Shown here: piece after piece, positions 1 through 64,000 of the stretch | How the letters are laid out: every line of letters starts with the position of its first letter | Position numbering within the stretch: position 1 is the stretch's first letter | Assembly: GCA_028822985.1 (NCBI GenBank) | Contig: JAPKCK010000008.1 | Coordinates: 112 to 64,111, forward strand | Direction: 5' to 3' | Length of the DNA stretch: 64,000 nucleotides | DNA from: Aquiluna sp. | GTDB lineage: Bacteria > Actinomycetota > Actinomycetes > Actinomycetales > Microbacteriaceae | Notes under the pieces: generated by a model | What the model saw: the letters and a program-made list of their open reading frames with translations, nothing else | Databases searched by the model: none | What the model was told of the DNA's origin: nothing | Made by a program: the position numbers and the translations under genes

Positions 1-302
1 ATGGTGGCGACTTCATAGCGGCGCTCTATAACCTAGGGCTTGATGACATCATCCCTATCGAGCAGCCAGAGCTCTTCACTGTCTATAGCGCTTGGGCCAT
101 GCTGCAAGACGACAAGACTGTGATTCTTGAGGGTGAAAACCAGCTAAGCCTTGAAAACGAGGACTACGGAAACTTCACCGTATTTATTGAAAACGGACTT
201 ATTGTTTCGGGGAAAGAAGCCAGCGGTAATTGGGAGGGTGTGTTCCGGTATGAGCCAGACCTTGCTCTTCTTGAAAGACTCGAGCGCGAGATGAACGAAT
301 AA
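1..302 (+). CDS. 5'-truncated hypothetical protein, probable distant paralogue of the 2228-2884 lipoprotein
   Basis: The reading frame of the 99..302 ORF is open back to base 3 (GGDFIAALYNLG...), so the gene starts before the window; it shows patchy similarity to 2228-2884. Confidence 0.6.
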   Translation, partial: GGDFIAALYNLGLDDIIPIEQPELFTVYSAWAMLQDDKTVILEGENQLSLENEDYGNFTVFIENGLIVSGKEASGNWEGVFRYEPDLALLERLEREMNE

Positions 303-407
303 CAGCTGCAATCTCGATAAAATAAGAACAGACCTTTCGCTTGTCTCCACTTTGGGGGTAGTCTGCGGGTAACCGTAGGTAATCGTTCTAAATTTTATGA
401 GAGAAGC

Positions 408-1043
408 ATGTTCAAGTGGCTTAGATTCAAACGCTCCCCAGAAGTTTCAAGGATGACCTCAAGTTCTTCCCACGAACTAGATTTCACCAACCCCGATCAA
501 GAAAAGTTTGTTAAAAGCCTTAATTCTTGGCGTAAAAACCTCGAGCAGACTCGCGCTCAGGACACCAAGTTAGACCAAAATGACCTAACATTCATGAGTC
601 CAGAGGCGTTGGATGCCCTTCATCAACGGGATGCCCTAATCAAAAAAGAGGCGATGACTAAAAAGCGAGCCGCCAGCCTCGAAAGGAAAGCCGCAGTAGA
701 AAAAGCATCGTCTAAAACAACAACCAAAACAACGACCAAACCGGCTGCCAAAACTGCGGCAAAGCCCGTTTCTAAAACTGTCATCAAGAAGACAGTTGCC
801 ACAGCAGCCAGCAAAGCGGCTACCAAGAAAAACCTCGAGACTGCGTTCAAGCCTCCAATCAAAGCGACTGCTGCTAAACCAAAAACCACACCGGCAAAAA
901 AGGCTCCGGCTAAAACAGCGGCCAAGCCCGCACCAAAGCCAGCCGCCGAAACAAAGCCCAAGAAAGCCACCTCTCCGGCCAAGAAGCCTGCCGCCAAGAA
1001 GCCAGTTGCAAAAACTCCTGCTACGGTGACCAAAAACAAATAG
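408..1043 (+). CDS. Protein with a histone H1-like Lys/Ala/Pro-rich C-terminal tail and an unrecognised N-terminal domain
   Basis: The C-terminal ~110 aa consist of AKKP/PAAK/KTTTK-type repeats; the N-terminal ~100 aa are helical and begin MFKWLRFKR. Confidence 0.75.
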   Translation: MFKWLRFKRSPEVSRMTSSSSHELDFTNPDQEKFVKSLNSWRKNLEQTRAQDTKLDQNDLTFMSPEALDALHQRDALIKKEAMTKKRAASLERKAAVEKASSKTTTKTTTKPAAKTAAKPVSKTVIKKTVATAASKAATKKNLETAFKPPIKATAAKPKTTPAKKAPAKTAAKPAPKPAAETKPKKATSPAKKPAAKKPVAKTPATVTKNK

Positions 1044-1100
1044 GGATCCACCATTGAAGAGGCGTTGATTCGCTGGGAATTCTCCACTAACCTGTAATCC

Positions 1101-2216
1101 ATGAGCGAAGCGACCAAAAAGGTATTTGGCACAGCCATAAGTGGCTACAACCGCGCCGAAGTGGACAGGCATCTTGCCTGGCTGCAAAAGAACCTTGCTA
1201 ACATCGAGCAGTACAACGCCATGGCAGTTCGAGAACAGAATGCCCTTCGCGAAAAAATCGTTGAACTTGAAGAATCGCAGAAACTAAATCGCTCACCTGG
1301 CTACGCCCAGGTTGGAGCTCAATTTGAGCAAACCCTTCGGTTGGCAGAGTCAGAAGCGGCCAAGCTATTGAACGATGCCGCCAAGGATGCCATCAAGCTT
1401 CGCGAAACAGCCAAGGCCGAAGTTGAAAGACTTAAGTTCGAGGCTGAAGACGAGCTCGAGAAAACCGAGAGCGCGGGAAAGCGCCAAGCCAAGTCAGTTT
1501 TGGCATCCGCCAGCAAGAAAGCCCGCGAAACCCTAGATAGCGCCGAAGACGCAATGCAGCGGGTTGAGTCTGAGCGCGCAAGATTGCAAAAGGAAGCCAA
1601 CGTTACACGCTCCGACGCCGATAACTACGCTTCCAGGGTCAAGGCCGAGCTTCTGAGTGAAGTCGAGCGAATTCAGAATGAGAACTCAAGGCTTCTAAAA
1701 AGAAACGCTGAGATCGAATCCGAAATTTCGGAAAAAATTGACATCGGTGAGAAGCATGCTCTTCAGATTTTCCGCAAGGTTCAATCTGAATCCGAGCAGA
1801 TGCGTGACGATGCCGAGCGCGAGCTTGCAGCGGCAACCGAAGAAGCTAGCTCATTGATTGAAAACTCAGAGGACACCCTCGAGCGGGCTCGCAACGAAGC
1901 AGACCGGACGGCCTCCGAGTCTCAGGGCATGGCATTGGCGCTTATCGCTGATGCGCGCGCTCGAGCAGAGTCCGTCTCACTCAAGTCGCTGGACATAGCA
2001 AGAGAAGCGATTGCTGAAGCAGAAGCACGTCTTGCAAGGCTTCCTAGCCAGGCAAACGCCATTGAGGCTTTCCTAGATGAGACCAGCAAGATGATTACAC
2101 CGGAGCAGGAAGTGTTTCTTGCTCGCAGAAGGTCACTTGACGACTCATTGCGCAAGCCAATTGAGGCTCAAATCGTAATTGACGAAGAGCCTGCAGTTTC
2201 CAAAGACGAGAGCTAA
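1101..2216 (+). CDS. DivIVA-motif coiled-coil cytoskeletal protein (FilP/Scy-like)
   Basis: N-terminal GYNRAEVD DivIVA motif; GYAQVGAQFEQTLRLAE resembles FilP; long Ala/Glu heptad region; TAACCT-N7-ATG leaderless start. Confidence 0.8.
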   Translation: MSEATKKVFGTAISGYNRAEVDRHLAWLQKNLANIEQYNAMAVREQNALREKIVELEESQKLNRSPGYAQVGAQFEQTLRLAESEAAKLLNDAAKDAIKLRETAKAEVERLKFEAEDELEKTESAGKRQAKSVLASASKKARETLDSAEDAMQRVESERARLQKEANVTRSDADNYASRVKAELLSEVERIQNENSRLLKRNAEIESEISEKIDIGEKHALQIFRKVQSESEQMRDDAERELAAATEEASSLIENSEDTLERARNEADRTASESQGMALALIADARARAESVSLKSLDIAREAIAEAEARLARLPSQANAIEAFLDETSKMITPEQEVFLARRRSLDDSLRKPIEAQIVIDEEPAVSKDES

Positions 2217-2227
2217 TTGCAAGCAGT

Positions 2228-2884
2228 TTGAACACTTTTCCAAAAGCACTCCTTATGGCCGTAGTTGGCAGCTTCGTTTTAGCCGGCTGCCAGGCAACCG
2301 CTCAAGAAACCCCAAGCCCGACTGCTGAAGCCACGCAAACCCCATCGGCAGGTTCGGCGACTTCCGAAGCAGCGCCTTCTTTTACTAGCCCGGTATCTGC
2401 TCAAGAGTCGCTCACTCTATTTGAGGCAGCCGCGAGGCTAAGTTGCGAAACTGCGCTCGATCAGGGCATCACCGAGAAGGCTGTCGACGGCAGCGTGACG
2501 ATGGTGATGGTTAGCGAACAGGATGCCATCGAGTCTTATAGCGCGGCATACATGGAAATCGGACCGCCCAAAAACTACGTCTTGGTCTTTGAGGCCGATA
2601 TGTTTGCGGTTTGTGGGGCTCACTTTAGTTTTGTTCTTGCCAGTGATGCGGGGAGCGATGTAAAGATTGCGGCCGAATTGGAACCGGATGGCAGTTTCTT
2701 TGTTATCCAGGACTTTGGAGAATTTGGGATGCAGGCTCAGAGCTACGTTCTTGAAGACGGGCTGTTCAAAAGCATCATCACCACCTACGGTGATCGGATC
2801 AGAGCCACTGATTTGGTTTATGGAAAGCCACTCAGTGAAGATCTGCAGATTTTGCAGATAGCTTTCGATCAGTTTTTTGGATAG
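2228..2884 (+). CDS. Hypothetical lipoprotein
   Basis: Signal peptide with lipobox VLAGC, then a Pro/Thr/Ala linker and a globular domain; TTG start. Confidence 0.7.
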   Translation: MNTFPKALLMAVVGSFVLAGCQATAQETPSPTAEATQTPSAGSATSEAAPSFTSPVSAQESLTLFEAAARLSCETALDQGITEKAVDGSVTMVMVSEQDAIESYSAAYMEIGPPKNYVLVFEADMFAVCGAHFSFVLASDAGSDVKIAAELEPDGSFFVIQDFGEFGMQAQSYVLEDGLFKSIITTYGDRIRATDLVYGKPLSEDLQILQIAFDQFFG

Positions 2885-4300
2885 CTAGCTTTTTTTGAGC
2901 AGACCTGCAATTGAGTTCATTGCTCCGCCCAGCACGGCCGGAATTCCGCCACCCGGGTGGACAGAAGCCCCAACTCTATAAAGCCAAGGTCTAAGTGGGT
3001 TTTGGTATTGAGGGTTATGAAATGGGCCGGATTGCCAGATTGGCTTGGTGGCTCCGTAGAGCGCTCCACCGGGTGCACCCCAGCTGCCAAAGTAGGCCGG
3101 GTCCAAAACAATATGATCTTCGAACAGCTCAGTGATTGGTTTTTTCAGCCCGAGCTTTTTAGAGATTCTCACGATCTCTTGTCTCACCCAAGGGTGATCA
3201 ATGTCATAGCGCTTGCCATCTGCGGGGGCCGTTAGTAGCACGGCAACGGTCGGCTTAGCGTTCGGGTAGATCTCCTTGGCCTTGTAGTAGTTCACAAATG
3301 CCATGGTCTGGTTTGGTAGCTGGTTGCCTTCAAGTTTTTTATAAAGGTCACTTGGGTCATCTGGCATCACAACCGAATGGGTAACTGTGTCTTTGGGCAG
3401 TGGCTTTGCTAAAACCCCATAGATTGCGATTCCCGAGCAAGACCGCATCCTTGCGGGGCTTGCGGGCTTCTTGGTCATCAGTGACTTGAATACCTGAGGG
3501 TCTAAAGAGGACACTACATAGTCGGCCAAAAAGAAGCCGTTCTCGGTTTCGACTTTTCGTTTGTTGATACTTGTTATTTTTTCGCTGAGCTTGATGGTCA
3601 CGCCGGCCGCTATCGCAAGCTTGCCAAGTGACTGGGCAATTTCGTTGACGCCGCCGACCGGAACTCGAATGCCGTCGGTTGCCATGACAGCGGTCATTGA
3701 GGCGTAAAGCGCGAGGGTTTTGGAAGGCGCGATGCCGGCATTGAGAGTGTGGATAGCGATTATGTCTTTTAGATCCTGTGGCAACCACTTGATGGCATTC
3801 AGGTACCAGCTGGTTGTGAGCCTGAAACCATATCGCTTTTGCAGTTTTGCTAACGCGGGCCAGGCTTTCGGGTCAAGCGGCAGTTTGGTTAGCAGCTCGG
3901 TGATTGGCCCGGTTAGCGGAGCATGATCTTTTTCAAATCGCTGCCAAGGCTCCGACCACTTGTGGTCGGGCTTTACCGGCAGGTCGGTTATTTCGTCCTT
4001 GTAGTAATACCTGCCAAGTTCGTTTAGTTTTACAAATTCTAGATCTGCAATTTGTTGAGCTGTCCTTTCTTGTTTCTCACCCAGCTGGTCATAACTTTCC
4101 AGGAGCTTGTCCCAAACACCGGTGAAGGTCACCAGGGCTGGACCGGTGTCCATTATTTGGCCGGCAACGCTAACTCTTCTTGATTTGCCACCTAGCCAGT
4201 CGTGACGCTCAATGACTGTCACTTCGTGACCAGCGCGCGCTAGCAGAGCGGCGCTTGCAAGGCCGGAGAGCCCTGCTCCTAGAACGATTACTTTGCTCAT
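2885..4300 (-). CDS. CrtI-family FAD-dependent carotenoid desaturase (phytoene desaturase or CrtD-like)
   Basis: VIVLGAGLSGLASA dinucleotide-binding motif, LGGKSRR, DTGP and C-terminal GASVHPGGGIPAV; lies downstream of crtEb. Confidence 0.8.
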   Translation of the reverse strand: MSKVIVLGAGLSGLASAALLARAGHEVTVIERHDWLGGKSRRVSVAGQIMDTGPALVTFTGVWDKLLESYDQLGEKQERTAQQIADLEFVKLNELGRYYYKDEITDLPVKPDHKWSEPWQRFEKDHAPLTGPITELLTKLPLDPKAWPALAKLQKRYGFRLTTSWYLNAIKWLPQDLKDIIAIHTLNAGIAPSKTLALYASMTAVMATDGIRVPVGGVNEIAQSLGKLAIAAGVTIKLSEKITSINKRKVETENGFFLADYVVSSLDPQVFKSLMTKKPASPARMRSCSGIAIYGVLAKPLPKDTVTHSVVMPDDPSDLYKKLEGNQLPNQTMAFVNYYKAKEIYPNAKPTVAVLLTAPADGKRYDIDHPWVRQEIVRISKKLGLKKPITELFEDHIVLDPAYFGSWGAPGGALYGATKPIWQSGPFHNPQYQNPLRPWLYRVGASVHPGGGIPAVLGGAMNSIAGLLKKS

Positions 4301-4339
4301 ATTTTCTGACTCTTAGTTTCCTTGTTCATGGTCTCCTTT

Positions 4340-5182
4340 TTACGGGTAGACCCCCAACACCAGTCCAGTTACCAATTGGACGCCCGCAACCGCTCCGGCA
4401 AGATACGGGAAAGCAATGGAGTACTTATAAAGATCGTGAGCTTTTTCAGGCGTTGGAGTTTTGAAGATGCCGTAAACCAACAGTCCTGCGACTACAGCGT
4501 TCACAACTGCAACCGGAATGTTAATAAGCGCAAATAGCACCGTTGAAATTCCCCACCAGAAAGTCGCCCAAATAGCAGTCTTTCTTGGGCCAAGATGGAC
4601 GGCGGTGGTAATGATACCGGTGTCGCTGTCTTGGGGGATGTCTTGAATCGCGTCATAGGCGTGCTTTGCAATTGACCAGGCCATCAAGCCGGTAACCGCC
4701 AACCACACCGGTGTGACTCCAAGGGCCAGCGGAACAAAAGCCAGCGGGAACGCGTAATCGGTATTCGAAAGGGCATCAAGATACTTTCTGGCTTTAAACC
4801 GCAAGGGCGGTGCTGAGTAGAAAGTGAAAAACAACGCATAGGCAAGCATCCAGAGGGTTGCTGCCAATGGCAGGGTAAGGGCGAAGTAGAAAAGAAACGG
4901 AACGTTGGTGACAATTACCGCTATCCAGATTGGTTTGACTTCATTCGGGAAGATGTGGGCACCTTCATAACCGCCCTTTCGGGCGTTTATGTTGTCGGTT
5001 TCTTGGTCAAAGATGTCGTTGATTCCATAGATCAGGATGTTCATCGGGAAGGTGACCCAAATCAAGATTGGGACGATGTCCCACGTCCACAAAAAGCCTG
5101 CCAACCACATTCCAGTGACGGAGGTTCCAATGGTATTTACCCATAGAACCGGGCGAGAAATCTCAATTAGCCGCTTCAACAT
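4340..5182 (-). CDS. crtEb: Lycopene elongase (UbiA-family prenyltransferase, C50 carotenoid synthesis)
   Basis: ISRPVLWVNT start, YGINDIFDQETD Asp-rich motif, YSAPPLRFKA, AYDAIQDIPQD; multiple TM helices; TAGGCT-N6-ATG leaderless start. Confidence 0.85.
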   Translation of the reverse strand: MLKRLIEISRPVLWVNTIGTSVTGMWLAGFLWTWDIVPILIWVTFPMNILIYGINDIFDQETDNINARKGGYEGAHIFPNEVKPIWIAVIVTNVPFLFYFALTLPLAATLWMLAYALFFTFYSAPPLRFKARKYLDALSNTDYAFPLAFVPLALGVTPVWLAVTGLMAWSIAKHAYDAIQDIPQDSDTGIITTAVHLGPRKTAIWATFWWGISTVLFALINIPVAVVNAVVAGLLVYGIFKTPTPEKAHDLYKYSIAFPYLAGAVAGVQLVTGLVLGVYP

Positions 5183-5230
5183 GAGAAAAGCCTAGACGGG
5201 AAGCGGCAGTTTAGTTTGAGGTGAAGCACT

Positions 5231-5312
5231 ATCACAAATGTGCGATTAGAAAACCGCCTTTTTGGGGCGTAAATTGCGATACTTGTCACCAATGTTCAAT
5301 CTTGTTCACAAT
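5231..5312 (+). promoter_or_regulatory. Promoter and candidate SorC-family operator of the dehydrogenase-PTS operon
   Basis: TTGTCA(5283)-N18-CACAAT(5307); TTGTCA/TGTTCA/TGTTCA at 5283, 5293 and 5303 (10-bp phasing); imperfect palindrome ATCACAAATGTGCG at 5231. Confidence 0.4.
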
Positions 5313-5324
5313 CGTGAGGCCTAA

Positions 5325-6335
5325 ATGACAAGCATCAACCCACTGCTGGCTCCTGATACTGGATCAATTAGCGACAATGCAGCCAGCGCAAGCGCCGCCC
5401 TCGAGTCGCTTTTGTCTATTAGGTATTTCGAAGAAGCCGTGGACGGCCTGTTTGCTCGTGGCCTTATGCATGGAACCATGCACCTCTCGATTGGCCAAGA
5501 GGCGGTCGCAACCGGCGTTTGCGCAGCGCTTCGAAGGACTGACTTTATTACCTCCACTCACCGCGGTCACGGTCACTGCATTGCAAAGGGTGCCGATCTG
5601 ACCAGAATGATGGCGGAGCTATTAGCCAAGCAGACCGGTTACTGTCGCGGTCGCGGCGGCTCAATGCACATTGCCGATGTTGAAACCGGAAACCTCGGCG
5701 CCAATGGAATTGTCGCCGGTGGAATCCCAATTGCCGCTGGGGCAGCGCTAGCCCAAAAGATGAAGGGCAAAGATAACGTCGTTGTGAGCTTCTTTGGTGA
5801 TGGTGCAACCAACGAGGGCGCATTCCACGAGGCGATGAACTTGGCGGCCATCTGGGATTTGCCGGTTGTGTTTATTTGCGAAAACAATAAATACGGCATG
5901 AGCGGTTCGACTGAATTCAGCATGAGAATTGACCAGATTGCTGAGCGCGCCGGTAGCTATGGCTTTCCCGGAGTAACGGTTGACGGCAATGACGTAGATG
6001 CTGTTTTCGAAGCCACCAAGACCGCGGTTGAAAGAGCGAGAGCAGGCGAGGGTCCAACTTTGATTGAGTGCATGACCTACCGACACAAGGGGCACTCCAA
6101 GAGCGATAAGAATCTCTACCGCACTAAAGAAGAGATTGAGGAATGGAAGGCCAAGGATCCGATTGGCCGTTTCGAGCAAAAGGTTATGGAGCAGGGGACT
6201 TTGACCAAGGAGCAAATCGATGCAATTACCGAAAAAGCCCGTAATTCGGTCCGCAGCGCAATCACCGAGGCTTCCGAAGCCCCAGATTCTGATCCCGCGG
6301 AGTTACTCAGCAGCGTTTACAGGGAAGCAGAATAA
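5325..6335 (+). CDS. TPP-dependent dehydrogenase E1 alpha subunit (acetoin dehydrogenase AcoA-like)
   Basis: HLSIGQEA, STHRGHGH, GRGGSMH, TPP motif GDGATNEG...ENNKY, YRHKGHS. Confidence 0.9.
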   Translation: MTSINPLLAPDTGSISDNAASASAALESLLSIRYFEEAVDGLFARGLMHGTMHLSIGQEAVATGVCAALRRTDFITSTHRGHGHCIAKGADLTRMMAELLAKQTGYCRGRGGSMHIADVETGNLGANGIVAGGIPIAAGAALAQKMKGKDNVVVSFFGDGATNEGAFHEAMNLAAIWDLPVVFICENNKYGMSGSTEFSMRIDQIAERAGSYGFPGVTVDGNDVDAVFEATKTAVERARAGEGPTLIECMTYRHKGHSKSDKNLYRTKEEIEEWKAKDPIGRFEQKVMEQGTLTKEQIDAITEKARNSVRSAITEASEAPDSDPAELLSSVYREAE

Positions 6336-7325
6336 ATGACCGAACGCATACTTACCTACGCCGAGGCAATTCGCGAGGCGATCGGGCAGGCCATGGAGAC
6401 TGACGAGAACGTCTTCATGCTCGGCGAGGACATCGGCATCTACGGAGGCGCCTTTGGTGTTTCAGGGGATCTTTACCATCGGTTTGGAAAAGATCGAATC
6501 CTAGACACTCCAATTTCAGAGCTCGGAATTGTCGGTGCTGCGGTCGGTGCTGCCCTTGTTGGCATGAAGCCTATTGTTGAGATTCAGTTCTCGGACTTCA
6601 CCGCTCAGGCAATGGACCAGATTGTTAACCAGGCCGCCAAGATTCACTTCATGCTCGGTGGCGAGCTTTCGGTGCCGTTGGTGCTTCGAGCACCTTCCGG
6701 TTCAGGGACCGGTGCTGCTGCGCAGCACTCTCAAAGCCTAGAGGCCTGGTTTGCTCACGTGCCGGGGCTAAAGGTAGTTATGCCATCAAGCCCCTACGAG
6801 GCCAAGGGTCTATTGCTTGCAGCCCTAGATGATCCAAACCCAGTTATTTTCCTAGAGCACAAGCTTTTGTATAAAACCTCAGGCCATGTCCCAGAGGAGC
6901 AATACCGGATTCCATTAGGGACAAGCAACCTGGTGCGAAGCGGCAATGACCTGACGGTCGTGGCAAGCGGCGTGATGGTTTCTAGGTGCCTTGAAGCAGC
7001 TGAATCTCTCAAGGATTCCGGTGTTGAAATAGAGGTAATCGACATTCGATCACTGTCACCTTTTGACATGGGTCCGATAAACGAATCGATTCTAAAAACT
7101 GGCAAGGTCATGCTCGTTCAAGAGGCTCCGAAGCACGGAGGGTTTATGGCCGAGGTTGCAGCTCAAATTTCTGAGGGCCCGGCGCTATTCTCATTGACTG
7201 AGCCGGTTCGAAGGGTGTGCGGAATGGATGTTCCTATTCCATATGCTCCACAGCTTGAAAAGAGTGTTGTTCCTCAGCTGGATGACATCATTGCCAATGC
7301 TTTAGAAGTGCACAGAGGTAGCTAA
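6336..7325 (+). CDS. TPP-dependent dehydrogenase E1 beta subunit (AcoB-like)
   Basis: [39 protein letters not shown]. Confidence 0.9.
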
Positions 7326-8455
7326 TGGCCAGCACCGCGATAGTGATGCCCAAGATGTCAATGACCATGACCGAGGGTGAGGTAGTTGAGATCCTTATCG
7401 CGGTCGGTGATGAAATCACTTCGGGTCACCTCGTGGCAGTGGTTGGAACCGATAAGACCGACATGGAGGTTGAGTCAGACCACGCCGGCAAGGTGCTAGA
7501 GGTTTTGGCTAAACCAGGCGACGTTCTTGAGGTTGGAGCTCCAATGTTTATTTTGGAAACCCAAGGCGAAGACTTACTAGCAGGCTTGTTTGGGTCGGCT
7601 ACAGAAGCGGCAGAACCAGCCCCAGCTGCAACTGAAGCCTTCCCGGTTGCAACTACTAGCCGGGAACCTGCCCAAGAAGCAGTTAGCAGTGAAGTGCCGG
7701 CGGCAGTAGAGGCAGCAAAGCCGATTCTGGCTATGCCCGGCGCTCGCAGGCAAGCACGAGATCAAGGTATTGATCTAGCTAACGTGCAGGCTGCAAGCCC
7801 CAGCGGAGTAATCAAGCAGTCTGATTTGGCTGTGTCCAGTGGTTCAGCTCAAGCCACAGAACCGAACAGAGAGCTAAAGGCGAGGGCTCTGATTGCCAAG
7901 GTTGTCGCGACCTCTCTTGAAATTCCGCAGTTCAGTTTGAGCAAAAAGGTTTCAGTTTCAAAACCACTGCCCAAGGATTTTGTCAAAAGAGCAACTTTGC
8001 TGCTTCGAGCTTGGGAAAAAACTATTGCTGCCAGTCCGAAACTAAACACCAGGTTTGTTGACGGGAGCTTCGTTTCTAACTCCGAGGTCAGAGCTGCCTA
8101 CCTTTTGGAGACAAGCCTCGGCTTTGTGTCACCGGTTATTTCTTTGGCCGGAGACTTTGCAACTAGCGTTCCGAGTATTTTGGCTGCCGCAAGGATAAAC
8201 AAAATTTCGTTGGAGAATCTATCCGGTGCGACAACCTCAGTTACCGACTTATCCGAGTTCGATGTTTTGCAAGCGAACACATTGTTGTTTGGTTCGCAAA
8301 CCAGCGGATTGAATTTAGGTAAAGCATTAGAAGAGGGCCAGACCGTCACAATTGATGTCACAATTGTGCTTGATCACAGAATTGCTGATCCGGGCGATGG
8401 ATCCAGAGCGCTTGGTCTATTCGAAAAGTTTTTGAACGAGGTGTTGGATGGCTAG
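7325..8455 (+). CDS. Dihydrolipoamide acyltransferase E2 (AcoC-like) with a divergent catalytic domain
   Basis: Lipoyl domain (TDKTDMEV), Ala/Pro linker, peripheral-subunit-binding domain (AMPGARRQARDQGIDL), C-terminal DHRIAD. Confidence 0.85.
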   Translation: MASTAIVMPKMSMTMTEGEVVEILIAVGDEITSGHLVAVVGTDKTDMEVESDHAGKVLEVLAKPGDVLEVGAPMFILETQGEDLLAGLFGSATEAAEPAPAATEAFPVATTSREPAQEAVSSEVPAAVEAAKPILAMPGARRQARDQGIDLANVQAASPSGVIKQSDLAVSSGSAQATEPNRELKARALIAKVVATSLEIPQFSLSKKVSVSKPLPKDFVKRATLLLRAWEKTIAASPKLNTRFVDGSFVSNSEVRAAYLLETSLGFVSPVISLAGDFATSVPSILAAARINKISLENLSGATTSVTDLSEFDVLQANTLLFGSQTSGLNLGKALEEGQTVTIDVTIVLDHRIADPGDGSRALGLFEKFLNEVLDG

Positions 8456-9419
8456 TGTTAGAGATCGCGCCATGATCGTTAAGGTCGCTCGCATGTATTA
8501 CGAGCAAGAGATGTCTCAAGACCAGATCGCGAGGGCTCTACTGACTAGCCGGTCGAACATCTCCCGAATTCTTACCGTTGCCAAGAAAAAAGGCATCGTG
8601 GAGATTAAAATTGCGGAAACCACAAAGCGTGAAACCGAATTAGAAGATATGTTAATAGCTCGCTTCGGCCTCCGTGCAGCGCTGGTCGCCATAGTGCCTT
8701 CTGGCTCAAGTGACTACAAGTCGGTAGGGCAACTGGCCGCTCAGCATTTCTTGGCGCAGCTGAAACCGAGCGTCAAGATTGCGCTTTCTTGGGGCAGGTC
8801 ACTTCAGGCAATGGTTAACGAACTGGACGAGGATAATCGTCCAGACGTGACCCTGGTTCCAATCATGGGGGGCATGACCGCGACACCCGCCAGCTTGAGC
8901 GGCGAGACGCTCATCAGAACCTTGGCAAACAAACTGAATTCGGAGTACCTCACGCTGCACGTGCCAACTATCGTGCAGAGCCCAGACGTGAAGGCGGCTT
9001 TATTAAAGGAGCCGAGCGTGAAATCGGTTATTGACGCCGCGAAAATGGCGGACGTAGCCTTTGTTGGCATCGGCTCCAGAGAGTCTTCTAGCTCGAACTA
9101 CATTCTTGAAACCGCAGGCATTAATAAGATTGAGCACCCTGACTTCTGGTCCAGAGCCGCAGGCGATATCGGCGGCAGGTTCTTTGATTCTCGAGGTAAG
9201 GTGATCGACACCAGGCTAGAAAATAGAACTGTGGGTCTAGATCTTGATGAACTAAGAAAAATTCGGAGAGTGGTCGGCGTTGCAGCCGGCGAGGATAAAA
9301 CAATGGGAATTCTGGCAGCGCTTAGGGGCAAGCTACTATCTGATTTGGTGACAAGTTCTAGCTGCGCAATGAAACTTTTGGGTTTGGCAGATCAAGAGAC
9401 ACAGGAAGAGTTGGCATAA
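8448..9419 (+). CDS. SorC/DeoR-family sugar-binding transcriptional regulator
   Basis: VARMYYEQEMSQDQIA HTH, SWGRSL, GGM, AFVGIG, AAGDIGGRFFD, VAAGEDK. Confidence 0.9.
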   Translation: MASVRDRAMIVKVARMYYEQEMSQDQIARALLTSRSNISRILTVAKKKGIVEIKIAETTKRETELEDMLIARFGLRAALVAIVPSGSSDYKSVGQLAAQHFLAQLKPSVKIALSWGRSLQAMVNELDEDNRPDVTLVPIMGGMTATPASLSGETLIRTLANKLNSEYLTLHVPTIVQSPDVKAALLKEPSVKSVIDAAKMADVAFVGIGSRESSSSNYILETAGINKIEHPDFWSRAAGDIGGRFFDSRGKVIDTRLENRTVGLDLDELRKIRRVVGVAAGEDKTMGILAALRGKLLSDLVTSSSCAMKLLGLADQETQEELA

Positions 9420-9422
9420 CTT

Positions 9423-9809
9423 ATGGAAAATCTATTTTGGATCTTTTTACTCATTGCGGGAATGTGGGCATTTCAGCTCTATCTTGCAGTCAAGCAATCT
9501 CAACGGTTCGGTGAGCAAATCAAGGAGATTAGAACCGCTGGCACCACAACATCTGTTGGCATAGGTGGCTACAGATATCGAGGGGGCCGTGCCTTTGTCG
9601 CAATTGCGCAGAAGGACGGAGTCGTTACCGGCTCGAGAGTACTGACGGGATTGTCGGTTTTTGCAAATTCCAAGCCTTGGGACAAGGTAATTGGCATGCA
9701 CATAAGTGATTTAGCTGAAGGCAAAGGTCTTGAGAATGAGAAGAGAAAGCGCAGAGATGGGGCTAAAAGGGCAGCACAGACACTGCTAGATGAAAATGCA
9801 CAAACGTGA
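9423..9809 (+). CDS. gutM: GutM-family glucitol operon activator
   Basis: N-terminal TM helix with WAFQLYL, then VGIGG and G..VFA motifs; lies directly before the srlA-like gene. Confidence 0.75.
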   Translation: MENLFWIFLLIAGMWAFQLYLAVKQSQRFGEQIKEIRTAGTTTSVGIGGYRYRGGRAFVAIAQKDGVVTGSRVLTGLSVFANSKPWDKVIGMHISDLAEGKGLENEKRKRRDGAKRAAQTLLDENAQT

Positions 9810-9851
9810 TTACAAAGTAGCTCGTGATTCAGAACCACCTCCACTAGATTC

Positions 9852-9868
9852 TTGACAAGCATGGTCAA
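9852..9868. promoter_or_regulatory. Perfect inverted repeat TTGAC-N7-GTCAA overlapping a TTGACA hexamer upstream of the PTS genes
   Basis: Read directly: ttgac aagcatg gtcaa in the 91-bp gap between gutM and srlA. Confidence 0.4.
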
Positions 9869-9900
9869 AGTGGCCCGTGCTTCGATCCTTAGGAGGGTTG

Positions 9901-10491
9901 ATGAATCTCTTTACAGACGCAGCAACGGTGTCAGCACCGGAAGGCGTATGGGGAGCAATTGCTAGCGGTGCGGAATATTTCATTGGAATATTCCAAGAAG
10001 GTGGAGTGGTACTTTTCAGTCTTATCGGAGGAATTCTTCCGACTCTGATTGTTCTACTCACGGCAGTTAATGCTCTAGTCCGTCTAATCGGTCCAGATAA
10101 AATCGAAAACTTGGGACGCAAAGCGGCCCAGCCTGGTCTTATCTGGTATCCAGTCCGTTACATGGTGCTGCCGGTCTTGGCAGTATTTTTCCTAACGAAC
10201 CCAATGGCCTACACCATGGGTCGTTTTCTACCAGAGGCGTACAAGCCAGCTTTTTATGACAGCGCGGTTTCGTTTGTACACCCAATTACCGGTCTTTTCC
10301 CGCACGCAAACCCAGGTGAGCTATTTGTTTACCTAGGCATCGCAGCTGGAATTACGACTCTCGGCTTCGGTCTTGGAGACATAGCAATTCGTTTCTTGCT
10401 AGTGGGACTTGTTGTCATCTTTATTCGCGGAGTGGTAACTGAATTTATTACCAAGCGAATGATGGCTAGAAGAGATAAGGCGGCTGCCTAA
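9901..10491 (+). CDS. srlA: PTS glucitol/sorbitol-family EIIC component
   Basis: [58 protein letters not shown]; RBS AGGAGG before ATG 9901. Confidence 0.9.
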
Positions 10492-11021
10492 TGAATAACC
10501 TATTAGTAAAAGTAGGACGCGGAGTTGGTGGCGTCGTTGGAGCTCTTTACCAGGCTGGTAGAGACTCGATTGACACAGTAATCCGGAACATCCTGCCATT
10601 CATGGCGTTTATCTCATTCATCATCGGTCTGGTACTTGTTACCGGCATTGGTGACTTTATTGCTCAGGGCATCAAGCCTCTGGCTAGCAGCCTTGTTGGT
10701 CTGCTAATCGTGTCAGTGATTTGTGCAATTCCATTGCTATCTCCACTTCTAGGTCCAGGTGCGGTTATCGCACAGGTTGTTGGAACCTTGCTAGGTGTCG
10801 AGATTGGTAAGGGAACTATCCCTCCGCAGTACGCACTTCCTGCCCTATTCGCTATCAACCCTCAGGTTGGTTGCGACTTCATACCGGTAGGTCTTGCTCT
10901 TGGTGAAGCCGAGCCAGAGACAGTAGAAATCGGTGTTCCTGCCGTGCTGTTCTCTCGTTTGATCACCGGCCCTACCGCCGTTGTTATTGCGTACTTCGCA
11001 AGCTTCGGCATGTACAGCTAA
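10491..11021 (+). CDS. srlE: PTS glucitol-family EIIBC, stand-alone C-terminal membrane domain (split srlE, C part)
   Basis: [74 protein letters not shown]. Confidence 0.85.
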
Positions 11022-11041
11022 AACGTTTTCCCTAACGGTTG

Positions 11042-11084
11042 ACAGAGGGTGGGTGGAATAATCCGCCCGCCCTCTGTTCTTCTT
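11042..11084 (+). terminator. 16-bp stem-loop inside the operon (terminator-like or mRNA-stabilising)
   Basis: ACAGAGGGTGGGTGGA-ATAA-TCCGCCCGCCCTCTGT (2 G-U pairs) followed by TCTTCTT. Confidence 0.65.
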
Positions 11085-11134
11085 AAAGGCAAGGAAAACA
11101 CTTTTCTGAAACAACGACGTTGAAGGAGTAACAA

Positions 11135-11509
11135 ATGGCAGATTACAAGGCAGTACTAATTGAAAAAGGCCCTGGCGGTTGGGGTGGCCCTTTGACCATT
11201 TTGCCAACCGATGAAAAGCCACTTATCTACTGCGTAACCGGAGGTGGCATTCACCCAATAGCAGCTCGGATTGCGGAGCTCACCGGTGGCCAGGTGTTTG
11301 ACGGCTTCAAGTCCTCAGCACCTTTTGACAAAATCGCAGTAGCAGTCATCGACTGTGGTGGTACGGCGCGCATCGGTGTTTACCCAATGAAGAAGGTAAA
11401 GACCGTGGACATTCACGCAACGAGCCCTGCTGGTCCGTTGGCAATGTTCATAACCGAAGAGCTAATGGTTTCCGGCGTAAAAGCCGACAACATCAAACCG
11501 ATCGACTAG
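11135..11509 (+). CDS. srlE: PTS glucitol-family EIIB, stand-alone soluble domain (split srlE, N part)
   Basis: KGPGGWGGPL, VTGGGIHP, VIDCGGTARIGVYPMK (phospho-acceptor Cys), PAGPLA.FITE; own RBS AAGGAG. Confidence 0.85.
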   Translation: MADYKAVLIEKGPGGWGGPLTILPTDEKPLIYCVTGGGIHPIAARIAELTGGQVFDGFKSSAPFDKIAVAVIDCGGTARIGVYPMKKVKTVDIHATSPAGPLAMFITEELMVSGVKADNIKPID

Positions 11510-11519
11510 AAAGAAAAAA

Positions 11520-11885
11520 ATGACGGCGCTTTACAAAAGCACTGTCACCGAGATTGGCGAATTAGTACCTGCGTTCATAGCGGAGGGAATGTTGGTCTTT
11601 TTTGGTGAAGGGGCTCCGGAGGAACTCAGGGACTTCTGCATCATGCATGAAGTCAGTCACAAGCAGGACCAGGTTATGGTTGGCGATTTTTTTGCCATCG
11701 ATGACCATGAGTTTGAAATTTTGGCCGTCGGCGATGTCGCCAACGAAAACCTGATGAATCTTGGGCACCTAAACCTGAAGGCCAACGGCAACAATCAAGC
11801 AGACCTCCCCGGGGATGTATGCATCGCAGAAGTGGAGCTTCCCGAAATAAGGGTCGGGGCTCACTTCGGTATTACAAGGAGATAA
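11520..11885 (+). CDS. srlB: PTS glucitol/sorbitol-family EIIA component
   Basis: FFGEGAPEELRDFC, VGDVANENLMNLGHL (phospho-acceptor His), LPG. Confidence 0.9.
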   Translation: MTALYKSTVTEIGELVPAFIAEGMLVFFGEGAPEELRDFCIMHEVSHKQDQVMVGDFFAIDDHEFEILAVGDVANENLMNLGHLNLKANGNNQADLPGDVCIAEVELPEIRVGAHFGITRR

Positions 11886-11889
11886 CCAA

Positions 11890-13170
11890 GTGCAATATCG
11901 TTTGAAACTAAAGCAAATGGCAGAGGCCAATGGCCGGCCATTTCGCATTGCTCTGGTTGGCGCCGGGCAGATGGGACGCGGCTTCGCCTCACAGTCACAC
12001 AGACTGGGCTTGCAGGTTGCGGTAGTCGCGGACATAGCTGAAGAGCGCATCAGTCAGGCATTTACCGACCTGGGGCTAGATGCACCGCTAATTTCAAACG
12101 ATATTGCTCTTCTCAATGCTGCGATAGCCAGCGGCAAGCCAGCGGGGACAACGGACTCCAACATTGTTCCGCTTTTGGATGTTGACGTTGTCGTCGAGGC
12201 CACCGGAGTAGCCGAGATCGGTGCTCAGGTTATCTACAACACTTTGATCAATAAAAAGCACAGCGCCACCTTGAATGTCGAGTGTGACGTGACCATTGGG
12301 CCGATGCTGCGCGAGACCGCCAGAGAAAACGGAGTGCTCTACTCGGTTTGCAATGGCGATGAGCCAGCGGAAGCTAAAGAGCTTGTCGATTTTGCGAAGG
12401 ACCTGTCCTTTGAGATCGTGATGGCAGGAAAGGGTAAAAACAATCCTTTCGAGCCTCACTCCAACCCGGATACTGTCTCCGAGCGCGCAGCCCAAAAACA
12501 TATGAACCCCAAGATGCTTGCGAGCTTCACTGACGGCTCCAAAACCATGATTGAGATGGCTGCTCTTGCCAATGCCACCGGCCTAGCCGTTACTAAGCGC
12601 GGAATGATCGGCCCTGCAGCAAGCGTGAAAACTTTGCAGGACGTTTTCTGCCCAGTTGAAGATGGCGGAGTCTTAGAGCAAACCGGCGTAGTTGACTATT
12701 GCACGGGAGATGTTGCACCCGGAGTTTTTGTAATCGTGAAAACCGATAGCCCATATGTTGCCGAAGAGATGAGCTATCTATCAATGGGCAAGGGTCCCTA
12801 CTTTGCTATCTTTCGGCCCTTCCACCTGGCAAGCGTTGAGGCACCGCTAACGGTTGCCAAAATGCTTTGCGATGGCTATGAGACGCTGGTCAGCGGTAAG
12901 CCGACCACTGAGGTCATTGCTTCAACCAAAAAATTACACAAGCAGGGCGAAAAGTTTGACGGCATCGGCGGCTTCTCAGCCCGAGGTGTGACCGACAGGG
13001 TCGAGGATGCCAAAAACGAAAACCTCGTTCCGATTGGTTTATTGCAAGGAGCAACTGCGAGGCGGGACATTCCTATCGATACGCTTATCACCTACGACGA
13101 TGTTGACTTAGATACTTCCCAGACGATTTATCAGCTGCGTCAAAAGCAAGACCAGTTAGGTCTTTCTTAG
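11890..13170 (+). CDS. DXR-II/DRL-family NAD(P)-dependent oxidoreductase/reductoisomerase with a C-terminal SAF domain
   Basis: GAGQMG Rossmann motif, NVECDVTIGP, GDEP, AGKGKNNP, DGSKTMIEMAALANATGL, GKGPYF..RPFHL, DGIGG. These blocks match the Brucella DRL family as I recall it. Confidence 0.85.
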   Translation: MQYRLKLKQMAEANGRPFRIALVGAGQMGRGFASQSHRLGLQVAVVADIAEERISQAFTDLGLDAPLISNDIALLNAAIASGKPAGTTDSNIVPLLDVDVVVEATGVAEIGAQVIYNTLINKKHSATLNVECDVTIGPMLRETARENGVLYSVCNGDEPAEAKELVDFAKDLSFEIVMAGKGKNNPFEPHSNPDTVSERAAQKHMNPKMLASFTDGSKTMIEMAALANATGLAVTKRGMIGPAASVKTLQDVFCPVEDGGVLEQTGVVDYCTGDVAPGVFVIVKTDSPYVAEEMSYLSMGKGPYFAIFRPFHLASVEAPLTVAKMLCDGYETLVSGKPTTEVIASTKKLHKQGEKFDGIGGFSARGVTDRVEDAKNENLVPIGLLQGATARRDIPIDTLITYDDVDLDTSQTIYQLRQKQDQLGLS

Positions 13171-13196
13171 GGGTAAACAAGTAAGAGGGGTGAGAG

Positions 13197-13463
13197 TTGT
13201 CAGAAGATAGCCTCACCGACCCTTGTGGGTTTTGTAGGGACCAAAGACCCAAGCAGGTCCTCTATCAGGGGAAGGTCGCGTTCGGAACAAAGTGCACAGT
13301 CTGTGGCGCCACCGCTCAATACAGCTCTCGCACGCTTAGAAACCACGCTCTGGCTGTGACCCCTCCGGGCTTTGAGCACACACCGCTTGGGATGGTTGCC
13401 AAAATGCTGAAGGACCTGGGCTCGTTTTTTGGCGCAAAGAAAAACAAAGGCCCAGGTAACTAA
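13197..13463 (+). CDS. Small hypothetical protein with two CxxC motifs (zinc-ribbon-like)
   Basis: CGFC and CTVC; purine-rich RBS before the TTG start; fills the gap after the operon. Confidence 0.55.
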   Translation: MSEDSLTDPCGFCRDQRPKQVLYQGKVAFGTKCTVCGATAQYSSRTLRNHALAVTPPGFEHTPLGMVAKMLKDLGSFFGAKKNKGPGN

Positions 13464-13639
13464 GCAGCTAAGTACCGTGATCGCAGGGCATCGTGACAAA
13501 TAAGGCCCTGGAGGTGGCCAAGCGTCCTGAATTCCCTTACACGGCTCAAAACTAAGTGCGAGCACCTCTCAGCTGGGAGCCAGTTCTCCACAGGTACGCG
13601 CTCTAGCTCAAGTGGACTAATCGGACTAAGGTTAGTTTT

Positions 13640-13897
13640 ATGGTGAAGCAGGTGAACATGCACGAGGCAAAGACAAACTTTTCCAAACTCGCTCAACAGG
13701 TTGAGGCTGGTGAAGAGGTTCTGATTGCCAGAGATGGGAAGGTGATCATGAAGCTTTCAAAGTTCGAAGAAGAGCTTTCGGTGCCAAGGGATTTTTCAAG
13801 TTTGAAGGGTCTGACTTCTCCAATAAGTGATGAGGAGTGGGATCGGATGGATCAAGAGTTCCTGGATTCAATCGAATATGGGGAGCTGGATGTATAA
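13640..13897 (+). CDS. Phd/YefM-family antitoxin (VapB)
   Basis: VNMHEAKTNFSKL..QVEAGEEVLIARDGK; overlaps the toxin start. Confidence 0.9.
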   Translation: MVKQVNMHEAKTNFSKLAQQVEAGEEVLIARDGKVIMKLSKFEEELSVPRDFSSLKGLTSPISDEEWDRMDQEFLDSIEYGELDV

Positions 13898-14279
13898 GGG
13901 CTACCTACTTGACACTCAAGTTTTGGTCTGGCTGGAGCACTTTCCAGAGCGCATCGGAAAGAATTCAATCCATCTGATTGAAAGAAGAGAGGTCTATTTC
14001 TCATCGATTTCAGTCGCCGAGCTCTCCTTCAAAGGGTCTTTAGGCAAGTATCCATTCAACCCGGACTCGCCAAGGGCCTGGAACGAAGCGGGCATCAAGA
14101 CATTGAATTTTGACACAGCGGCAGGCTTCGCATTTCCTAGATTTTCTGCCAGTCAGGTACCAGACCCAATAGACCGACAGATCATGGCTACAGCCGCCGC
14201 AAATAACTTGATTCTCCTGACTTCAGATCGAAAGATACTCGCTCAAAACTTTGATTGGGTCTTGGATGCCACAACGTAG
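13890..14279 (+). CDS. vapC: PIN-domain toxin (VapC)
   Basis: YLLDTQVLVW, SSISVAE, DPIDRQIMATA, LLTSDR; ATG 13890 overlaps the antitoxin end. Confidence 0.9.
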   Translation: MYKGYLLDTQVLVWLEHFPERIGKNSIHLIERREVYFSSISVAELSFKGSLGKYPFNPDSPRAWNEAGIKTLNFDTAAGFAFPRFSASQVPDPIDRQIMATAAANNLILLTSDRKILAQNFDWVLDATT

Positions 14280-14303
14280 ACTTGGGGCTGTCTAAGGAGT
14301 CAG

Positions 14304-15476
14304 ATGTCTAACCGCCAAGTCACACCCAGAACCGAAGGGTGGACCCAGAAAAAAGATGAAACCGGCAAACCGCTATTGCAATTTGCCGAACCCAAGCGTG
14401 GCAAGCCGCCGCTTCATTTAGCGGATATTGAACCCGGCGAACGAGCAGCCAGAGTCAAAGAGCTCGGCATTGAATCTTTTAGGGCCAAGCAACTGGCGAC
14501 CCATTACTTTGATCACTACACCTCAGACCCTGAGAAGATGACCGATCTTCCAAAAACTGGCCGAGAAGAGCTGGTTAGCAAGGTGCTACCCACCATGCTT
14601 ACCGAAGTCAAGAGACTGCAAACCGATGACGGTAAGACGGTCAAATTCTTGTGGCGCTTATTTGACGGAGCACTGGTTGAATCGGTTCTCATGCGATACA
14701 CAAACCGAATCACACTGTGTGTTTCTTCACAGGCCGGTTGTGGCATGAACTGTCCGTTCTGCGCGACCGGGCAGGCGGGACTGGTTCGCAATATGTCAGC
14801 CGGTGAGATTGTTGATCAGATTGTCCGTGCCAACGAGCTGATTGCAGCGGGCGGCTTGGGCAAGCGCAAGCACGACGACGAGCGGGTAAACAACATTGTT
14901 TTTATGGGCATGGGTGAACCGCTTGCAAATTACGCAAGGGTCATGAGCGCTATTAGGACCATGGTTGAACCACAGCCAAATGGTCTCGGCATGAGTGCTA
15001 GAAACATAACGGTGTCAACCGTTGGTCTGGTTCCGGGAATCAAGAAACTAGCCGATGAAGATCTTCCCTTGACCTTCGCACTTTCCCTGCACGCCCCAGA
15101 TGACCAACTGCGTGACGACTTGATTCCGGTGAACTCAAAGTGGAAGGTGGATGAAGCACTGGATGCTGCCAGGAGCTACTTTGAGAAAACCGGAAGAAGA
15201 GTTTCGATCGAGTACGCGCTGATAAAAGACATGAACGATCACGGTTGGCGAGCAGAGTTACTTGCTCAAAAGCTGAATGACCGCGGAAAAGGATGGGTAC
15301 ACGTGAACCCAATTCCACTGAACCCAACACCGGGTTCGGTATGGACAGCGTCAACTGCGGAACAAACCGACATTTTTGTTTCTACCCTTGAGAAAAACGG
15401 AATTCCAACTACCCTGCGCGATACTCGTGGCAAGGAAATAGACGGAGCCTGCGGGCAGCTCGCTGCCGTCGATTGA
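14304..15476 (+). CDS. rlmN: Dual-specificity rRNA/tRNA m2A methyltransferase RlmN
   Basis: CVSSQAGCGMNCPFCATG radical-SAM motif, MGMGEPL, SLHAP, IDGACGQL. Confidence 0.97.
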   Translation: MSNRQVTPRTEGWTQKKDETGKPLLQFAEPKRGKPPLHLADIEPGERAARVKELGIESFRAKQLATHYFDHYTSDPEKMTDLPKTGREELVSKVLPTMLTEVKRLQTDDGKTVKFLWRLFDGALVESVLMRYTNRITLCVSSQAGCGMNCPFCATGQAGLVRNMSAGEIVDQIVRANELIAAGGLGKRKHDDERVNNIVFMGMGEPLANYARVMSAIRTMVEPQPNGLGMSARNITVSTVGLVPGIKKLADEDLPLTFALSLHAPDDQLRDDLIPVNSKWKVDEALDAARSYFEKTGRRVSIEYALIKDMNDHGWRAELLAQKLNDRGKGWVHVNPIPLNPTPGSVWTASTAEQTDIFVSTLEKNGIPTTLRDTRGKEIDGACGQLAAVD

Positions 15477-15516
15477 TCGGGTTCACTGTCGAAGCCTGAC
15501 CGCTTAGGCTATTTTT

Positions 15517-16551
15517 ATGAAAAACATCACATTTGGCCTAGACACCTTTGGCAATGTCTCTCTAGATGACAATGGAAACAATCTTTCCGCCGCGCAGGTA
15601 ATTCGCGATGTCTTAGCTCAGGGTCAGCTCGCCGATGAGTTGGGGATTAATAACTTCAACATCGGTGAACACCACCGTGATGATTTTGCAGTTACTGCTC
15701 CCGACACAATTTTGGCTGGCCTTGCCACCACCACGAAGAACATCACCCTTGGCACCGGAGTGACTGTTTTATCAAGTGAAGATCCGGTTCGGGTTTACCA
15801 GCGCTTTGCCACAATCGATGCACTATCTAACGGTCGGGTTCAGATCACCGCGGGGCGTGGATCATTCATTGAGAGCTTTCCGCTTTTTGGCTACGAGTTG
15901 TCCGATTACAACGAACTGTTTGAGCAGAAACTTGAATTATTAGTCGAGCTTTTGAAAGAGGGTCCCGTTACCTGGTCTGGGTCCATGAGAGCTGGTCTTA
16001 CTAACCAAGAGGTTTATCCAAAGACTGAGCGCGGCCAGATGCCCCTGCGGGTTGGTGTTGGAGGTTCGCCGGAGTCGGTGCTTCGAGCAGCAAGACTAAA
16101 CATTCCAATGGCGCTTGCCATAATCGGCGGTGACCCTGCCAGGTTTGAGCCTTTCGCCAGACTTTATAAAGAAACTCTTGCAAAGCTTGGCGTGCCCGAG
16201 TTGCCAGTTTCGGTTCACTCACCCGGTCATGTTGCAGAAACTGATGACCAGGCCATCGAAGAGGCTTGGCCGGGCTATGAGGCTTCATTTGGGAAGATCG
16301 GGCTTGAGCGCGGCTGGGGTCCGACTTCAAAGGAGCATTTTTTGTCCGAGGTATATCACGGTTCGATGTATGTCGGTTCGCCTGAGACCGTGGCGAAAAA
16401 GATTGTTCATGCCCTTAGCTCTGTTGGTGCCAGCCGCTTTGACCTGAAGTACGACATGGGTCCGTTGCCGCACTCAAAGCTCACAAAAAGCATCGAACTC
16501 TACGCAACGAAGGTTGTGCCTATGGTTCGCGATATGCTCGAAACCGCATAG
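15517..16551 (+). CDS. LLM-class (luciferase-like) flavin-dependent oxidoreductase
   Basis: GEHHRDDF, LSSEDPVRVYQRFATID..SNGR, GRGSFIESFPLFG. Confidence 0.9.
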   Translation: MKNITFGLDTFGNVSLDDNGNNLSAAQVIRDVLAQGQLADELGINNFNIGEHHRDDFAVTAPDTILAGLATTTKNITLGTGVTVLSSEDPVRVYQRFATIDALSNGRVQITAGRGSFIESFPLFGYELSDYNELFEQKLELLVELLKEGPVTWSGSMRAGLTNQEVYPKTERGQMPLRVGVGGSPESVLRAARLNIPMALAIIGGDPARFEPFARLYKETLAKLGVPELPVSVHSPGHVAETDDQAIEEAWPGYEASFGKIGLERGWGPTSKEHFLSEVYHGSMYVGSPETVAKKIVHALSSVGASRFDLKYDMGPLPHSKLTKSIELYATKVVPMVRDMLETA

Positions 16552-16709
16552 CCGTAAGGGCTCAGATCATTTTCATTGAGAGCGAAGCCTTCAGGAATGT
16601 TCGCGAATGATTGGAAATGTTCGTTTGTGACGACTTTGTTATCAAATCTGTACATTTAAGCCTTATTTCGTGGTTATTCTGTAGCCAGACATTCATACTA
16701 GGAGGTTCA

Positions 16710-18008
16710 ATGTTGAACAAAATTACCGGTCACGAAGTTGACCGTCGGTTACTTCTCAAGGGCGCAGCTGCCGGTGGCTTAGGTATCGCGGGTGCAACCA
16801 TGTTGGCAGGCTGTGCGCCTGCAGCATCGGGCCCAATGTCATTCGGTGCCCGCACCGTTGACGAGTCGCCAACCCAGCAACTAGAAGCACTAGTTGCCGC
16901 TTACACCGTGAAGTCAGGCAACGAAGTTGCTTACAACGCGACGGAGTCAAACGCTTTCCAGAACAACTTGTCGCAGTACCTGCAGGGAACACCTGACGAC
17001 TGCTTCCAGTGGATGGCCGGTTACCGCATGCAGTTCTTCGCGGAGCAGGGTCTTCTAGAGGATGTGTCAGATGTCTGGGATGACATTGGAAGCCAGTACT
17101 CCGACAGCTACAAAATTGCCTCAACAGGCCTTGACGGGAAGCAGTACTTCGTCCCTCAGAGCTGGTACCCATGGGGTCTTCACTTCCGTAAGTCGATGAT
17201 GGAAGAGATCGGCCTAGCCGCAACTGACGTCTACAACTGGGACGACATGCTAGGAGCTCTTGCAGAGCTCAAGGGCCAGGGTCTAATTGGACTTGCAGCT
17301 GCCGACAAGGGCGGCTGGGAAGCAATGGGAACCTTTGACATCTTGAACGCACGTATCAACGGTTACCAGTTCCACGTCGACCTACTTGCCGGCCGTGAGA
17401 AGTGGACCGACTCCAGAGTCAAGGAAGTCTTCCGTCACTGGGAGATGCTACTTCCTTACCAGAACACCAACGTCCTAGACCTTGAGTGGGACGGCGCAAT
17501 GCAGCTTCTGTTGCAGAAGCAATCTGGATTCTTCATGATGGGCTCATGGTTTGGCGGAAACTTCAAAGAGCAGAGCCAAGAAGATTATGACGACCTAATG
17601 ATCATTCCTTTCCCGGAGATCAACGCAGACCACGGACGCGACACTGTCGATGCTCCACTAGATGGTTTCTGTGTTGCAGCGAACGGTGGAAACACCGGCG
17701 TTGGTAAGGACTTCATCAAGTTCGCCGGAGACATGGAAGGTGTTCAGGCCATGCTTGACACCGGTGTTCCAATGACCAGCGCTAACAACGGTCAGGACAA
17801 GTCATCCTACGATGCATTCCAGGTCGCACAGCAAGCTGTTATGGATGAGGCTAAGTACATCACTCAGTTCCTAGACCGCGACACTCGCCCTGACTTTGCC
17901 GGCCCAATCATCGGTCCTGCATTCCAGAGCTGGTTCAAGGACCCATCTAGCACGAATGACATTCTTGAGTCATTGCAGAGCCAGTGGGACGCTCTAGCTC
18001 CGCTGTAA
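16710..18008 (+). CDS. Carbohydrate ABC transporter substrate-binding lipoprotein, Tat-exported
   Basis: RBS GGAGG before ATG 16710; twin-arginine DRRLLLKG; lipobox MLAGC; CUT1-type binding-protein fold. Confidence 0.88.
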   Translation: MLNKITGHEVDRRLLLKGAAAGGLGIAGATMLAGCAPAASGPMSFGARTVDESPTQQLEALVAAYTVKSGNEVAYNATESNAFQNNLSQYLQGTPDDCFQWMAGYRMQFFAEQGLLEDVSDVWDDIGSQYSDSYKIASTGLDGKQYFVPQSWYPWGLHFRKSMMEEIGLAATDVYNWDDMLGALAELKGQGLIGLAAADKGGWEAMGTFDILNARINGYQFHVDLLAGREKWTDSRVKEVFRHWEMLLPYQNTNVLDLEWDGAMQLLLQKQSGFFMMGSWFGGNFKEQSQEDYDDLMIIPFPEINADHGRDTVDAPLDGFCVAANGGNTGVGKDFIKFAGDMEGVQAMLDTGVPMTSANNGQDKSSYDAFQVAQQAVMDEAKYITQFLDRDTRPDFAGPIIGPAFQSWFKDPSSTNDILESLQSQWDALAPL

Positions 18009-18031
18009 AGCGAAGCTAAACTAACTGAATT

Positions 18032-18964
18032 ATGAAAAGCTCGACGACGCTTGACCCTGTGCTTCAAAAGCTACCCAAGGCCAAGCGTCGTCGTTCTTTT
18101 TCTAAGCGAGATCGACTCACCCTCGGGATTTTCATTGGAATCCCCACCTTTTTACACGTTGCCTTGGTCTGGTTTCCAGCGGCCGCAACCATCTATTTAT
18201 CTTTCACGTATTGGACCGGTATCCACATTGGTGATATCCAATGGGCCGGGTTAGCCAACTACGAAAACATTTTCTTTAATACCCCCATTTTCTGGGACGC
18301 GCTCCGGGTCAATGTGGTTTGGCTTATCTGGTTTGGCGCGATAGCAACGCCGCTGGGTATTTTGCTTGCCTACCAGATTGACCGCGAAATCAGAGGCAGC
18401 AAGTTTTACCAGGCTGCTTATTACCTGCCGGTTGTTTTGTCTTTGGCGGTCATCGGTGTGATCTGGAACTTCCTGTTGCGGCCGGACGGGTTGGTCAATG
18501 GCCTTCTTGGCCTAGAGATCAGTGAAGCCGTTTCATTCTTTGGCGACGATCGTTATAACATCTGGGTGATTCTGACGATGGCTTCCTGGCGCCACATTGG
18601 TTACATCATGCTTTTGTATTTAGCTGGCCTGAAGGCTGTGGACGCCTCCTTGCGAGAAGCCGCTTCTATCGACGGTGCTACCGAGTGGCAAAGTTTCCGC
18701 AAGGTGGTGTTCCCGACAATGAAGCCGGTGAACGTCATCGTGATTGTGATCACAATCATTGAGTCGCTTCGCGCATTCGATTTGATTTACATCATTTATG
18801 GCTCGTCCGGCGGCTTGCCGATTCTCGGCGTGCTGGTATTTCAGAACATTGCGGGTGAGGGAGCCTCCATGAAGGGCGCCGCCTACGCAGTAATTCTGTT
18901 CTTGCTTTCGATCGTTCCGATCATTGCTTACCTCCGTGCGCAGTTCAAGGAGGACATGAAGTGA
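18032..18964 (+). CDS. Carbohydrate ABC transporter permease
   Basis: YTGI..AGLANY; EAA loop LREAASIDGATEWQSF. Confidence 0.92.
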   Translation: MKSSTTLDPVLQKLPKAKRRRSFSKRDRLTLGIFIGIPTFLHVALVWFPAAATIYLSFTYWTGIHIGDIQWAGLANYENIFFNTPIFWDALRVNVVWLIWFGAIATPLGILLAYQIDREIRGSKFYQAAYYLPVVLSLAVIGVIWNFLLRPDGLVNGLLGLEISEAVSFFGDDRYNIWVILTMASWRHIGYIMLLYLAGLKAVDASLREAASIDGATEWQSFRKVVFPTMKPVNVIVIVITIIESLRAFDLIYIIYGSSGGLPILGVLVFQNIAGEGASMKGAAYAVILFLLSIVPIIAYLRAQFKEDMK

Positions 18965-19893
18965 GTGTGACTGAAGGAAAGTTCGAGAACAAAGCGGAGA
19001 GAAAGTTGTCTAAGGAACAGGAGCGGCTAAAGAAAGTAAAGGACGCCCAAAAAGTTAAGGACCGAATCATTTCGGTCTTCATCGGTTTCTTTGCGATTGC
19101 TTGGCTCTTCCCGATCGTATGGACCTTTTATTCATCGCTTCGGCCATATAAAGAAATTCGTGCCGGAGGCGTGCTGTCCTTCCCCAAGGTATTGAACTTT
19201 GATAACTACACCTCGGCTATTAGCCGAATGGAACTGCCGACTTACTTTTTCAACACCGCGCTGATTACTTTGCCAGCGGTGTTCTTGATTTTGCTCTTGG
19301 GCTCATTGATGGCTTTTGTTGTGACGAGGTATTCATTTAGGGCCAACGTTGCCTTATTGCTTTTGTTCACAGCGGGAAACCTGCTTCCTCCGCAGCTGGT
19401 GTTTATACCGGTGTTCAAGATGTATCTGGCACTAGGCGACCTAGTTGGGGACCGAAGATTTTTGTATGATTCGCCCTTAGGTGTGATTTTGATCCACGTT
19501 GCCTTCCAGATGGGCTTCGCTACCTTCGTTTTGAGTTCTTATATGAAGACGATTCCCAAGGAAATTTCAGAGTCGGCGCTTGTTGATGGCGCTTCGGTGT
19601 TCACCCACTTCTTCAGGGTCATGCTTCCGCTTCTAAGGCCACCACTTGCATCTCTTGGTGTCTTGATGACCACCTGGATCTACAACGACTTCTTCTGGGC
19701 ACTGGTTTTGATGTCGACTGACTCCAAGCGTCCGATTACATCGGCACTTGGAAGACTGACTGGCGAATTCGTGACTGACTACAACCTGCTGGCTGCCGGC
19801 GCGATGATTGCGGCTCTGCCGACCATGGTCGTGTTCTTTGTGCTTCGTAAACAGTTTGTATCAGGTCTGACTCTGGGAGCCACCAAGGGCTAG
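18961..19893 (+). CDS. Carbohydrate ABC transporter permease
   Basis: FDNY; EAA loop ISESALVDGAS; WIYNDFFWAL; C-terminal GLTLGATKG. Confidence 0.92.
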   Translation: MSVTEGKFENKAERKLSKEQERLKKVKDAQKVKDRIISVFIGFFAIAWLFPIVWTFYSSLRPYKEIRAGGVLSFPKVLNFDNYTSAISRMELPTYFFNTALITLPAVFLILLLGSLMAFVVTRYSFRANVALLLLFTAGNLLPPQLVFIPVFKMYLALGDLVGDRRFLYDSPLGVILIHVAFQMGFATFVLSSYMKTIPKEISESALVDGASVFTHFFRVMLPLLRPPLASLGVLMTTWIYNDFFWALVLMSTDSKRPITSALGRLTGEFVTDYNLLAAGAMIAALPTMVVFFVLRKQFVSGLTLGATKG

Positions 19894-19916
19894 CAGGAGC
19901 CTCATTTAGGCCTGCT
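19892..19916. terminator. Short hairpin between convergent genes
   Basis: AGCAGGAGCCT-CATTT-AGGCCTGCT with a one-base bulge. Confidence 0.4.
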
Positions 19917-19917
19917 T

Positions 19918-21108
19918 CTAGGTCTTGTTGGTAACAAGCACCTGTTCATAGCCCCTGAGTACGAAACTCTGTCTTCTAACTGGGGTCTCCGCAAGTTTGA
20001 GCGAGCCAAATCGCTCGATAAGCCTTGGTAGTGAAATCGCCATTTCTAGTCTTGCCAGTGGCGCACCGATGCAAAAGTGAATTCCCGCACCAAAGCCAAT
20101 GTGGGGATTCGGGTTTCTGGCCAGGTCCAATTTGTCCGGGTCCTTGAAAACCCGCTCATCCCGATTGGCGCTTCCAAGTAGCGCTGCAATTTTCTGGCCT
20201 TCTAGAATCTCAACCCCACCAATGTCGGTGTCCTTGGTTGCGGTTCTTTCAAATAAGTGAAGCGGCGCATCGAATCTGAGAAACTCGTCAACTGCCGTTT
20301 CGGCGAGGCCGAAAGGATCGGCGTTTAGAAGTGCTAGCTGCTCAGAATCTTGCAGGGTCGCGACCATCCCATTTCCGAAGCCATTAACCGAAGCCTCGTG
20401 TCCGGCGTTTAGAAGAAGGACACAGGTAGCAATGAGCTCGTGCGCGTTCAGCTTCTCGCCTTCTTCTTCGACTTGAGCCAGCTCGCTAATCAAATCCGTG
20501 CCCGGGTTTTTCTTGCGCTCAAGCATCAGTTCGTGAACGTAGGAGGCAAAATGGATAGAGGCTAGCTTCGCTTCGTCTCTATCACTGTCGCTCGGGCTCA
20601 CCTCATACATCTTGACAATCGACTGGGACCAGGGTCTGAGCAGGTGCTCATCGGCGACCGGGAAGCCCAGCAAGAAGGCAATTACCTTCACTGGCAGCGG
20701 TTCGGCATAGTCGCCAATCAGGTCAAACTGGCCGGTTTCGTTATGTTTTTTTGTCGCTTCATCTAGTAACTCTTTGGTGATGCGCTCAACATCGGGTCTG
20801 AGGCTCTCAATCTTTTTTGGGTTGAACGCTTTCATCACTAGGGAGCGCAACCTGGAGTGCTTGGGCGGCTCGGAGTCGAGTATTGAATCGGAGTGAAGCC
20901 AGTTGAAGGTTTCCCATTCACTAGACGGTGCGTTTTCCTCGAAGATCCGGCCGAGGTCACGGTTTCTTAGAACCTGACTCGCGTCCTTGAAGCCGGCTGC
21001 AAGAAAGGTGCCGGTTTGTTCGTGCCACTGTGGTCCGCCCTTCTCGCGCAGAAGCTTGAGGGCCGGGTATGGGTTGTCTATGAAGTCTGGAGCTGTTAGA
21101 TCAATCAT
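19918..21108 (-). CDS. Cytochrome P450
   Basis: EPPKHSRLRSLV, I-helix LLNAGHEAS, ExxR (DEFLR), heme motif FGAGIHFCIG; ATG 21108 overlaps the nitroreductase stop. Confidence 0.95.
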   Translation of the reverse strand: MIDLTAPDFIDNPYPALKLLREKGGPQWHEQTGTFLAAGFKDASQVLRNRDLGRIFEENAPSSEWETFNWLHSDSILDSEPPKHSRLRSLVMKAFNPKKIESLRPDVERITKELLDEATKKHNETGQFDLIGDYAEPLPVKVIAFLLGFPVADEHLLRPWSQSIVKMYEVSPSDSDRDEAKLASIHFASYVHELMLERKKNPGTDLISELAQVEEEGEKLNAHELIATCVLLLNAGHEASVNGFGNGMVATLQDSEQLALLNADPFGLAETAVDEFLRFDAPLHLFERTATKDTDIGGVEILEGQKIAALLGSANRDERVFKDPDKLDLARNPNPHIGFGAGIHFCIGAPLARLEMAISLPRLIERFGSLKLAETPVRRQSFVLRGYEQVLVTNKT

Positions 21109-21841
21109 TGGGATCAAGCTTTATTTGGTCGATGCCCAGGCGTTCAGCTTCGAATTTATTGATCTTGTCATCGCTTGGGTAACCGAGGGCGATGCCACAC
21201 AGTAACTTGTAGTGTTTTGGAACCTTGAATTCTTTCCTCACCGGCTCCGCCCAGAGAGCGCTTGCTCCTTGGGCACAAGTGCCAAGGCCGTGGGCATGAG
21301 CCGAAAGCATTAGGTTCTGCATGAATAGTCCGGCATCAGACACCGAGTACTCGCCAAGGCCTGAGTGAGTAAAAATAAACAGTGAGACCGGAGCCCCAAA
21401 GAATTCATAGTTTCGGCCCCATTGTTCTTGACGCTTCTGGCTGTCCTCGCGCTTGATGCCCATAAACCCGTACAGGTCAGCGCCAACCTTTTGTTGCCTG
21501 GGCTTTAGGTCTTTGGGGTAGGGGCGAAAAACCCTGTAGTCGGATTTGGGCAGTCCATAACGAGTAATAAATAGCTTGAGCTTTCCGGCGATGCCTGGCT
21601 TTAGAGCGGCGGACGCCGCCTGCCAACGGTTTAGAAATTCTTTTGAAATGCGGTCTCGGCGGTCACCGGATGCAATACCGACCATAAAAGGCCTGGTGTT
21701 TGACCAGGAGGGCGCTGTCATGGCGTCAGTCAGCAAGAGGTCTATGAGTTCTTGGGGGACGGCCTTTCCCAGAAAATCTCGAGTGGTTCTTCTACCCGCA
21801 ACAAATTGTTGCCAGTCGGCTGAATCGATGTTTTTTCGCAC
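21101..21841 (-). CDS. Nitroreductase-family flavoprotein
   Basis: RRTTRDF, APSWSNTRP, QNLMLSAHAHGLGTC, IALGYP. Confidence 0.9.
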   Translation of the reverse strand: MRKNIDSADWQQFVAGRRTTRDFLGKAVPQELIDLLLTDAMTAPSWSNTRPFMVGIASGDRRDRISKEFLNRWQAASAALKPGIAGKLKLFITRYGLPKSDYRVFRPYPKDLKPRQQKVGADLYGFMGIKREDSQKRQEQWGRNYEFFGAPVSLFIFTHSGLGEYSVSDAGLFMQNLMLSAHAHGLGTCAQGASALWAEPVRKEFKVPKHYKLLCGIALGYPSDDKINKFEAERLGIDQIKLDPND

Positions 21842-21850
21842 TCACTTACA

Positions 21851-21967
21851 TTAGCTGTAGTCGGTGAAGAAGCTAGGCGCTAAGGCGCCGATTAGTATCA
21901 TTACCGGCATCAGTGTCACCAGGACAATGATCTGAATGAGGTCCCAATCTATTTTTTTCTTAGTCAT
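21851..21967 (-). CDS. 38-aa single-TM small protein MTKKKIDWDLIQIIVLVTLMPVMILIGALAPSFFTDYS (not in ORF track)
   Basis: RBS AAGGGAG shortly before the ATG; basic N-terminus plus one hydrophobic helix; stop 9 nt before the nitroreductase start. Confidence 0.65.
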   Translation of the reverse strand: MTKKKIDWDLIQIIVLVTLMPVMILIGALAPSFFTDYS

Positions 21968-22002
21968 TCATTTCTCCCTTGAAATGTGTTTTTAAAATTC
22001 TT

Positions 22003-22047
22003 GAAGAAAAGAAACGGCGCCAGGAATGTTCCCGGCGCCGTTTCTTC
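22003..22047 (-). terminator. Intrinsic terminator of the rhodopsin gene
   Basis: 13-bp stem AAGAAACGGCGCC/GGCGCCGTTTCTT with a U-rich tail on the minus strand, just after the stop at 22060. Confidence 0.85.
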
Positions 22048-22059
22048 ATTTGGTGCTAA

Positions 22060-22836
22060 CTACTTTGAAACTTCTTCTTTGTACTCGGTCTTCGCAAACT
22101 CAGCATCGTCAGCAGCGCTCTTGATGCGAGCGATGGTGAAGATCATTAGGCCGAATAGGCACTTAGCAAGGATGTCCGCGATGGTGTAACCGGCTTCACG
22201 AAGAACGAATGACGTCTCGTCGAATCCGGTTGCGTTCATGCTAGCGATGAACGCGATTGGGTAAACACCCCAGGTTGCAAGAAGAAGGAGACGTAGTTCC
22301 TTGATCTTCTTTACAACCCCGGCTGGCTGACGGTCAAGGCTCTTGCCTAGCTCGACGAACAGTACGTAGAGGATGTATAGGAATGGGATGGTTGAAAGCA
22401 AGCCCCATAGTGATGCATCGCCTTCATAGAAAAGGTTTAGCTGGGCATCTCCTGGGTAGCCAAGACCAATCATTAGTGCGGCTGCAGGAACAAGCCTTAC
22501 CAACATCTTGGTCTGAACTGCGCGAGCCAAAGCCAAAACAGCAATGGTCTCAACCAGTAGTAGAGGAACTGTTAGGAACCAGTCGATGTAGCGGTAGCCG
22601 ACGTTGTAGACGACTCCCTCAACTGCTTCGGGTCCGAATGTCTCATTGAAGCTGTCAAACATTCTGAAGTAGTGGTAAGCGGCAATTGCAGTAACTGTTC
22701 CCGAGACCATTACGGCCATGCGGTAACGAGGCAATACGCGCTCACGGGCTACGAACAAAAAGATGGTGGTGAACAACATGCTCGCGATTCCCAGCGAAAA
22801 CAGGTTGTAAAGGAGGTTATATCCTTCATAGCTCAT
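22060..22836 (-). CDS. actR: Actinorhodopsin (xanthorhodopsin-clade light-driven proton pump)
   Basis: 7 TM helices; YHY (helix B His); RYIDWFLTVPLLLVE (DTE motif, Leu tuning residue); WGLLST (antenna-fenestration Gly); DILAK Schiff-base Lys. Confidence 0.95.
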   Translation of the reverse strand: MSYEGYNLLYNLFSLGIASMLFTTIFLFVARERVLPRYRMAVMVSGTVTAIAAYHYFRMFDSFNETFGPEAVEGVVYNVGYRYIDWFLTVPLLLVETIAVLALARAVQTKMLVRLVPAAALMIGLGYPGDAQLNLFYEGDASLWGLLSTIPFLYILYVLFVELGKSLDRQPAGVVKKIKELRLLLLATWGVYPIAFIASMNATGFDETSFVLREAGYTIADILAKCLFGLMIFTIARIKSAADDAEFAKTEYKEEVSK

Positions 22837-23026
22837 TAGTTTTTCCCTTTCGATTTTCTTTTATTTAAAAGCTCACAACGTAGAAAATTTCGACAGGATT
22901 GAATTATCAACTCCGCCGAAATAGCCCATCCATGCGCACTTCACATCATCATTACAACAGATAGTTGTCTGTGAAACTCCTGAAAAGTATAACGTTTTGA
23001 TAACGGAGATTTTGCTGGAATTTTGA

Positions 23027-23491
23027 CTAATACCCCAGCTCCAAGGTGCCGCTCTGAAGCTCCTTGGGAAAGCCCGTGAAGAAGAACTCAACAAGCACCG
23101 GACCCTTGGGTGAAAAGGTTACTTCTTGACGCATGCCCTCGATGATTTTCCCATTGTCGGACCTGAGCAGAAGCCTTAGTTCGCGCGCTCCCTCAAGCCG
23201 GCCGTGGTTCACAAACCTCAATTGGATACTGGTTCCCCACTCGCTAACCACTACAAGGTAGGGCTCCGGGGCGGTTACTAACTCCAAGCCTGCTAGCTTG
23301 TCTATGGGAGCACAATCACTCAGCTGGCAATACTCAATCCGATTCGGATCCAGCTGTGCGATTTGGATTCTGGGGGCGGCCTGCAGAATCCAGTAGCTGA
23401 ATAGAGAGACGACCATAACGGTGGAGATTACAACACTGGCACCAATTGACCACCGCTGGCCGGTGGTGGTGGTCAGCCACGGTCTCTTCAT
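23027..23491 (-). CDS. Hypothetical membrane-anchored protein
   Basis: One N-terminal TM helix and a beta-rich domain with CxxxxC; fills the gap between actR and psuG. Confidence 0.65.
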   Translation of the reverse strand: MKRPWLTTTTGQRWSIGASVVISTVMVVSLFSYWILQAAPRIQIAQLDPNRIEYCQLSDCAPIDKLAGLELVTAPEPYLVVVSEWGTSIQLRFVNHGRLEGARELRLLLRSDNGKIIEGMRQEVTFSPKGPVLVEFFFTGFPKELQSGTLELGY

Positions 23492-23563
23492 TATTTCGCG
23501 CTTTCTAAAAAAAATAATCTACTGCCTTCAGGCCCTCAGCTAACCTTGAGCACTGGAGATGAT

Positions 23564-24469
23564 ATGAAAATTAGCAAAAAGGTTCAAGAAGCACTGAATA
23601 CCAACGGGCCCGTGGTCGCACTCGAGTCTACGATTATTTCCCACGGTCTTCCTTATCCTAGAAATATCGCTGCTGCTAAAGAGTTCGAGCAGCAACTGAT
23701 TGATGCCGGAGTCGTTCCGGCAACGATCGGCATCATCAACGGTGTTCCGACAATCGGTCTTGGTCAAGACGAGTTGGAGCAAATTGCTAGCGAGGGGACA
23801 GCTAAGTCTTCGGTCCGGGATCTTCCCATTATTGCGGCCAAGGGCATCAATGGAGCAACCACTGTTGCAGCTACCGCTTTTCTGGCGGCTAAGGCAGGCA
23901 TAAGAGTCTTTGCAACCGGAGGCCTCGGTGGTGTCCACCAGGGGGCAAGTGAAACGTTTGACGAATCAGCCGACCTGACTACCCTCGCGACTTGCCCGGT
24001 GGTAGTCGTAAGTGCTGGAGTAAAATCCGTCCTGGACATTTCAGCGACCCTCGAAAGACTAGAAACTTTGAGCATCCCGGTGGTTGGTTACAAAACAAAT
24101 AATTTCCCAAGCTTCTGGCTTCCGACGAGTGATTACACCCTGGACTGGAGTGTGGACTCAGCCGATGAAGTGGCAGCGATAGTTTTTCAGCAGCAGAAGC
24201 TTGGCTCTTTGGCGGCGCTGCTGATTGCAAACCCAGTGCCAGATGATCAGGCCTGGAACAAAGCCGACCATGACATTGTCTTGGAAAAAGCATTCGCTGC
24301 TGCAAATAAGGCAGGCGTGCGAGGAAAACATGTCACTCCTTTTCTGCTTGATTTCATAGTGGGGGCTTCCAATCAGGCCTCACTTGAAGTTAACTTGTCA
24401 CTGGTTAGGAATAACATCTTGGTAGCCGCGGAGATCTCCAAGGCCATAGCGCGTGGAGGGGTTAATTAA
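23564..24469 (+). CDS. psuG: Pseudouridine-5'-phosphate glycosidase
   Basis: VVALESTIISHGLPYP, GATTVAAT, FATGGLGGVH, DESADL, TLERLET, VTPFLL; RBS GGAG before ATG 23564. Confidence 0.95.
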   Translation: MKISKKVQEALNTNGPVVALESTIISHGLPYPRNIAAAKEFEQQLIDAGVVPATIGIINGVPTIGLGQDELEQIASEGTAKSSVRDLPIIAAKGINGATTVAATAFLAAKAGIRVFATGGLGGVHQGASETFDESADLTTLATCPVVVVSAGVKSVLDISATLERLETLSIPVVGYKTNNFPSFWLPTSDYTLDWSVDSADEVAAIVFQQQKLGSLAALLIANPVPDDQAWNKADHDIVLEKAFAAANKAGVRGKHVTPFLLDFIVGASNQASLEVNLSLVRNNILVAAEISKAIARGGVN

Positions 24470-25346
24470 AGCTCTAGTTGTTGGAGACATAATCGAAGAT
24501 ATCGTTGTGATGCCGATTGGCCAAGTTCAATCGAACACTGATAACGAATCAAAACTCGTCGCGACCTCGGGGGGTTCAGCGGCGAACTTTGCGGTCTGGC
24601 TAGCCACCTTGCAGATTGAGACGCATTTGTTTGCCCGGGTCGGTAAGGGTGACGGCATAAAGTTTGCCGCCGAGTTCAAGACAAAGAATGTGATTGCACA
24701 TTTGCAGGAAGACAAGGTTCTTTCCACCGGCCGAATAGTAGTTCTGATCGATGGCGATGACCGCACGTTTTTTACCGACAGAGGAGCAAACCAGAACCTT
24801 GAAGTTGGCGTCATGCCTCTTGAGGCATTTGGAGACTTTTTGTACATTTCGGGTTACACGGTGTTATCCATTGGAACTGAGGGAACTCAGAAACTAATGG
24901 CAATGGCAAAAGCCCACGGCATGGTGACTGTATGCGATCCCGGAAGTGCCAGCTTCATCCGAGACTACGGAGCAAAATACTTTCTAGAAGCCATCGAGGG
25001 CGCGGATGTAATTTTTCCAAATCTTGAGGAAGCGCAGGCACTGACCGGCGAGGATTCACCTGCCCGCGTTGCGGACGTCCTTCACGAAAAATTTCCACTT
25101 GTAGTTGTGACACTGGGTAAAGATGGGGCTTACGTAAGAAACCCCACAACCGCGGAACTGGTTCCCGGAGTCAAAGCGAAGGTGGTTGATCCAACCGGAG
25201 CCGGAGACGCATTCGCCGCAATGTTCATGCGCACCATTTTGGACGAAGACGTGAAGGTGACAGAGGCTGCGAAAGTGGCCTGCGAGTTCGCAGCTGAGGC
25301 AATGGAAGTAATCGGCGGTCAGCCACACTCAGCCGAATCCAACTAA
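24453..25346 (+). CDS. PfkB-family carbohydrate kinase (probable pseudouridine kinase)
   Basis: GGSAANFA, VDPTGAGDAF; coupled to psuG. Confidence 0.85.
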   Translation: MEGLIKALVVGDIIEDIVVMPIGQVQSNTDNESKLVATSGGSAANFAVWLATLQIETHLFARVGKGDGIKFAAEFKTKNVIAHLQEDKVLSTGRIVVLIDGDDRTFFTDRGANQNLEVGVMPLEAFGDFLYISGYTVLSIGTEGTQKLMAMAKAHGMVTVCDPGSASFIRDYGAKYFLEAIEGADVIFPNLEEAQALTGEDSPARVADVLHEKFPLVVVTLGKDGAYVRNPTTAELVPGVKAKVVDPTGAGDAFAAMFMRTILDEDVKVTEAAKVACEFAAEAMEVIGGQPHSAESN

Positions 25347-25358
25347 AGACGTTTTTTG

Positions 25359-26210
25359 CTAGTGCCCCTTGGGGTGCCAGACGGTCTTAGTTTCCATCAG
25401 ATCAAGAATGTGCTGAAGTGAGCCCTGCGCCCCGTTTCTTGAGTAGCTGCCTTTGCGAATTACCCGCTTAAGATTTTCGGCAGCCAGCATTTCAAGCTCC
25501 GCAGCGTTCGAGGTGCCTTCCAGGTCAATAGCGTTCACATCCAAGTGAGAGGCGAGCCAGCTTCCGAGTTCACTGGCATTGCCGGTGAGAATGTTGACTA
25601 CTCCGCCGGGTAGGTCAGAGGTTTCCAGCACTTCAGCAAGTGTCACGGCGCAAATCGGCAACGTTTCCGATGAGATCGCAATAACCGAGTTACCAGAAAC
25701 TATCGCCGGGGCGATTGTGTTCACCAGGCCCACCAAAGAAGTGTCTTGAGGCGCAAATGCCGCGACGACTCCAGTTGGTTGATTGGTTGAAATGTTAAAG
25801 AACGGCCCGGCAACCGGATTCATGTTGCCTGCCACCGCATCAATTTTGTCGGTCCAGCCGGCGTGCCAAACCCAGGAATCAATGGCACTGTCTACTTCTT
25901 GGTTAGCTTGCTTTTCGCTCTTGCCGGTTAGTTCGCGAATTTCGGCAACGAACTGCTCACGCCTGCCTTCCAGCATTTCGGCGATTCTGTAGAGAATTTG
26001 TCCGCGGTTATAAGGTGTTGCGCCAGCCCAGCTGGACTGAGCGGAGCGAGCGACAACCACTGAGTCACGCACGTCTTTTCTAGATGCTTTGGCAACGTTT
26101 GCCAGGAACACGCCCTTGTGGTTGTTCACTATGTAGACTCGGCCCGATTCAGATCGAGGAAACTTGCCACCGATGAAGAGTTTGTAGGTTTTCTTTACTT
26201 CCAAGCGCAT
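25359..26210 (-). CDS. Short aldehyde-dehydrogenase-like protein lacking the catalytic domain
   Basis: KLFIGGKFPRSESGR, RGQILYRIAEMLE, LPGGVVNILTG, ETKTVWHP; no ELGGK or catalytic Cys; 283 aa. Confidence 0.85.
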   Translation of the reverse strand: MRLEVKKTYKLFIGGKFPRSESGRVYIVNNHKGVFLANVAKASRKDVRDSVVVARSAQSSWAGATPYNRGQILYRIAEMLEGRREQFVAEIRELTGKSEKQANQEVDSAIDSWVWHAGWTDKIDAVAGNMNPVAGPFFNISTNQPTGVVAAFAPQDTSLVGLVNTIAPAIVSGNSVIAISSETLPICAVTLAEVLETSDLPGGVVNILTGNASELGSWLASHLDVNAIDLEGTSNAAELEMLAAENLKRVIRKGSYSRNGAQGSLQHILDLMETKTVWHPKGH

Positions 26211-27640
26211 TAGTTTGATCCCTTCAAGTAGCTAAGCAATCCGTGACGGCCACCCTCGCGGCCGTAGCCGGATTCTTTGAAGCCGCCAAATGGGCTGGCA
26301 GGGTCGAACTGATTGAAAGTGTTTGCCCACACCACACCGGCGTTTAGTTGATCGGCCATCTTTAGAATCCTTGAGCCCTTTTCACTCCAGACACCGGCGC
26401 TTAGGCCGTACTGAGAGTTATTGGCCTTAGCTACGGCTTCGGCGGGAGTTCTAAAGGTCATGACAGATAGCACCGGCCCGAAGATTTCTTCTCTGACAAC
26501 GGTGTTGGCAGGCGAGACACCCGTGATGATTGTTGGCGCATACCAGAAGCCATTTTTTGGAATTACGCAGGAGGGGGCCCAGGCTTCGCCACCCTCTTTT
26601 ACTCCCTGTTTCACTAAGCGGTCAATCTTCGTGAGCTGTTCCTTGGAGTTGATTGCACCGATGTCGGTGTTCTTGTCCATTGGGTCACCCAGACGAATGT
26701 TCTCCATGCGCGCTTTTAGCTTTTTGATAACTACGTCTTGAACTGACTCTTGGACCAGCAATCTGGAACCGGCGCAGCAGACATGGCCTTGGTTAAAAAA
26801 GATGCCATTTACGATGCCCTCGACTGCTTGGTCGAGAGCGGCATCCTCAAAGACGATGTTGGCGGCCTTGCCGCCAAGCTCCAGAGTTGCCTTTTTATCG
26901 GTGCCGGCAATTTGCTTAGCAATTTTTCTTCCGACGTCAGTGGAGCCGGTAAAGGCAATCTTGTTTACGTCCGGGTGACCGACCATCATGGCTCCGGTGT
27001 CGCCAAAGCCAGTAACTATGTTCACGACACCGTCTGGTAGTTCTGCCTGTTGGCAGATTTCTGCAAACAACAACGCTGTCAAAGGGGTTGTTTCGGCAGG
27101 CTTTAGAACAACGGTGTTGCCCGCGGCAAGTGCCGGAGCAATCTTCCAGGCCAACATCATCAGCGGGAAGTTCCAAGGAACTATCTGCGAGACAACTCCG
27201 TGGGCTCTCGGGTTTGAACCTAGGCCCGCGTAATCGAGCTTGTCGGCCCAGCCTGCGTAGTAGAAAAACCAGGATGCGACCAACGGGATATCAGCGTCGC
27301 GGGTTTCCCTGATCGGCTTGCCGTTATTGAGAGTCTCGGCAACCGCGAGTTCGCGGGAGCGTTCTTGGATAATTCTTGCGATTCGGTAAAGGTATTTGCC
27401 TCTGGTCGCCCCATCCAGTTTGCTCCAGGTTTTCTCATACGCAGTACGTGCTGCTTTCACTGCCGAATCGACATCCTTTGCTGTGCCGTGAGATATCTCG
27501 GCCAGAACCTGCTCGGTCGCAGGGTTGATGGTGCTGAAGGTGTTGGCAGGCTTGGTGAACTTGCCACCAATGAAGTGTCCGTAGGAGGCTTGAAACTTCA
27601 CTAGGTCTTTGGATTCTGGTGCTGGCGAGTAATCAAACAT
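26210..27640 (-). CDS. Aldehyde dehydrogenase
   Basis: PWNFPL, KPAETTP, FTGST, LELGGKA, GHVCCAGSR, EEIFGP, PFGGFKESGYGRE. Confidence 0.95.
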   Translation of the reverse strand: MFDYSPAPESKDLVKFQASYGHFIGGKFTKPANTFSTINPATEQVLAEISHGTAKDVDSAVKAARTAYEKTWSKLDGATRGKYLYRIARIIQERSRELAVAETLNNGKPIRETRDADIPLVASWFFYYAGWADKLDYAGLGSNPRAHGVVSQIVPWNFPLMMLAWKIAPALAAGNTVVLKPAETTPLTALLFAEICQQAELPDGVVNIVTGFGDTGAMMVGHPDVNKIAFTGSTDVGRKIAKQIAGTDKKATLELGGKAANIVFEDAALDQAVEGIVNGIFFNQGHVCCAGSRLLVQESVQDVVIKKLKARMENIRLGDPMDKNTDIGAINSKEQLTKIDRLVKQGVKEGGEAWAPSCVIPKNGFWYAPTIITGVSPANTVVREEIFGPVLSVMTFRTPAEAVAKANNSQYGLSAGVWSEKGSRILKMADQLNAGVVWANTFNQFDPASPFGGFKESGYGREGGRHGLLSYLKGSN

Positions 27641-27648
27641 ATTGGCTC

Positions 27649-28620
27649 CTAGTCCACGCTCACGTAGTCACGACCGGAGTAGTGACCGGTTGTTAGTTTT
27701 TGTCGCTGCATCAAAACGTCGTTTAGCAAGCTTGATGCACCGAATCGGAAGTATTTTGGGGTTAGCCATTTTTCGCCAGCGGTTTCTTTGACCACCACCA
27801 GGTACTTGATGGCATCTTTGGCAGTCCTGATTCCACCGGCAGGCTTGACACCGATTTGAATTTTGGTCTGGTCGAACCAGTCTTTTACAGCCTGCAGCAT
27901 CAGGAGCGTAATTGGCAGCGTCGCGTTGACACTCACTTTTCCTGTCGAAGTCTTAATAAAGTCTGGTCCAGCAAGCATTGCAAGATAGCTGGCGCGTCTT
28001 ATGTTGTCGTAGGTTTCTAGTTCGCCGGTTTCGAGAATCACCTTTAGGTGGGCGCGGGTTCCATCTTTTCTCAAGCAGGCTGCCTTCACGGCGAGAATCT
28101 GCTTATACACCTCAAGGTAGTTGCCTGACAAAAAAGCTCCGCGGTCAATCACCATGTCGATTTCATCGGCCCCGGCATTAACCGCATCTTTGGTGTCAGC
28201 GATTTTGACCGGCAGGCTCGCGCGTCCGGAGGGGAATGCGGTCGCTACTGCAGCCACGTGAATCTTGTTTTTGCCAAGTGCCTCTTTGGCATGCTTGACC
28301 ATGTCTCCATAGACACAAATGGCCGCTGGCTGCGGGGTGGTTAGATCAGTTGGGTCTGGAGTAATCGCCTTCAGGCACAGGCTTCGGACTCGCTCTTTAG
28401 TGTCGGCGCCCTCGAGAGTTGTCAGGTCCATCATCTGGATTGCCATGTCTAGCGCCCAAGCTTTAGAGGCGGTTTTGATTGACCTGGTTCCAAGGGATGC
28501 GGTTCGAGCTTCTAGTCCAACCTTGTCCACGCCAGGCAACGAGTGCAGCCAGCGGCTAAGGCTCTGGTTGGTAATCCTTGAGCCGACAACGGCTTCGGGG
28601 TCAATAGTTGGCAATATCAC
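27649..28620 (-). CDS. deoC: 2-deoxyribose-5-phosphate aldolase
   Basis: DLTTLEGADT, AVATAFPSG, GADEIDMVI, LKVILETGEL, FIKTSTGK, KPAGGIRT, RFGASSL. Confidence 0.95.
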   Translation of the reverse strand: MILPTIDPEAVVGSRITNQSLSRWLHSLPGVDKVGLEARTASLGTRSIKTASKAWALDMAIQMMDLTTLEGADTKERVRSLCLKAITPDPTDLTTPQPAAICVYGDMVKHAKEALGKNKIHVAAVATAFPSGRASLPVKIADTKDAVNAGADEIDMVIDRGAFLSGNYLEVYKQILAVKAACLRKDGTRAHLKVILETGELETYDNIRRASYLAMLAGPDFIKTSTGKVSVNATLPITLLMLQAVKDWFDQTKIQIGVKPAGGIRTAKDAIKYLVVVKETAGEKWLTPKYFRFGASSLLNDVLMQRQKLTTGHYSGRDYVSVD

Positions 28621-28647
28621 TCCTTGATAACCAAATGAGCCTATCGC

Positions 28648-29508
28648 TTATACCTCGAAAGTGGCTCCAGTTAGTTCCTCGCTGAGTTCCCAGAGCCGCT
28701 TCATCAATCCAAGATCTCGAGACTGCTTGGTGCCCTTTATTGGTTTCGGCACACCCCAGAGCTCTTGGGCTGGGCCGATAAATTCTCCACCTACTAGATC
28801 GGCTTCGACGGTCGCCATTATTTGTGAGCGGGCTCCCTGCTTGGCATTCTGAGCAAAACGATCGAAGCGATTCGGAAAATTATCCTGGAGTCCAGTCATT
28901 GCCCAGCCTGGATGCGCGGCGATTGAAACGACCTGGCTTCCCGATTGCTTGGTTCGTATATCAAGCTCCCTCGCGAACAACAGACACGCCAACTTGGTAT
29001 CGGCATATCGCTGCCAACGGTCGTAGCTTTTCTGGTCCGAACCTTTTAGTTGCTCGAGGCTCATCGATTGAAGCTTGCCTCTTCTGTGGACGGTGCTGGA
29101 AAGCGAGATCACTCTTGGCTCACTCGCTTTTTCTAGTTGCTTCCAAAGGGCCTTGGTCAAGACGAAGTGCCCCAAGTGGTTGATTGCCATTTGAGACTCA
29201 ATTCCATCCACGGACAAACTAAAGTCCGGGCCCATCACTCCAGCGTTATTCATAAGGACATCAATTGGGCTGGAGAATTTATTGGCGAACGAGCGAACCT
29301 CGTCAAAATTTGCAACGTCTAAAACTTGGCTAGTTATCTTCGACTGGGGGTTTTGCTTGGCGATCTCCTCGCTTGCTTTTTCGAGTCGGTCTTTGCCGCG
29401 GGCGGTCATTATGACATCGAACCCAAGGGCGGCAAGCTCCTTGGAAGCTTCCAGCCCTAGTCCACTGCTTGCGCCTGTTATCAGTGCTGTTTTATTTTTG
29501 GTTGGCAT
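28648..29508 (-). CDS. Short-chain dehydrogenase/reductase (WWOX/retinol-dehydrogenase-like subfamily)
   Basis: TGASSGLG, NNAGVM, NHLGHF, YADTK, AHPG. Confidence 0.9.
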   Translation of the reverse strand: MPTKNKTALITGASSGLGLEASKELAALGFDVIMTARGKDRLEKASEEIAKQNPQSKITSQVLDVANFDEVRSFANKFSSPIDVLMNNAGVMGPDFSLSVDGIESQMAINHLGHFVLTKALWKQLEKASEPRVISLSSTVHRRGKLQSMSLEQLKGSDQKSYDRWQRYADTKLACLLFARELDIRTKQSGSQVVSIAAHPGWAMTGLQDNFPNRFDRFAQNAKQGARSQIMATVEADLVGGEFIGPAQELWGVPKPIKGTKQSRDLGLMKRLWELSEELTGATFEV

Positions 29509-29623
29509 TTGGATTCAGGCTGCCTCTCGGTTAGTTTTGCTCGTCACTCCGAGCTTTCATTATTATGCCTTGAAACTTCACCGCAGCAATAGGCTTGAGG
29601 TTCTGTCCAATTTGAGGTGTTAG

Positions 29624-30835
29624 TTGACCAAGGGTTCATCGATTACCGTTCGTCTCGGTGTGGGGCAGATTATTACCTGGGGATCTTCTTTCTACTTACC
29701 GGCGATATTGGCCGTTCCAATTTCGGCCTCACTTGGCATTTCTACCCAGGATTTCTTTTGGGCTTTCACTCTGTCACTGTTGGTATCTGGCTTTCTAGGA
29801 CCCCAGGTTGGGCGAGCGATTGATCGGCTTGGGGGCAGGGCCGTTCTGCCTTTCGGAAGCGTTGCCTTTTTTGCAGGACTGAGCCTGCTATCGGTGAGCA
29901 CGAATCAAGTCATGCTTATTTCGGCTTGGTTGCTAATTGGTATTGGCGGGTCAATGGGAAATTACGACTCGGCCTTCGCGACTGCAGTTTCCTTCTTTGG
30001 CAATAAATCAAATCGAGTAATAGCGGGCATCACGGTGTTTGCCGGCTTTTCTTCCACAATTTCTTGGCCACTTACTAGCTATCTTGAGCAAACAATTGGC
30101 TGGCAGCAGGCAGTATTTTTTTGGGCCCTCATGCACCTAGTCGTCGCTCTGCCGCTCAACCTCAGCATCCCAAGGACTGAACCTAAAGAGGTTCCAACAA
30201 CCACCGGTCCGATTCGGAAGATAATAAAAAACCGATTCCGGTTTGATGTGCTGCTCGTGCTTTTTGCCTTGATGTTCGCCCTCGAGGGCTTCATTGTTTC
30301 TTCCGTGAACACCACCCTTCCGTTTTTGCTCGGGGAATTGGGCGCCAGCTCCGAAGTTGCTCTGCTTGCGGCGACAATCCTTGGGCCGTCCCAAGTTCTG
30401 GCAAGGGTGCTGATTTTGGTTCCCGGAAAAATCATGACGCCAATGCGCGTGGCCGCGCTGTCGATTGCTGCTCACCCAATTGGGGTTGTCTTGATCTGGA
30501 TCTTCGGAGTGAATGCCCTAATTCCGTTCGTGATTCTGCATGGCATCGGTGTCGGATTGAACCCGTTCATTAGAGGTTCGCTGCCCCTGTTGTTTTTTGG
30601 GACCGAGGGCTTCGGTCAACGCCAGGGCTACATCATGATGCTGAGCAAAATGGTGTCGGCACTTTCGCCCTCGCTGCTGACGCTCTTGGTGTTGGCAAAC
30701 GTTCAATCGGCAATCGGTCTTACCTTCGCCATGGGCGTCTTGGCGATGGGATTGCTTGTCTGGCTAGGTGCTATTCACCGGGTCAGAAATAAGGCAGCGC
30801 TAGATGCTAGCGCTGCATCAAGTCTTGAGGGTTAG
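29624..30835 (+). CDS. MFS transporter (subfamily resembling arsenic-efflux ArsK)
   Basis: GQIITWGSSFY, GRAIDRLGGR MFS loop, AGFSSTISWP; about 12 TM helices. Confidence 0.8.
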   Translation: MTKGSSITVRLGVGQIITWGSSFYLPAILAVPISASLGISTQDFFWAFTLSLLVSGFLGPQVGRAIDRLGGRAVLPFGSVAFFAGLSLLSVSTNQVMLISAWLLIGIGGSMGNYDSAFATAVSFFGNKSNRVIAGITVFAGFSSTISWPLTSYLEQTIGWQQAVFFWALMHLVVALPLNLSIPRTEPKEVPTTTGPIRKIIKNRFRFDVLLVLFALMFALEGFIVSSVNTTLPFLLGELGASSEVALLAATILGPSQVLARVLILVPGKIMTPMRVAALSIAAHPIGVVLIWIFGVNALIPFVILHGIGVGLNPFIRGSLPLLFFGTEGFGQRQGYIMMLSKMVSALSPSLLTLLVLANVQSAIGLTFAMGVLAMGLLVWLGAIHRVRNKAALDASAASSLEG

Positions 30836-31406
30836 CAGTTTCTACCCACTTGGCCAGACCGGCCCAGTGGCCCCAGCCCTGATCAAATGAAAAGTGTCCT
30901 GCCCCTGGAAAAATTAGCGGCTCTAGATTGAGTGCGGGAGCGTAGATACCGACTCCTCGAGGAAGCCACTGGTCATCATCACTTGCTATCACAGTCAAGC
31001 TTTTTGCCCACTTATGAGCGCTTACAGATAGTCCTGGGTCATCCAAATCAAGCGGTGATCCCTCTATGCCCTCGGTCTCAGTAAGTTGGTTTGGGTCTGG
31101 CGGTGCTATCAGTAGCACTCGATCAAATGGTTCTGTGAAAAGGTCATTCATCGCAGCGATTAGCCAGTTGGTAGTCCCGAGTGAATGACAAATAGCTACC
31201 TTTTCGCCGCCTTGAATCTCGTCCATCATGTTGGCTTCTTGGCGTAATAGTTCTTGCCACTTTTCAGCACTGGGGGTGTCAGGGTCTGGGAACTGCGGGT
31301 ACCAAACTTGGTTTCCATTGTTTCTTAGCTCCGCTGCAGCAAGCCTTGCCCAGTGACCTGGGGGCCGTATGTTGGTCCAGCCGTGGTGGATTAGAACTTT
31401 CTTCAC
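30807..31406 (-). CDS. RBBP9/YdeN-family alpha/beta hydrolase
   Basis: HHGW..., HW, PQFPDPDTP..W, CHSLG nucleophile elbow, SDDDQW, GAGHF; GTG start inferred. Confidence 0.85.
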   Translation of the reverse strand: MKKVLIHHGWTNIRPPGHWARLAAAELRNNGNQVWYPQFPDPDTPSAEKWQELLRQEANMMDEIQGGEKVAICHSLGTTNWLIAAMNDLFTEPFDRVLLIAPPDPNQLTETEGIEGSPLDLDDPGLSVSAHKWAKSLTVIASDDDQWLPRGVGIYAPALNLEPLIFPGAGHFSFDQGWGHWAGLAKWVETANPQDLMQR

Positions 31407-31452
31407 AAATTTATCTTTCCACAAAATCGAAAAGAGAACCTGATCTAATCGC

Positions 31453-33543
31453 CTAGTTTCCAGCCTTGAGCCGCAACGAATTGGCAACCACCGAAACGGA
31501 TGAGAATGCCATTGCTACGCCAGCGAGCATTGGATTCAGGAGCCCTAGAGCCGCAACCGGAATCAGAACTATGTTGTAGCCAAAAGCCCAACCTAAATTC
31601 TGCAAAATGTTTCGGTAAGTGCGCTTTCCAAGCTTGAGAGCAAAAGCAATGGCACGTGGATCATCATCCAAAATGGTGATGGCGCTTGCGGCCTGAGCCG
31701 CGTGGGCTCCAGAGCCCATGGCGATGCCAACGTCAGCCTTGGCAAGTGCTGCCACGTCGTTAATCCCGTCACCAACCATTGCAACTGGTTCGTTGTAGGC
31801 CGACAGCAATTCCAGTTTGCCCTCGGGGGAGACGTGTCCTTTGAAGTCAGTTATGCCTAGTTGTTCTGCAACTTCACGAACTCGCGCCGGGTTGTCCCCG
31901 GAGACCAGGTAGGGGCTAAAGCCAGCGGCTTTTAGCTCATCCATTGCTTGCTTGGAGGTTGGCCTTGGCTTATCGGAAAGTTCGATGAGCCCACGGGCAA
32001 CATTGTCCCAGGCCACAACAACAAGAGTGTTTGGGCCGGCATGTTCAAGAGCCTTATCTAACTCCGCTTGGTTTTGATAGCTTCCAGGCTTTTCAATCGA
32101 GACCATCACGGAATCAACTTGTCCCGTGAGTCCGTTTCCGGCGACTTCGATTACGTCGGTGGCGACAAGATCGTGGGGGTTTTCGGCTATCGCTTTAGAA
32201 ACCGGGTGCTTGCTGGTCACTGCGACCGCCGAAGCTTTTTCTAACATTGCCTCGGCGCTGACACCTGACAACCCGGTGGCTTTGATGATGGCAAGTTTGC
32301 CGTCGGTAAGTGTGCCGGTCTTGTCCAAGAAAACATGCTTGGTCTTTGCAAGCAAGCGAAGCGAGTCGGGGGTTCTTACAACCACGGCCTTTTTGGTGCC
32401 GATGCCGGTGGCAACCACCAGGCTCATCGGCACGGCAATCCCGAGAGCACATGGGCAGGCAATCACTATTACAGAGATTGCCGCCTTTATGGCGATGTCT
32501 TGTTCTCCGAGGAAGAACCATATCAAGTAGGTGGCAATGGCGATGAGAATCACCAGCGGCACAAAGATCTTTGAAATCGAATCGGTTAGCGATGCAAGTT
32601 TGGACTTCTGAGCAGTTGCTTCTCGAACTAGGTCCGCGATCTTCGCAAGTCTTGAAGAGGAGGAAATGGCAGTTACTTCCACTCTTATTTCGCCCTGCAA
32701 GTTTGTGGTTCCAGCCGTTACTAGTTCGCCGGCTTGCAAGTCCTTTGGCAGTGATTCTCCGGTGAGGGTGGAAGTGTCGATTGATGCGAATGCAGAGAGT
32801 AGTTTGCCGTCGGCCGGAATGGCCTCACCGGCTGCAACCAAAACAATCATTTGCTTGCGCAAAGAGCTAGTCGCGACATCTTCGCGCTTACCGTCAATTT
32901 CGACGGTTGCTGTTTGAGGAATGGCGCTCAGCAGCGCTCGAACTGAGTCGGTGGCGCTTTTTCTTGCCCTTACCTCTATGTATCGGCCGAGTAATACAAC
33001 CGATGGCACAACCGCAGCAGTTTCAAAGTAGGTGTGAATGTGACCGGCAAGAATCAGATAAACGCTGTAGCCATAGGCGACGCTGGAGCCAAGCGAAACA
33101 AGCGTGTCCATGGTGGCATCAAAGTGACGAAGGTTCTTTATGGCCGCTGTGTGGAAAGGCCAAGCCACATAAAAGATCACAACGGTGGCAGCAGCCCACA
33201 CTATGTAATTGCTGTATTGAAACTGGAAACCAGGAACCATGGCCAGGAGTACCGCTACTAGCGATGCTGCTCCACCGGCAATAAGACGAGGCTTCAGGGT
33301 TTTTAGTTCAGACTTTCCAGTGCCAACCCGGTAGCCGGCGCTTTCCACTGCGTCGGCAATCACCGAAGAATCCAGCGGGTTGATTAGCTGGAGGTGAGCT
33401 TTTTCGGTGGCGAAGTCTACGTAAGCACTTACTCCATCCAGCTTATTTAGATTCTTCTCAACCCTCCTGGCGCAGGCGGTGCAGGTCATTCCCTCGATTT
33501 CGATATCGAGTAATTCAACACCGACCAAGTTGGTATTAGGCAT
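31453..33543 (-). CDS. copA: P1B-type Cu(I)-exporting ATPase
   Basis: HMA MTCTAC, TGES, CPC, DKTGTLT, HP, GDGIND, YN and MAFSS Cu(I) signatures. Confidence 0.9.
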   Translation of the reverse strand: MPNTNLVGVELLDIEIEGMTCTACARRVEKNLNKLDGVSAYVDFATEKAHLQLINPLDSSVIADAVESAGYRVGTGKSELKTLKPRLIAGGAASLVAVLLAMVPGFQFQYSNYIVWAAATVVIFYVAWPFHTAAIKNLRHFDATMDTLVSLGSSVAYGYSVYLILAGHIHTYFETAAVVPSVVLLGRYIEVRARKSATDSVRALLSAIPQTATVEIDGKREDVATSSLRKQMIVLVAAGEAIPADGKLLSAFASIDTSTLTGESLPKDLQAGELVTAGTTNLQGEIRVEVTAISSSSRLAKIADLVREATAQKSKLASLTDSISKIFVPLVILIAIATYLIWFFLGEQDIAIKAAISVIVIACPCALGIAVPMSLVVATGIGTKKAVVVRTPDSLRLLAKTKHVFLDKTGTLTDGKLAIIKATGLSGVSAEAMLEKASAVAVTSKHPVSKAIAENPHDLVATDVIEVAGNGLTGQVDSVMVSIEKPGSYQNQAELDKALEHAGPNTLVVVAWDNVARGLIELSDKPRPTSKQAMDELKAAGFSPYLVSGDNPARVREVAEQLGITDFKGHVSPEGKLELLSAYNEPVAMVGDGINDVAALAKADVGIAMGSGAHAAQAASAITILDDDPRAIAFALKLGKRTYRNILQNLGWAFGYNIVLIPVAALGLLNPMLAGVAMAFSSVSVVANSLRLKAGN

Positions 33544-33757
33544 CTATTTTTGCAAATCCCACTGCCTGGTAACCGGCTTCTTCAACGGCTTCTGTGAACT
33601 GCTCATCAGTAATATCGCTCGAGGTAACCACTGCGGTGCCGCTCGAGTGATCAACCTTTACGCTCTCAACCCCTTCGAGGGTTGCGATTGCATTGGTGAC
33701 ACTCATCTCGCAGTGTCCGCAGGTCATTCCGGTAATTGTTATTTCAGTTTTTGACAT
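33536..33757 (-). CDS. copZ: Copper chaperone (HMA domain)
   Basis: GMTCGHC, AVEEAGY. Confidence 0.92.
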   Translation of the reverse strand: MSKTEITITGMTCGHCEMSVTNAIATLEGVESVKVDHSSGTAVVTSSDITDEQFTEAVEEAGYQAVGFAKIDA

Positions 33758-33791
33758 TGCTCTCCTTATTGTTAGTTGCTGATATGGATGC

Positions 33792-34124
33792 TCATGCGAA
33801 CAGCTGTGCTATCTGGCTCCAGCGTGCCTTATTCAACGAATACCAAATCCAAGTGCCTCGACGCTGTTTTTTAACTAACTCAACTTCTGCAAGTTTCTTG
33901 AGGTGGTGACTAATTGTTGGCTGGCTAAGTCCCAGCGGACCCGTTAGGTCGCAAGCGCAGCTTTCCTGGAGATCCGCCTTGGCGATCAGGGCCAAGATCT
34001 GAAGTCTGGTTGGGTCGGCAACCGCCTTCAGCAGCGCAGAAATATCCTCAGCCTTGGCTCTTGCCATCGGCTCCGCGGTGCTGGCTGGCGCGCAATCTGC
34101 GAGCGTAAGTAAATTTTTATTCAT
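33792..34124 (-). CDS. arsR: ArsR/SmtB-family metalloregulator (arsenic type)
   Basis: ADPTRLQIL, SCACDL, SQPTISHHLKKL, RRGTWIWYSL. Confidence 0.88.
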   Translation of the reverse strand: MNKNLLTLADCAPASTAEPMARAKAEDISALLKAVADPTRLQILALIAKADLQESCACDLTGPLGLSQPTISHHLKKLAEVELVKKQRRGTWIWYSLNKARWSQIAQLFA

Positions 34125-34142
34125 CTTCTATTCACCCTATAC

Positions 34143-34197
34143 ATCGATACACGTCTATAAATTCCCGAATGTCTGCTATAAATAGACAACCATCTAT
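34143..34197. promoter_or_regulatory. Two ArsR-type operator palindromes in the divergent arsR/aquaporin promoter
   Basis: ATCGAT-acac-GTCTAT (34143) and ATAGAC-aacc-ATCTAT (34182); consensus ATAGAC-N4-GTCTAT. Confidence 0.7.
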
Positions 34198-34261
34198 AAA
34201 CCAATCCCAACTCTAGTTCAGAAAGTAAGCCAACACCATCACTAAGAGCCAACGCACAACC

Positions 34262-34921
34262 GTGAGTAAGTACCTAGCCGAGTTGCTAGGAACGTTTCTT
34301 ATTGTCTTGACGGTCGCAGGTGCTGGCCACATGGTCTTTTTACTGGGAGCCGACGAAACGGTTGGACTCGCGGCAATTGCCGGAGCAGTGGGACTTGTTT
34401 TGTTTGTTGCAATCAGCATGTTCCAATCCATCAGCGGAGCTCACTTCAACCCGGTTGTAACCATTGCCTTCGGAATCAGGAAGCAAATTGACCTCAAGAC
34501 CGGGTTTGTCTATGTTGCTATGCAGCTATTAGGAGCGTTCCTGGGAGCAGTGGTCGCAAACCTAATGTTTGGTGTCTACGCAGTAGCGGCAGGAACCGTC
34601 CAACGACTAACTACTCAGACTTTTGTTGGCGAGATTGTTGCCACAGCTGGGCTACTGCTAATTGTGTTGTTATTAGTTGATCAAGAAAAGCTGTCCTTGA
34701 TAGCTCCCAGCGTCGCAGCCTGGGTTGCCGCCGGCCACTTATTCACCTCATCCACCTCTTTTGCGAACCCGGCCGTTACATTTGGTCGAGCCTTCACGGA
34801 TGCTGTTACCGGAATCAACTTCGCATCGGTGCCCGGTTTTGTAATTGGGCAACTAATTGGTGCGGGAGTCGCGCTGACTTTGTTTTATTTTTTATCCACC
34901 AAGAAGGAGCAAAATGTCTAA
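34262..34921 (+). CDS. MIP/aquaglyceroporin arsenite channel (AqpS-like)
   Basis: SGAHFNPVVT and TSSTSFANPAVT loops; coupled to arsC. Confidence 0.85.
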   Translation: MSKYLAELLGTFLIVLTVAGAGHMVFLLGADETVGLAAIAGAVGLVLFVAISMFQSISGAHFNPVVTIAFGIRKQIDLKTGFVYVAMQLLGAFLGAVVANLMFGVYAVAAGTVQRLTTQTFVGEIVATAGLLLIVLLLVDQEKLSLIAPSVAAWVAAGHLFTSSTSFANPAVTFGRAFTDAVTGINFASVPGFVIGQLIGAGVALTLFYFLSTKKEQNV

Positions 34922-35336
34922 GCCAATTTCATCGGTGATGTTTGTTTGTGTTCACAACGCCGGTCGTAGTCAGATGGCAGCTGGCTACCTTTCCCATTTG
35001 GCGGGTGACCGAGTTGAAGTCAGGTCGTCAGGAACAATGCCGGCTGACAGGGTCAATCCAGCGGTTGTCGAGGCGATGCTCGAGGAGGGCATTGACATCT
35101 CCAGCAACACCCCAAAGGTTTTGACCGATGAAGATGTCAAGGCGAGCGACTATGTGATAACTATGGGTTGCGGCGACGCTTGTCCGTTTTACCCAGGGAA
35201 AATCTACTTGGATTGGGTGCTAACAGACCCAGCCGGTCAGGGAGTCGACACCGTGCGCCCCATACGCGACGAAATCCGCGGGCTAGTCGAGAGCCTGATT
35301 GTTGAAATAGACCGAAAAGCTGGCTCCCTGACGTAA
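34914..35336 (+). CDS. arsC: Arsenate reductase (LMW-PTP fold)
   Basis: CVHNAGRSQMA, TMGCGDACP, DP..., IRDEI; its stop codon lies within the left IR of the ISL3 cassette. Confidence 0.92.
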   Translation: MSKPISSVMFVCVHNAGRSQMAAGYLSHLAGDRVEVRSSGTMPADRVNPAVVEAMLEEGIDISSNTPKVLTDEDVKASDYVITMGCGDACPFYPGKIYLDWVLTDPAGQGVDTVRPIRDEIRGLVESLIVEIDRKAGSLT

Positions 35337-35433
35337 CCGTGGGTGGTTTCACCAGCGCCTTACCGAGTGCACGCCGCTCTCCGTCTAGGTATCTAACTGA
35401 CAAGGGCAATAAGCACAGGGACGAGAAAACGGC

Positions 35434-35540
35434 GTTGAAATTCAACAGTATGGCGAACTCTGCTTGGAGTCGATAAGACCATCGTCGAAGCGATCGATCT
35501 CGACTTTGAAACAGGCGCTCTTGTCGCGTCGCTGCGTGAT
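35434..35540 (+). pseudogene. ISL3-family transposase N-terminal fragment
   Basis: NSTVWRTLLGVDKTIVEAIDLDFETGALVASLR resembles the WRxLLGV(E/D)KT..E...D...LVA.VR start of actinobacterial ISL3 transposases; start codon destroyed (in-frame TGA at 35436). Confidence 0.65.
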
Positions 35541-36647
35541 TTAGCGCCCGGCTCCCTGAGCTAGGGGGCAATCAAAAGGATCGCGGGCTTGGAGGCCCAC
35601 GCGGTTGAGGTAGCTCACGACGATGCCATAGGAGCGAACTAAGGATGTCTCCGTATAGGAAATAGAGCGCTCCTGGCAGTAGGCCTTGACCATTTTTGCG
35701 GCCTTGGCTAAGGCGGGGCGAGGCATATTGGGGAACAAGTGGTGCTCAATCTGGTAGTTGAGTCCGCCCATGGCAAAATCCATGGCAGTACCCCCGGTGA
35801 TGTTCCGACTGGTCAGCACTTGACGGCGCAGGAAGTCCACTTTGATGTCTCGTCCAATAATGGGCATGCCTTTGTGATTGGGGGCAAAAGAGGCGCCCAT
35901 GTAGACACCAAAGACGGCCAATTGGGTGACCAAGAAAACGCTTGCGACACCCCAGGGCATAAACCAATAGACAAGCGCAAAGAGGATGATATGGCGGGCG
36001 AGCAACATCGTGATCTCAGAACCGCGAGCCTCTACCTTTTCTCTGGAGAAGGCGCGCTTTAGGCCCTGGAAGTGGAGGTTTAGCCCCTCCAAGGTCAACA
36101 GAGGAAAAAAGAGCCACCCTTGACGTTTGACAATCGCGCGCTGCAAACCCGTGGTGGTAGGGGCAATGTCTTGCCTAAACACGACGACATCAGATTCAAT
36201 GTCAGGGTCTTTGCCCACCGTGTTCGGATTGGCGTGGTGTCTAGAGTGTTTATTCATCCACCAGGAGTAACTAATACCCACCACCAGGTTTGCTATGATC
36301 CGTCCCCAGATGTCATTCGAGTTGCCGCTAGCAAACACTGCCCTGTGGGCCAATTCGTGAGCAAGAAAAGCAAATTGAGTGAGCACTATGGCCAGTAGTG
36401 GCGCAAGAGCAATGCTCCACCAAGAGGTTCCCAAGAAAATCATGCCGGTGACGGTGATACCGAGAACGACAGTGAGTATCAATGCAAGCACGCCGTAGTA
36501 GCCATGGCGCCTACGCAATAAACCGGCGGACTTAACGCTCTTCATCAACCCAGCAAAGTCTGACGTGTACGGGTGCGCGGCGGGATCAATCCGAGAATGA
36601 CTGCCGTTGACTCGGTCAAGTATTGGTGAGATGGGGACTCGTCTCAT
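35541..36647 (-). CDS. Membrane-bound acyl-CoA/fatty-acid desaturase
   Basis: His boxes HELAH, HSRHH and QIEHH; DPDI; start uncertain (ATG 36647 chosen). Confidence 0.9.
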   Translation of the reverse strand: MRRVPISPILDRVNGSHSRIDPAAHPYTSDFAGLMKSVKSAGLLRRRHGYYGVLALILTVVLGITVTGMIFLGTSWWSIALAPLLAIVLTQFAFLAHELAHRAVFASGNSNDIWGRIIANLVVGISYSWWMNKHSRHHANPNTVGKDPDIESDVVVFRQDIAPTTTGLQRAIVKRQGWLFFPLLTLEGLNLHFQGLKRAFSREKVEARGSEITMLLARHIILFALVYWFMPWGVASVFLVTQLAVFGVYMGASFAPNHKGMPIIGRDIKVDFLRRQVLTSRNITGGTAMDFAMGGLNYQIEHHLFPNMPRPALAKAAKMVKAYCQERSISYTETSLVRSYGIVVSYLNRVGLQARDPFDCPLAQGAGR

Positions 36648-36848
36648 GCATCGGGGCTTCTCAGCGTAAAAGACGTTCACACCGCCTCGATGTTTCAAAG
36701 CTAGCGTCTTTTCCTGTGTTTTAGCTGGAGGAAGCAAGGGTTTCACACAGAATCCGCGAACGCAGTAAGTTCTTCGGCTGCCACAAAGCGGCACTCCCCA
36801 GCCGGATTTAACCCACGATTATGTCAGAAGAGCCAAAAAAACTTCTTA

Positions 36849-36879
36849 TTGACAAGGCAGTAAGGGTTACCTAACCTAT
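36849..36879 (+). promoter_or_regulatory. Sigma-A promoter overlapped by an IdeR/DtxR iron box
   Basis: TTGACA(36849)-N17-TAACCT(36872); TAAGGGTTACCTAACCTAT (36861-36879) matches 15/19 of TWAGGTWAGSCTWACCTWA. Confidence 0.8.
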
Positions 36880-36919
36880 TCAAGGGCGGAAAGACCGCGC
36901 ACAGATAGTTAGGAAACAC

Positions 36920-37960
36920 ATGATCAGGAAAACACTCGCTCTCGCTGCTTTAGCTTCCGTATCTCTGGCGGGTTGCTCTACGACTCCTGCGGTGGTAGAG
37001 AGCTCTCCAGCGGCTGCAGAAACTGCCACAGAGCAGCTAGCGGAAAAAACTTCAATAACGGTTTACTCGGGTCGTAAAGAGTCGCTGGTACAGGCGGTAA
37101 TCGATCAGTTCACCACGGACACTGGAATTACAGTCGAGGTTCGCTATGGCAAGAGCGCCGAGATGGCTGCTCAGCTACTGGAGGAAGGCGACAACTCGCC
37201 AGCTGACGTATTTTTCTCTCAAGATGCTGGAGCACTTGGGGCTGTGAGCAAGGCCGGGATGCTTGTCGACATGCCAAGCGAAATTCTCGGGCTTGTTCCA
37301 TCTGAGTACTCAGCGGCTGACGGAAAGTGGGTCGGCGTATCAGGCCGAGCAAGGGTAATGGTCTACAACCCTGACAAGGTTTCCGAGGTTCCGGCGTCGG
37401 TTTTCGACCTAGCGGGCCCTGAATGGCAGGGAAGAATAGGAATTGCTCCGACTAACGCTTCTTTCCAGGCATTTGTTACTGCCATGCGAGTTCTTCACGG
37501 TGACGATAAGACTCTTGAATGGCTAAAAGCCATGAAAGTCAATGCAGTCATGTACCCAAAAAACTCGGCTATTTTGCAAGCTGTTGAGGATAAGGCTGTC
37601 GACGCAGGTCTAATAAACCACTACTACTGGTTTGCCATGAGCAAAGACATTGGAGTCGAAAATATGACATCAAAGCTCGGCCAGTTTAAATCCAAGGACG
37701 TGGGAAATCTAATCAATGCTGCGGGAGTTGGAATCATTTCCGACTCGAACGCTGCTAGAAGCTTCGTTGAGTACCTGTTGAGCAAGACGGGGCAGCAGTA
37801 CTTCGTCAGCGAGACCAGCGAGTACCCGCTAATCCCTGGCGTTCTGGCCGGTGTCGAGTTGACGCCGATGGATCAGATTCCAGCTCCAGAGGTTGACCTC
37901 AGCGGTCTAGATGATCTAGACACAACCCTAGCTATGATTCGCGAGGCTGGTCTGATATAG
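36920..37960 (+). CDS. Fe3+ ABC transporter substrate-binding lipoprotein (FutA/AfuA-like)
   Basis: Lipobox LAGC, VYSGR, SPADVF, GRARV, APTNASFQAF, NHYY. Confidence 0.92.
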   Translation: MIRKTLALAALASVSLAGCSTTPAVVESSPAAAETATEQLAEKTSITVYSGRKESLVQAVIDQFTTDTGITVEVRYGKSAEMAAQLLEEGDNSPADVFFSQDAGALGAVSKAGMLVDMPSEILGLVPSEYSAADGKWVGVSGRARVMVYNPDKVSEVPASVFDLAGPEWQGRIGIAPTNASFQAFVTAMRVLHGDDKTLEWLKAMKVNAVMYPKNSAILQAVEDKAVDAGLINHYYWFAMSKDIGVENMTSKLGQFKSKDVGNLINAAGVGIISDSNAARSFVEYLLSKTGQQYFVSETSEYPLIPGVLAGVELTPMDQIPAPEVDLSGLDDLDTTLAMIREAGLI

Positions 37961-37969
37961 TCCAAGACT

Positions 37970-39484
37970 ATGCGCAAGCCTCCGAAAATCATAGTCGTCA
38001 TCGGCGTCAGTGCTACCTTGCTGGCCGTTCTTCCGGTTGTCTACTTGGGACTTCGTCTCTTCGAAGGCTTCGATAGGGCGCTAGCCGAATTGCTTAGATT
38101 TAGAACCCTCGAGTTACTGGGTAACACTGGGTTACTGGTTCTGGCAGTCTCGGTTAGCGCCCTTTTAGTTGGGTTTTCCCAAGCTTGGCTCACAACGCGA
38201 TCTACTGTGAAATTTGCGTCATCTTTCGCAGTATTGGCTGCCCTGCCGCTTGCCATTCCTTCCTACGTAATGGCGCTGGGCTACATGTCACTATTTCCAA
38301 AGTTCTCGGGTTTTTTTGCATCTTGGCTGGTTCTTACTCTGGCCACCAGTCCTTATGTCTTCTTGGGAGTTACGGCAGCCTTGGTCCGTATCGACACAGC
38401 AACCGATGAGGTTGCCAGGACCCTTGGTCTTGGCAGGTTTAAAGTTCTAACGCGAGTCACATGGCCGCAGGTTAGGCCTGCGGCAACTGCGTCGGTTTTG
38501 TTAGTTGCGCTCTACGTGTTGGGTGAATTTGGAGCCATAGCTCTGCTCCGATATGACACATTTACTAGGGCGATCTATAACGCGTACCAAGGTTCTTTCG
38601 ATAGAACCTCGGCCGCTGCGCTGGCACTTGTTTTGTTGCTGATTACGCTCCTAATTATCTGGCTCGAAAGACGGTATCGCGGTCTTTATCTCGCTAATAC
38701 GAAGGCGCTCGGCAAGAGACTTCGAGTGGATTTGGGCTCTTGGTCTTGGGTCGCTATGGCGGGACTCACTTCGATTGCAGTCTTCGGTGTTGGCGTTCCA
38801 ATCGTTAGTCTTTTCGTTTGGAGCGTCCAAGGAAGCGCGAGTCTGGACTTACCAATGCTGCTCGATGCACTTTGGGGCTCGGTTCGGCTAGCGGGTTTAT
38901 CTGGTCTCTTCATAGGTTTCTTCGCCATAGCAATCGCACTTTGGGCCGTTAGATATCGAACCAGGCTAGGTGCGTGGATCGAAACTTTAAGTTGGGCTAC
39001 CCACGCGCTCCCGGCCGTTGTAGTGGGTTTGGCGCTCGTGTTTTTTGGTGCGAACATCACCCCATGGATTTACCAGACGACTTGGATGCTGGTCATTGCC
39101 TACCTCATCTTGTTTCTGCCGAATGCCTTGGCTGCTATCAGCACTCCAATTGCTCAAGTTCCCAAAGATCTGGAGGATGTCTCCCAGTCACTTGGGGTTC
39201 CAGCGAACCGAACCTTAGTCAAGGTGGTTTTACCAATCGCCATTCCGGGGATTGTTGCAGGGGTTGGCTTGGTTGCGCTAACCGTGCTAAAAGAATTACC
39301 CGCAACCTTGTTACTGCGACCAACTGAGGCCAACACTTTGGCAACCAGGCTTTGGGATGCAACGGAGGATCTGGCGTACTCGCAAGCGGCACCGTATGCG
39401 CTCCTGCTAGTCATTGTTGCCGGGTTGCCCGCACTCGTGTTGAATTCTCAGGCCAGGAAAGCACTATCGGAGGTTCGGGGCTAA
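37970..39484 (+). CDS. Fe3+ ABC transporter permease
   Basis: Duplicated permease; PLAIPSYV, EVARTLG, KELPATL.LRP. Confidence 0.92.
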   Translation: MRKPPKIIVVIGVSATLLAVLPVVYLGLRLFEGFDRALAELLRFRTLELLGNTGLLVLAVSVSALLVGFSQAWLTTRSTVKFASSFAVLAALPLAIPSYVMALGYMSLFPKFSGFFASWLVLTLATSPYVFLGVTAALVRIDTATDEVARTLGLGRFKVLTRVTWPQVRPAATASVLLVALYVLGEFGAIALLRYDTFTRAIYNAYQGSFDRTSAAALALVLLLITLLIIWLERRYRGLYLANTKALGKRLRVDLGSWSWVAMAGLTSIAVFGVGVPIVSLFVWSVQGSASLDLPMLLDALWGSVRLAGLSGLFIGFFAIAIALWAVRYRTRLGAWIETLSWATHALPAVVVGLALVFFGANITPWIYQTTWMLVIAYLILFLPNALAAISTPIAQVPKDLEDVSQSLGVPANRTLVKVVLPIAIPGIVAGVGLVALTVLKELPATLLLRPTEANTLATRLWDATEDLAYSQAAPYALLLVIVAGLPALVLNSQARKALSEVRG

Positions 39485-40509
39485 TGGCGACTCTGAACCT
39501 ACGCGGCGTAAAAAAATCATTTGGTGATTTTGAAGTCTTGAGTGGCGTTGATTTGTTGGTAGAGGATCAAGAGCTGGTTGCGGTTCTTGGTGCTTCTGGG
39601 TCTGGCAAGTCGACTCTGCTTCGACTGATCGCCGGTTTTGAAAAACCAACTGCCGGAACAATTGAGCTGGCGGGAAAAGAAATTTCTAGTGTCACTAAAG
39701 TTTTGGTTCCGGAAAAACGAAACATCGGAATCGTTCCGCAGGATGCCGCTCTATTCCCTCATCTCAGCGTAAGTCAAAACATCGGTTTTGGCTTAGCTGG
39801 CTGGTCTTCAAAAGACAAAGCGGCGCGAGTGGCGGAGCTGCTAGAAATCGTTGAACTAACAGAGTTTGCAGACGCCAGACCTGAGAAGCTCTCCGGCGGA
39901 CAGGCACAACGGGTGGCTCTGGCTCGCGCTCTGGCGCCGAGGCCAGCGATTGTGCTGATGGACGAACCTTTTAGTGCCCTGGATGCCGAGCTTAGAACCA
40001 GACTCCGCCTTGATGTAAAGGCCATCTTGAAAAAAGAGGGAGCGACTGCGATCTTGGTCACCCACGATCAAGAAGAGGCGTTGTCACTGGCTGATCGCGT
40101 CGCGGTATTGAGGAACGGCCAGATAGTTCAGGTTGGTTCTCCGACTGAGATTTACAACTCACCGGTAGATATAGGTATCGCAACTTTCCTCGGCGATTCC
40201 GTGCTGATCGACGGCGAAGTTAAAAACGGAAAGGTGCTAACTCGACTCGGCGCCTTGAACCCACTGAACAAGGTCACTGAAGGTCAAGTGGGTCGAGTAG
40301 CAATCAGGGGAGAGAATTTTTATTTACTGCCAAACCCAAAGGGCGAGGGCGAAGTTGTCGGGCAAGTATTCTTTGGGCACGATGCCGTGGTTGAGGTCGT
40401 CACCAGGGGCGTAAAAATTAGAGCAAGATCCAATGGGCCCTTTGCCCCGGAGGTTGGAATGAAGGTTTCAGTTTGGGTTCGCGGCTCAGTGAATTTTTAC
40501 CCCGTTTAA
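39484..40509 (+). CDS. Fe3+ ABC transporter ATP-binding protein
   Basis: GASGSGKS, LSGGQAQR, DEPFSALD, VTHDQEEA; ATG overlaps the permease stop. Confidence 0.93.
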   Translation: MATLNLRGVKKSFGDFEVLSGVDLLVEDQELVAVLGASGSGKSTLLRLIAGFEKPTAGTIELAGKEISSVTKVLVPEKRNIGIVPQDAALFPHLSVSQNIGFGLAGWSSKDKAARVAELLEIVELTEFADARPEKLSGGQAQRVALARALAPRPAIVLMDEPFSALDAELRTRLRLDVKAILKKEGATAILVTHDQEEALSLADRVAVLRNGQIVQVGSPTEIYNSPVDIGIATFLGDSVLIDGEVKNGKVLTRLGALNPLNKVTEGQVGRVAIRGENFYLLPNPKGEGEVVGQVFFGHDAVVEVVTRGVKIRARSNGPFAPEVGMKVSVWVRGSVNFYPV

Positions 40510-40626
40510 ACCGACAGTTTTCTATAAGTTTCGACAAACTCACAGGTACCGGACAAGCTCTGCCACTAGGCTCAGACTTGTTTTCAGGGCAGCTTCTTTT
40601 GCTGTGAGTCTTAGGAGCGATGGAAC

Positions 40627-41268
40627 TTGAATTGGTTTGATGCGCAAGAGATAATCTCTGCGTTTGGCGACTGGGCCGCAGTTGCTGTTGCGTTTGTAAT
40701 TTTCATTGAAACCGCCTTTATTTTCACATCCATTTTGCCCGGGGACTCCCTGCTGTTTTTGACCGGATTGACTCTTGCGAACTCGGAATCGTGGCTTCCA
40801 GATTGGGCGGGTTTTCTGCTTATTTGGACCACGGCTTTTTCCGGGACCCAGGTTGGCTATTGGATTGGCGCGAAAATCGGTCCGCCTCTGATAGCTAAGG
40901 AGCGCAAGTTCATTTTGAACAAGGCGACACTCGATAGAACCCATGAATTTTTCGAAAACTACGGAGCCAGGGCAGTAGTTTTGGCTAGATTTGTGCCGAT
41001 TCTGAGGGCTCTGATTCCAATGCTTGCCGGTATTTCCAAGATGGATTATCGAAGATTCACCAAACTAAACCTTATTGGCGCAACGGCCTGGGTCGTGGTT
41101 TTCATGGTTCCAGGCTATTGGTTGGGTGGTTTCGATATGGTTAAGGAAAACCTAGAAATTACCGTCCTACTTATTGTCGTCGGCACCACGATGTTGCTGC
41201 CACTGGAAATCCTACGAGACCGACTGGTGAAGCGACACAAAGTTAGAAAAAGCCAGTCGGGCAAATAG
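40627..41268 (+). CDS. DedA/VTT-family membrane protein
   Basis: FIET...LPGDSLLFLTG, GYWIG, ARFVPILR, F..LNLIGA..W. Confidence 0.9.
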   Translation: MNWFDAQEIISAFGDWAAVAVAFVIFIETAFIFTSILPGDSLLFLTGLTLANSESWLPDWAGFLLIWTTAFSGTQVGYWIGAKIGPPLIAKERKFILNKATLDRTHEFFENYGARAVVLARFVPILRALIPMLAGISKMDYRRFTKLNLIGATAWVVVFMVPGYWLGGFDMVKENLEITVLLIVVGTTMLLPLEILRDRLVKRHKVRKSQSGK

Positions 41269-41317
41269 CAGCCCCGCCATCAACCAGTTCTTATCTAAAA
41301 CTTCTAGAATTAGCCAA

Positions 41318-42412
41318 ATGCGCTCACTCAGACTCTTTGTTGTCACACTCGTCGGCCTTCTGGCCCTGACCTCCTGCCAAGCAGCTGAACCAGTGCCGGC
41401 AATAACCTCCGCAGCTCCGCAAGTAACAGTTGAGCCGGAACCGGAGCCTCTGCCCGTATACCAAGCCGCTCCGCTAACTGGAGTTTTGTATCTTGAGGGA
41501 GAGAATCCCTACCTAGCGATGCCTGCGGTGTCGGCAAAGATTGACAACACCTACGCCGGCAGGCCGCAACTTGCGCTAAATGACGCCGACATCGTGTACG
41601 TGACTCGGGTTGAAGTGGGCCTCACTAGGCTCCTACCGGTTTGGCATTCGAGGATGCCAGAGGCAATTGGACCGGTTCGATCGGTTAGACCGGTCGATGC
41701 ATCCATAGTCGATCCATTCCATGGGATCTTCGCTTTCTCGGGAGGACAGGCTCCGTTCAAGTCTGCGGCGAAAAGTACGGGCCTGGTTATCAGCGACGAA
41801 GACACTGAAATGAAGAATGAGACCTACTATCGCGAGTCGACAAGAAAAGCGCCTTGGAATCTTTATTTCAGTTCGCAAAAACTGCAGGAGCTCTACGCAA
41901 ATGAACAGCCAGTCCCACAGGCAGGTTTTGAATTTGATGCAATCCCATCTGCTGTCTCTCAAGGGGTGGCGGCAAAGGGACTAAGCGTTAAGTATCCGCA
42001 GTTGAAATCAGTTTGGGATCTTGGCACCGCCAAGTTTGACTGGGCTGAGCCACTGCAAATTGCTTGGCTTCGAACTCAAGATGGAACCCCCCACACGCAA
42101 TTGGGCGGCGATCAGGTGGCGGCTAAAAATGTGGTGGTCCTAGAAGTCGTCCACGATCTAAGTTTTGTGGATCCAAAATACGGTGCGATTCCACAAGCCA
42201 GGCTTGTAAATAATGAGGGCATAGCCCACGTTTTCTCAGACGGCCATTACCTTAGGGGTTCTTGGTCCAAGGGCGAGAGTGAAGACCCAATAATCCTGAC
42301 CACCGCATCCGGAGAGGTTTTGAAGCTTGCAATAGGAAACACCTGGGTCGAGATGATGGATGTTCCGAAATCGGTATTGAAAATCTCTTTGACCGAGCCT
42401 CCCACCGAGTAA
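41318..42412 (+). CDS. DUF3048-family lipoprotein
   Basis: Lipobox LTSC, APLTG, KIDN...RPQ..L..ADIVY, GPVRSVR, KAPWNLY, GNTWVE. Confidence 0.85.
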   Translation: MRSLRLFVVTLVGLLALTSCQAAEPVPAITSAAPQVTVEPEPEPLPVYQAAPLTGVLYLEGENPYLAMPAVSAKIDNTYAGRPQLALNDADIVYVTRVEVGLTRLLPVWHSRMPEAIGPVRSVRPVDASIVDPFHGIFAFSGGQAPFKSAAKSTGLVISDEDTEMKNETYYRESTRKAPWNLYFSSQKLQELYANEQPVPQAGFEFDAIPSAVSQGVAAKGLSVKYPQLKSVWDLGTAKFDWAEPLQIAWLRTQDGTPHTQLGGDQVAAKNVVVLEVVHDLSFVDPKYGAIPQARLVNNEGIAHVFSDGHYLRGSWSKGESEDPIILTTASGEVLKLAIGNTWVEMMDVPKSVLKISLTEPPTE

Positions 42413-42416
42413 TGCT

Positions 42417-42554
42417 GTGCGCGGAGTAAAGAAGAAAGACCTACCTGAGAAGATCTGCTTACGTTGCGGTCGACCGATGGTGTGGCGCAAGTCTTGGGAG
42501 AAAAATTGGGACGAAGTTCGCTACTGCTCGGAGAAATGCAAGCGCACAAAATAG
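42417..42554 (+). CDS. DUF2256-family small protein MRGVKKKDLPEKICLRCGRPMVWRKSWEKNWDEVRYCSEKCKRTK (45 aa, not in ORF track)
   Basis: LPEKIC..CGRP..WRK.W...WDEVRYCSE.C signature, translated by hand from GTG 42417. Confidence 0.88.
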   Translation: MRGVKKKDLPEKICLRCGRPMVWRKSWEKNWDEVRYCSEKCKRTK

Positions 42555-42558
42555 CTAG

Positions 42559-43467
42559 CTATAAGGACTTGGTGTATTCCTTGAGCCATTCCTTGAGATC
42601 TGGTCCAATATCTTCGCGGTCACTCGCGATCTTGATGGTGGCCTTTATGAAATCGAGCTTGTCCCCAGTGTCATAGCGACGACCAGTGAAAATAACGCCC
42701 CTCACACCACCGGCGATTTCCGGGTGCTGGGCGGCATACTGGAGGGCGTCGGTCAACTGAATTTCTCCACCTCGACCAGGTGCAGTCTGCTCAAGAATTT
42801 GGAACATTTCTTGCCGAAGCACATACCTTCCAATGACTGCGTAGTTGGATGGGGCGGTTCCCGGTGCCGGCTTTTCCACAAGATCGGTAACTATGACGCT
42901 GTCTGAATCTGTTGCAGTAACCGAAGCGCAACCGTAGAGCGAAATTTGCTCGGCTGGAACCTCCATTAAGGCAATGACGTTATCCCCGGTTTGCTGATGA
43001 ATTTCAAGCATGCGGTTCAGCAGGGGATCCCTAGCGTCGATAATGTCATCGCCAAGTAGCACCGCAAAGCTGTGCTCGCCAACGTGGCTCTTGGCTCTCA
43101 AGATTGCGTGACCAAGGCCCAGAGGGTCACCCTGTCGTGTGTAGTGAATGTCCGCTAGCTGAGAGGACTCCCGGACGCTAAATAATCTTTGCTCGTCACC
43201 CTTGTTGGCAAGCACTTGCTCTAGCTCGGCCACTCGATCAAAATGATTTTCCAGAGTGTTTTTGTTTCTCCCGGTAATCATCAATAAATCGCTGAGCCCA
43301 GCAGATACTGCTTCTTCGACAACATACTGAATAACGGGCTTATCTACGATTGGAAGCATTTCTTTGGGCATGGCTTTAGTCGCAGGCAGGAATCTGGTTC
43401 CTAAACCGGCTACCGGGATCACTGCCTTGGTAACTTGGTAGTCGGTGTTTTTCGCAGGGGTTTTCAT
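42559..43467 (-). CDS. galU: UTP-glucose-1-phosphate uridylyltransferase
   Basis: KAVIPVAGLGTRFLPATKAMPKEMLP, RQGDPLGLGHA, VEKP, EIQLTDAL. Confidence 0.96.
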   Translation of the reverse strand: MKTPAKNTDYQVTKAVIPVAGLGTRFLPATKAMPKEMLPIVDKPVIQYVVEEAVSAGLSDLLMITGRNKNTLENHFDRVAELEQVLANKGDEQRLFSVRESSQLADIHYTRQGDPLGLGHAILRAKSHVGEHSFAVLLGDDIIDARDPLLNRMLEIHQQTGDNVIALMEVPAEQISLYGCASVTATDSDSVIVTDLVEKPAPGTAPSNYAVIGRYVLRQEMFQILEQTAPGRGGEIQLTDALQYAAQHPEIAGGVRGVIFTGRRYDTGDKLDFIKATIKIASDREDIGPDLKEWLKEYTKSL

Positions 43468-43550
43468 AGCTAAAGCCTAGACTTTGTTCAGGCTTGTCTA
43501 AACATTCGGGCCTAGTATCTTTTTTGACTTACAGCTTTAAGGGGATCGTT

Positions 43551-44831
43551 TTGAAAACAAAGTTACTGGCTCTTGTTGCCGCGCTAGCGGTACTGCTTTC
43601 CACGGGCCTTTCCGCGAACGCCGCACCGAGTGAGCCGGCTTATCAGGCCATCAACGCGCAGAGCGTTTGGGATCAAGGTTTTACTGGCGAGGGAACAACG
43701 GTAGCGATCATTGATCAGGGCGTGAATCTGAATCATCCCTATTTCGTTGGCCAGATAATCGATGGGTACTGCTTTGTCGAAGCAACCTCCAGCTTTCGAT
43801 GCCCAAATGGCTCATTGGAGCAGTCAGGCGTGGAGGCTGCCTCGCAGCGAAAAATTGGAAGCCAATTCTCAACTGAGGACCATGGCAACATGGTGGCAGG
43901 GATTGTGGCTGGAAACCCAACTAACGAGGCACCTGGTGGCATTGCTCCGGGATCAGACATCTTGATGGCGAATGTTGACCTTACGCTGAGCGGAATTTTG
44001 GCTGGATTGAGATACGTGGACCAACGAAAGGAGGAGCTGAACATTGTGGCGTTGTCCATGAGTTGGGGCGGTTACTTCACGGAGATTCCCCGTGAATGGC
44101 TACGTTGTGACACAAACCCCGAATTGCAGCAGATGGCAGCAGTTCTCAGCTCTCTTCGCAAAGGTGGAGTTATCCCGTTTGCTTCGGCCGGCAACACTCC
44201 GACACTTGACATCGCCACCTCACTTTTCCCAAGCTGCCTGAAGGATGCTGTGGCAGTTGGGTCAGTGAACCAGGCTAATGATGTGTCCTGGTATGTGACC
44301 ATGTCTGACAAGGTTGAGATAGTGGCGCCTGATTACACAATCAGTGCAAATACATTTAATTACGCCCGCTCTTCTGGCACCAGTGCGGCAGCTCCCCTAG
44401 TTGCCGGTAGCTACGCTTTATTGCGTCAGGCCTTTCCTAACCACGGCGCAGAACAAGTGCTGTCGGCAATCAAGGCATCTGGAAAGCCCATCAATGACGT
44501 GATCCGGAAAAACATACCGATGGTTGATCTACGAGCCGCGTACTTGTTGCTCTCAAACACAGCTGCCGGGGCGGTAATAGCCCCACAGGCCTCAGCAGGA
44601 CAGGTTCTGAATGTTGGAACCTTCAACGGCAAAATTGTGGTCTATGCCAAGGGATACAAGGGCCAAACGCTGTCATGGAGAATTGCCGGCAAGTGGCAGA
44701 AGGTGACCGTGACCAAGGACTATCAAGCCTTCGATCGCCTCACTTCGGCGACCGGACTGACGGTGACGATAGACCTATATCTCGACGGGGTAACCCCGGC
44801 CGCTTTTTCTAAAACGGTAATTACCAAATAG
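43551..44831 (+). CDS. Secreted S8 (subtilisin-family) serine peptidase with a C-terminal beta-rich domain
   Basis: Signal peptide ending ANA; IIDQG (Asp), DHGNMVAG (His), SGTSAAAPLVAG (Ser); TTG 43551 after a GGGG RBS. Confidence 0.88.
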   Translation: MKTKLLALVAALAVLLSTGLSANAAPSEPAYQAINAQSVWDQGFTGEGTTVAIIDQGVNLNHPYFVGQIIDGYCFVEATSSFRCPNGSLEQSGVEAASQRKIGSQFSTEDHGNMVAGIVAGNPTNEAPGGIAPGSDILMANVDLTLSGILAGLRYVDQRKEELNIVALSMSWGGYFTEIPREWLRCDTNPELQQMAAVLSSLRKGGVIPFASAGNTPTLDIATSLFPSCLKDAVAVGSVNQANDVSWYVTMSDKVEIVAPDYTISANTFNYARSSGTSAAAPLVAGSYALLRQAFPNHGAEQVLSAIKASGKPINDVIRKNIPMVDLRAAYLLLSNTAAGAVIAPQASAGQVLNVGTFNGKIVVYAKGYKGQTLSWRIAGKWQKVTVTKDYQAFDRLTSATGLTVTIDLYLDGVTPAAFSKTVITK

Positions 44832-44844
44832 AGACTGTTTCCGA

Positions 44845-45579
44845 TTAGCGGGAGATTACGAACTTAGCGGCATTCAAAAAGCCACCTAGCTCGGTTACGC
44901 GTCGGGAGGCAAAGGCCAACCTCACCGGTAATGCCATGACTCCAAAGACCCTTTTGAAAACCCTTGCTCTTGCGATTCGGTCCCGTTTGGCTCCCCATCT
45001 AGCGCCCGAACTGTCGGCTGGATGCATCGCAATGGGGATAGGCGCAAACATGCACTTTGCACCTTTAGCGATCAAGTCAGCGATAAAAATATATTCATCA
45101 CCTAGGTGATTTTTGGCTCCGGCCCCGAAATCTTCATCGAAGAGCACACCGTAATTTTTGACATCCTGCACTCGCACAATCATTTCGTAGGTGGCGGCTC
45201 TGGCGCAGTTGAATCTAGTGAGATCTGTGAGCTTCGTTGGATAGTTTTTGCGCAACTTGCCGGTTTCATCCACGGCGCTAGTAAGTAGCAGTGAGACCTG
45301 CGGGTGGTGCTCCAAATAGCGCAGTGCCTCCGTGAGGGCTTGTTCGTGGAACACCACGTCGTCGTCACCGAACAACAGGTAAGTTCCGTTGGCGTGCTCT
45401 ATGGCCGAGTTTCGACTTTTGGCAACTCCCAACGAATCTAGATACGTCACACCGGGTTTGACTGGTTTAGCCAAAGCCTTCTGGATGTGAACTTGGTATT
45501 CCCAGTCGGCACCGTTTGGATACCTGATGTTTTTGGCTCGATCTGCAAGAGTTGAGTAACCAATGGTCAAAAGCGGCAT
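44845..45579 (-). CDS. Family 2 glycosyltransferase
   Basis: GVAKSRNSAI, FGDDDV, FDEDFGAG...GDEYIF; ATG overlaps the upstream stop. Confidence 0.85.
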   Translation of the reverse strand: MPLLTIGYSTLADRAKNIRYPNGADWEYQVHIQKALAKPVKPGVTYLDSLGVAKSRNSAIEHANGTYLLFGDDDVVFHEQALTEALRYLEHHPQVSLLLTSAVDETGKLRKNYPTKLTDLTRFNCARAATYEMIVRVQDVKNYGVLFDEDFGAGAKNHLGDEYIFIADLIAKGAKCMFAPIPIAMHPADSSGARWGAKRDRIARARVFKRVFGVMALPVRLAFASRRVTELGGFLNAAKFVISR

Positions 45580-46349
45580 TAGAAGCTGTTTGCCTTTGCC
45601 CGGGCGAAACGCATCAGGCTTGAGGACACCGAAGAGAATGTGGTGTTTAGCAGCCTGAGTCCAAGAAAAAACACAATCGTGTTTGAAAGTGAAATCACTC
45701 CTGCGATGCTCAGCCAAATCAATACGCCCATGAGAGCGACCACCAGAAAGCTTGCTAAAAGCGTCCCAAATTCCGCAGTTTGAATTCGGGAACCAAGGCG
45801 CTCTGCCGGGGCTACGGCTTCCTTGTTTCTCTTCGCTTCAACATAGCCGCGCTGAATAATCTGCTGCTTTCTAAAAAGCCTTCCGAATACTTCAAGGACG
45901 ATGATTACCAGCAGCAGGTTGATACCGGCAAAGGCTGGGGAGAGAGCAAAGAAAAAGCCAGAAATCACTATCAGTTGAGTTATGAAGCTGAATACATTTA
46001 CTAGCTCCAGGGCCATCGCCCATTCCCAACTTTCTTTCTGGCTGGAGCGTTCTCTAGTGTCGGCACCAAAGGCCCTGTCAAAAAACTTCACGCGATAGGT
46101 TTTTTGAATGTAGTTGGCGATTCTCGTCGCAATAAACAGCGCCGCAAAAATTGAAACCGAAAACCCCAGCTCAAGCAATGAACGGTTTGCTCCGTCGATT
46201 ACCAAGTCGGTAAATAACTTTGCTACCAAAAGTTCAGTGACCGGTATCGCGGCAGCAATCAGAACAAGCAGCAGTAGCTGCCATCGGAAACGTCTTGTGG
46301 GCAACAAAAGTCTCGCGGAGGAGAACAGCTCGATTGCCATGCGTTTCAT
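45579..46349 (-). CDS. Membrane protein resembling an ABC-exporter TMD without an NBD
   Basis: About 5-6 TM helices with long cytosolic helices; no Walker motifs; embedded in the glycosyltransferase operon. Confidence 0.6.
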   Translation of the reverse strand: MKRMAIELFSSARLLLPTRRFRWQLLLLVLIAAAIPVTELLVAKLFTDLVIDGANRSLLELGFSVSIFAALFIATRIANYIQKTYRVKFFDRAFGADTRERSSQKESWEWAMALELVNVFSFITQLIVISGFFFALSPAFAGINLLLVIIVLEVFGRLFRKQQIIQRGYVEAKRNKEAVAPAERLGSRIQTAEFGTLLASFLVVALMGVLIWLSIAGVISLSNTIVFFLGLRLLNTTFSSVSSSLMRFARAKANSF

Positions 46350-48109
46350 TAGTTATCAAACCTAGCAATCGCGCTCTTTATTGCATCCAACACTTCGAGT
46401 TTTTTCTCTTTTGAGACGCTGATATCTCGAACCAGATGGTCTGAGTCGAGCTTTGTTAGATCAAGAGCAATGATCTCGGGGTTCATAACCTCAACGCCGG
46501 CACCTAAGGCGTAGTCCTGGTATTTGATTCCTGTGCCGTGAACATTTTCCTGGAAGCCTTCGAAGGTGACAAGGCCGCATGGAATGCCATAGGACTGGCA
46601 GGCAATCATGACGTGCATCGCGGAGGTGATGACGCTCTCGTAGCCAATTAGGTTCTGAAGAAAACTCTTGATCTGATCCGGGTGGGAAAGCAATACAGAA
46701 ATCTCGTCGTAGTGTTCCGGCAATCGAACCGGAATAGCTAGGTGAGAAAAGTGACGTATAAAAGCAACTCTGCCGTTTGTTTTGCCTCGCTTTAGGGGCA
46801 TTACCTCGCTGATTGCTAGGCCGGGGTCACCAAAGCTATCTACTTGAGGGCCACCGGAGCGGCTAAGCACTGCGGCTGTTAGTGGTCCGCGCACCGAGTG
46901 GTAGTCGGCTTTTTTTGAAAGCTCAATCTCTTCGCTTGAAATTCCGGTCCCGACAACAACCGAATGTGGCTTTATAAAGCGACCAATTGAACCAATCGCT
47001 ACCAGGTTCTTTTTGGTAGTCGGCTTAGTCGGGGACTGGAGAATGATTTTGCTGCTGGTGAAGTGGGAGATCATTAGTGGAGACAGCCAGTCCCCAAAGT
47101 TGCCTGGGAACGGCTTTGACCACCAGGTAACTGGGATTATGTTTTCCGAAGGCCTGTCCGAGTAGTAGAGGAACGAACTAGCCACATCAATAGTTGCTTG
47201 ATCTTGGTTACTGGCCAGAAACTTCTTTTCAAAATCCCATTTGGCGTTGGCGAGATTCTCTTTTTGACCGTTCATCCCCGCGCTCAGCATCTGGCCAAGT
47301 GCAGTGCGTCTAGCTGGGTCAATGTGGGTCGGTCTTCCTTGGGTCAAAAGCCCAGTGATACCGACGCCATCGACCAGTCTTCGAAGCGGATATTTTATGG
47401 CTGTCGGCAGGAGACGCTCAACGCGCTTTACCCGACGCAATATCTTCCGACGGGTTCCAATTGCCTTGGCTGGCCCATGTTGAACCACTTTGTCTTTGAA
47501 GTCGGCAACATTGCCGCTTGAGCCAAAGGAGAAAAATGCTGGGTGCTGACCGGGTTCAGTCATTGCACGCTCACGCATGATTCCGGTGGTTGGGATCATC
47601 TGGAAGCTCATCAATCTTGAGTTCGCCCTCCAGGCCTCCTCAAGGAAGTAATCATCGGTCGCTTTTATTTCAGCCCGCTGCTCAAGAGCGTAGGCATCAT
47701 CGATTAGTTTGCGTCCCTGCTTGGTGGCATTTACGCCCCAGAAGCTTGGCTCCCAGAACCTGGTGCGGTTGTGGTATCCAATCTGCATCGGAGCACCAAA
47801 GCTTCTCTGGAAGCCAATCAAGTCGGCGCTGGAGTTAGCTATGTAATCCGGTAGGTGCGAGATGCGGCAATCCACATCGATCCAAAACACCATCTTGTCC
47901 GGGTTGCGGTCGCAGACTTTTTTAATAAAGCCAATCTTTTTTCTTGTGACATCGGCCCAGTCTTCGCCTTCGTTTTTTTGAACCTCTAGGAGCTCATGTT
48001 CGAGCCCCAGTTCATCTAGCTGTTCGCGCAACTGCTTAGCGTGGTTGCCGTAGTACTCGTCGGGGGTATAGAACGAGCAAATTACTATTTGGGGTTTAGT
48101 CACGGGCAA
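46349..48109 (-). CDS. Fusion of a GT-A-like glycosyltransferase domain and a polysaccharide pyruvyltransferase domain
   Basis: N-terminal SFYT..YY, W...K..FI and WIDVD (DxD); C-terminal NFGDWLSP, IGSI, VRGPLT, GDPGL, SAMHVMIACQSYGIP. Confidence 0.75.
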   Translation of the reverse strand: MPVTKPQIVICSFYTPDEYYGNHAKQLREQLDELGLEHELLEVQKNEGEDWADVTRKKIGFIKKVCDRNPDKMVFWIDVDCRISHLPDYIANSSADLIGFQRSFGAPMQIGYHNRTRFWEPSFWGVNATKQGRKLIDDAYALEQRAEIKATDDYFLEEAWRANSRLMSFQMIPTTGIMRERAMTEPGQHPAFFSFGSSGNVADFKDKVVQHGPAKAIGTRRKILRRVKRVERLLPTAIKYPLRRLVDGVGITGLLTQGRPTHIDPARRTALGQMLSAGMNGQKENLANAKWDFEKKFLASNQDQATIDVASSFLYYSDRPSENIIPVTWWSKPFPGNFGDWLSPLMISHFTSSKIILQSPTKPTTKKNLVAIGSIGRFIKPHSVVVGTGISSEEIELSKKADYHSVRGPLTAAVLSRSGGPQVDSFGDPGLAISEVMPLKRGKTNGRVAFIRHFSHLAIPVRLPEHYDEISVLLSHPDQIKSFLQNLIGYESVITSAMHVMIACQSYGIPCGLVTFEGFQENVHGTGIKYQDYALGAGVEVMNPEIIALDLTKLDSDHLVRDISVSKEKKLEVLDAIKSAIARFDN

Positions 48110-48115
48110 AATCTA

Positions 48116-49057
48116 TCACCGAGCCTTGGTTTGATTGGAGAGCAACCCGACCCAAAACCCAATGCCCCAACAAAAGTGCATGGTCGGTAAAACCGCGAGT
48201 AGCCAGAATTTGGAGCTGAGGTCTAACTTGCTAACACCGAAGCTGACGAGTGCCACGGCAAAAAAGTAGACCCAAAGCGGAACTTGTAGCAAGCTCGCAG
48301 CAACTAGTAGGGGAGGTATCCAGTAGCGGAAGGAAGACTCCATTGGATTCTGTTTAGTTAGGGCACCGCGCCAGACGCCAGTGGAATAAAACTGCTTGCC
48401 CAGAGCTTTGATGCTCTCGCGCGGGTAGTAGCCGACCTTGAGCTCTGGGTCAAACCACACGGTATGGCCGGCCTGTCGAATTCTCAGGTTTAGCTCCCAG
48501 TCTTGACCGCGCACCCATTTGGCTTCGTATAAACCAAGCTCGGTGATTATCGATTTCCGAAAACAACCCAAATACACGGTGTCAGCGGGCCCTGAGTGTC
48601 CACCGACGTGGAATGACCCACCGCCAAGACCAAACCTCGAGTTATATCCAAAAGCAACTGCCCTTTGGAAGGCCGTTCTTCCTTTGGCAATCATCATGCC
48701 GCCAACATTTGCAGCGCCGGTAGCGTTCAGTATTTTGACGGCGCTCGCGGCATAGTTGTCGGAAAGTTCCGAGTGAGCATCGACTCGAATTACTGTTTCG
48801 TAACTTGATTTCTCAATCGCTAAGTTCAGACCGGTCGCAGTAAGCCCCGTTGGGTTCTCGATCAAAATCAGAGTTCGATACTTCTTGGCCAATGATTCGG
48901 CAATTTGGTTTGTTTTGTCAGTGGAGGGCCCAAGAGCCAGCACGAGCTGTTTTTTCCCTGGAGTCTTTTGGCTTAGAACTGACTCAACGGCGATCGCCAG
49001 GTAGTCCTGCTCGTTCAGAACCGGCATTATAAAAGAGACATCCTTGAGGTCAGCCAT
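48116..49057 (-). CDS. Family 2 glycosyltransferase (ExoA-like)
   Basis: IMPVLNE, RVDAHS, ADTVYLG, QDWELN.RIRQAG; C-terminal TM helices. Confidence 0.88.
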   Translation of the reverse strand: MADLKDVSFIMPVLNEQDYLAIAVESVLSQKTPGKKQLVLALGPSTDKTNQIAESLAKKYRTLILIENPTGLTATGLNLAIEKSSYETVIRVDAHSELSDNYAASAVKILNATGAANVGGMMIAKGRTAFQRAVAFGYNSRFGLGGGSFHVGGHSGPADTVYLGCFRKSIITELGLYEAKWVRGQDWELNLRIRQAGHTVWFDPELKVGYYPRESIKALGKQFYSTGVWRGALTKQNPMESSFRYWIPPLLVAASLLQVPLWVYFFAVALVSFGVSKLDLSSKFWLLAVLPTMHFCWGIGFWVGLLSNQTKAR

Positions 49058-50366
49058 TGACGATGTTTCTGCCAGGTGCAATTATTCGCCAACCGGCTTT
49101 TTGCCAGGAATCGACATTTAGAACATTTCGGCCATCAATAACTGTTTGGACCCGGGGCAAGCTTTTTATAGCCTCAGGATCCAGCTTTTTATACTCCACC
49201 CACTCGGTTCCAAGGATGATCAAATCGGCGTCCTTCACTGCGGTCGGTAGATCTGCTTCTGCAATAAGCCCGGAGGACTTTTTGTCCAGAGCCTCCAGAG
49301 AAACCGGATCATGGACGGTGACAATGCCTCCGAGGGCTTGAAGTCTCAGAGCGATCTCAAGAGCGGGTGAGTCTCGAAGGTCGTCGCTGTCCGGCTTGAA
49401 GCTGATTCCGAGCATTGTGATGTTCTTGTTCTTTATGTCGCCAAGCTCTTCGGTGGCAAGTGACACGATTCGCTGACGTCTTCGGAGGTTTATTTGATCA
49501 ACCTCTCTCAGAAACGCGAGGGATTCTCCAACACCGAGCTCATCCGCTCTGGCGATAAATCCACGAATATCTTTGGGCAGGCATCCGCCGCCGAAGCCAA
49601 TTCCGGTTCGAAGAAAGCTTTTGCCAATTCGGTTGTCCAGTCCGATTGCTTCGGCAAGCCGAACGGCATCGGCTCCAGAGGCCTCGGCTATTTCCGCCAT
49701 CGCGTTTATAAAGCTGATTTTGGTTGCGAGGAAAGCGTTTGCTGAAACCTTCACGAGTTCAGCTGTTTCCAGGTCTAGCTCCAATACGGGAATACCCTGA
49801 TCAATCATGGTTTGGTAGCAGTCCCTCAGGGCTTGGTTGTATTCGGGGTCATCGCTACCCATAACTATTCGGTCCGGCAACATTGAGTCTGCAAGGGCGG
49901 TTCCCTCTCGAAGGAACTCCGGGTTCCAGCAAAGCCTTGGAACGAATCCTGAAACTTCTTGCATTTTTGCGATGAGGTTTCTGGCGGTGCCAACCGGCAC
50001 AGTGGACTTACCAACCACCAGACTCGTCGGCATCAATACAGCTGCAAGCTGCGTGGCGGCGGCAAAGACATAAGAAGTGTCGGCAGACTGCTGTCCAGAA
50101 ATTTGAGGTGTTCCAACGCAAATGAAGTGGATGTCACTTGCCGCACTGAGGTCATCGTGATGTGATTGGAAGCTGATGTTTCCTGAAGAAATAGCCTGCT
50201 TCAGGGCATCTTCTAACCCGGGCTCGAAAAAAGGCAGGTTTCCAGCCGACAGCGCTTGCACCCTGGAGCGATCAGGCTCGATTCCTATGACGTTATGGCC
50301 AAGCTGTGCCATGGCAACCGCGTGGGTTGTTCCAAGATAGCCAAGCCCGATGACTGAAATCTTCAT
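49050..50366 (-). CDS. ugd: UDP-glucose/GDP-mannose 6-dehydrogenase
   Basis: VIGLGYLG, KSTVPVGT, NPEFLREG, AELVK, GFGGGCLPKD, FKPDSDDLRDSP. Confidence 0.93.
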   Translation of the reverse strand: MKISVIGLGYLGTTHAVAMAQLGHNVIGIEPDRSRVQALSAGNLPFFEPGLEDALKQAISSGNISFQSHHDDLSAASDIHFICVGTPQISGQQSADTSYVFAAATQLAAVLMPTSLVVGKSTVPVGTARNLIAKMQEVSGFVPRLCWNPEFLREGTALADSMLPDRIVMGSDDPEYNQALRDCYQTMIDQGIPVLELDLETAELVKVSANAFLATKISFINAMAEIAEASGADAVRLAEAIGLDNRIGKSFLRTGIGFGGGCLPKDIRGFIARADELGVGESLAFLREVDQINLRRRQRIVSLATEELGDIKNKNITMLGISFKPDSDDLRDSPALEIALRLQALGGIVTVHDPVSLEALDKKSSGLIAEADLPTAVKDADLIILGTEWVEYKKLDPEAIKSLPRVQTVIDGRNVLNVDSWQKAGWRIIAPGRNIVNG

Positions 50367-50442
50367 TGTGACAAGGAGTTTAGTGTTCGCGAGATGAAAA
50401 ATATGCGTAACAACTCTTGACATAGTGCGTATATTGGAACAG

Positions 50443-51912
50443 ATGGCCAATTCCAAGGATTACCCAGAAGATCCACTCGAACGACTGCTTGATAAAGAGT
50501 CGGACGAAGAATTTGGTGCACCCGAATATAGAGAGCATCTAGCCGATTCTTTGACCCCAGCGGTTTTGAAGGATTGGTCGGCATCAGACTTTGCCAGCAT
50601 CTACGTTCGGTTCCGTCCCCACCTTGAACGGCATGCTCGTCGCTACCTTGTAAACCCATCCCAGGTTGAAGAGGTAGTTCAGGACGCATTTTTGTATTTG
50701 ATGACAACACTTCCGGAACTAGATTCCGAAGTTGGGGTCCTAAAGTTTTTGAAGTGGAAGACCAGGCTTTTGTGTTTGGATGTCATCCGCATCAACTCGC
50801 GCGTGAGCATTGCGCCACTGGATGATCAGCCGGAAATAGCTGCAAACAGTCCGGAGATGTCTCTGGAAATGGAGCGAGCAGATGACGCAGCCATTGTTTC
50901 GATGGCTCTTGCAAAGCTTCAGCCGCGACACCGCGAAGTATTGATCGCCTCGATTTACGAAGAAAAATCAACGGACGCCGTTGCGGAACAACTTGGTTTG
51001 AGCGAGAACGCCACCAGGCAGCTGCTGTTCCGAGCACGATCTGCATTCAAGAAGGCTCTCATTGGCGAGGTAGAGACCGCCGGTATGTCAGCTGGGCAAA
51101 TTTTGTCGGTTGCTGCTAGAAAAGCGGCAGCCGAGTCTGGCAAGTACGTTGCTGCTGCAGGAGCGTTTCTGTTGGTAATGGCAGTTTCGCTTGGAGTGTT
51201 ACCGAACATAAACCAGACCACCACCAATCAGATTGCGAGCGCACCTTCTGAAAGCGCCGAGGCTTTATCTCCAAGTACAACGGGTGAGGCAAGTGAAACA
51301 GAATCAGTCGAGCCCCCAGCCATAGCCGCAGGCGCTGCGCCTGCCGAGCTTCCGGTTGAATCAACAGATGCAATCGACGTTGCCTCCACTCAGACGGTGA
51401 GCGAAACAACGACTCAAGGTCCAGCCCGCGTCCCAAATGCTGCCGAGGCGAACACGGTTGTAGCAAGTGAACCGGAACCAATTTTTGACGAGGCGTCTGT
51501 GGCAACAATTTTGGCTACCAATGTTTCTCAGGCCGGTTACTACACAAACTCTTACGCTTCCTCTGACTTCCTTTCCGCAGGCTTCCGCGGTAGTTCAGTT
51601 GAGATTTTCGGTGGCACCGGCATCTCTGCGTTTTTGGATATTGATTTTGCAAACAGGACAGTTTTCAATTCTGTTTATCAAATGTGGGTTGATGGAAAGC
51701 GATACTACGCAGTCTCTGAAATCTCCTCGGTTACGACCAGCCCAATTGGCGACGGTTACGAAATTGTCTTGAGGGCAAGCGATTTCTGGGTGGTCGATGA
51801 CAAGGGAAACGTGTTCGACCAGTCCCCGCTGAGCAATGCTATTTCAACCGTGAAGCTGAGCTTGGATTCCAAAGGAAACCCGGTCAAAGCCTCAATGACG
51901 GTTTCTCGATAA
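50443..51912 (+). CDS. ECF sigma factor with a C-terminal TM helix and extracytoplasmic domain
   Basis: Region 2 EEVVQDAFLYL; region 4 LQPRHREVL..AVAEQLGLSENATRQLLFRAR; TM YVAAAGAFLLVMAVSLGVLP; Ser/Thr/Ala/Pro/Glu linker; beta-rich C-terminus. Confidence 0.8.
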   Translation: MANSKDYPEDPLERLLDKESDEEFGAPEYREHLADSLTPAVLKDWSASDFASIYVRFRPHLERHARRYLVNPSQVEEVVQDAFLYLMTTLPELDSEVGVLKFLKWKTRLLCLDVIRINSRVSIAPLDDQPEIAANSPEMSLEMERADDAAIVSMALAKLQPRHREVLIASIYEEKSTDAVAEQLGLSENATRQLLFRARSAFKKALIGEVETAGMSAGQILSVAARKAAAESGKYVAAAGAFLLVMAVSLGVLPNINQTTTNQIASAPSESAEALSPSTTGEASETESVEPPAIAAGAAPAELPVESTDAIDVASTQTVSETTTQGPARVPNAAEANTVVASEPEPIFDEASVATILATNVSQAGYYTNSYASSDFLSAGFRGSSVEIFGGTGISAFLDIDFANRTVFNSVYQMWVDGKRYYAVSEISSVTTSPIGDGYEIVLRASDFWVVDDKGNVFDQSPLSNAISTVKLSLDSKGNPVKASMTVSR

Positions 51913-51914
51913 AG

Positions 51915-52562
51915 CTACTGAGCTATTCCGTATAGCCGGTCTCCGGCGTCTCCTAGGCCCGGCACGATGTAGCCGCGCTCATCCAGTTTCTCATCGAGTG
52001 CTCCGAGGACTACTTCAACTTCACGATCAGGCCACTTAGCTAGTAGGTGTGCTCTCACGTTTTCGACACCCTCGGGTGCACCGAGGAGACAGACGCAGGT
52101 CGCAGAGACTGCTCCGCGCTCGAAGATATAATCAATGGAGTCATTTAGCGTGCCCCCGGTGGCAAGCATCGGGTCGATTATGAAAACCTGGCGGTTTTCT
52201 AGGTCATCTGGCAGACGATTGGCGTAAGTGTAGGGCTCAAGAGTTTCCTCGTTGCGCTTGATCCCGAGAAAGCCAACCTCAGCACTCGGCAGCAACTTAA
52301 CCATTCCTTCGAGCATGCCTAGGCCCGCTCGAAGAACAGGCACGATGAGTGGCTTGGGGTTGGAGATTTTCACTCCGGTGGTTTTTTGCACTGGAGTCTC
52401 AATCTCAACCTCTTGAACTCGGATGTCTCTCGTGGCCTCGTAGGCAAGGAGAGTCACGAGTTCTTCGACCAACTGTCGGAACTGAGGGCTCGGCGTGCGC
52501 TTATCTCTCAGCACGGTGAGCTTGTGAGTAATCAATGGGTGATTCGCTACATGAAGTCGCAT
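51915..52562 (-). CDS. upp: Uracil phosphoribosyltransferase
   Basis: [44 protein letters not shown]. Confidence 0.96.
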
Positions 52563-52575
52563 AGGCTCAAGACTA
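52562..52575. promoter_or_regulatory. Back-to-back leaderless -10 elements for upp and tadA
   Basis: TAGGCT (+, 52562) is 7 nt before the tadA ATG; TAGTCT (-, 52575-52570) is 7 nt before the upp ATG; only 12 bp separate the start codons. Confidence 0.65.
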
Positions 52576-53018
52576 TGGAGTTTGAAGCTTTGATGCACCT
52601 TGCACTTGAACAAGCCAAGCTTTCCGGAGACGAAGTCCCGGTCGGTGCTGTGCTAGTGGATGGCAATCGCAACGTTGTCGCGGTCGCTCATAATCTGAGG
52701 GAGCAGCTGAAGGACCCAACCTCGCACGCCGAAATTGAGGTTATTCGAACTGCCGCAAAGAAGTTGAACTCTTGGCGGCTAGATGACTGCACGCTCATCG
52801 TCACGCTTGAGCCGTGCGTGATGTGTGCCGGTGCAATCGTGGCGGCCAGAATTCCAAGGGTTGTCTTCGGGGCATGGGATGAGCGCGTTGGGGCGGCGGG
52901 CTCTATCTACGATGTCCTTCGCGACAGCAGGCTTGGCAATCCGGTTGAGGTGATTCCTGAAGTGTTGGCCGATGAGTGCTCCAAAGTCCTAAAAGAATTT
53001 TTCGAAGCTAGGCGCTAG
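52575..53018 (+). CDS. tadA: tRNA adenosine(34) deaminase
   Basis: [26 protein letters not shown]. Confidence 0.93.
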
Positions 53019-53097
53019 GCGAAAACTTTTTTTGTTTTGCTCTCACGTTATTTTTCAAGCTTCGATCCATGGCGCGAGTGTTGCTAAGCTTTCCCAC

Positions 53098-53187
53098 GGT
53101 GACGTGTCCGAGCGGCCGAAGGTGCAACTCTCGAAAAGTTGTGTGGGTGAAAGTCCACCGTGGGTTCAAATCCCACCGTCACCGCCA
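53098..53187 (+). tRNA. tRNA-Ser(CGA)
   Basis: GGTGACG acceptor stem pairs with CGTCACC, then G-CCA; anticodon arm CAACT-CTCGAAA-AGTTG; long variable arm; GGTTCAAATCC T-loop. Confidence 0.97.
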
Positions 53188-53267
53188 TGTTTGCTAGAAG
53201 AATAATTAGCGACAACCCCAAGCGCCTGCGGCATTTGCTGCCAATGCCTATCTAGGCTCTTGTTGAA

Positions 53268-54008
53268 ATGATAAGACTTGAAGAAATCACCAAGACCTAC
53301 CGAGGTGCCGGTGAGCCAGCACTTCGCGAGGTATCTCTAGACATACAGCGTGGCGAGTTCGTGTTTTTGGTCGGGGCTTCCGGGTCTGGCAAGTCATCGC
53401 TATTGCGCATGATGCTTCGCGAAGAAAAACCTGACAGCGGCAACGTCCTGGTTTTGGGGGAGAACCTGTTTAGAATTCCGGCGAGACGAGTGCCGCAATT
53501 TAGGCGCCAGCTCGGGGTTGTCTTCCAGGACTTCAGGCTGCTCACAAATAAAACTGTTTATCAAAACATCGCCTTTGCGCTGCAAGTGATCGGAAAGCCA
53601 AAGGCGTTTATCGAAACTGCAGTTCCGGATGTTCTTCGTCTAGTCGGCCTTGATCATAAATCTAACTCCTTGCCTTCGGCGCTATCCGGAGGCGAGCAAC
53701 AGCGAGTTGCAATTGCCAGAGCGGTCGTGAATCGCCCCGAGGTGTTACTGGCAGATGAGCCAACTGGAAACCTAGACCCGGTATCAAGTACTGAGATCAT
53801 GAACTTACTCGAACGTATTAATCTCTCCGGCACCACAATCGTCATGGCTACCCATGACAGGAATATCGTTGACCGGATGCAAAAGCGAGTGGTGGAGATA
53901 AGCGCCGGTGTAATAATCCGAGACGCTCAGACTGCAAGCTATAAGGAAATTCCGTCTGAGCCGATGCCGATAATCCCGGAGCCCAAGGACTTCGAGGAAA
54001 AGCTATGA
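53268..54008 (+). CDS. ftsE: Cell division ATP-binding protein FtsE
   Basis: GASGSGKS, GVVFQDFRLL, LSGGEQQRVAIARA, ADEPTGNLDP, MATHD. Confidence 0.95.
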   Translation: MIRLEEITKTYRGAGEPALREVSLDIQRGEFVFLVGASGSGKSSLLRMMLREEKPDSGNVLVLGENLFRIPARRVPQFRRQLGVVFQDFRLLTNKTVYQNIAFALQVIGKPKAFIETAVPDVLRLVGLDHKSNSLPSALSGGEQQRVAIARAVVNRPEVLLADEPTGNLDPVSSTEIMNLLERINLSGTTIVMATHDRNIVDRMQKRVVEISAGVIIRDAQTASYKEIPSEPMPIIPEPKDFEEKL

Positions 54009-54919
54009 AGTTAGGACTAATTCTTTCGGAAATGTGGTCGGGGATTCGCGGCAATTTCTCGATGATCGTGTCAATAATCTTGGTCACTTTTGTATCTCTG
54101 AGCTTTGTCTCGGTTGCAGCATTGCTACAGCTGCAGGTTGGCAACATGAAATATTATTGGTATGACCGGGCTCAAATTGCGATTTATCTATGCTCGGACT
54201 TTTCGCCGGAAGAACAGTGCCCAGCGGGAGTGGCAACGGCAGGTCAAGTTGCTGCCGTGGAGGCATCTCTAAACAGTCAGGCATTGACGCCTCACATTGA
54301 AGCGTTTTACTTCGAATCTCAGCAGGATGCTTTTGACAGGTTCTTGGCCGAATCAGAAGACTTATCCGCAGCTCAGTATCTTTTACCGGAACAGTTGAAC
54401 GAAGCCTTTTGGGTAAACCTAATAAACCCAGATAGGACTGAGTTGATTGTTGAAGCCTTTAATAATCAGCCAGGGGTTGCCGAGGTCAGAGATCAGCGCG
54501 GCTATTTGGACCAAATTATTACCTTTCTAAACATTTCCTCTTTGGCCGTTGGCGGGGTGGCGGCAATAATGCTCTTTAGCGCGGCCCTGTTGACCACAAC
54601 CACAATTCGGCTCAGTGCCTTCTCCAGAAAGCGAGAAATCGCAATTATGCGTCTGGTCGGTGCTTCCAGCTTGTCAATTCAGCTGCCGTTTATTCTCGAA
54701 GGCCTGTTGGCGGCCCTAGTGGGTGGCGGTCTAGCTATCGCGACGGTGGCCTTTGGGACTCAATACTTCGTGACAGATCTTCTTTCCACGCAGCTGGCGT
54801 TTACTAGCTTCGTTGGCATCGACGATGTCTTTACGATTGCGCCTTTCGTGCTGGGAGTCGGTGCGCTGATTGCAACCGTGGCTGCTGCGGTGTCGACTTA
54901 TCGGCACGTCAGAGTCTAA
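54005..54919 (+). CDS. ftsX: Cell division permease FtsX
   Basis: 4-TM layout with a large extracellular loop; TIRLSAFSRKREIAIMRLVGAS...PFILEG. Confidence 0.93.
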   Translation: MKLGLILSEMWSGIRGNFSMIVSIILVTFVSLSFVSVAALLQLQVGNMKYYWYDRAQIAIYLCSDFSPEEQCPAGVATAGQVAAVEASLNSQALTPHIEAFYFESQQDAFDRFLAESEDLSAAQYLLPEQLNEAFWVNLINPDRTELIVEAFNNQPGVAEVRDQRGYLDQIITFLNISSLAVGGVAAIMLFSAALLTTTTIRLSAFSRKREIAIMRLVGASSLSIQLPFILEGLLAALVGGGLAIATVAFGTQYFVTDLLSTQLAFTSFVGIDDVFTIAPFVLGVGALIATVAAAVSTYRHVRV

Positions 54920-54922
54920 AAA

Positions 54923-54964
54923 GTGACGTTTTTGTGGTTTTTAGCTAAAACTCAAAAACATCAC
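54923..54964. terminator. Long imperfect inverted repeat after ftsX
   Basis: GTGACGTTTTTG...TTTTAGCTAAAA...AAAAACATCAC. Confidence 0.5.
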
Positions 54965-55154
54965 ACATTTATAACTATGCTGCGTACATTTAAGTTGCGT
55001 GCCAGACTATGCACCCCTTAGACTTCAGTCTTACTTCCCTAACCCATGCCTTGAAGATAAATAGCGGTTTTTTTGGCGTGATGCATATGTTGGCGTCATT
55101 GGTGTAGGAATGTAAATTTCCGCCTAAATTACGAGAACCCTAGGGGTATTAACT

Positions 55155-58100
55155 TTGGCTGCTGCGAAAAACGCTAGTTCCATCAAGTCCGCAAAAAACT
55201 CTCGCGAAGCAATGCGACCAACATTCGCAAAGCACCCAGACCCGATAGAGATACCAGATCTACTCTCCCTTCAGACGGAGAGCTTTGATCAGTTGGTGGG
55301 CAACCCTGCATGGCGTGAAATCGCCGGCAAGGATGCTAGGACCGGTCTGGATGAGGTCTTTGAAGAAATCAGCCCAATCGAGGACAGCTCAAACGCTGCT
55401 CAAGATGCAAAAATGGGGCTTTCTTTCTCAGAGCCAATGCTGTTCGACCCGACCTACACTCCTGATCAGTGCAAGGAAAAGGGCAAGAGCTACACCAAGC
55501 CGCTTTACATCAAAGCTGAGTTCACCAACTATCTGACCGGTGAAATCAAGAGCCAGACCGTGTTTATGGGTGACTTCCCAGTTATGACCGGCAAGGGCAC
55601 ATTCATTATTAACGGAACCGAGCGAGTCGTTGTTTCTCAGCTAGTTCGTTCCCCGGGTGTTTATTTCTCGGTGTCGACTAACACCACTGGAAACCTTGAC
55701 GTTCGAAACAACAAGGCCCAGATCATTCCGAGCCGTGGTTCCTACCTAGAGTTTTTGACCGAGTGGGTCAAGGATGAGCGTAAGCCCGCTGCCAGGTTCG
55801 GAAAGCCGATCTTGCAGGTGCAGGTTGACCGCAAGACCAAGGTTTCAGCAACTATCTTTTTGAAGGCTCTTGGTTTTTCCAAGGAAGAAATTCGCGCTGA
55901 GTTCGCAGACATCAAGGCTGCAGCGCTTGCAAGCCCGCTGGGTATCAGCTACGACGATGACATCATCGAGCGCACCCTTGAATATGACGAGTCAAAGGTT
56001 TTCCCAAACGGGATCCTTACCAAGGAAGACGCTCTTCGCGAGGTCTACCGCAAAGTACGTGGCGAAGCTGCCGGTGCTGAAGTTGCCGAGGCTTGGTTGC
56101 GTTCAACATACTTCGAGGGCAAGCGTTACAACTTGGCTCGCGTGGGTCGTCACAAGCTAAACCGCAAGCTCAACATTAATCAGGCCGCAGACACTACGAC
56201 CTTGACCAGAGACGACATCGTTGCAACGTTGAAGTATTTGTTGTTGTTCGACCTAACTCTGGCCAATAACGTTTCTTCAAACACTCAGCGCGCTGAGTTC
56301 AATGTGAAGATGGCGGGCAAGAAGGTCAACCTAGTTGTTAGCTCGGACGACATCGACGATTTCTCTAACCGTCGTATTCGTTCGGTTGGTGAGTTGATTC
56401 AGAACCAGGTTCGAATCGGTCTGAGCCGCATGGAGCGTGTTGTTCGCGAACGTATGTCCACGCAGGACATTGAAGCGATCACCCCGCAGACACTTATTAA
56501 CCTGAGACCAGTTGTTTCGGCAATCAAGGAATTCTTTGGTGCCAGCCAGCTTTCGCAGTTTATGGATCAGAACAATCCATTGGCCGGTCTTGCTCACAAG
56601 CGTCGTTTGTCAGCACTTGGACCGGGAGGTATCGCTCGTGAGCGTGCCCAAATGGAGGTCCGCGACGTGCACCCTTCTCACTACGGACGTATGTGTCCTG
56701 TTGAGACTCCAGAAGGCCCGAACATTGGTCTTATCGGATCACTAACCGCTTTCAGCAAGATCAACGCTTTCGGCTTCATTGAGACTCCTTACCGTTTGGT
56801 GAAGGACAACAAGGTCGGCAAGAAGGTCGAGTACCTTGATGCCTCTGCCGAAGAGGGCAAGGTTATTGCCGGAGCTGATACTCCTTTGAATGCCGATGGC
56901 ACTTTGGTCGGCCCACGTGCATTTGCCCGTTTCCGTGGAGACATGGTTGAGGTTGCAGCCGAGGACGTCGATTACATCGACATTTCCCCTCGACAGTTGG
57001 CCAGCGTTTCAACTTCGTTGATTCCATTCCTTGAGCACGATGATTCGTCACGTGCTTTGATGGGTGCGAACATGCAACGTCAAGCTGTTCCTCTTCTAGA
57101 GGCAGAAAGCCCATTTGTTGGAACCGGCATGGAGCGCCTAGCGGCGATTGACTCCGGTGCGGTTCTGACCAATGAGCTAGCCGGTGTTGTAGAAGAGATC
57201 GATGCTGACCAGATAGTTGTGATGAACGATGATGGATCACGCTCGAACTACACTCTTCGCAAGTTTGACCGTTCAAACCAGGGCACCGCAATCAACCAGA
57301 AGGCGATTATCGAAATCGGCCAGCGAGTTGAAAAGGGCGATGTTTTGGCTGACGGCCCATCCACTGAGAATGGTGAGCTAGCGCTTGGAAAGAACCTGCT
57401 CGTGGCATTCATGCCGTGGGAAGGTTACAACTTCGAGGACGCTATCATCCTGAGCCAGGAGCTAGTAAAGAACGACACCCTCTCTTCAATCCACATCGAA
57501 GAGTACGAAGTCGATGCCAGAGACACCAAGCTTGGTGCCGAGGAAATTACTTCTGACCTTCCAAACATCTCAGTTGAAGCTCTTGCTCAGCTTGATGCGA
57601 GTGGAATTATCCGAATCGGAGCCGAAGTTCGTCCGGGAGACATCCTGGTTGGAAAAGTCACGCCTAAGGGTGAGACTGAGCTTTCGGCCGAGGAGCGACT
57701 ATTGCGTGCGATCTTCAACGAGAAATCGCGTGAAGTTCGCGACACATCTTTGAAGGTGCCTCACGGTGAGCAGGGAACCATCATTGGCGTCAAGGTATTT
57801 GACGCTGAAGAGGGCGACGAGCTCGGTGCTGGCGTGAACAAGCGTGTAGTTGTTTACATCGCCCAGAAGCGAAAGATCACCGAGGGTGACAAGCTTGCCG
57901 GTCGACACGGCAACAAGGGTGTTATCGCTAAAATCTTGCCCGTCGAGGATATGCCGTTCATGGAAGATGGAACTCCGGTTGACATCGTATTGAACCCACT
58001 GGGTATTCCTGGTCGAATGAACTTCGGTCAGGTTCTGGAATCACACCTTGGTTGGGTTTGCCGCCAGGGCTGGGACGTTTCCGGAGTCGCTAAGTGGGCA

Positions 58101-58778
58101 GATGAGATGTCGAAGGACCTCTTCAGCGCTCCAGCTGGAACTAAGGTTGCCACGCCGGTATTCGATGGCGCAACCAAGAACCAGGTTGCGGGTCTTCTAG
58201 ATCACACCTTGCCAAACCGAGACGGCAACCGCCTAATCGATGGCAGTGGTAAAGCCAACCTATTCGATGGCCGCTCTGGCGAGCCTTACCCAATGCCAAT
58301 TGCTGTTGGCGTGAAGTACATGTTGAAGCTGCACCACTTGGTTGATGACAAGATTCACGCTCGTTCCACCGGTCCTTACTCCATGATTACTCAGCAGCCA
58401 CTCGGTGGTAAGGCTCAGTTCGGTGGACAGCGATTCGGTGAGATGGAAGTTTGGGCACTGCAGGCTTACGGCGCAGCGCACACTCTCCAGGAGCTACTGA
58501 CTATCAAGTCAGACGACATCGCCGGCCGTGTTCGAACCTACGAGGCAATCGTCAAGGGCGAGAACATTCAGGCACCTGGTATCCCCGAGTCCTTCCGAGT
58601 ACTCGCAAAGGAAATGCAGTCACTGGGCCTAAACGTCGAGGTAATCGACAACAAGGGTCAAGTAGTTGTTTTGAAGGACGAGGCGTTTGAAAACGACCGC
58701 GCCGCTGAGGAACTAGGCATCAACCTGAGCCGCAACGAGCAGTTGTCATCTGACTCCGACTTCAACACCTACCAGTAA
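55155..58778 (+). CDS. rpoB: RNA polymerase beta subunit
   Basis: [66 protein letters not shown]. Confidence 0.99.
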
Positions 58779-58813
58779 TTCCGAATCTCGAATTTTCAGA
58801 AGGAAATAAACAT

Positions 58814-61800
58814 ATGTCTGTGAAAGTAGAAAACTTCAGTGCTCTTCGGGTAGGTCTTGCCACCTCGGAGGAAATCCGCTCTTGGTCATCAGGTGAAGTC
58901 AAGAAGCCTGAGACCATCAACTACCGAACTCTAAAGCCGGAAAAAGACGGCCTATTCTGCGAGAAGATCTTTGGTCCAACCAAGGACTGGGAGTGCTCTT
59001 GCGGTAAGTACAAGCGAGTTCGCTTCAAGGGAATTGTCTGCGAGCGTTGTGGCGTAGAGGTAACAAAGTCCTCGGTTCGTCGTGAGCGCATGGGTCACAT
59101 CGAGCTAGCCGCTCCTGTAACTCACATCTGGTATTTCAAGGGTGTTCCATCTCGTCTGGGTTACCTACTGAACATGGCACCAAAAGACCTAGAGAAGATC
59201 ATTTACTTTGCCGCTTACCGAGTCATGGATATTGACCACGAGATGCGAACCGCAGAGTATGACCTAGTCCGCGATGAGTACGTAACCCGTATTCGCGCGC
59301 TGATCGACGCTCGTGAAGAAGAGTTTGAGGCCGCAGCCGGCGAAGAGATCGCTGCAATGCGCGAACTTGGCTTGGTAATGCAGATCTCCAACAAGTTCTG
59401 GGAGGCACCTCGTTGGATCGAGAAGCAGTTCTCCAAGAGCCTTGAGCAGCTAATCGACTCAGAGGAAAAGGATGCGGATGCATTCTGGTCCGTCCGAACC
59501 TTGGCTCAAATGTCTGACGAAGAGCAGGACGACACCGTTGTTCGCACCACCGATGAGGCCAAGAAAATCAAGAAATTGATTGCCGACATCAAGAAGAAGG
59601 TGGACAAGATTGTCCGCGAGTACGCCCGTCTAGAGCGTCCTGCAAACCTTCACAAGGAGCAGTTGGCATGGCGTATGTTCCTAACGGCGGAAGTCGGCCA
59701 GCTAATGCCAAACGACGTGGTCTTTGACTACTTCGACTACTACTTCTCCGACTACGTAATAACTTCAATTGGTGCCGAGGCAGTCTTGCAGGTATTGGCT
59801 GCATTCGATCTTGAGGGCGCAGCTGCAGAATTGCGCGCCGAGATTGCAACCACCAAGGGCTCTAAGCAGACTCAGGCCATCAAGCGCCTGAAGGTTGTAA
59901 ACAGCTTCGCTCAGTCCGGTACTCCTCCAACCTCCATGGTGCTATCGGTTCTTCCGGTACTACCTCCGGAGATTCGCCCAATGGTTCAGCTAGACGGTGG
60001 CCGCTTCGCGACCAGCGATCTAAACGACCTTTACCGCAGGGTGATCAACCGTAACAACCGTCTAAAGCGATTCGTTGATCTAGGCGCGGTTCCAAAGACC
60101 ATCTTGAACAACGAGAAGCGCATGCTTCAGGAAGCCGTTGACGCACTGTTTGACAACGGTCGCCGCGGTCGCGCCGTTACCGGAACCGGTAACCGTGCAC
60201 TGAAGTCACTTTCTGACCTTCTAAAGGGTAAGCAGGGTCGTTTCCGTCAGAACCTTCTGGGTAAGCGAGTTGACTACTCCGGTCGTTCCGTAATTGTGGT
60301 TGGACCGCAGTTGAAGCTTCACCAGTGTGGACTTCCAAAGCTGATGGCCCTTGAGCTTTTCAAGCCATATGTAATGAAGCGTCTTGTTGACATGGGCCTT
60401 GCCCAGAACATCAAGAGCGCTAAGCGCATGGTTGAAAGAAGCCGACCACAGGTCTGGGGAGTTCTCGAGGAAGTTATTCGTGAGCGTCCAGTGCTTCTAA
60501 ACCGTGCACCTACCTTGCACCGTTTGGGAATTCAGGCATTCGAGCCACAACTGGTTGAGGGTAAGGCTATTCAGCTTCACCCGCTTGTTTGTGCGGCCTT
60601 CAACGCTGACTTCGATGGTGACCAGATGGCTGTTCACCTTCCTCTGTCAGTTGAGGCGCAGGCTGAGGCCCGCATCTTGATGCTTGCTTCGAACAACATT
60701 TTGAAGCCATCGGACGGACGTCCGGTTGCTACACCTACCCAGGACATGATCATTGGGCTCTTCCACCTAACCGCTGAAGTTCCTGGCGGCACCGGTGAGG
60801 GCCTAGCCTTCACCTCAATGGGAGAGGCCCAGATGGCCTTCGACATTGGCGGGCTTGATCTAGGCGCCAAGGTTCGAATTCGTATCGAGGGTGAATTGCG
60901 CGAGACCACATTTGGTCGTGCGCTATTCAACGAGACGCTTCCTCTTTCATACCCATTCGTGGAGATGCAAGTCGGCAAAAAAGAACTAGGCCAGATCGTA
61001 TCTGATTTGGTCGAGCTTTTCAGTCGCACCGAGGTTGCACTTTCCCTTGACGCTTTGAAGGATGCTGGATTCCACTGGGCAACCCGTGCCGGTGTTTCGA
61101 TGGCTATCTCTGATGCCAACTTCGACCCGAAGGGCACCTTCGATAAGGAGCGTGCTTCCAGGATCGTCAAGGCCGAGAAAGCTCACACCAAGATTCAGGA
61201 AGCGTTCGACAATGGTCTGAAGTCAGACCTTGAGCGTCGTGATGAGCTTGGAGCGCTTTGGTTCAAGGAGACCGCCGAAATCGAGCAGCTACTGCGCGAA
61301 TCGATCCCGACTGACAACGCAATCTACAAGATGGTCACATCTGGTGCCAGGGGTAACTGGCTTCAGATTCGTTCCATCATGGGTATGCGTGGACCGGTTG
61401 CAACTTCATCAGGTGATTTTGCTCCGATGCCAGTGAAGGGTAACTACCTATTGGGTCTAACCCCTCACGAGTACTTCATTAACGCAACTGGAGCTCGTAA
61501 GGGTAACGCTGACACCGCCATGAAGACGGCTGCAGCGGGTTACCTAACTCGTCGTCTGGTCGACGTTGCACAGGATGTCATCATTCAGATCGAGGACTGT
61601 GGAACCACTAAGGGTCTGGACAAGGACCTTCTGGATCAAGAGCAGGTTGAGCTTTCAATCGTCGGTCGTACGAATCTTGTTGACATCAAGCAGGGAAAGA
61701 CAGTTCTTCTTCCTGCCGGTGTGAACATTGATCACTCTGCGGCAAGACGCATCAAGGAAGCCGGAGTAGAAACAATCACTGTTCGCTCCGTTCTAACTTG

Positions 61801-62992
61801 TGAGGCTGAAAGCGGTATCTGCGCGGCTTGCTACGGTGTTTCATTGGCCACAAACCAAAAGGTAACTATTGGTGAGGCAATTGGAATCATCGCCGCTCAG
61901 TCAATCGGTGAGCCTGGTACTCAGCTAACAATGCGTACCTTCCACACCGGTGGAGCGGCATCGAGCGCCAAGAAGCAGACCATTCTGAAGTCAATTGGTG
62001 GCCAGAAGGTTCGTGTTGAGCGTCTGATTTCCTATGACATCACGCAGGGTCTGAACGGTGTTACTGACCTTCTAGAAGCGCGTGTTGGATGGCGTCAAGC
62101 GGGCAAGGTTGCTGTTATGGCATTCTGGGCCGGTCAGGTGGACATCGTTGAAAAGGTTTCCCTAACCGGAACCAAGAGCTTCGAGGTCTACGTTCGCCCA
62201 CAAGGTGAAAAGGCCGAGAAGGAAGCCGAAGCGCTTGCGACTCAGTACAGCTTCAGCCGTACTGCATCGAAGACCTTCAAGAAGCTAAGTCCTTACCTTC
62301 CGATCACAATTGTTGCCTCAGTTGGCGACCTAGTGGTTCAAAAGGGTGACATGGTTGACGCTGGAGATTACCTGGTTGATGGAACTCCAATTCCACACGA
62401 GGTTTTGATGATTCGTGGTTCGCGTGAAGCGGCTGCGGAAATCATCCGAGGTGTTCAGGCCATTTACGGCTCACAGGGCGTTCCGCTGCACGACAAGCAC
62501 CTTGAGGTAATTGTCCGTCAGATGCTGAACAAGGTAACCGTAATTGACTCTGGAGACACCAACATGCTTCCGGGTGAGATTATTGATCGCCAGAGCTTTG
62601 CAGGCAAGAACCGTCAAGCAGTTGCGCAGGGCAATCGTCCCGCCAGTGCTCGTCAAGAGGTAATGGGTATGACCCGTGCTTCACTTGCTGCTCAGTCTTG
62701 GCTATCGGCGGCATCCTTCCAGGAGACCACTCGAGTCCTAACCCAAGCGGCGCTAGATCGCCGTGAGGACAGGCTTGTGGGTCTAAAGGAAAACGTGATC
62801 ATCGGAAAGCTAATTCCAGCTGGAACTGGACTATTGACTTACCGCAACTTCGAAGTAGATGGAACAGAAGAGGCGAAAGCCGAGCGCTATCCAAACCGAA
62901 TCTGGTCGGACCAGGGTTACGACCCAACCGATCTAGACTCGCAGGAGCTCAGCCTGAGTGTTTCTGATCCATTTGCAATCGATGAGAAGTAA
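58814..62992 (+). CDS. rpoC: RNA polymerase beta' subunit
   Basis: Zn-finger Cys residues, NADFDGD catalytic motif, [32 protein letters not shown]. Confidence 0.99.
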
Positions 62993-63013
62993 CCAAGACA
63001 ACTAAAAAACCAT

Positions 63014-63043
63014 TTGACCGTTCTCACGGGCTACGGGTATGCT
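63014..63043 (+). promoter_or_regulatory. Promoter of the str operon
   Basis: TTGACC-N18-TATGCT upstream of rpsL. Confidence 0.7.
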
Positions 63044-63166
63044 TAGGGCTGGTCATGCAACTGCATGTATCAGGCCAGCTCTCGTGAATGTTCGAGATCA
63101 CGGCCAAAACCTTTGGTTATAAAGCGCCGTTCTGGCGCGCCAAAGATTAATGAACGAGGAGAACAA

Positions 63167-63538
63167 GTGCCAACAATTCAGCAGTTGGTTCGCAAGGGAC
63201 GCAGCCCAAAGGTCACCAAGACCAAGGCTCCAGCCCTAAAGGCTAACCCGCAGCAGCGCGGTGTATGCACCCGTGTGTACACCACCACCCCAAAGAAGCC
63301 GAACTCTGCGCTTCGTAAGGTGGCACGTGTCAAGCTGTCAAACGGTACCGAGGTAACCGCGTACATTCCGGGCGAAGGTCACAACCTTCAGGAGCACTCG
63401 ATGGTGCTTATCCGTGGTGGTCGCGTGAAGGACCTGCCAGGTGTTCGTTACAAGATCATTCGTGGTGCCCTGGACACTCAGGCAGTAAAAGACCGTAAGC
63501 AGGCTCGTAGCCTCTACGGCGCAAAGAAGGGTAAGTAA
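63167..63538 (+). CDS. rpsL: 30S ribosomal protein S12
   Basis: GTG start after the GAGGAG RBS; [32 protein letters not shown]. Confidence 0.99.
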
Positions 63539-64000
63539 TGCCTCGTAAAGGCCCAGTAGCTAAGCGCCCAGTCGCTATGGATCCGGTTTATGGTTCCCCA
63601 GTGGTGTCGCAACTAGTCAACAAGATTCTGCTCGACGGTAAGAAGTCAATCGCAGAGAAAATCGTTTACGGTGCTCTAGAGGGCACCAACGTCAAGACCG
63701 GCGACGACCCAGTAGTTCTTCTAAAGAAGGCTTTGGACAACGTCCGCCCAACAGTCGAGGTTCGTTCTCGCCGTGTTGGTGGCTCGACTTACCAGGTGCC
63801 AATCGAGGTTAAAAGCCACCGTGCTAACACCTTGGCTATGCGTTGGTTGGTTCAGTTTGCTAAGCAGCGTCGCGAAAAGACCATGACCGAGCGTCTGATG
63901 AATGAAATTCTTGATGCTTCTAACGGCCTTGGTGCCGCAGTGAAGCGTCGCGAGGACACTCACAAGATGGCCGAGGCTAACAAGGCCTTCGCTCACTACC
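63538..64000 (+). CDS. rpsG: 30S ribosomal protein S7 (runs off the window end)
   Basis: Translated by hand: [10 protein letters not shown]...[10 protein letters not shown]...[13 protein letters not shown]. Confidence 0.98.

Follow-up and report, generated by a model that had tools for sequence, protein, structure and literature searches.

A conserved PTS, DXR-II and E1/E2 gene cluster in Aquiluna sp., a candidate operon for a methyl-branched tetritol

Introduction

What is the role of a locus in which a polyol PTS is encoded together with a ThDP-dependent E1/E2 complex and an oxidoreductase of the DXR-II (DRL) family? Such a locus is found in Aquiluna sp. (contig JAPKCK010000008.1), within a stretch of 64,000 nucleotides which is referred to here as the window. 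In the initial annotation, made from the sequence alone, the cluster was tentatively explained by uptake and catabolism of methylerythritol.

Organization of the gene cluster

The ORF check of the window located ten co-directional genes on the plus strand between positions 5325 and 13170, at the coordinates first noted; their families were assigned with Pfam and NCBIfam (Table 1), and the gene identities are established. E1alpha and E1beta are directly contiguous (0 nt), E1beta overlaps E2 by 1 nt and E2 overlaps the SorC gene by 8 nt, while SorC-GutM and GutM-EIIC1 are separated by 3 and 67 nt; farther downstream, EIIC1 and EIIC2 overlap by 1 nt, and the gaps EIIC2-EIIB, EIIB-EIIA and EIIA-DRL amount to 113, 10 and 4 nt. 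Genes that abut or overlap in this way indicate an operon-like block, not a chance juxtaposition, and gene content together with operon packing supports one functional block. Its GC content is uniform with the remainder of the window. The block reaches beyond 13170, as far as 13463, with an eleventh conserved gene which the initial annotation had missed. The product of this gene has no Pfam match; its homologues end the cluster in loci L001 and L088 and in 41 of the 80 loci surveyed. Carotenoid genes adjoin the cluster.

Table 1. Features of the cluster, in window positions.
Position	Strand	Feature	Evidence
5232..5316	+	Putative promoter/operator region 5' of E1alpha	Three TCACAAnnGTG-like direct repeats; sigma-70-like site 5283-5312; pattern matches only
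5325..6335	+	E1 alpha subunit, ThDP-dependent, PDH/acetoin-DH alpha2beta2 type; proposed DXP-cleaving E1	PF00676 (E1_dh), 318 bits
6336..7325	+	E1 beta subunit	PF02779 (Transket_pyr) and PF02780 (Transketolase_C); NF006667, 363 bits
7325..8455	+	Lipoyl-E2 acyltransferase: lipoyl, E3-binding and divergent 2-oxoacid_dh catalytic domains	Pfam/NCBIfam
8448..9419	+	SorC/DeoR(Bs)-type sugar-phosphate-sensing regulator (Sugar-bind)	PF04198, 213 bits
9423..9809	+	GutM-type activator	PF06923
9810..9876	+	Internal promoter region	RNA contig depth rising from ~0-5 to 200-540 near 9870
9877..10491	+	PTS EIIC1, SrlA-like (EII-GUT)	PF03608; NF049923, 225 bits (cutoff 150); start at 9901 according to gene callers
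10491..11021	+	PTS EIIC2, C-terminal half of split SrlE (EIIBC-GUT)	PF07663; NF049924 positions 157-330
11042..11077	+	Conserved intercistronic stem-loop, 16-nt arms	dG -44.9, z -4.8
11135..11509	+	PTS EIIB, N-terminal half of split SrlE, IDCGGT cysteine	PF03612; NF049924 positions 1-119
11520..11885	+	PTS EIIA, SrlB-like (PTSIIA_gutA)	PF03829
11890..13170	+	DXR-II/DRL-family NAD(P) oxidoreductase; proposed MEP-DXP interconversion	PF21135 (DRL_cat), 223 bits; SAF, 23 bits
13197..13463	+	Small CxxC...CxxC zinc-ribbon protein, conserved cluster member	Homologous to cluster-ending ORFs of 104-111 aa

All components of a Gut family PTS (EIIC1, EIIBC2 and EIIA) were found, and the earlier description of a complete glucitol-family system needs correction only in that EIIBC (SrlE) is split into two genes with its halves in swapped order and a conserved hairpin between them. 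The SorC and GutM regulators were likewise recovered. The SrlA-, SrlE- and SrlB-like EII proteins and GutM resemble those of the enterobacterial srlAEBD-gutM-srlR operon, which, as the title of the 2004 paper by Testa et al. indicates (cited in PMC3994034), provides in Salmonella a sorbitol PTS carrying methylerythritol into the cell, with delivery of MEP. In contrast to that operon, the window has a SorC-type regulator, the additional E1/E2 and DRL genes, and no SrlD: as stated in the initial annotation, ORF and domain searches revealed no sorbitol-6-P dehydrogenase, either SDR or Zn-ADH, within 5325-13463 or adjoining it. The closest SDR gene (28648-29508) lies 15 kb off in an unrelated context.

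The E1/E2 complex

E1alpha contains the ThDP-binding motif GDG...NN and has human PDH E1alpha as its nearest PDB match; its score against the PDH equivalog model TIGR03182 lies below the cutoff (372 versus 393.85 bits). Both E1 subunits additionally give weak matches to Dxs models. In E2, which has a lipoyl domain (55 bits) and keeps the catalytic His (DHRIADPGDG), every equivalog model is far under its cutoff (best 101 versus 445 bits), and the AcoC model NF011457 covers the lipoyl region only (68 bits versus a cutoff of 307). Judged by its domain matches, it is a lipoyl acyltransferase of the PDH type and not of the AcoC type. Thus, of the AcoA/B/C-like set proposed at the outset, E1alpha, E1beta and a lipoyl-E2 are retained and the AcoC-like nature of E2 is not. 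E1alpha and E2 both fall short of the equivalog cutoffs for a PDH complex, and an acetoin dehydrogenase is not indicated either, with no AcoC-type E2 and no AcoL E3 in the annotated parts of the window. EI and HPr genes are absent from the window, as is, within its annotated parts, any E3 gene. In Nanopelagicaceae homologues of E2 the catalytic His has been lost (DLxxCDFYDG).

The acetoin dehydrogenase system AcoABCL combines an alpha2beta2 ThDP E1 with a lipoyl-E2 and splits a methyl ketol of the form CH3-CO-CHOH-R into acetyl-CoA and an aldehyde. By analogy, the same chemistry might operate here with R = CHOH-CH2OP, although the window differs from AcoABCL in its PDH-type E2, in having no E3, and in the partners of the complex, PTS and DRL instead of acetoin genes. 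Dxs is a homologous ThDP enzyme as well, and the proposed E1 half-reaction would be the reverse of its carboligation (hydroxyethyl-ThDP + GAP = DXP); Dxs differs, however, in being a single-chain homodimer that works without lipoyl-E2, is decarboxylative and serves biosynthesis. E1 chemistry with DXP appears feasible, because a mutant PDH E1 (AceE) can make DXP (PMC3424233).

The DXR-II-family oxidoreductase

The protein encoded at 11890-13170 shares the DRL_cat and SAF fold and ~48% amino acid identity with DXR-II/DRL of Brucella abortus (BAB2_0264; 3upl, 3upy; E ~1e-91, with 3.5e-91 for 3upy over residues 13-423). The signature D167, E168, K191, K193, T229, E232 is present, and alignment to the Brucella enzyme shows that K191, K193 and T229, the substrate/fosmidomycin anchors, are kept along with the dimer residue R320 (PMC3847144). 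In total, ~29 of 33 DXR-II signature sites are matched, the deviations from consensus being P118A, H250I, P346S and V351T, by which the protein also differs from the Brucella enzyme. In a neighbour-joining tree of 185 sequences the protein falls into the DEKKTE clade together with Brucella 3upy; outgroups carry DQNK(L/M)E or DQKTSE, and their DLO-like identity follows from the T229 rule, not from individually named DLOs. Signature and tree therefore establish the enzyme, as initially proposed, as a member of the DXR-II clade and neither a DLO relative nor a plain polyol dehydrogenase. Eleven members of the clade complement E. coli dxr mutants (PMC3847144), and Thermosediminibacter oceani, a listed member of the family, belongs to the same PTS-linked group as the window protein.

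The same pathway logic could apply to another substrate, such as a 1-deoxy-pentitol or -hexitol, 2-C-methylthreitol or another branched tetritol, from which the DRL-like enzyme would yield, with or without rearrangement, a methyl-ketose phosphate to be split by E1/E2. The sequence does not reveal which substrate is used, and the changes at 118, 250, 346 and 351, as well as T229A in some actinobacterial relatives, may mark an altered specificity; position 250 varies between H, Y, I, T and N inside the PTS-linked clade. Also in line with this idea are cluster variants, one in Bacillota in which DRL is accompanied by an FGGY kinase, Zn-ADH and SIS proteins, and another with RpiB and a class II aldolase. 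We nevertheless regard it as rather improbable, as clade members from three phyla perform the unusual DXP-to-MEP rearrangement in vivo, and the recurrent adjacency of ispD/ispF (see below) points specifically to MEP.

Conservation of the cluster

The neighbourhood survey comprised 80 loci, and linkage was counted at the level of GTDB species, for the 39 loci flanked on either side by 7 kb or more of sequence. Gut PTS genes accompany DRL in 37 of these, and the PTS together with E1alpha, E1beta and E2 in 32, a set that spans the phyla Actinomycetota, Chloroflexota, Bacillota and Spirochaetota and in which the genes are rearranged from locus to locus. The conserved linkage is thereby established, and the expectation of the initial annotation that the three modules co-occur elsewhere is borne out. 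E1/E2 is missing from five loci that have PTS and DRL, and in two others only DRL and IspD are present. Some of the loci surveyed also hold HPr, EI or E3, the last in T. oceani (order SorC-GutM-PTS-DRL-E1a-E1b-E2-E3-Znr-EI) and Mycolicibacterium. Irregularibacter has a PTS of the Gat type instead, and DRL, E1E2 and IspD are still together.

An IspD-like gene, absent from the window, is found in 28 of the 39 loci and IspF in 18, these genes having come to adjoin the cluster independently in Actinomycetota and Clostridia. This possible link to salvage had not been foreseen in the initial annotation.

The glucitol names of the PTS and GutM models, and an EIIC score above the SrlA equivalog cutoff, would be expected of an ordinary sorbitol operon beside an ordinary PDH or acetoin dehydrogenase, with DRL as a non-orthologous sorbitol-6-P dehydrogenase. 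Such an arrangement is hardly credible in view of the missing srlD, the E1alpha and E2 scores under the PDH cutoffs, the survival of the DRL-E1E2 linkage through a PTS family swap, the ispD/ispF links and the DXR activity of the DRL clade; furthermore, E1/E2 would be superfluous once fructose-6-P is formed.

In isolates of Aquiluna borgnonia, Rhodoluna planktonica, Nanopelagicus and Planktophila, Dxs and DxrI are encoded and DxrII is missing, which argues that in the lineage of the window the cluster is accessory and not a housekeeping route. T. oceani and Tepidanaerobacter Re1, which carry the cluster or its DRL, are listed without Dxs and DXR-I and with IspD-G. A Chloroflexus sp. MAG contains the full cluster plus HPr and EI; in Chloroflexus aurantiacus the only MEP-pathway genes are DxrII and an IspD-like match, no Dxs, DxrI or IspE-H being present and MVA being used, and its DXR-II is reported active.

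Taken with the homology of E1 to Dxs, the DXP made by mutant AceE and the adjoining ispD/ispF, the gene complement of T. oceani and Tepidanaerobacter Re1 could suggest a biosynthetic role, in which E1alpha/beta would form DXP from pyruvate and GAP independently of Dxs and DRL would act as DXR, so that the MEP pathway would be entered by another route. This seems very improbable, since the embedded polyol PTS, SorC/GutM and lipoyl-E2/E3 are left unexplained, Dxs and DxrI are present in the lineage of the window, and the rest of the pathway is missing in Chloroflexus.

Transcription

The PTS and DRL genes are transcribed in nature and co-transcribed, as marine metatranscriptomes demonstrate, at levels 10-100 times above E1/E2. 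In four metatranscriptomes, contig depth, a crude measure, was 0-5 over E1/E2 and 50-540 over PTS and DRL, indicating that the two halves were not co-induced there. At the hairpin, which recurs as the same structure with different sequence in loci L008, L001 and L012, RNA depth falls 5-7 fold, and coverage fades at ~13200-13290, inside the zinc-ribbon gene.

The excess of PTS and DRL transcripts would suit salvage rather than catabolism, with ME imported as MEP chiefly for isoprenoids via IspD/IspF in relatives, DRL equilibrating MEP and DXP for thiamine and PLP precursors, and E1/E2 as a minor overflow or unrelated. The frequency and independent recruitment of IspD-like and IspF genes, the loci with PTS and DRL only, and the carotenoid genes next to the window's cluster agree with this. 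Even so, salvage as the main role is unlikely: E1/E2 accompany DRL in four phyla, in some loci with E3; DRL is not needed for MEP salvage where Dxs and DxrI already exist; Chloroflexus has no downstream MEP pathway as destination; and the window itself lacks IspD.

Proposed pathway

The reading to which we give about an even chance is that the cluster acts as an accessory operon in the use of a methyl-branched tetritol, likeliest 2-C-methyl-D-erythritol (ME), which would be converted through MEP and DXP to acetyl-CoA and GAP, with an isoprenoid salvage branch in relatives. The Gut-family PTS (EIIC1, EIIC2, EIIB and EIIA, with EI and HPr presumably encoded elsewhere in the genome) would import ME and release MEP, which the DRL-family enzyme would convert to DXP by the reverse DXR reaction. 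E1alpha/beta would then split the methyl ketol DXP in the fashion of acetoin dehydrogenase, freeing glyceraldehyde 3-phosphate, and the C2 unit would pass via lipoyl-E2 (with host E3) to CoA, giving acetyl-CoA. This irreversible cleavage could pull the otherwise unfavourable reverse DXR reaction, while SorC and GutM may sense a phosphorylated intermediate. The Brucella enzyme is biosynthetic and replaces a lost DXR-I; that of the window, in contrast, is encoded in one operon with PTS and E1E2 genes, and its lineage has Dxs and DxrI, for which reason we propose a net flux from MEP to DXP. Given the IspD gene and the ispF locus attached in many relatives, imported MEP might also be salvaged into isoprenoids there.

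The methylerythritol reading of the initial annotation is supported, all its predictions testable in silico having come out in favour; what we infer is which substrate is used, that flux runs from MEP to DXP in vivo, and that E1/E2 is specific for DXP cleavage. Counted against the pathway are the low E1/E2 transcripts, the seven loci in which DRL occurs without E1/E2, the four substitutions in DRL and T229A in some actinobacterial relatives, the His loss in Nanopelagicaceae E2 and the lack of E3, EI, HPr and IspD genes in the window.

No paper describing such a pathway was found in a literature search, and a 2026 review still calls the distribution of DXR-II unexplained. If true, the pathway would account for the puzzling scattered occurrence of "type II DXR" enzymes.

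Gene content of the cluster

Annotation against Pfam and NCBIfam placed all ten ORFs of the initial annotation, abutting or overlapping on the + strand, where they had been proposed. E1alpha matches PF00676 and carries the GDG...NN ThDP motif, E1beta was likewise identified, and E2 comprises lipoyl, E3-binding and acyltransferase domains, the catalytic domain being divergent with its histidine kept (DHRIADPGDG). The cluster further encodes SorC-type and GutM regulators, a glucitol-family EII set, which is complete as had been claimed and has a split SrlE-like EIIBC, and an oxidoreductase composed of DRL_cat and SAF domains (DRL). No sorbitol-6-P dehydrogenase was found in the cluster, again as anticipated, and an ordinary sorbitol operon standing beside PDH is the least likely reading of the locus, with hardly any probability left to it. 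E3, EI and HPr are not encoded in the window. The GC content of the cluster is even with that of its flanks; neither an Rfam scan of 4900-13800 nor a megablast search of all complete E. coli genomes with the cluster as query gave a match.

An eleventh gene, coding for a zinc-ribbon protein that matched no Pfam family, was added to the cluster. Its homologues close the cluster in freshwater Actinobacteria and Thermosediminibacter, and the family is present in 41 of 80 listed homologous loci, from Actinomycetota to Thermosediminibacter, the Aquiluna version being shorter. Since its components come from known families, the cluster would represent a PTS operon for a polyol in which the chemistry downstream of uptake is new.

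Positions of the cluster genes, their neighbours and homologous features in related loci
Feature	Sequence	Positions	Strand	Remark
Repetitive protein	window	408-1043	+	Lys/Ala/Pro/Thr-rich (KPAAKTAAKP...)
CrtI-like desaturase, UbiA prenyltransferase	window	2885-5182	-	carotenoid genes
E1alpha	window	5325-6335	+	
E1beta	window	6336-7325	+	
E2	window	7325-8455	+	
SorC	window	8448-9419	+	
GutM	window	9423-9809	+	
EIIC1	window	9877-10491	+	
EIIBC C-half	window	10491-11021	+	SrlE-like, split gene; halves in reversed order
Hairpin	window	11042-11077		GC-rich, 16-bp stem, in 113-nt gap between split EIIBC halves
EIIBC IIB half	window	11135-11509	+	SrlE-like, split gene; stands after C-half
EIIA	window	11520-11885	+	
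DRL	window	11890-13170	+	
Zinc-ribbon protein	window	13197-13463	+	CxxC...CxxC; homologous small ORFs end the cluster in relatives
PhdYeFM antitoxin/PIN toxin	window	13640-14279	+	between cluster and rlmN
Actinorhodopsin	window	22060-22836	-	9 kb downstream of cluster
Partial aldehyde dehydrogenase ORF	window	25359-26210	-	283 aa
Aldehyde dehydrogenase	window	26210-27640		full length
Zinc-ribbon homologue	L001	11992-12327		
Zinc-ribbon homologue	L088 (Thermosediminibacter oceani)	16271-16585		
Cluster	L019 (Nanopelagicaceae; with EI and HPr)	900-12587		
Cluster	L089 (Irregularibacter muris)	8146-21247		
Cluster	L075 (Bacillota MAG; kinase-based variant)	8266-13795		

Identity of the oxidoreductase

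Homology, signature sites and tree placement all support the earlier assignment of the oxidoreductase to the DXR-II family. The protein aligns along its whole length with Brucella abortus DRL (3upy/3upl; E ~1e-91, ~48% identity) and, in a comparison based on the published sites by which DXR-II is told apart from the related but inactive DLO1 and DLO2 (Table S1, PMC3847144), matches ~29 of the 33 DXR-II conserved positions, departing at P118A, H250I, P346S and V351T. The fosmidomycin/substrate anchors K191, K193 and T229 are all kept, as is the dimer residue R320. In a neighbour-joining tree of 185 DRL homologues, the signature D167-E168-K191-K193-T229-E232 is common to the window DRL, every PTS-linked homologue and Brucella DRL, the outgroups having DQNK(L/M)E or DQKTSE instead; within the PTS-linked clade position 250 varies, and T229A occurs in some actinobacterial members. 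An E. coli dxr mutant was complemented by 11 members of the DXR-II clade, but not by 4 DLO proteins (PMC3847144).

Conservation of the cluster

When one genome per GTDB species was scanned with a four-sequence DRL alignment, at least 80 loci with DRL 43-80% identical were listed; the Listeria, Brucella and C. difficile loci fall outside this set. In Listeria, lmo0542-0544 presumably represent a Gut PTS near a DXR-II gene. The ORFs of the listed loci were labelled by phmmer, and the counts refer to the 39 loci flanked on each side by 7 kb or more. The co-occurrence of the modules elsewhere, which had been proposed as a test, was borne out: a Gut PTS lies within the flanks of 37 loci, 32 of the 39 combine it with E1alpha/E1beta/E2, five have the PTS only and two neither, while E1/E2 without the PTS was found in none. 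Carriers in Actinomycetota include Aquiluna, Nanopelagicales, Nocardioides, Klenkia, Nocardia, Mycolicibacterium, Amycolatopsis, Streptomyces, Cryobacterium and Salinibacterium, and those beyond it belong to Chloroflexota, Spirochaetota and Bacillota. Depending on the lineage, the E1/E2 block is placed upstream, downstream or divergently, the pattern expected of functional rather than historical linkage.

In Thermosediminibacter oceani, which is on the DXR-II family list of Carretero-Paulet et al., the order is SorC-GutM-EIIC-EIIBC-EIIA-DRL-E1a-E1b-E2-E3-Zn-ribbon-EI, and in a Chloroflexus sp. MAG the same cluster closes with HPr and EI (C. aurantiacus J-10-fl is outside the locus set). Irregularibacter muris keeps SorC, DRL and E1/E2 with a Gat-family PTS in place of Gut, and its cluster, which also holds RpiB and a class II aldolase, directly follows carD-PIN-ispD. 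In a Bacillota MAG, where SIS, Zn-ADH, DRL, FGGY kinase and RpiR genes are found, the kinase replaces the PTS.

The catalytic histidine of the E2 motif DHRxxDG is lost in four Nanopelagicales loci (L013, L014, L019 and L021; IDLNFCDFYDG or IDLRYCDFYDG), and hence E2 of these acI bacteria may be a lipoyl carrier or scaffold only. On the complete 1.41-Mb Nanopelagicaceae chromosome (L019), EI stands between E2 and SorC, and HPr is divergent beside ispF, which suggests that the PTS of this streamlined genome is dedicated to the single substrate of the cluster.

Host and genomic surroundings

The closest genomes among the matches listed are Aquiluna MAGs with DRL 79-80% identical. Identical DRL was found on Logan metagenome contigs with the gene order of the window, and the runs holding cluster sequence are labelled as marine and salt-lake metagenomes. 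In the Aquiluna MAG L008 the cluster has the same neighbours, with CrtI-like and UbiA genes on the upstream side and, downstream, the PhdYeFM/PIN pair together with the gene of an LLM oxidoreductase. The carotenoid genes directly upstream of the window cluster, together with the actinorhodopsin gene, point to a planktonic actinobacterium that harvests light and has pigments derived from isoprenoids.

Two further features of the window were recorded. The strong AT skew of its first 2 kb coincides with the gene of the repetitive protein, which resembles actinobacterial histone-like proteins. In addition, a full-length aldehyde dehydrogenase gene is directly followed by an ORF that matches only the N-terminal half of the family (profile positions 4-233 of 461) and is probably a truncated duplicate of this paralogue.

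Expression of the cluster

Expression was followed on contigs of four marine metatranscriptomes, from relatives 90-97% identical, with contig depth as a crude measure. Coverage is 0-5 from E1a to GutM, leaps to 200-540 at ~9870 across EIIC1 and EIIC2, and drops 5-7 fold, to ~50, just past the hairpin; EIIB, EIIA and DRL are covered onward on single contigs, fading at ~13200-13290. This continuous coverage points to joint transcription of the PTS and DRL genes, which are thus in use in natural populations. In the sampled metatranscriptomes E1/E2 and the two regulators SorC and GutM behave as a distinct unit of low expression; for all the crudeness of the measure, the contrast is large. The gap holding the hairpin has a dG of -44.9 kcal/mol (z -4.8), and its structure is kept, with a different sequence, in three Aquiluna/Nanopelagicales relatives. 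The hairpin has the look of a partial terminator or of an element affecting mRNA stability, by which the stoichiometry between membrane-bound and soluble PTS components would be set.

Links to the MEP pathway

An IspD-like gene was found within 10 kb in 28 of the 39 listed loci and IspF in 18. In Nanopelagicales, the cluster is lodged between ispF-cysS and carD with its own IspD copy, which outscores the carD-adjacent one (TIGR00453, 156 vs 55 bits). The Irregularibacter example from Clostridia shows that isp adjacency arose more than once. These links, the loci with PTS and DRL only and the ratio of PTS/DRL to E1/E2 transcripts would all fit a function dominated by salvage, with 2-C-methylerythritol (ME) imported mainly for isoprenoids. 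However, the near-constant E1/E2 partner is at odds with this reading, as is Chloroflexus, and it seems rather unlikely. C. aurantiacus has DxrII, whose activity is established, and an IspD-like match, but lacks Dxs, DxrI and IspE-H and uses the mevalonate pathway, so that a biosynthetic role of DXR-II is excluded there.

Dxs and DxrI are present, and DxrII is absent, in cultured Aquiluna borgnonia and Rhodoluna planktonica and in three Nanopelagicus and five Planktophila species; in the lineage of the window the cluster is therefore an accessory trait of patchy distribution. The idea that DRL serves as housekeeping DXR of acI/Aquiluna, which originated from some Planktophila loci holding DRL and IspD only, was set aside because DxrI and Dxs occur in every one of these cultured relatives, though for the very genome of the window it keeps some likelihood.

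T. oceani and Tepidanaerobacter Re1, both DXR-II family members without DXR-I, are on the list of species lacking Dxs, which suggests a possible link of the cluster to unexplained Dxs-less MEP pathways. They also prompt a biosynthetic reading with E1 as the substitute for Dxs; since this accounts for neither the PTS and the regulators nor E2/E3, and is inapplicable to the lineage of the window, it appears very doubtful. A broader scheme would make DXR-II primarily and ancestrally catabolic or salvage-related, the hinge of a widespread ME pathway with a reversible DXP-forming and -cleaving E1alpha/beta. The same cluster would then be the long-sought alternative MEP entry in bacteria that lack Dxs and DXR-I and have IspD-H (Thermosediminibacter, Tepidanaerobacter), and the biosynthetic DRL of Brucella and Bartonella a secondary recruitment; we consider this scheme unlikely.

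Proposed pathway

From gene families, clade membership, linkage and transcription we infer the following route. ME would be imported and phosphorylated to its phosphate (MEP), which the DXR-II enzyme would oxidise and rearrange to 1-deoxyxylulose-5-P (DXP). DXR catalysis can run in both directions, the equilibrium lying on the side of MEP. E1alpha/beta would then attack DXP, a methyl ketol, at its C2 carbonyl, freeing glyceraldehyde 3-phosphate, and the hydroxyethyl-ThDP would be oxidised onto lipoyl-E2 and leave as acetyl-CoA, with E3 supplied by the host. This irreversible oxidative cleavage would pull the MEP to DXP step, and relatives that have IspD would salvage some of their MEP for isoprenoid synthesis. 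The proposed cleavage is the same chemistry as that of acetoin dehydrogenase and the reverse of the carboligation carried out by Dxs; a mutated PDH E1 can perform Dxs-type carboligation (PMC3424233). As for the substrate, a Gut-family PTS is reported to enable Salmonella to use exogenous ME (Testa et al. 2004, as cited in PMC3994034 and PMC4082188). The same logic with a different polyol is unlikely, though compatible with the sequence.

Full-text literature searches found no account of ME catabolism, of DXP cleavage by a dehydrogenase complex or of a non-biosynthetic role of DXR-II. The puzzle of DXR-II distribution was posed in 2013 and restated in a February 2026 review, according to which no defining pattern has emerged. 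If true, the proposed route would explain the scatter of DXR-II, its redundancy with DXR-I and its presence without the MEP pathway, would predict a dehydrogenase complex that cleaves DXP oxidatively, an enzyme activity new in kind, and may bear on the 172 species with unexplained Dxs-less MEP pathways. It would also be relevant to fosmidomycin-type antibiotic targeting and to the metabolic engineering of MEP flux. Sources of ME and methyltetrols are the overflow of MEcDP in plants and algae and aerosols of isoprene oxidation; a new carbon-source pathway would be defined in abundant planktonic Actinobacteria (Aquiluna, and acI/Nanopelagicales with HPr and EI genes in the cluster), in actinomycetes of the soil, and also in Chloroflexi, spirochaetes and anaerobic members of the Firmicutes.

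What the first reader, a model, noticed from the sequence alone, without database searches (positions are those of the whole stretch)
35322..36834. ISL3 shell whose transposase has been replaced by a fatty-acid desaturase
Seen: 24-bp inverted ends starting GGCTC (20/24 identical) 1.5 kb apart; a transposase N-terminal remnant (35439-35540); a C-terminal remnant FGCHKAALPSRI-stop (36773-36811, compare ..GGHRPxLPGR in actinobacterial ISL3) abutting the right IR; and an intact desaturase on the opposite strand between them. Inference: a non-autonomous cargo cassette that could be mobilised in trans. It could spread membrane-fluidity adaptation in a family that mainly uses branched fatty acids. 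No clean target duplication was found and the left end is eroded, so it may be old.
Basis: partly seen in the sequence, partly recalled or inferred. Interest (0 to 1): 0.7.

Follow-up and report, generated by a model that had tools for sequence, protein, structure and literature searches.

The report
Desaturase gene inside a dead ISL3 shell
In this marine Candidatus Aquiluna genome, an old ISL3 insertion sequence lost its transposase gene to a chromosomal fragment carrying a working fatty-acid desaturase. The shell now sits decaying at one fixed site in several related species, so it is a neat but ordinary fossil rather than an active gene-spreading cassette.

Summary
Window 35322-36834 has both ends of an ISL3 element. 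They match an intact 1450-bp ISL3 on Frondihabitans plasmids: left end 73%, E 8e-21; right end 82%, E 5e-11. The transposase N- and C-terminal remnants and the IRs are all there.

An empty arsC-futA site in three relatives defines an ISL3-typical 8-bp target duplication, AAAAAACT. The interior (35537-36773) is a 1.24-kb chromosomal fragment. It holds the last 12 codons of an isochorismatase-family gene, the intergenic region and a complete desaturase. It is 87% identical to the native locus beside the fatty-acid synthesis genes in a related lineage. Both joints lie at short microhomologies.

The "mobilisable cassette" reading is not supported:
- The same cassette, with the same junctions, sits at the same site in four Aquiluna genomes.
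- The IS parts decay at the neutral rate, with mutated IR tips and independent deletions.
- No copy was found at any other site, and no intact relative of the transposase was found.

The desaturase is under purifying selection (dN/dS 0.06-0.15), is detected in metatranscriptomes, and is the only close copy in a complete isolate genome. It is a family-typical Microbacteriaceae gene. This is a new member of a known kind (a MIC-like IS carcass), of low to moderate interest.

The parts
34914..35336 (+). arsC (LMW-PTP-type arsenate reductase). Its last codons and stop are now supplied by the IS left inverted repeat: ...EIDRK-AGSLT* in place of the ancestral ...EIDQK-TSH*.
   Evidence: PF01451 E 6e-20. 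The empty-site relatives L009 and L013 end with a TGA inside the futA -35 TTGACA. This exact protein occurs on 23 contigs, all with the same arrangement.
35314..35321 (.). Left copy of the 8-bp target-site duplication: GAAAAGCT, ancestral AAAAAACT.
   Evidence: Comparison of four occupied sites with three empty sites that hold a single AAAAAACT.
35322..35344 (+). Left inverted repeat (IRL), GGCTCCCTGACGTAACCGTGGGT. It has a 1-nt deletion and 2 substitutions relative to the Frondihabitans IRL.
35322..35536 (+). ISL3 left-end remnant: IRL, the 5' untranslated region and the first ~34 transposase codons. The start codon is lost.
   Evidence: 73% identity to IS positions 9-184, E 8e-21. The local alignment reaches 35536.
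35445..35537 (+). Transposase N-terminal remnant, TVWRTLLGVDKTIVEAIDLDFETGALVASLR.
   Evidence: tblastn gives 71% identity to residues 5-35 of the Frondihabitans ISL3 transposase, E 7e-8.
35518..35536 (.). Left junction. IS-type and donor-type homology overlap imperfectly here, with only short patches of microhomology.
   Evidence: IS homology ends at 35536. Homology to the native locus (L001 and L113) begins at 35518-35527.
35541..36647 (-). Intact membrane fatty-acid (acyl-CoA/acyl-lipid) desaturase, 368 aa, with the native C-terminus ...CPLAQGAGR*.
   Evidence: PF00487 E 2e-41. 90% amino-acid identity to native-locus P0001. The C-terminus is the same as in L001. dN/dS is 0.06-0.15. Metatranscriptome contigs match at 99-100%.
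36648..36742 (-). Native upstream (promoter/5' leader) region carried in with the desaturase. It contains a conserved inverted repeat, CTGTGT..ACACAG.
   Evidence: Collinear with L001 and L113. Strongly conserved among the four cassette copies.
36743..36778 (-). Remnant of the last 12 codons (including the stop) of the isochorismatase-family gene that precedes the desaturase at the native locus: AAEELTAFADSV*.
   Evidence: Aligns to the 3' end of the L001 and L113 isochorismatase gene...TAEVLATFADSV*.
36774..36778 (.). Right junction: a 5-nt overlap, TCGGC, shared by donor-type and IS-type sequence. The two proxy sequences share 7 nt, TCGGCGG.
36774..36834 (+). ISL3 right-end remnant. It holds the transposase C-terminal 12 codons plus stop (FGCHKAALPSRI*, 36773-36811) and IRR (36811-36834).
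   Evidence: 82% identity to IS positions 1390-1450, E 5e-11. Sequence comparison.
36836..36843 (.). Right copy of the target-site duplication, AAAAAACT, preceded by one extra A at 36835.

Best explanation
An ISL3 element transposed into the last codons of arsC, 15 bp upstream of the futA promoter. This happened in an ancestor of part of the marine Candidatus Aquiluna group and made an 8-bp duplication, AAAAAACT.

Inferred: most likely in place, the IS interior (about IS positions 218-1389, nearly the whole transposase gene) was then replaced by a 1.24-kb chromosomal fragment. The fragment was copied from the native desaturase locus beside the fatty-acid-synthesis cluster, either of the same genome or of a closely related Aquiluna. 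It carries the tail of an isochorismatase-family gene, the desaturase's own upstream region, the complete desaturase and about 14-20 bp of 3' flank. It was joined to the IS on both sides by illegitimate recombination at short microhomologies.

Shown: since then the structure has not moved by transposition. It is inherited at this one site and reshuffled among Aquiluna lineages by ordinary homologous recombination through the flanks. The desaturase is kept by purifying selection, is transcribed from its own upstream region, and is the only close copy in at least one complete genome. The IS ends and transposase remnants are neutral debris that is being eroded.

In function, the locus is simply the cell's membrane lipid desaturase gene at a new address.
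For: **IS identity and ends.**

**Insertion by transposition.**
- Empty sites in L009, L013 and the distant L014 hold one AAAAAACT.
- Occupied sites in the window, L010, L011 and L012 hold two degenerate copies.
- The arsC tail is replaced by IRL-encoded residues.

**Interior is native chromosomal DNA.**
- Window 35527-36769 is 87% identical to L001:3515-4758, and similarly matches L113.
- There the order is FabH-ACP-FabF-TetR-MMPL-ABC2-DUF3145-DUF1684-isochorismatase-desaturase-...-DEAD helicase, with no ISL3 nearby.

**Junctions.** They lie at TCGGC and at a patchy 19-nt overlap.

**One origin.** The junctions are identical in four genomes.

**No mobility seen.**
- No ISL3 ends appear in about 100 other desaturase loci.
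- No excision joint appears in four metagenomes.

**Neutral decay.** IR tips are mutated and there are two independent deletions. Left-end identity is 75%, against about 78% expected from dS.

**Selection and expression.** dN/dS is 0.06-0.15. Metatranscriptome contigs match at 99-100% and extend 30 nt upstream of the ATG.

**Single copy.** Only one contig of the Aquiluna sp. Uisw_065 isolate assembly matches at 80% or more.

**Homologous recombination.**
- The left flank, the cassette and the right flank give different relationships.
- Empty-site genomes are the nearest relatives of occupied ones on one side.
- The window and L011 are 98-100% identical across 35200-36600, about 91% to the left, and 64-76% in futA/futB.
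Against: - In-place replacement was not separated from "assembled elsewhere, then transposed in as a unit". Both leave the same duplication.
- The native locus of a cassette-bearing genome could not be read. Loss of the native copy therefore rests on the single-contig result for one isolate, at a threshold of 80% nucleotide identity. A more divergent paralogue is not excluded.
- The donor and the IS are represented by proxies (L001/L113 and the Frondihabitans IS), so the exact junction microhomology is approximate.
- L011 is a co-assembled MAG. Part of its mosaic pattern could be an assembly chimera.
- The RNA evidence comes from low-depth metatranscriptome contigs, which may include DNA carry-over.
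Confidence: 0.65

Rival explanations
1. A full-length ISL3 in the same cell then transposed it in trans into the arsC-futA site, and it may still be mobilisable.
For: - Both IRs keep the GGCTC tip in the window, and a typical 8-bp duplication flanks the whole unit.
- MICs and ISL3 elements with passenger genes are known (PMC4133298; ISPst2 in PMC6305408).
Against: - It needs the same two illegitimate joins plus one extra transposition step.
- No copy was found at any other site among about 100 desaturase loci, four genomes and 23 contigs.
- No cognate transposase was found in the window, the isolate assembly or the protein collection.
- The IRs decay neutrally and differently in each lineage. 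The window's IRL carries a 1-nt deletion between the tip and the inner part.
- IS elements are almost absent from streamlined Microbacteriaceae (PMC6106888).
Confidence: 0.2
2. Two full ISL3 copies once bracketed the isochorismatase-desaturase region as a composite transposon. The composite moved to arsC-futA. Two later internal deletions removed the inner parts of both copies.
For: The outer ends are a correct IRL and IRR in the right orientation.
Against: - It needs at least five events.
- Each deletion would have to start inside a transposase gene and end in unique DNA.
- Native loci show no ISL3 remains.
- All four lineages share both junctions, so both deletions would have had to occur before they split.
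Confidence: 0.05
3. The inverted ends and peptide remnants are chance similarities, and the desaturase is simply native at this site.
For: Pfam and NCBIfam gave no hit for the short remnant peptides.
Against: - Both ends align to an intact ISL3 at E 8e-21 and 5e-11.
- Empty sites exist in three relatives.
- The isochorismatase gene tail shows that the fragment comes from another locus.
Confidence: 0.01

Closest known systems
Mobile insertion cassettes (MICs), e.g. MIC231 of the Bacillus cereus group. IS ends flank passenger genes and no transposase is present. The concept is cited in PMC4133298; MIC231 itself is from my own knowledge.
   Same: - Two IS-type inverted repeats bracket a non-transposase gene.
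- There is no transposase.
- A target duplication of the length typical for the parent IS flanks the unit.
   Different: - MICs are defined by trans-mobilisation and usually occur in several copies or sites. This one was seen at a single site only.
- Its ends are decaying and no cognate transposase was detected.
- It still holds coding remnants of both ends of the transposase gene. It is therefore visibly a gutted IS rather than a minimal IR-cargo-IR unit.
- The parent family is ISL3, not IS4/IS231.
ISL3-family elements with passenger genes (transporter IS), e.g. ISPst2 with a permease and an ArsR regulator (PMC6305408).
   Same: ISL3 ends enclose genes that have nothing to do with transposition.
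   Different: ISPst2 keeps its transposase and is multicopy and active. Here the transposase was replaced, not accompanied.
Typical actinobacterial ISL3 elements: the 1450-bp element on Frondihabitans sp. PAMC 28766 plasmids 1 and 3, and ISArsp7 (1451 bp, 24-bp IRs GGCTCTTCGCGG..., 8-bp DR; PMC6305408).
   Same: - 24-bp IRs starting GGCTC(TT).
- An 8-bp duplication.
- A transposase stop codon overlapping the inner edge of IRR.
- Overall length 1513 bp against about 1450 bp.
- 73-82% nucleotide identity at the ends.
   Different: About 1170 bp of interior (IS positions ~218-1389) is missing. It is replaced by 1237 bp of host DNA on the opposite strand.
Native Microbacteriaceae acyl-CoA/acyl-lipid desaturase locus next to the FAS-II genes (L113, L099).
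   Same: Same gene, 90% amino-acid identity to P0001, with the same upstream region and the same C-terminus.
   Different: The genomic address differs: arsC-futA instead of DUF1684-(isochorismatase or heliorhodopsin)-desaturase-DEAD helicase.

Membership tests
ISL3 insertion sequence family | Terminal inverted repeats of about 15-39 bp, typically starting GGCTCTT | tested here: met
   IRL is 35322-35344 and IRR is 36811-36834. They agree at 20 of 24 columns and align to the IRs of an intact ISL3. Compare the ISArsp7 IRs in PMC6305408.
ISL3 insertion sequence family | 8-bp target-site duplication | tested here: met
   GAAAAGCT and AAAAAACT flank the element. A single AAAAAACT sits in the empty sites of L013 and L014, and L009 has the same A-run. 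The copies are degenerate, 6 of 8 in the window.
ISL3 insertion sequence family | Encodes a DDE transposase with the ISL3 domains (PF01610, PF13542, PF14690; NF033550) | tested here: not met
   Only 31 N-terminal and 12 C-terminal codons remain, 71% identical to a transposase that does hit these models. The remnants themselves hit no model. This is a derivative of an ISL3, not a functional member.
Mobile insertion cassette (MIC) | IS-type IRs flanking passenger gene(s), with no transposase | tested here: met
Mobile insertion cassette (MIC) | Evidence of mobility: copies at different sites, or polymorphism created by transposition | tested here: not met
   One site only, across four genomes, 23 contigs and about 100 desaturase loci. 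No excision joints. Presence or absence is explained by one insertion plus homologous recombination.
Mobile insertion cassette (MIC) | A cognate full-length IS available in trans | tested here: inconclusive
   None in the 64-kb window. No extra copy of the ends in the Uisw_065 isolate assembly at 80% identity or more. The remnant peptide finds no close protein. The rest of the window's own genome could not be searched.
Membrane fatty-acid desaturase (PF00487) | FA_desaturase domain with three histidine boxes | tested here: met
   PF00487 at 142.8 bits, above the cut-off of 29.7. HELAH, HSRHH and QIEHH are read in the translation. Regiospecificity was not determined: NCBIfam equivalogs score far below their cut-offs and there is no PDB relative.
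Composite transposon | Two complete IS copies bracketing the cargo | tested here: not met
   There is a single left end and a single right end, with no internal IRs.

The most novel reading that the evidence does not exclude
The unit really is, or recently was, an ISL3-derived mobile insertion cassette that moved as a whole. More generally, dead IS copies in streamlined planktonic genomes would serve as neutral landing pads. Through them, essential genes lost from their native locus could be re-acquired from relatives by illegitimate recombination, and then passed between species by flank-mediated homologous recombination.
Probability: 0.12. Interest if true: 0.5.

Novelty: new member of a known kind. 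Interest (0 to 1): 0.3.

Why it matters
This is a clean, datable example of how a gene changes address in a very small, IS-poor genome.
- An IS provided a harmless place to receive DNA.
- Illegitimate recombination filled it.
- Selection then kept the cargo while the IS rotted.

It also shows that IS-like ends around a useful gene do not by themselves indicate current mobility. For Aquiluna biology, it marks the arsC-futA junction as a presence/absence polymorphism for the only close copy of this lipid desaturase. That may relate to temperature or salinity niches, since these genomes occur in sea-ice, brine and seawater metagenomes. It does not change what is known about ISL3 or about desaturases.

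Tried and rejected
1. **Antisense artefact idea.** After seeing the isochorismatase tail in L001, I suspected that the "C-terminal transposase remnant" was only the antisense of a longer isochorismatase remnant (GECRFV... against GEFATV...). I rejected this once the Frondihabitans IS right end aligned base-for-base through 36774-36834. The isochorismatase remnant stops at about 36778.
2. **Family searches on the remnants.** Pfam and NCBIfam gave no hit for the remnant peptides because they are too short.
3. **Protein-collection search with the remnants.** The 46-aa N+C concatenation found no candidate.
4. **Reading the native locus of a cassette-bearing genome.**
   - L019 was too divergent to lay.
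   - Look-ups of DUF1684 homologues gave native loci with a desaturase (L099, L113) and without one (L100-L104). None could be tied to a cassette-bearing genome.
5. **Metagenome scan with the desaturase.** It returned mostly distant homologues at 52-64% identity and no further cassette copies.
6. **Consensus sigma-70 promoter scan.** No site was found, which is uninformative for an actinobacterium.
7. **PDB sequence search.** No relative was found.
8. **Literature.** No paper links Aquiluna, this desaturase and an IS.
Full report
**What is in the sequence.** The region 35322-36834 lies between arsC (34914-35336, PF01451) and a FutA-like iron ABC-transporter binding protein (36920-37960).
- On the minus strand sits a complete 368-aa membrane fatty-acid desaturase, 35541-36647 (PF00487, E 2e-41). 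The three histidine boxes HELAH, HSRHH and QIEHH are present.
- The longer ORF that the finder lists, with a GTG at 36794, is an artefact running into the IS right end.
- The inverted ends are real. The ungapped core is 17 nt at 88%. With one indel they give 20 of 24 matching positions, GGCTC-CCTGACGTAACCGTGGGT against GGCTCTTCTGACATAATCGTGGGT.

**Are the ends ISL3?** Yes.
- A tblastn of the N-terminal remnant and a blastn of the left end against plasmids both hit an element on Frondihabitans sp. PAMC 28766 (Microbacteriaceae) plasmids 1 and 3.
- That element is 1450 bp and has 24-bp IRs. Its 437-aa transposase hits PF01610 (238 bits), PF13542, PF14690 and NF033550 (265 bits, cut-off 180).
- Window 35329-35503 aligns to its positions 9-184 (73%, E 8e-21). 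Window 36774-36834 aligns to its positions 1390-1450 (82%, E 5e-11).
- The peptide TVWRTLLGVDKTIVEAIDLDFETGALVASLR is 71% identical to transposase residues 5-35.
- The C-terminal FGCHKAALPSRI* corresponds to GGHKPVLPGRI*. In both, the stop codon overlaps the inner edge of IRR.
- There is no other ISL3 sequence in the 64-kb window.

**Was it an insertion?** Yes.
- A scan of species-representative genomes with FutA identified the organism as Candidatus Aquiluna and returned syntenic loci.
- L009, L013 and the much more distant L014 have an uninterrupted arsC-futA junction, for example GAAATAGACC AAAAAACT TCTCATTGACAA. There arsC ends ...EIDQKTSH*, with its stop inside the futA -35.
- The window, L010 (Aquiluna sp. 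Uisw_065, complete genome), L011 (a MAG) and L012 (Ca. Aquiluna sp. IMCC13023) carry the element at exactly this point.
- Comparing the four occupied sites gives an ancestral 8-bp duplication, AAAAAACT. The window has GAAAAGCT on the left and A+AAAAAACT on the right.
- Eight bp is the ISL3 norm; compare ISArsp7 in PMC6305408.
- The arsC tail is now read from IRL (...EIDRK-AGSLT*).

**What replaced the transposase?**
- The closest desaturases (P0001 at 90%, P0002 at 80% amino-acid identity) lie in a different, conserved context. That context is the fatty-acid synthesis genes (FabD-FabH-ACP-FabF), DUF3145, DUF1684, then either a heliorhodopsin or an isochorismatase-family gene, then the desaturase, then a DEAD-box helicase a little further on.
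- Window 35527-36769 is 87% identical to L001:3515-4758.
- The homology includes the desaturase's upstream region and the last 12 codons of the isochorismatase gene. On the window's minus strand this reads AAEELTAFADSV*, against TAEVLATFADSV* in L001.
- The cargo is therefore a 1.24-kb piece of the native locus of an L001/L113-like Aquiluna.
- The desaturase's C-terminus is untouched.
- On the right, donor-type and IS-type homology overlap by 5 nt, TCGGC. The two proxy sequences share 7 nt, TCGGCGG.
- On the left they overlap imperfectly across 35518-35536.
- This is the signature of illegitimate, microhomology-guided joining. It is not transposase action or homologous recombination.
- No ISL3 sequence occurs in any native locus examined.

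**Has it moved since?** I found no sign of it.
- All four genomes share both internal junctions, so the capture happened once, before they diverged.
- The window's arsC, with its IS-derived tail, is on 23 contigs from several metagenomes, always in the same arrangement.
- Eighty further desaturase loci from metagenomes, plus the native loci, have no ISL3 ends.
- Four metagenomes holding the window's sequence show no precise-excision joint.
- The IS parts are eroding. L010's IRL reads GACTCGCTGAAGTAACCGAGGGCG. L011's tip reads AGCCC. L012 lacks window positions 35369-35522. A variant in run X10 lacks 35313-35449.
- The window and L010 left ends are 75% identical. That is close to the ~78% expected for neutral sites at the desaturase's dS of 0.26.
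- The protein collection holds nothing sharing even three 5-residue words with the remnants.
- IS elements are nearly absent from streamlined Microbacteriaceae (PMC6106888).

**Is the cargo in use?**
- dN/dS among cassette copies and against the native L001 gene is 0.06-0.15.
- Metatranscriptome contigs match the gene at 99-100%. One of them runs 30 nt upstream of the ATG. In run X74 nothing was laid on 35322-35495 of the IS left end. Depth is low and DNA carry-over is possible.
- In the contigs of the isolate run X23, which is 100% identical to L010, only one contig matches the desaturase or the IS ends at 80% identity or more. The cassette copy is therefore the only close copy in that genome.
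- Some related lineages (L100-L104) have the heliorhodopsin-DUF1684 locus without any desaturase. I could not tie them to cassette-bearing genomes.

**How is presence or absence distributed?** Not by clade.
- On the left flank, L012 (occupied) is closest to L009 (empty), at dS 0.29.
- On the right flank, the window groups with L009 (empty), at dS 0.60 against 1.2-1.4 to the others. L012 groups with L013 (empty), at dS 0.30.
- The window and L011 are 98-100% identical over 35200-36600, about 91% to the left, and 64-76% in futA/futB.
- One insertion followed by frequent homologous recombination through the flanks explains this.
- The right breakpoint of the window/L011 tract lies inside the cassette, so that exchange was between two lineages that both already had it.
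- L011 is a co-assembled MAG, so some of the mosaic could be an assembly artefact.

**Mechanism: what is shown and what is inferred.**
- Shown: ISL3 ancestry of both ends.
- Shown: insertion with an 8-bp duplication.
- Shown: cargo from the native desaturase locus, with the neighbouring gene's tail.
- Shown: a single origin of the capture.
- Shown: neutral decay of the IS parts.
- Shown: purifying selection on the cargo.
- Shown: a single close copy in one isolate.
- Inferred: the replacement occurred in place, in an IS already sitting at arsC-futA. This is one step fewer than assembly elsewhere followed by trans-mobilisation, and no other site was seen.
- Inferred: the donor DNA came either from the same chromosome or from a related Aquiluna.
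- Inferred: the native copy was lost.

**Comparison with known systems.**
- Structurally this is what ISfinder-type nomenclature calls a mobile insertion cassette, that is, IS ends plus passenger with no transposase (PMC4133298).
- ISL3 elements with passengers are also known, for example ISPst2 (PMC6305408).
- It meets the structural definition but fails the mobility criterion in every test I could run.
- It is best described as a gutted, fossil ISL3 that now merely houses a relocated housekeeping-type gene. That makes it a new member of a known kind.

**Verdict.** Interest is low to moderate, 0.3.

Noticed in passing
window 36849-36880: The futA promoter has a TTGACA at 36849-36854 and a palindromic DtxR/IdeR-type iron box, (T)AAGGGTTACCTAACCTA, at about 36861-36878. 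The box is conserved in all relatives, whether the site is occupied or empty. The IS landed 15 bp upstream of the -35 and left this promoter intact.
   Followed up: partly
window 36800-39200 (futA, futB): There are two deeply divergent allele classes of the iron-transporter genes among otherwise ~90% identical Aquiluna genomes. The window and L009 form one class. L010, L011, L012 and L013 form the other. Identity between classes is 64-76%, with dS 1.2-1.4 against 0.25-0.5 in neighbouring genes. This is a recombination mosaic, possibly under diversifying selection.
   Followed up: partly
window 36700-36750 (minus strand, upstream of the desaturase): A conserved inverted repeat, TTCTGTGTGAAACC...AAAACACAGGAA, is retained from the native locus. 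It is more conserved than its surroundings in the four cassette copies and in L001. It could be an operator for a lipid regulator or the old isochorismatase terminator.
   Followed up: no
L099, L113, L100-L104 (native desaturase locus in relatives): The slot between DUF1684 and the desaturase is variable. It holds a heliorhodopsin in some lineages and an isochorismatase-family hydrolase in others. In L100-L104 the desaturase and DEAD-box helicase are both absent from the locus.
   Followed up: partly
window 35313-35449, seen in run X10 (salt-lake metagenome): A co-occurring strain variant carries an independent 137-bp deletion inside the IS left end. It is separate from the 154-bp deletion in IMCC13023 (L012).
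   Followed up: partly
window 31453-35336: The insertion site sits at the edge of a small metal-handling cluster: a CopA-type P-type ATPase, a CopZ-like HMA protein, an ArsR regulator, an aquaglyceroporin and ArsC.
   Followed up: no
L008:1145-2454 (Frondihabitans plasmid 3 copy of the reference ISL3): This copy is 99.8% identical to the plasmid 1 copy. Its transposase reads in two overlapping tblastn pieces, which implies a frameshift, and the record annotates no gene there. The same transposase also hits an NCBIfam model named 'DesA/ISL3 alpha bundle tail' (NF049919). The window's desaturase did not hit that model in the NCBIfam scan, so I take the shared name to be unrelated.
   Followed up: no

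What the first reader, a model, noticed from the sequence alone, without database searches (positions are those of the whole stretch)
61382..61560. Remodelled F-loop and bridge helix
Canonical GMRGL..NPKG..YREGL..EYFI(S/A)[13 protein letters not shown](R/K)TA(D/N)SGY reads [41 protein letters not shown]. That is S775N, T776A, H777T, L783N, L788M, N792A and S793A in E. coli numbering (from memory). These elements control catalysis and pausing and form the streptolydigin and CBR/AAP pockets. Together with the fork-loop and trigger-helix changes, every wall of the streptolydigin site is altered, suggesting co-evolution of the active centre or intrinsic inhibitor resistance.
Basis: partly seen in the sequence, partly recalled or inferred. 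Interest (0 to 1): 0.65.

Follow-up and report, generated by a model that had tools for sequence, protein, structure and literature searches.

The report
Clade-wide remodelled RNA polymerase bridge helix
The RNA polymerase of the tiny aquatic bacteria Aquiluna and Rhodoluna carries a fixed, strongly conserved rewrite of some of the enzyme's most invariant moving parts; this probably changes how it steps along DNA and should blunt streptolydigin-type inhibitors, though neither effect has been measured.

Summary

The altered F-loop and bridge helix are not private to this genome. All 120 closest database homologues and 93 loci from Aquiluna, Rhodoluna and unnamed relatives (the "Luna" clade) carry them. 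Within the clade dN/dS is about 0.03.

Six other Microbacteriaceae genera and 14 further Actinobacteria have the canonical sequence, so this is a shared derived trait of the Luna clade.

Of 709 RpoC sites conserved in canonical Actinobacteria, 50 are fixed to another residue in Luna. Fourteen of these lie in the F-loop and bridge helix (odds ratio 6.9, p=1e-6).

The published partner elements changed too: beta fork loop 2, D-loop II, the link region, and the trigger loop, which gained a 22-residue insertion.

Overall divergence of RpoB, RpoC and S12 is only about 1.35-fold raised, so the concentration of changes is specific to the active centre.

Best reading: a co-evolved, selectively maintained remodelling of the active centre. 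Streptolydigin insensitivity (D792A, G544Q) is a predicted consequence, not a shown one.

Some single changes are ordinary: S793A is common, L783N is the norm in Clostridium, and three alanine substitutions at these sites are silent in E. coli.

The parts
58814..62992 (+). rpoC, RNA polymerase beta' subunit (1392 aa), the housekeeping copy in the order rpoB-rpoC-rpsL
   Evidence: ORF and translation. Homologues at 74-94% identity are named beta' and carry Pfam PF04997, PF00623, PF04983, PF05000 and PF04998. The [12 protein letters not shown] catalytic motif is intact. S12 lies downstream.
61382..61462 (+). F-loop (E. coli beta' 742-768): [27 protein letters not shown]. Carries L746P, P750S, I755A, R757M, R764L and E765L, among others.
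   Evidence: Numbering.
61463..61573 (+). Bridge helix (E. coli beta' 769-805): [37 protein letters not shown]. Carries T776A, H777T, L783N, L788M, D792A and S793A.
   Evidence: The core [20 protein letters not shown] is present in all 93 Luna loci recovered (one position varies); dN/dS over the 59 codons is 0.03.
61352..61381 (+). Segment just upstream of the F-loop: [11 protein letters not shown]739 (96% conserved in bacteria) is Ser here and Asn in canonical Microbacteriaceae. R738 is retained.
61901..62143 (+). Trigger loop and trigger helices. The N-terminal arm is canonical ([10 protein letters not shown]). The C-terminal arm is changed: GLPRV to GLNGV, ELFEAR to DLLEAR, plus four extra residues (GWRQ).
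   Evidence: Alignment of 12 Luna and 20 canonical RpoC sequences. Seven of 38 conserved sites are changed.
61970..62035 (+). Clade-specific 22-residue insertion at the tip of the trigger loop: [22 protein letters not shown]
   Evidence: Present in every Luna sequence that covers it and absent from all 20 canonical Actinobacteria. AlphaFold2 predicts a beta-hairpin, but at pLDDT about 25-32, which is unreliable.
55155..58778 (+). rpoB, RNA polymerase beta subunit (ORF of 1207 aa from a TTG; the true start was not determined)
   Evidence: About 1275 bits to M. smegmatis beta over 800 aa.
56619..56672 (+). Beta fork loop 2 / STL1 (E. coli 534-551): [18 protein letters not shown], with L538I, S539A, G544Q and L545M
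   Evidence: STL1 boundaries from PMC3957892.
56685..56720 (+). Beta D-loop II / STL2 segment: [12 protein letters not shown], with I561V
57030..57074 (+). Beta link region: [15 protein letters not shown], with A676S and N677S. N677 is a site of high-level salinamide resistance.
   Evidence: Salinamide-resistance sites from PMC4029172. The E. coli numbers here rest on motif position (HDDANR), which I aligned by eye.

Best explanation
This is the single housekeeping RNA polymerase of an Aquiluna bacterium. On the stem of the Aquiluna/Rhodoluna ('Luna') clade of Microbacteriaceae, the mobile modules around the catalytic centre were rewritten together, and the new state has been held almost unchanged ever since.

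What was rewritten:
- the beta' F-loop;
- the N-terminal hinge and centre of the bridge helix;
- the trigger loop, which also gained a 22-residue insertion;
- on the beta side, fork loop 2, D-loop II and the link region.

Shown here: the changes are real, clade-wide, absent from other Microbacteriaceae, concentrated in these elements, and under strong purifying selection.

Inferred from published contact maps and mutant phenotypes: both sides of three interfaces changed, which is the signature of compensatory co-evolution. The pairs are bridge helix 773-780 with fork loop 2 and D-loop II; bridge helix 779-783 with the link region and F-loop (the 'bridge-helix cap'); and bridge helix 785-793 with the trigger loop.

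[quoted passage not shown] That would change translocation, pausing and catalytic rates.

A predicted by-product is loss of streptolydigin binding, through D792A (which removes the Mg2+-bridging aspartate) and G544Q in STL1. Responses to salinamide and CBR-type ligands are probably altered as well.
For: Clade-wide:
- All 120 best homologues (74-94% identity; named Aquiluna or Rhodoluna where a name is given) carry [21 protein letters not shown].
- About 65 GTDB species loci do too.
- In total 93 loci with 71 distinct DNA versions carry the motif; mean dS 0.76, dN 0.022, ratio 0.03.

Absent elsewhere:
- Agromyces, Homoserinibacter, Gryllotalpicola, Microbacterium, Leucobacter and Microcella, plus 14 other Actinobacteria, are canonical.
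- The exhaustive representative search found only Luna-type or fully canonical forms among the 150 best hits.

Vertical descent: Luna RpoC is closest to Microbacteriaceae (62% against 58% identity). It shares their GNWLQ(I/V)R motif and the Y763 state.

Concentration: 14 of 49 conserved sites changed in the F-loop and bridge helix, against 36 of 660 elsewhere (OR 6.9, p=1.3e-6). With the trigger loop added, 21 of 87 (p=2.8e-8).

Partner elements in beta changed. The trigger-loop insertion is clade-specific.

Not a general RNAP acceleration: the excess divergence is about 1.35-1.4-fold in RpoC, RpoB and S12 alike.

Literature:
- Bridge helix 773-780 contacts fork loop 2 and 785-790 contacts the trigger loop (PMC3077646).
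- Mutations at the bridge helix-beta interface speed catalysis, slow translocation and reduce pausing (PMC3959191).
- D792 is critical for streptolydigin binding, and D792G confers resistance (PMC3957892).
- Definition of the bridge-helix cap and the salinamide-resistance sites beta' 775, 783 and beta 677 (PMC4029172).
Against: - No biochemical or structural data exist for this enzyme. All functional consequences are inferred.
- Contacts are taken from papers on E. coli and Thermus, not from a model of this protein. My AlphaFold2 fragment model was poor (mean pLDDT 47).
- L783A, N792A and S793A are silent in E. coli, and H777A is mild. L783N is wild type in Clostridium. S793A is common. Part of the 'remodelling' may therefore be nearly neutral.
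- The lineage evolves faster genome-wide and has shifted to about 51% G+C.
- No intermediate forms were found, so the order of the substitutions, and hence true compensation, cannot be shown.
- I did not directly exclude a second, canonical rpoC elsewhere in these genomes. That rests on genome size (about 1.3-1.4 Mb), synteny, and Hahn et al. 2014 reporting one RpoB sequence for Rhodoluna.
Confidence: 0.6

Rival explanations
1. Direct selection for resistance. The changes were fixed because an ancestor of the clade was exposed to natural RNA polymerase inhibitors that bind the bridge-helix cap or the streptolydigin pocket (tetramic acids such as streptolydigin or tirandamycin, or salinamide-like depsipeptides). 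Resistance would then be the selected function rather than a by-product.
For: Changed sites coincide with known resistance positions. For streptolydigin: beta' 792, beta 544/545 in STL1 and beta 561 in STL2. For salinamide: beta' 775, 783 and beta 677. For CBR: beta' 750. All walls of the streptolydigin site differ.
Against: Single substitutions are enough for resistance. Here 23 of 59 residues in this stretch changed, along with a trigger-loop insertion and several beta elements, which is far more than resistance requires. The three high-level salinamide sites R738, A779 and G782 are unchanged. The residues introduced differ from the selected resistance alleles. The organisms are free-living planktonic bacteria with very small genomes, and nothing here shows exposure to such compounds. 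No assay has been done.
Confidence: 0.15
2. Nearly neutral, compensated drift. A fast-evolving, genome-streamlined lineage shifting to lower G+C accumulated tolerated substitutions, plus compensations, in the active centre, with no net change in enzyme behaviour.
For: Genome-wide acceleration of about 1.35-fold in RpoB, RpoC and S12. G+C is about 51%, against the 51 to 68 mol% rpoB G+C range that Hahn et al. report across the compared strains. Alanine substitutions at 783, 792 and 793 are silent in E. coli. L783N and S793A occur naturally elsewhere.
Against: Changes are about 7-fold enriched in the F-loop and bridge helix relative to other equally conserved sites. Ten of the 23 differences need two or more nucleotide changes. 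Sites such as H777, Q739 and E765 take residues seen in 0-1% of bacterial representatives. The new state has since been frozen (dN/dS 0.03). A conserved 22-residue insertion in the catalytic trigger loop is unlikely to be without effect.
Confidence: 0.2
3. Compensation for a missing transcription factor, as in Gre-less cyanobacteria, where lineage-specific bridge-helix and trigger-loop residues raise intrinsic RNA cleavage.
For: Precedent: cyanobacterial residues F773V, N792D, A940V and G1136Q raise hydrolysis 3- to 11-fold and partly suppress a greA greB deletion (PMC7026648). Luna genomes are streamlined.
Against: greA, with both Pfam domains, is annotated in at least three Rhodoluna genomes assembled from metagenomes, in the supplementary table of PMC12422013. 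Loss of other factors was not examined.
Confidence: 0.03
4. Artefact, pseudogene or divergent paralogue rather than the working enzyme.
For: None found beyond the unusual sequence itself.
Against: The 1392-codon frame is intact, and so are all catalytic motifs. The matched 467-aa segment is identical in two isolate genomes. The motif was recovered in 93 assemblies. Purifying selection is strong. Synteny is the standard rpoB-rpoC-rpsL.
Confidence: 0.02

Closest known systems
Canonical actinobacterial RNA polymerase beta' (solved for Mycobacterium and Streptomyces; sequences of other Microbacteriaceae)
   Same: [quoted passage not shown] By identity it is closest to Microbacteriaceae.
   Different: 23 of 59 residues in the F-loop and bridge helix differ from all six canonical Microbacteriaceae genera. 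There is a 22-residue trigger-loop insertion and further clade-specific insertions of 35, 12, 27, 5 and 4 residues.
E. coli mutants at the bridge helix-beta interface (beta' F773V, P750L, H777A; beta V550A, P560S/T563I), the CBR703 target
   Same: The Luna changes fall at or next to the same positions (P750S, H777T, T776A; beta I561V and fork loop 2). In E. coli such changes speed catalysis, slow forward translocation and reduce pausing.
   Different: Those are single laboratory substitutions, often deleterious. Here many changes are fixed together in nature. F773 itself is retained. No kinetics have been measured.
Streptolydigin-resistant RNA polymerases (beta' D792G in B. subtilis; beta 543-546 in E. 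coli)
   Same: Asp/Asn 792 is replaced (by Ala) and beta 544/545 are replaced (Q, M), which are the two classic resistance loci.
   Different: The residues differ from the selected alleles, and resistance is untested.
Salinamide target, the 'bridge-helix cap' (N-terminal hinge of the bridge helix, F-loop, link region)
   Same: All three components of the cap are altered in Luna, including resistance positions beta' 775, 783 and beta 677.
   Different: The high-level resistance residues R738, A779 and G782 are unchanged. The effect on binding is unknown.
Cyanobacterial RNA polymerase (lineage-specific bridge-helix and trigger-loop residues plus the SI3 trigger-loop insertion)
   Same: A precedent for a whole lineage carrying its own residues in the bridge helix and trigger loop with functional consequences, together with an insertion in the trigger loop (PMC10895346 title and abstract).
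   Different: Different residues. SI3 is a large multi-domain insertion, whereas this one is 22 residues. Cyanobacteria lack Gre factors, whereas Rhodoluna has GreA.
Clostridium (sensu stricto) RpoC and a few other lineages with natural L783N
   Same: ARKGNADTA is their wild-type bridge-helix sequence.
   Different: The rest of their F-loop and bridge helix is canonical (GMRGLMA.PSGK...FREGL...YFISTHG...ALKTADSGY).
Archaeal and eukaryotic largest subunit (yeast Rpb1 802-848, [35 protein letters not shown])
   Same: Aquiluna [17 protein letters not shown] matches Rpb1 at the derived positions 764 (L), 768 (T), 769 (P) and 776 (A). The Rpb1 sequence was verified.
   Different: This is a convergence at three or four positions only. 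P769 is confined to the Aquiluna branch. Everything else is bacterial.

Membership tests
Bacterial RNA polymerase beta' subunit (RpoC) | The five RNA polymerase Rpb1 Pfam domains in order | tested here: met
   Homologues at 74-94% identity over the full length carry PF04997, PF00623, PF04983, PF05000 and PF04998 (precomputed). The window protein itself was not scanned separately.
Bacterial RNA polymerase beta' subunit (RpoC) | Catalytic NADFDGD motif, bridge-helix core (GARKG...[16 protein letters not shown]) and trigger-loop N-terminal arm ([13 protein letters not shown]) | tested here: met
   All are present in the translation and aligned without gaps to solved beta' chains.
Bacterial RNA polymerase beta' subunit (RpoC) | Gene order rpoB-rpoC | tested here: met
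   rpoB 55155-58778, rpoC 58814-62992, rpsL downstream.
Microbacteriaceae RpoC by vertical descent | Closer to Microbacteriaceae than to other Actinobacteria, with shared family-specific residues | tested here: met
   Mean identity is 62.0% to six Microbacteriaceae genera, 58.6% to other Micrococcales and 57.7% to outgroups. Shared GNWLQ(I/V)R motif and Y763. Hahn et al. place Rhodoluna plus Aquiluna in the family by 16S rRNA and RpoB.
Streptolydigin-resistant RNA polymerase | Substitution of beta' Asp/Asn792 or of beta 543-546 | tested here: met
   D792A and G544Q, L545M. The importance of these sites comes from PMC3957892.
Streptolydigin-resistant RNA polymerase | Measured loss of inhibition by streptolydigin | not testable with these tools
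   Needs enzyme or growth assays.
Salinamide-resistant RNA polymerase | Substitution at a high-level resistance site (beta' R738, A779, G782; beta D675, N677) | tested here: inconclusive
   Beta N677S is present. R738, A779, G782 and D675 are unchanged. The moderate-level sites beta' 775 and 783 are changed. The alleles differ from those selected.
Trigger-loop sequence insertion SI3 (as in E. coli and cyanobacteria) | Insertion between the two trigger helices | tested here: met
   The 22-residue insertion lies between [10 protein letters not shown] and DITQGL.
Trigger-loop sequence insertion SI3 (as in E. coli and cyanobacteria) | A large insertion built of folded domains (SI3 is a large insertion per PMC10895346; about 188 residues in E. 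coli and an SBHM-type fold, from my own knowledge) | tested here: not met
   Only 22 residues. Predicted as a simple hairpin at low confidence. It is therefore not an SI3 member.

The most novel reading that the evidence does not exclude
The Luna-clade enzyme is a naturally re-engineered bacterial RNA polymerase. A new small trigger-loop insertion and a rebuilt bridge-helix cap work together to give a measurably different nucleotide-addition cycle (different translocation bias, pause response or intrinsic cleavage). It is also insensitive to several unrelated classes of active-centre inhibitor. That would make it an evolutionary 'second solution' for the most conserved part of the enzyme.
Probability: 0.3. 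Interest if true: 0.75.

Novelty: new variant of a known kind. Interest (0 to 1): 0.55.

Why it matters
The bridge helix, F-loop and trigger loop are among the most conserved protein segments in biology. They drive every step of RNA synthesis and are the targets of several antibiotic classes.

A culturable, harmless and globally abundant clade has fixed about 14 substitutions at otherwise near-invariant sites of these elements. It has matching changes on the partner surfaces in beta and a new trigger-loop insertion. This is a natural experiment in how the modules are coupled.

It offers a ready-made set of co-varying residues for testing models of bridge-helix hinging and translocation. It also gives a concrete prediction of intrinsic streptolydigin insensitivity.

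For phylogeny, it explains why RpoB and RpoC trees place Rhodoluna and Aquiluna on a long branch outside the rest of the family.

Tried and rejected
1. Gre-loss compensation, on the cyanobacterial precedent. Rejected: greA is annotated in Rhodoluna genomes.

2. RNA-polymerase-specific acceleration. Rejected: RpoC, RpoB and S12 all show about 1.3-1.4-fold excess divergence. What is special is where the changes fall.

3. Uniqueness of L783N. Rejected: a degenerate DNA scan for ARKGNADTA hit Clostridium, some Bacilli and Tenericutes, a Gaiellaceae, a Saccharibacteria and a Moraniibacteriota genome.

4. Using S12 as an anchor to reach rpoC of near relatives. Uninformative: hits were mostly unnamed, and the one contig fetched had no rpoC next to rpsL.

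5. A scan for NYREGL...EYFI to fetch canonical Microbacteriaceae. It returned other Micrococcales and Clostridia only, because Microbacteriaceae read SSYREGL..AEYF. They were obtained instead with an alignment-based scan.

6. Naming the closest representatives through cluster look-up. Almost no names came back.

7. AlphaFold2 on residues 820-1392 with 30 Luna sequences. Mean pLDDT was 47, so I used it only as a weak hint that the trigger-loop insertion is a hairpin.

8. Literature search for any description of this feature. None in the held library. Hahn et al. 2014 only note the odd position of the clade in the RpoB tree.

9. I could not retrieve rpoC of Pontimonas, the closest described genus, so the exact node of origin is not fixed.
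Full report
**What is there**

The window has about 51% G+C throughout. ORF 55155-58778 (+) is rpoB and ORF 58814-62992 (+) is rpoC. ftsE and ftsX lie upstream and rpsL downstream.

A 467-aa stretch of RpoC spanning the finding is 100% identical to Aquiluna sp. Uisw_065 (complete genome) and to 'Candidatus Aquiluna' sp. IMCC13023. The window therefore comes from an Aquiluna genome. Aquiluna belongs to the 'Luna' group of very small planktonic Microbacteriaceae.

The finding (61382-61560) is RpoC residues 857-916: [59 protein letters not shown].

**Checking the observation**

Alignment to solved Streptomyces and Mycobacterium beta' chains is gap-free here. It shows the canonical [54 protein letters not shown].

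The E. coli segment maps to residues 742-806 of full-length E. coli beta'.

I tabulated each site in 145 non-Luna proteins taken from an exhaustive HMMER search of cluster representatives.
- Absent or rare (0-6%): Q739S, L746P, I755A, R764L, E765L, S775N, T776A, H777T, L783N, L788M and D/N792A.
- Not unusual: S793A, where Ala is as frequent as Ser.

**How widely the changes are shared**

All 120 best database homologues (74-94% identity; named Aquiluna or Rhodoluna where a name is given) carry [21 protein letters not shown]. So does every informative locus from about 65 species-level genomes.

In total 93 loci with 71 distinct DNA versions encode the motif. Mean dS is 0.76 and dN is 0.022, so the ratio is 0.03. 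The remodelled sequence is under strong purifying selection.

An alignment-based scan also returned six other Microbacteriaceae genera: Agromyces, Homoserinibacter, Gryllotalpicola, Microbacterium, Leucobacter and Microcella. I used 14 other Actinobacteria from the same scan. All have the canonical bridge helix ([24 protein letters not shown]) and F-loop.

Aquiluna differs from all six of those genera at 23 of the 59 positions. Ten of the 23 need two or more nucleotide changes.

Luna RpoC is nevertheless closest to Microbacteriaceae (62% identity, against 58% to others). It shares family-specific residues with them. This points to vertical descent with change on the stem of the clade, not to transfer.

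Among the 150 best representatives there were only Luna-type or canonical forms, with no intermediates.

**Single changes that are not unique**

A degenerate DNA scan for ARKGNADTA showed that L783N alone is the normal state in Clostridium sensu stricto and occurs in a few other lineages. Asn775 occurs in Gryllotalpicola. In E. coli, L783A, N792A and S793A are silent, H777A is mild, and L788A lowers activity (PMC3077646).

**Where the clade-specific changes fall**

I aligned 12 Luna and 20 canonical RpoC sequences. Of 709 positions that are at least 90% conserved in the canonical set, 50 are fixed to another residue in Luna.
- F-loop and bridge helix (residues 857-920): 14 changed of 49 conserved sites, against 36 of 660 elsewhere (odds ratio 6.9, p=1.3e-6).
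- With the trigger loop added: 21 of 87 (p=2.8e-8).

The trigger loop also carries a 22-residue insertion, [22 protein letters not shown]. It is present in all Luna sequences and absent from all canonical ones. The C-terminal arm of the trigger loop is altered as well: GLPRV to GL(N/T)GV, ELFEAR to DLLEAR, and four extra residues.

In RpoB, 29 of 565 conserved sites are changed. They include:
- fork loop 2: L538I, S539A and G544Q, plus L545M in this genome;
- D-loop II: I561V;
- link region: A676S and N677S.

**Why those elements belong together**

According to the literature, these are the elements that pack against the bridge helix.
- Residues 773-780 face fork loop 2, and 785-790 face the trigger loop.

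Both sides of three interfaces have therefore changed.

**Is RNA polymerase simply evolving fast?**

Measured against outgroups, Luna shows about 1.35-1.4-fold more differences than canonical Microbacteriaceae in RpoC (57.7% against 69.9% identity) and in RpoB (68.6% against 76.7%). S12, compared with other Micrococcales, shows a similar excess.

The acceleration is lineage-wide and modest. The concentration of changes in the active centre is the unusual part.

**Mechanism**

Shown: a clade-wide, selectively maintained rewrite focused on the active centre.

Inferred:
- The changes are compensatory co-evolution across the bridge helix-beta and bridge helix-trigger loop interfaces.
- In E. coli, substitutions at this interface (P750L, F773V, V550A, P560S/T563I) speed catalysis, slow forward translocation and reduce pausing, and H777A changes the CBR703 response 250-fold (PMC3959191). 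A shifted translocation and pausing regime is therefore the most likely functional outcome.
- Streptolydigin binds STL1 (beta 538-552), STL2 (beta 557-576), bridge helix 769-795 and the trigger loop. It needs beta' Asp792 to bridge a Mg2+ ion, and D792G confers strong resistance (PMC3957892). Luna has Ala792, Gln544 and Met545, so loss of streptolydigin inhibition is a firm prediction, but an untested one.
- For salinamide, three resistance positions are changed (beta' 775, 783; beta 677). The strongest ones (R738, A779, G782) are not.

**Rival explanations**

Direct selection by antibiotics is possible. It is not economical, because single substitutions suffice for resistance and far more has changed.

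Nearly neutral compensated drift fits the tolerated alanine substitutions and the faster clock. It does not fit the 7-fold enrichment, the multi-nucleotide replacements, the residues never seen elsewhere, or the later freezing of the sequence.

Compensation for loss of Gre factors, as in cyanobacteria (PMC7026648), is contradicted by annotated greA in Rhodoluna genomes.

An artefact or a paralogue is excluded for practical purposes. I did not, however, scan a whole Luna genome for a second rpoC.

**Structure attempt**

AlphaFold2 on residues 820-1392 with 30 Luna sequences gave mean pLDDT 47. The bridge helix is drawn as a helix and the insertion as a beta-hairpin, but at confidence too low to rely on.

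**Novelty**

Searches of the held literature found no description of this feature. Hahn et al. 2014 noted only that Rhodoluna and Aquiluna do not nest within the family in the RpoB tree, which the present data explain.

I rate it a new variant of a known kind. It is an ordinary housekeeping RNA polymerase by membership, with an unusual clade-specific active centre.

Noticed in passing
window 61970-62035 (RpoC aa 1053-1074): A 22-residue insertion at the tip of the trigger loop ([22 protein letters not shown]). It is conserved across the Aquiluna/Rhodoluna clade and absent from 20 canonical Actinobacteria. Two strand-like halves flank a GG pair. AlphaFold2 draws a hairpin, but at very low confidence.
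   Followed up: partly
window 59399-59647 and 62228-62308 (RpoC aa 196-278 and 1139-1165): Further clade-specific insertions in RpoC: 35, 4 and 12 residues inside the actinobacterial N-terminal insertion region, and 27 residues downstream of the trigger loop. Also 5 residues at aa 773-778. Together with the trigger-loop insertions, these account for the protein being about 90 residues longer than in other Microbacteriaceae.
   Followed up: partly
window 56457-56594 (RpoB aa 435-480): Clade-fixed changes in and near the rifampicin-resistance region of RpoB, for example GASQLSQF for G(T/S)SQLSQF and LAHKRR for LTHKRR (about E. coli 508 and 525). These are not the classic resistance residues. H526, S531 and D516 are unchanged.
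   Followed up: no
L153 (Rhodoluna sp. EUL_089), RpoC downstream of the trigger loop: One Rhodoluna genome has an extra insertion of about 190 residues just after the C-terminal trigger helix. No other Luna sequence has it. It could be a genuine lineage-specific domain or an assembly problem.
   Followed up: no
window 61439-61471 versus yeast Rpb1 802-812: The Aquiluna F-loop/bridge-helix junction [12 protein letters not shown] resembles the archaeal and eukaryotic [13 protein letters not shown] more than the bacterial S(N/S)(F/Y)REGL(S/T)V.EYF. P769 is restricted to the Aquiluna branch, so this is a limited convergence.
   Followed up: partly
window 50425-51912: A 495-aa ORF with sigma-70 regions 2 and 4 in its first 210 residues, followed by a long C-terminal extension with no Pfam match. 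This may be an ECF-type sigma factor fused to another domain.
   Followed up: no
window 52386-54919: rpoB is preceded by a deaminase gene of the TadA/CDA type and by ftsE-ftsX, not by rplJ-rplL. The ribosomal protein genes usually found near rpoB are not within the 11 kb upstream.
   Followed up: no
L011 (CAMAQN010000027.1): A metagenome-assembled genome labelled 'Auritidibacter sp. Marseille-P8566' carries a Luna-type rpoC that is 89% identical to the window. The label is probably a taxonomic misassignment.
   Followed up: no

Follow-up and report, generated by a model that had tools for sequence, protein, structure and literature searches.

A short, apparently undescribed trigger-loop insertion linked to a remodelled hinge in the RNA polymerase of Luna-1 Actinobacteria

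All cellular RNA polymerases rely on a mobile catalytic element, the trigger loop. Its first helix carries Met, Arg and His residues whose roles have been described, and its second helix breaks on loop opening at hinge 2, a Gly/Pro hinge (PMC4227799). Bacterial enzymes and yeast Pol II alike have a conserved Pro-Arg pair at this hinge. In the yeast enzyme, where the motif reads GVPRLKE, the G-x-P hinge H2 and an ion pair between R1100 and E1103 have been defined, and the G1097A/P1099A and R1100A enzymes are fast (PMC3533926). Insertions in the trigger loop are cast in the literature as large, old modules, every known one consisting of two or more SBHM repeats (Bao & Landick, bioRxiv 10.1101/2021.01.27.428476). 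SI3, also called β'In6, comprises 188 aa and two SBHM repeats in Escherichia coli and other Gram-negative bacteria, and the cyanobacterial Si3 has five. SI3 inhibits trigger-loop folding (PMC4227799), and E. coli lacking SI3 is viable only with a suppressor substitution in the trigger loop (PMC11077087). A domain survey assigned the Actinobacteria to type 1 β', without lineage-specific β' insertions, and suggested that later bacterial evolution brought no further insertions (PMC11515920).

We analyzed a stretch of 64,000 nucleotides (the window), whose last ~9 kb hold the canonical gene order rpoB-rpoC-rpsL. The rpoC gene (58814-62992, on the plus strand, as are all features given below) is the only one in the window; it follows rpoB (55155-58778), precedes rpsL and encodes a β' subunit of 1392 aa. 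The protein scores 1530.3 bits against the NCBIfam equivalog model TIGR02386, for which the curated cut-off is 963.5, identifying it as RpoC, and the catalytic motif NADFDGD is present at 60602-60637. Its nearest homologues are Aquiluna-named proteins (90-94% identity), with Rhodoluna at 78%. Because the closest β' proteins carry these two names, and because the homologues and a genome scan described below share the insertion reported here, we conclude from the sequence comparisons that the organism is a member of the Luna-1 subcluster (Aquiluna plus Rhodoluna) of the Microbacteriaceae. The subcluster consists of small planktonic actinobacteria with genomes below 2 Mb (PMC12422013).

Two other features of the locus were recorded. 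The open reading frame of rpsL (63065-63538, 157 aa) aligns to the S12 model from residue 36 onward only, and the real start is probably ~105 nt downstream of 63065. Residues ~130-330 of β' (59200-59800) correspond to the region of the actinobacterial N-terminal β' insertion, ~200 residues long here, which has the lowest within-clade conservation in the protein (49-70% identity per 40-residue block). This N-terminal insertion is longer in the window protein than in Mycobacterium tuberculosis.

The trigger loop combines canonical and unusual parts. Hinge 1 and trigger helix 1 (61907-61954) are intact, including the motif MRTFH (61931-61945) with its substrate-contacting Met, Arg and His, and are invariant across 149 sequences. 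Between TFHTGG and DITQG, by contrast with the 4-residue tip of other Actinomycetota, lies a tip of 27 residues (61955-62035), ~23 residues longer. It contains a first predicted hairpin arm, KKQTILKSI (61970-61996), a Gly-Gly turn formed by G1062 and G1063 (61997-62002), and a second predicted arm (62003-62035). Trigger helix 2a, DITQGL (62036-62053), is the same as the consensus. It is followed by hinge 2 (62054-62059), which has Asn-Gly (Thr-Gly in some Rhodoluna-type lineages) where almost every other RNA polymerase has Pro-Arg, and by trigger helix 2b (62060-62095), where clade comparison, alignment and translation show E1085D and F1087L and then ~4 extra residues, VGWR. Shortly past helix 2b the usual Pro is replaced by Gln (P1095Q, codon 62096-62098).

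We compared this loop with 120 other Actinomycetota β' sequences, a set that does not extend to the nearest non-Luna Microbacteriaceae outgroups. The tip has four residues in 118 of them and five in the other two, Pro-Arg follows in every one, and none carries the insertion. Pairwise alignment of the window protein with a typical actinomycete β' opens a gap of 23 residues precisely at the tip of the loop, and alignment with SI3-bearing and SI3-free β' sequences shows that the insertion point is the SI3 site of Gram-negative bacteria. A preliminary description made from the window's letters had read the same amino acids from 61931-62083 (β' codons 1040-1090), counted the 27 residues, and placed them at the SI3 site as something actinobacteria normally lack; these comparisons bear it out on each point. 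Canonical actinobacterial β' subunits (including the solved ones of M. tuberculosis, M. smegmatis and Streptomyces) are otherwise the same protein, encoded in the same operon and with the same trigger helix 1 and DITxGL; they differ in their 4-residue tip followed by GLPRV, and the Luna-1 proteins are ~57% identical to them, with more indels after trigger helix 2 and in the jaw.

A broader sample, the 150 best representatives drawn from a library of 1.84 billion proteins, gave three classes of trigger-loop tip: 4-7 residues with Pro-Arg (Thr-Arg in one), SI3-type tips of at least 147 residues with Pro-Arg (rarely Pro-Lys or Pro-Gln), and 27 residues in five representatives. With ~23 extra residues, the Luna-1 insertion is too small for an SBHM domain and is not a member of the SI3/β'In6 family. 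It enters the loop at the same point as SI3, between the tip and helix 2a, and like SI3 must move with every trigger-loop cycle; unlike SI3, it occurs in Actinomycetota and arose late, at about the level of a genus. It might still derive from an ancestral SI3-type (SBHM) insertion by a degeneration that spared only the first and last strands, given a weak local likeness to the borders of SI3 (GGAAS at the beginning and, ahead of DITxGL, K-V-R-V-E-R against (I/L)AKIPR). The likeness spans few residues and was significant in no search, however, and the tip of four or five residues in all other sampled Actinomycetota makes an SI3-bearing ancestor unparsimonious, so that we regard this origin as highly improbable. 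When we looked for a donor or a local duplication, tblastn and blastn searches against the window returned chance-level matches only.

Hinge 2 of the Luna-1 protein reads G-L-N-G-V-T-D, without the motif G-(L/V)-P-R-x-x-E, and both the G-x-P hinge and the Arg-Glu pair motif are thus absent. Pro and Arg are each present at this hinge in 100% of the 120 other Actinomycetota sequences, and among the 150 representatives only the five with 27-residue tips carry Asn-Gly or Thr-Gly in their place. The loss of an 'invariant LPR' had been proposed in the preliminary description; the loss of Pro-Arg and its association with the insertion stand, whereas the Leu is kept (GLNG) and the Pro is not strictly invariant elsewhere, being rarely Thr, His or Leu among the 150 representatives. 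Loops bearing SI3 keep Pro-Arg (rarely Pro-Lys or Pro-Gln), in contrast to Luna-1 loops. The changed positions are the same G-x-P-R-x-x-E positions that were altered in the yeast Pol II hinge-2 mutants (Rpb1 G1097A/P1099A, R1100A and E1103G; PMC3533926). Those are engineered single or double mutants that are fast or error-prone, whereas the Luna-1 changes are natural, fixed, and accompanied by the insertion and by other changes in the active site.

A single representative genome from each of 185,579 species was scanned with the pattern I[S/T]YDITQGL[N/T/K]GV. The 94 matching genomes are labelled Aquiluna, Rhodoluna, or unclassified Microbacteriaceae, Micrococcales or Actinomycetota metagenome-assembled genomes (MAGs) from water. 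Two MAGs labelled 'Auritidibacter sp. Marseille-P8566' have a Luna-type rpoC (loci L029 and L042), and the label is probably a taxonomic mislabel. The tip is 27 residues long in all 93 Luna-1 genomes compared, and hinge 2 is Asn-Gly or Thr-Gly in every one of these insertion-bearing genomes; the insertion is also found in 120 of 120 of the closest homologue clusters among the matches listed. The more divergent insertion-bearing representatives map to Rhodoluna-type MAG loci. Judged by this distribution, the insertion has become fixed throughout the Luna-1 subcluster (Aquiluna plus Rhodoluna), and its origin probably lies approximately at the ancestor of that clade.

Pattern scans of the metagenome collection, made in an index without a positive control, returned no match for the insertion with an intact Pro-Arg hinge, and none for a short loop with an altered hinge (TGGxxxxDITQGL[N/T/K]GV). 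Intermediates with the insertion alone or the hinge change alone were found neither among the representative proteins nor in the metagenomes scanned. Since neither half-state was found, the insertion and the loss of Pro-Arg are strictly linked in all sequences examined. Some Rhodoluna-type lineages, including a low-GC group with the Thr-Gly hinge, have a β' of ~1590 residues (P0274 and P0271; loci L016, L042 and L059). Their ~200 extra residues lie directly after trigger helix 2b, between FWxG and KSxE(V/I), and the region adjoining the trigger loop is therefore a hot spot for indels in Luna-1.

Nine residues of the insertion never vary across the 93 genomes despite free codon variation (I1057, I1061, G1063, R1067, E1069, R1070, I1072, S1073 and Y1074): two lie in the first predicted arm, one in the turn, where G1062 is also kept in 91 of 93 genomes, and six in the second arm. 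Across 91 genomes, the 22 hairpin codons have a dN/dS of 0.105; helix 1 (~0) and helix 2 (0.04) lie below this value and the first five tip residues (0.29) above it. Conservation among 120 homologues reaches 98.6% in the last 22 tip residues and averages 81.5% over the protein, which makes the insertion comparable to core segments of β'. The insertion DNA occurs with identical sequence in many marine, estuarine and salt-lake metagenomes, and a metatranscriptome contig spans it without gaps, showing that the region is present in mRNA.

Together, the conservation, the dN/dS values and the presence in metagenomes and mRNA rule out an artefact and make a neutral insertion very unlikely. Nothing speaks for an assembly or sequencing error, a chance event, a pseudogene or a second rpoC copy without function; the reading frame is uninterrupted within the canonical operon, homologues and 93 independent genomes share the insertion, the metagenome and metatranscriptome copies have no indels, and we consider this explanation refuted. 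A neutral insertion tolerated at a permissive surface loop of a fast-evolving, genome-streamlined lineage has more to recommend it, as the site accepts very large inserts in other phyla and the Luna-1 β' is a long branch overall. Its constant length, dN/dS of 0.105 and nine invariant residues over 93 species amount to core-like conservation, however, and we disfavour neutrality as very improbable. We instead consider that the insertion has probably been under purifying selection since the Luna-1 ancestor.

We modelled residues 701-1392 with AlphaFold using two alignments, a shallow one (mean pLDDT 54) and a deeper one (68). Both runs assigned DSSP strands to residues ~1053-1061 and ~1064-1072, separated by a turn at G1062-G1063 and followed by helix 2, with a pLDDT below 50 in the trigger loop. 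The insertion falls into three sequence subtypes, and the paired changes S1060R with K1065E and K1059R with V1068E fit an antiparallel register, a covariation drawn from only about three independent subtypes. A hydrophobic-moment test of the two arms found neither beta nor helical periodicity, the values not differing from those of shuffled sequences. The β-hairpin of the preliminary description is thus favoured weakly by two low-scoring predictions and a few covarying pairs and gains nothing from the hydrophobic moment. The basic character described there is plain in most variants, whose net charge is +4 to +6, the positive charge being kept through compensating changes; in some sublineages it is +1 to +3. 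Overall, the insertion is probably a basic β-hairpin of uncertain fold and direction.

A basic hairpin at this place could mainly be a new contact element that binds nucleic acid or substrate, such as incoming NTPs, downstream DNA or RNA backtracked into the secondary channel. The net charge maintained in most variants by compensating substitutions and the invariance of R1067, E1069 and R1070 are consistent with such a role, as is the emergence of the insertion at the SI3 site, beside the secondary channel (10.1101/2021.01.27.428476); the mobility of hinge 2 may also affect downstream DNA contacts (PMC3533926). On the other hand, the charge falls to +1 to +3 in some sublineages, and the linked hinge, F-loop and bridge-helix changes point to folding dynamics. 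We therefore see a primary contact role as plausible and rather unlikely.

The changes that accompany the insertion were sought by comparing Luna-1 sequences with the 120 other Actinomycetota and 82 diverse representatives. The Luna-1 β' differs at 15 near-universal positions, which are concentrated in the mobile elements of the active site. The F-loop and bridge helix (61340-61576; element names from PMC4227799 and PMC3533926) carry clade-specific substitutions: Q854S, L861P and I874V in the F-loop, and L898N (GARKGL to GARKGN) and L903M in the hinge region of the bridge helix. Hinge 2 and helix 2b contribute P1081N, R1082G, E1085D and F1087L, with P1095Q after the helix. In RpoB, fork loop 2 (56637-56672) reads RERAQM where solved actinobacterial polymerases have RERAG(L/F), RERAGLEVRDVH; every one of the 18 Luna loci extending that far has the Gln-Met in place of Gly-Leu/Phe. 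Beside fork loop 2, CPIETPEG has become CPVETPEG, which is likewise kept in 18 of 18 Luna loci reaching it.

Because the whole Luna-1 β' is a long branch, with ~57% identity to other Actinomycetota, which share ~72% with one another, some of these apparently co-adapted substitutions may reflect general drift and not compensation. The C-terminal part of the Luna-1 β' scores no nearer to Actinomycetota than to other phyla.

A clade-specific extension in the jaw region (62225-62329) is absent from the typical actinomycete β' in the alignment, and its core, YSFSRT.S.TFKKL.P, is basic and invariant within Luna-1. We speculate that this extension is a possible docking partner of the hairpin. More generally, the hairpin might dock or gate a protein partner, whether by controlling the access of GreA or another secondary-channel factor, by binding a clade-specific factor, or by meeting the conserved jaw extension. 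One proposed role of SI3 is to clear the secondary channel and reset it once per cycle (10.1101/2021.01.27.428476), and Rhodoluna MAGs contain and transcribe greA (supplement of PMC12422013). The hairpin is therefore no stand-in for a lost GreA; a motif search of the 64-kb window found no greA. Against a docking role, ~23 residues offer a small surface, and we judge it improbable.

The explanation that we favour, and consider probable, is that a ~23-residue, non-SBHM insertion at the SI3 site was fixed in the Luna-1 ancestor, co-evolved with the remodelled hinge and retunes trigger-loop folding, with its function inferred. Because helix 1 and helix 2a keep their catalytic residues, folding of the trigger loop onto the NTP is probably retained. 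A basic hairpin with antiparallel strands around the Gly-Gly turn would project toward the side of the secondary channel and jaw, travel with the loop in each folding cycle, and shift the equilibrium between folded and unfolded states as SI3 would. Such a shift could alter the elongation rate, pausing and traffic in the secondary channel; possible effects on Gre access, pausing and fidelity had been suggested in the preliminary description. The change of Pro-Arg to Asn-Gly or Thr-Gly, the E-to-D and F-to-L substitutions, and those in the F-loop, bridge helix and fork loop 2 would then rebalance trigger-loop dynamics around the insertion. In SI3-bearing enzymes, too, the trigger-loop sequence and the insert are co-adapted, as the need for a suppressor on SI3 deletion indicates (PMC11077087). 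The correlation between hinge and insertion is observed directly, and compensation, like any effect on rate, pausing or fidelity, would be its interpretation. As a more tentative proposal, the insertion may act as a basic finger, gating the secondary channel or retaining substrate or backtracked RNA, and together with the Pro-Arg loss it may give a different control of trigger-loop closure.

Another trigger-loop insertion that is not obviously SBHM was seen in the comparison, in β' proteins of which two clusters bear Armatimonadota names (P0148, P0150, P0153, P0155, P0163, P0168, P0171, P0186, P0197, P0216, P0263 and P0264). It is ~60-80 residues long, rich in K, E, R and L, and apparently helical (for example GGVAAQYLTGVAEVKKKKQEALRELxxD...ERERxxxIQxMLKVLEE), and DITxGLPRV is changed to xxxGLLR(I/V) in these proteins. 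It resembles the Luna-1 case in its altered hinge, GLLR for GLPR, and differs from it in length, sequence and phylum, and in keeping the Arg.

We found no prior description of the Luna-1 insertion in the literature on trigger loops, lineage-specific insertions or conserved signature indels, although the sequences are already public and annotated plainly as rpoC. The novelty claimed in the preliminary description is in keeping with this and with the restriction to one small clade, and the insertion appears to be an undescribed type of trigger-loop insertion. Set against the large, old SBHM modules of the literature, it is small, young and strongly selected, and its hinge is rebuilt.

The insertion provides a clean molecular marker for the Luna-1 clade. 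Luna-1 organisms are cultivable and have genomes of 1.2-1.4 Mb, making them a tractable system for the effects of an insertion on transcription rate, pausing and fidelity. Their polymerase offers a window on compensation by the bridge helix, F-loop and fork loop and on the origin of insertions. If the proposed control of trigger-loop closure is true, the genus-level origin in cultivable bacteria would make Luna-1 a natural experiment on how SI3-like trigger-loop insertions begin and how the active site co-adapts.
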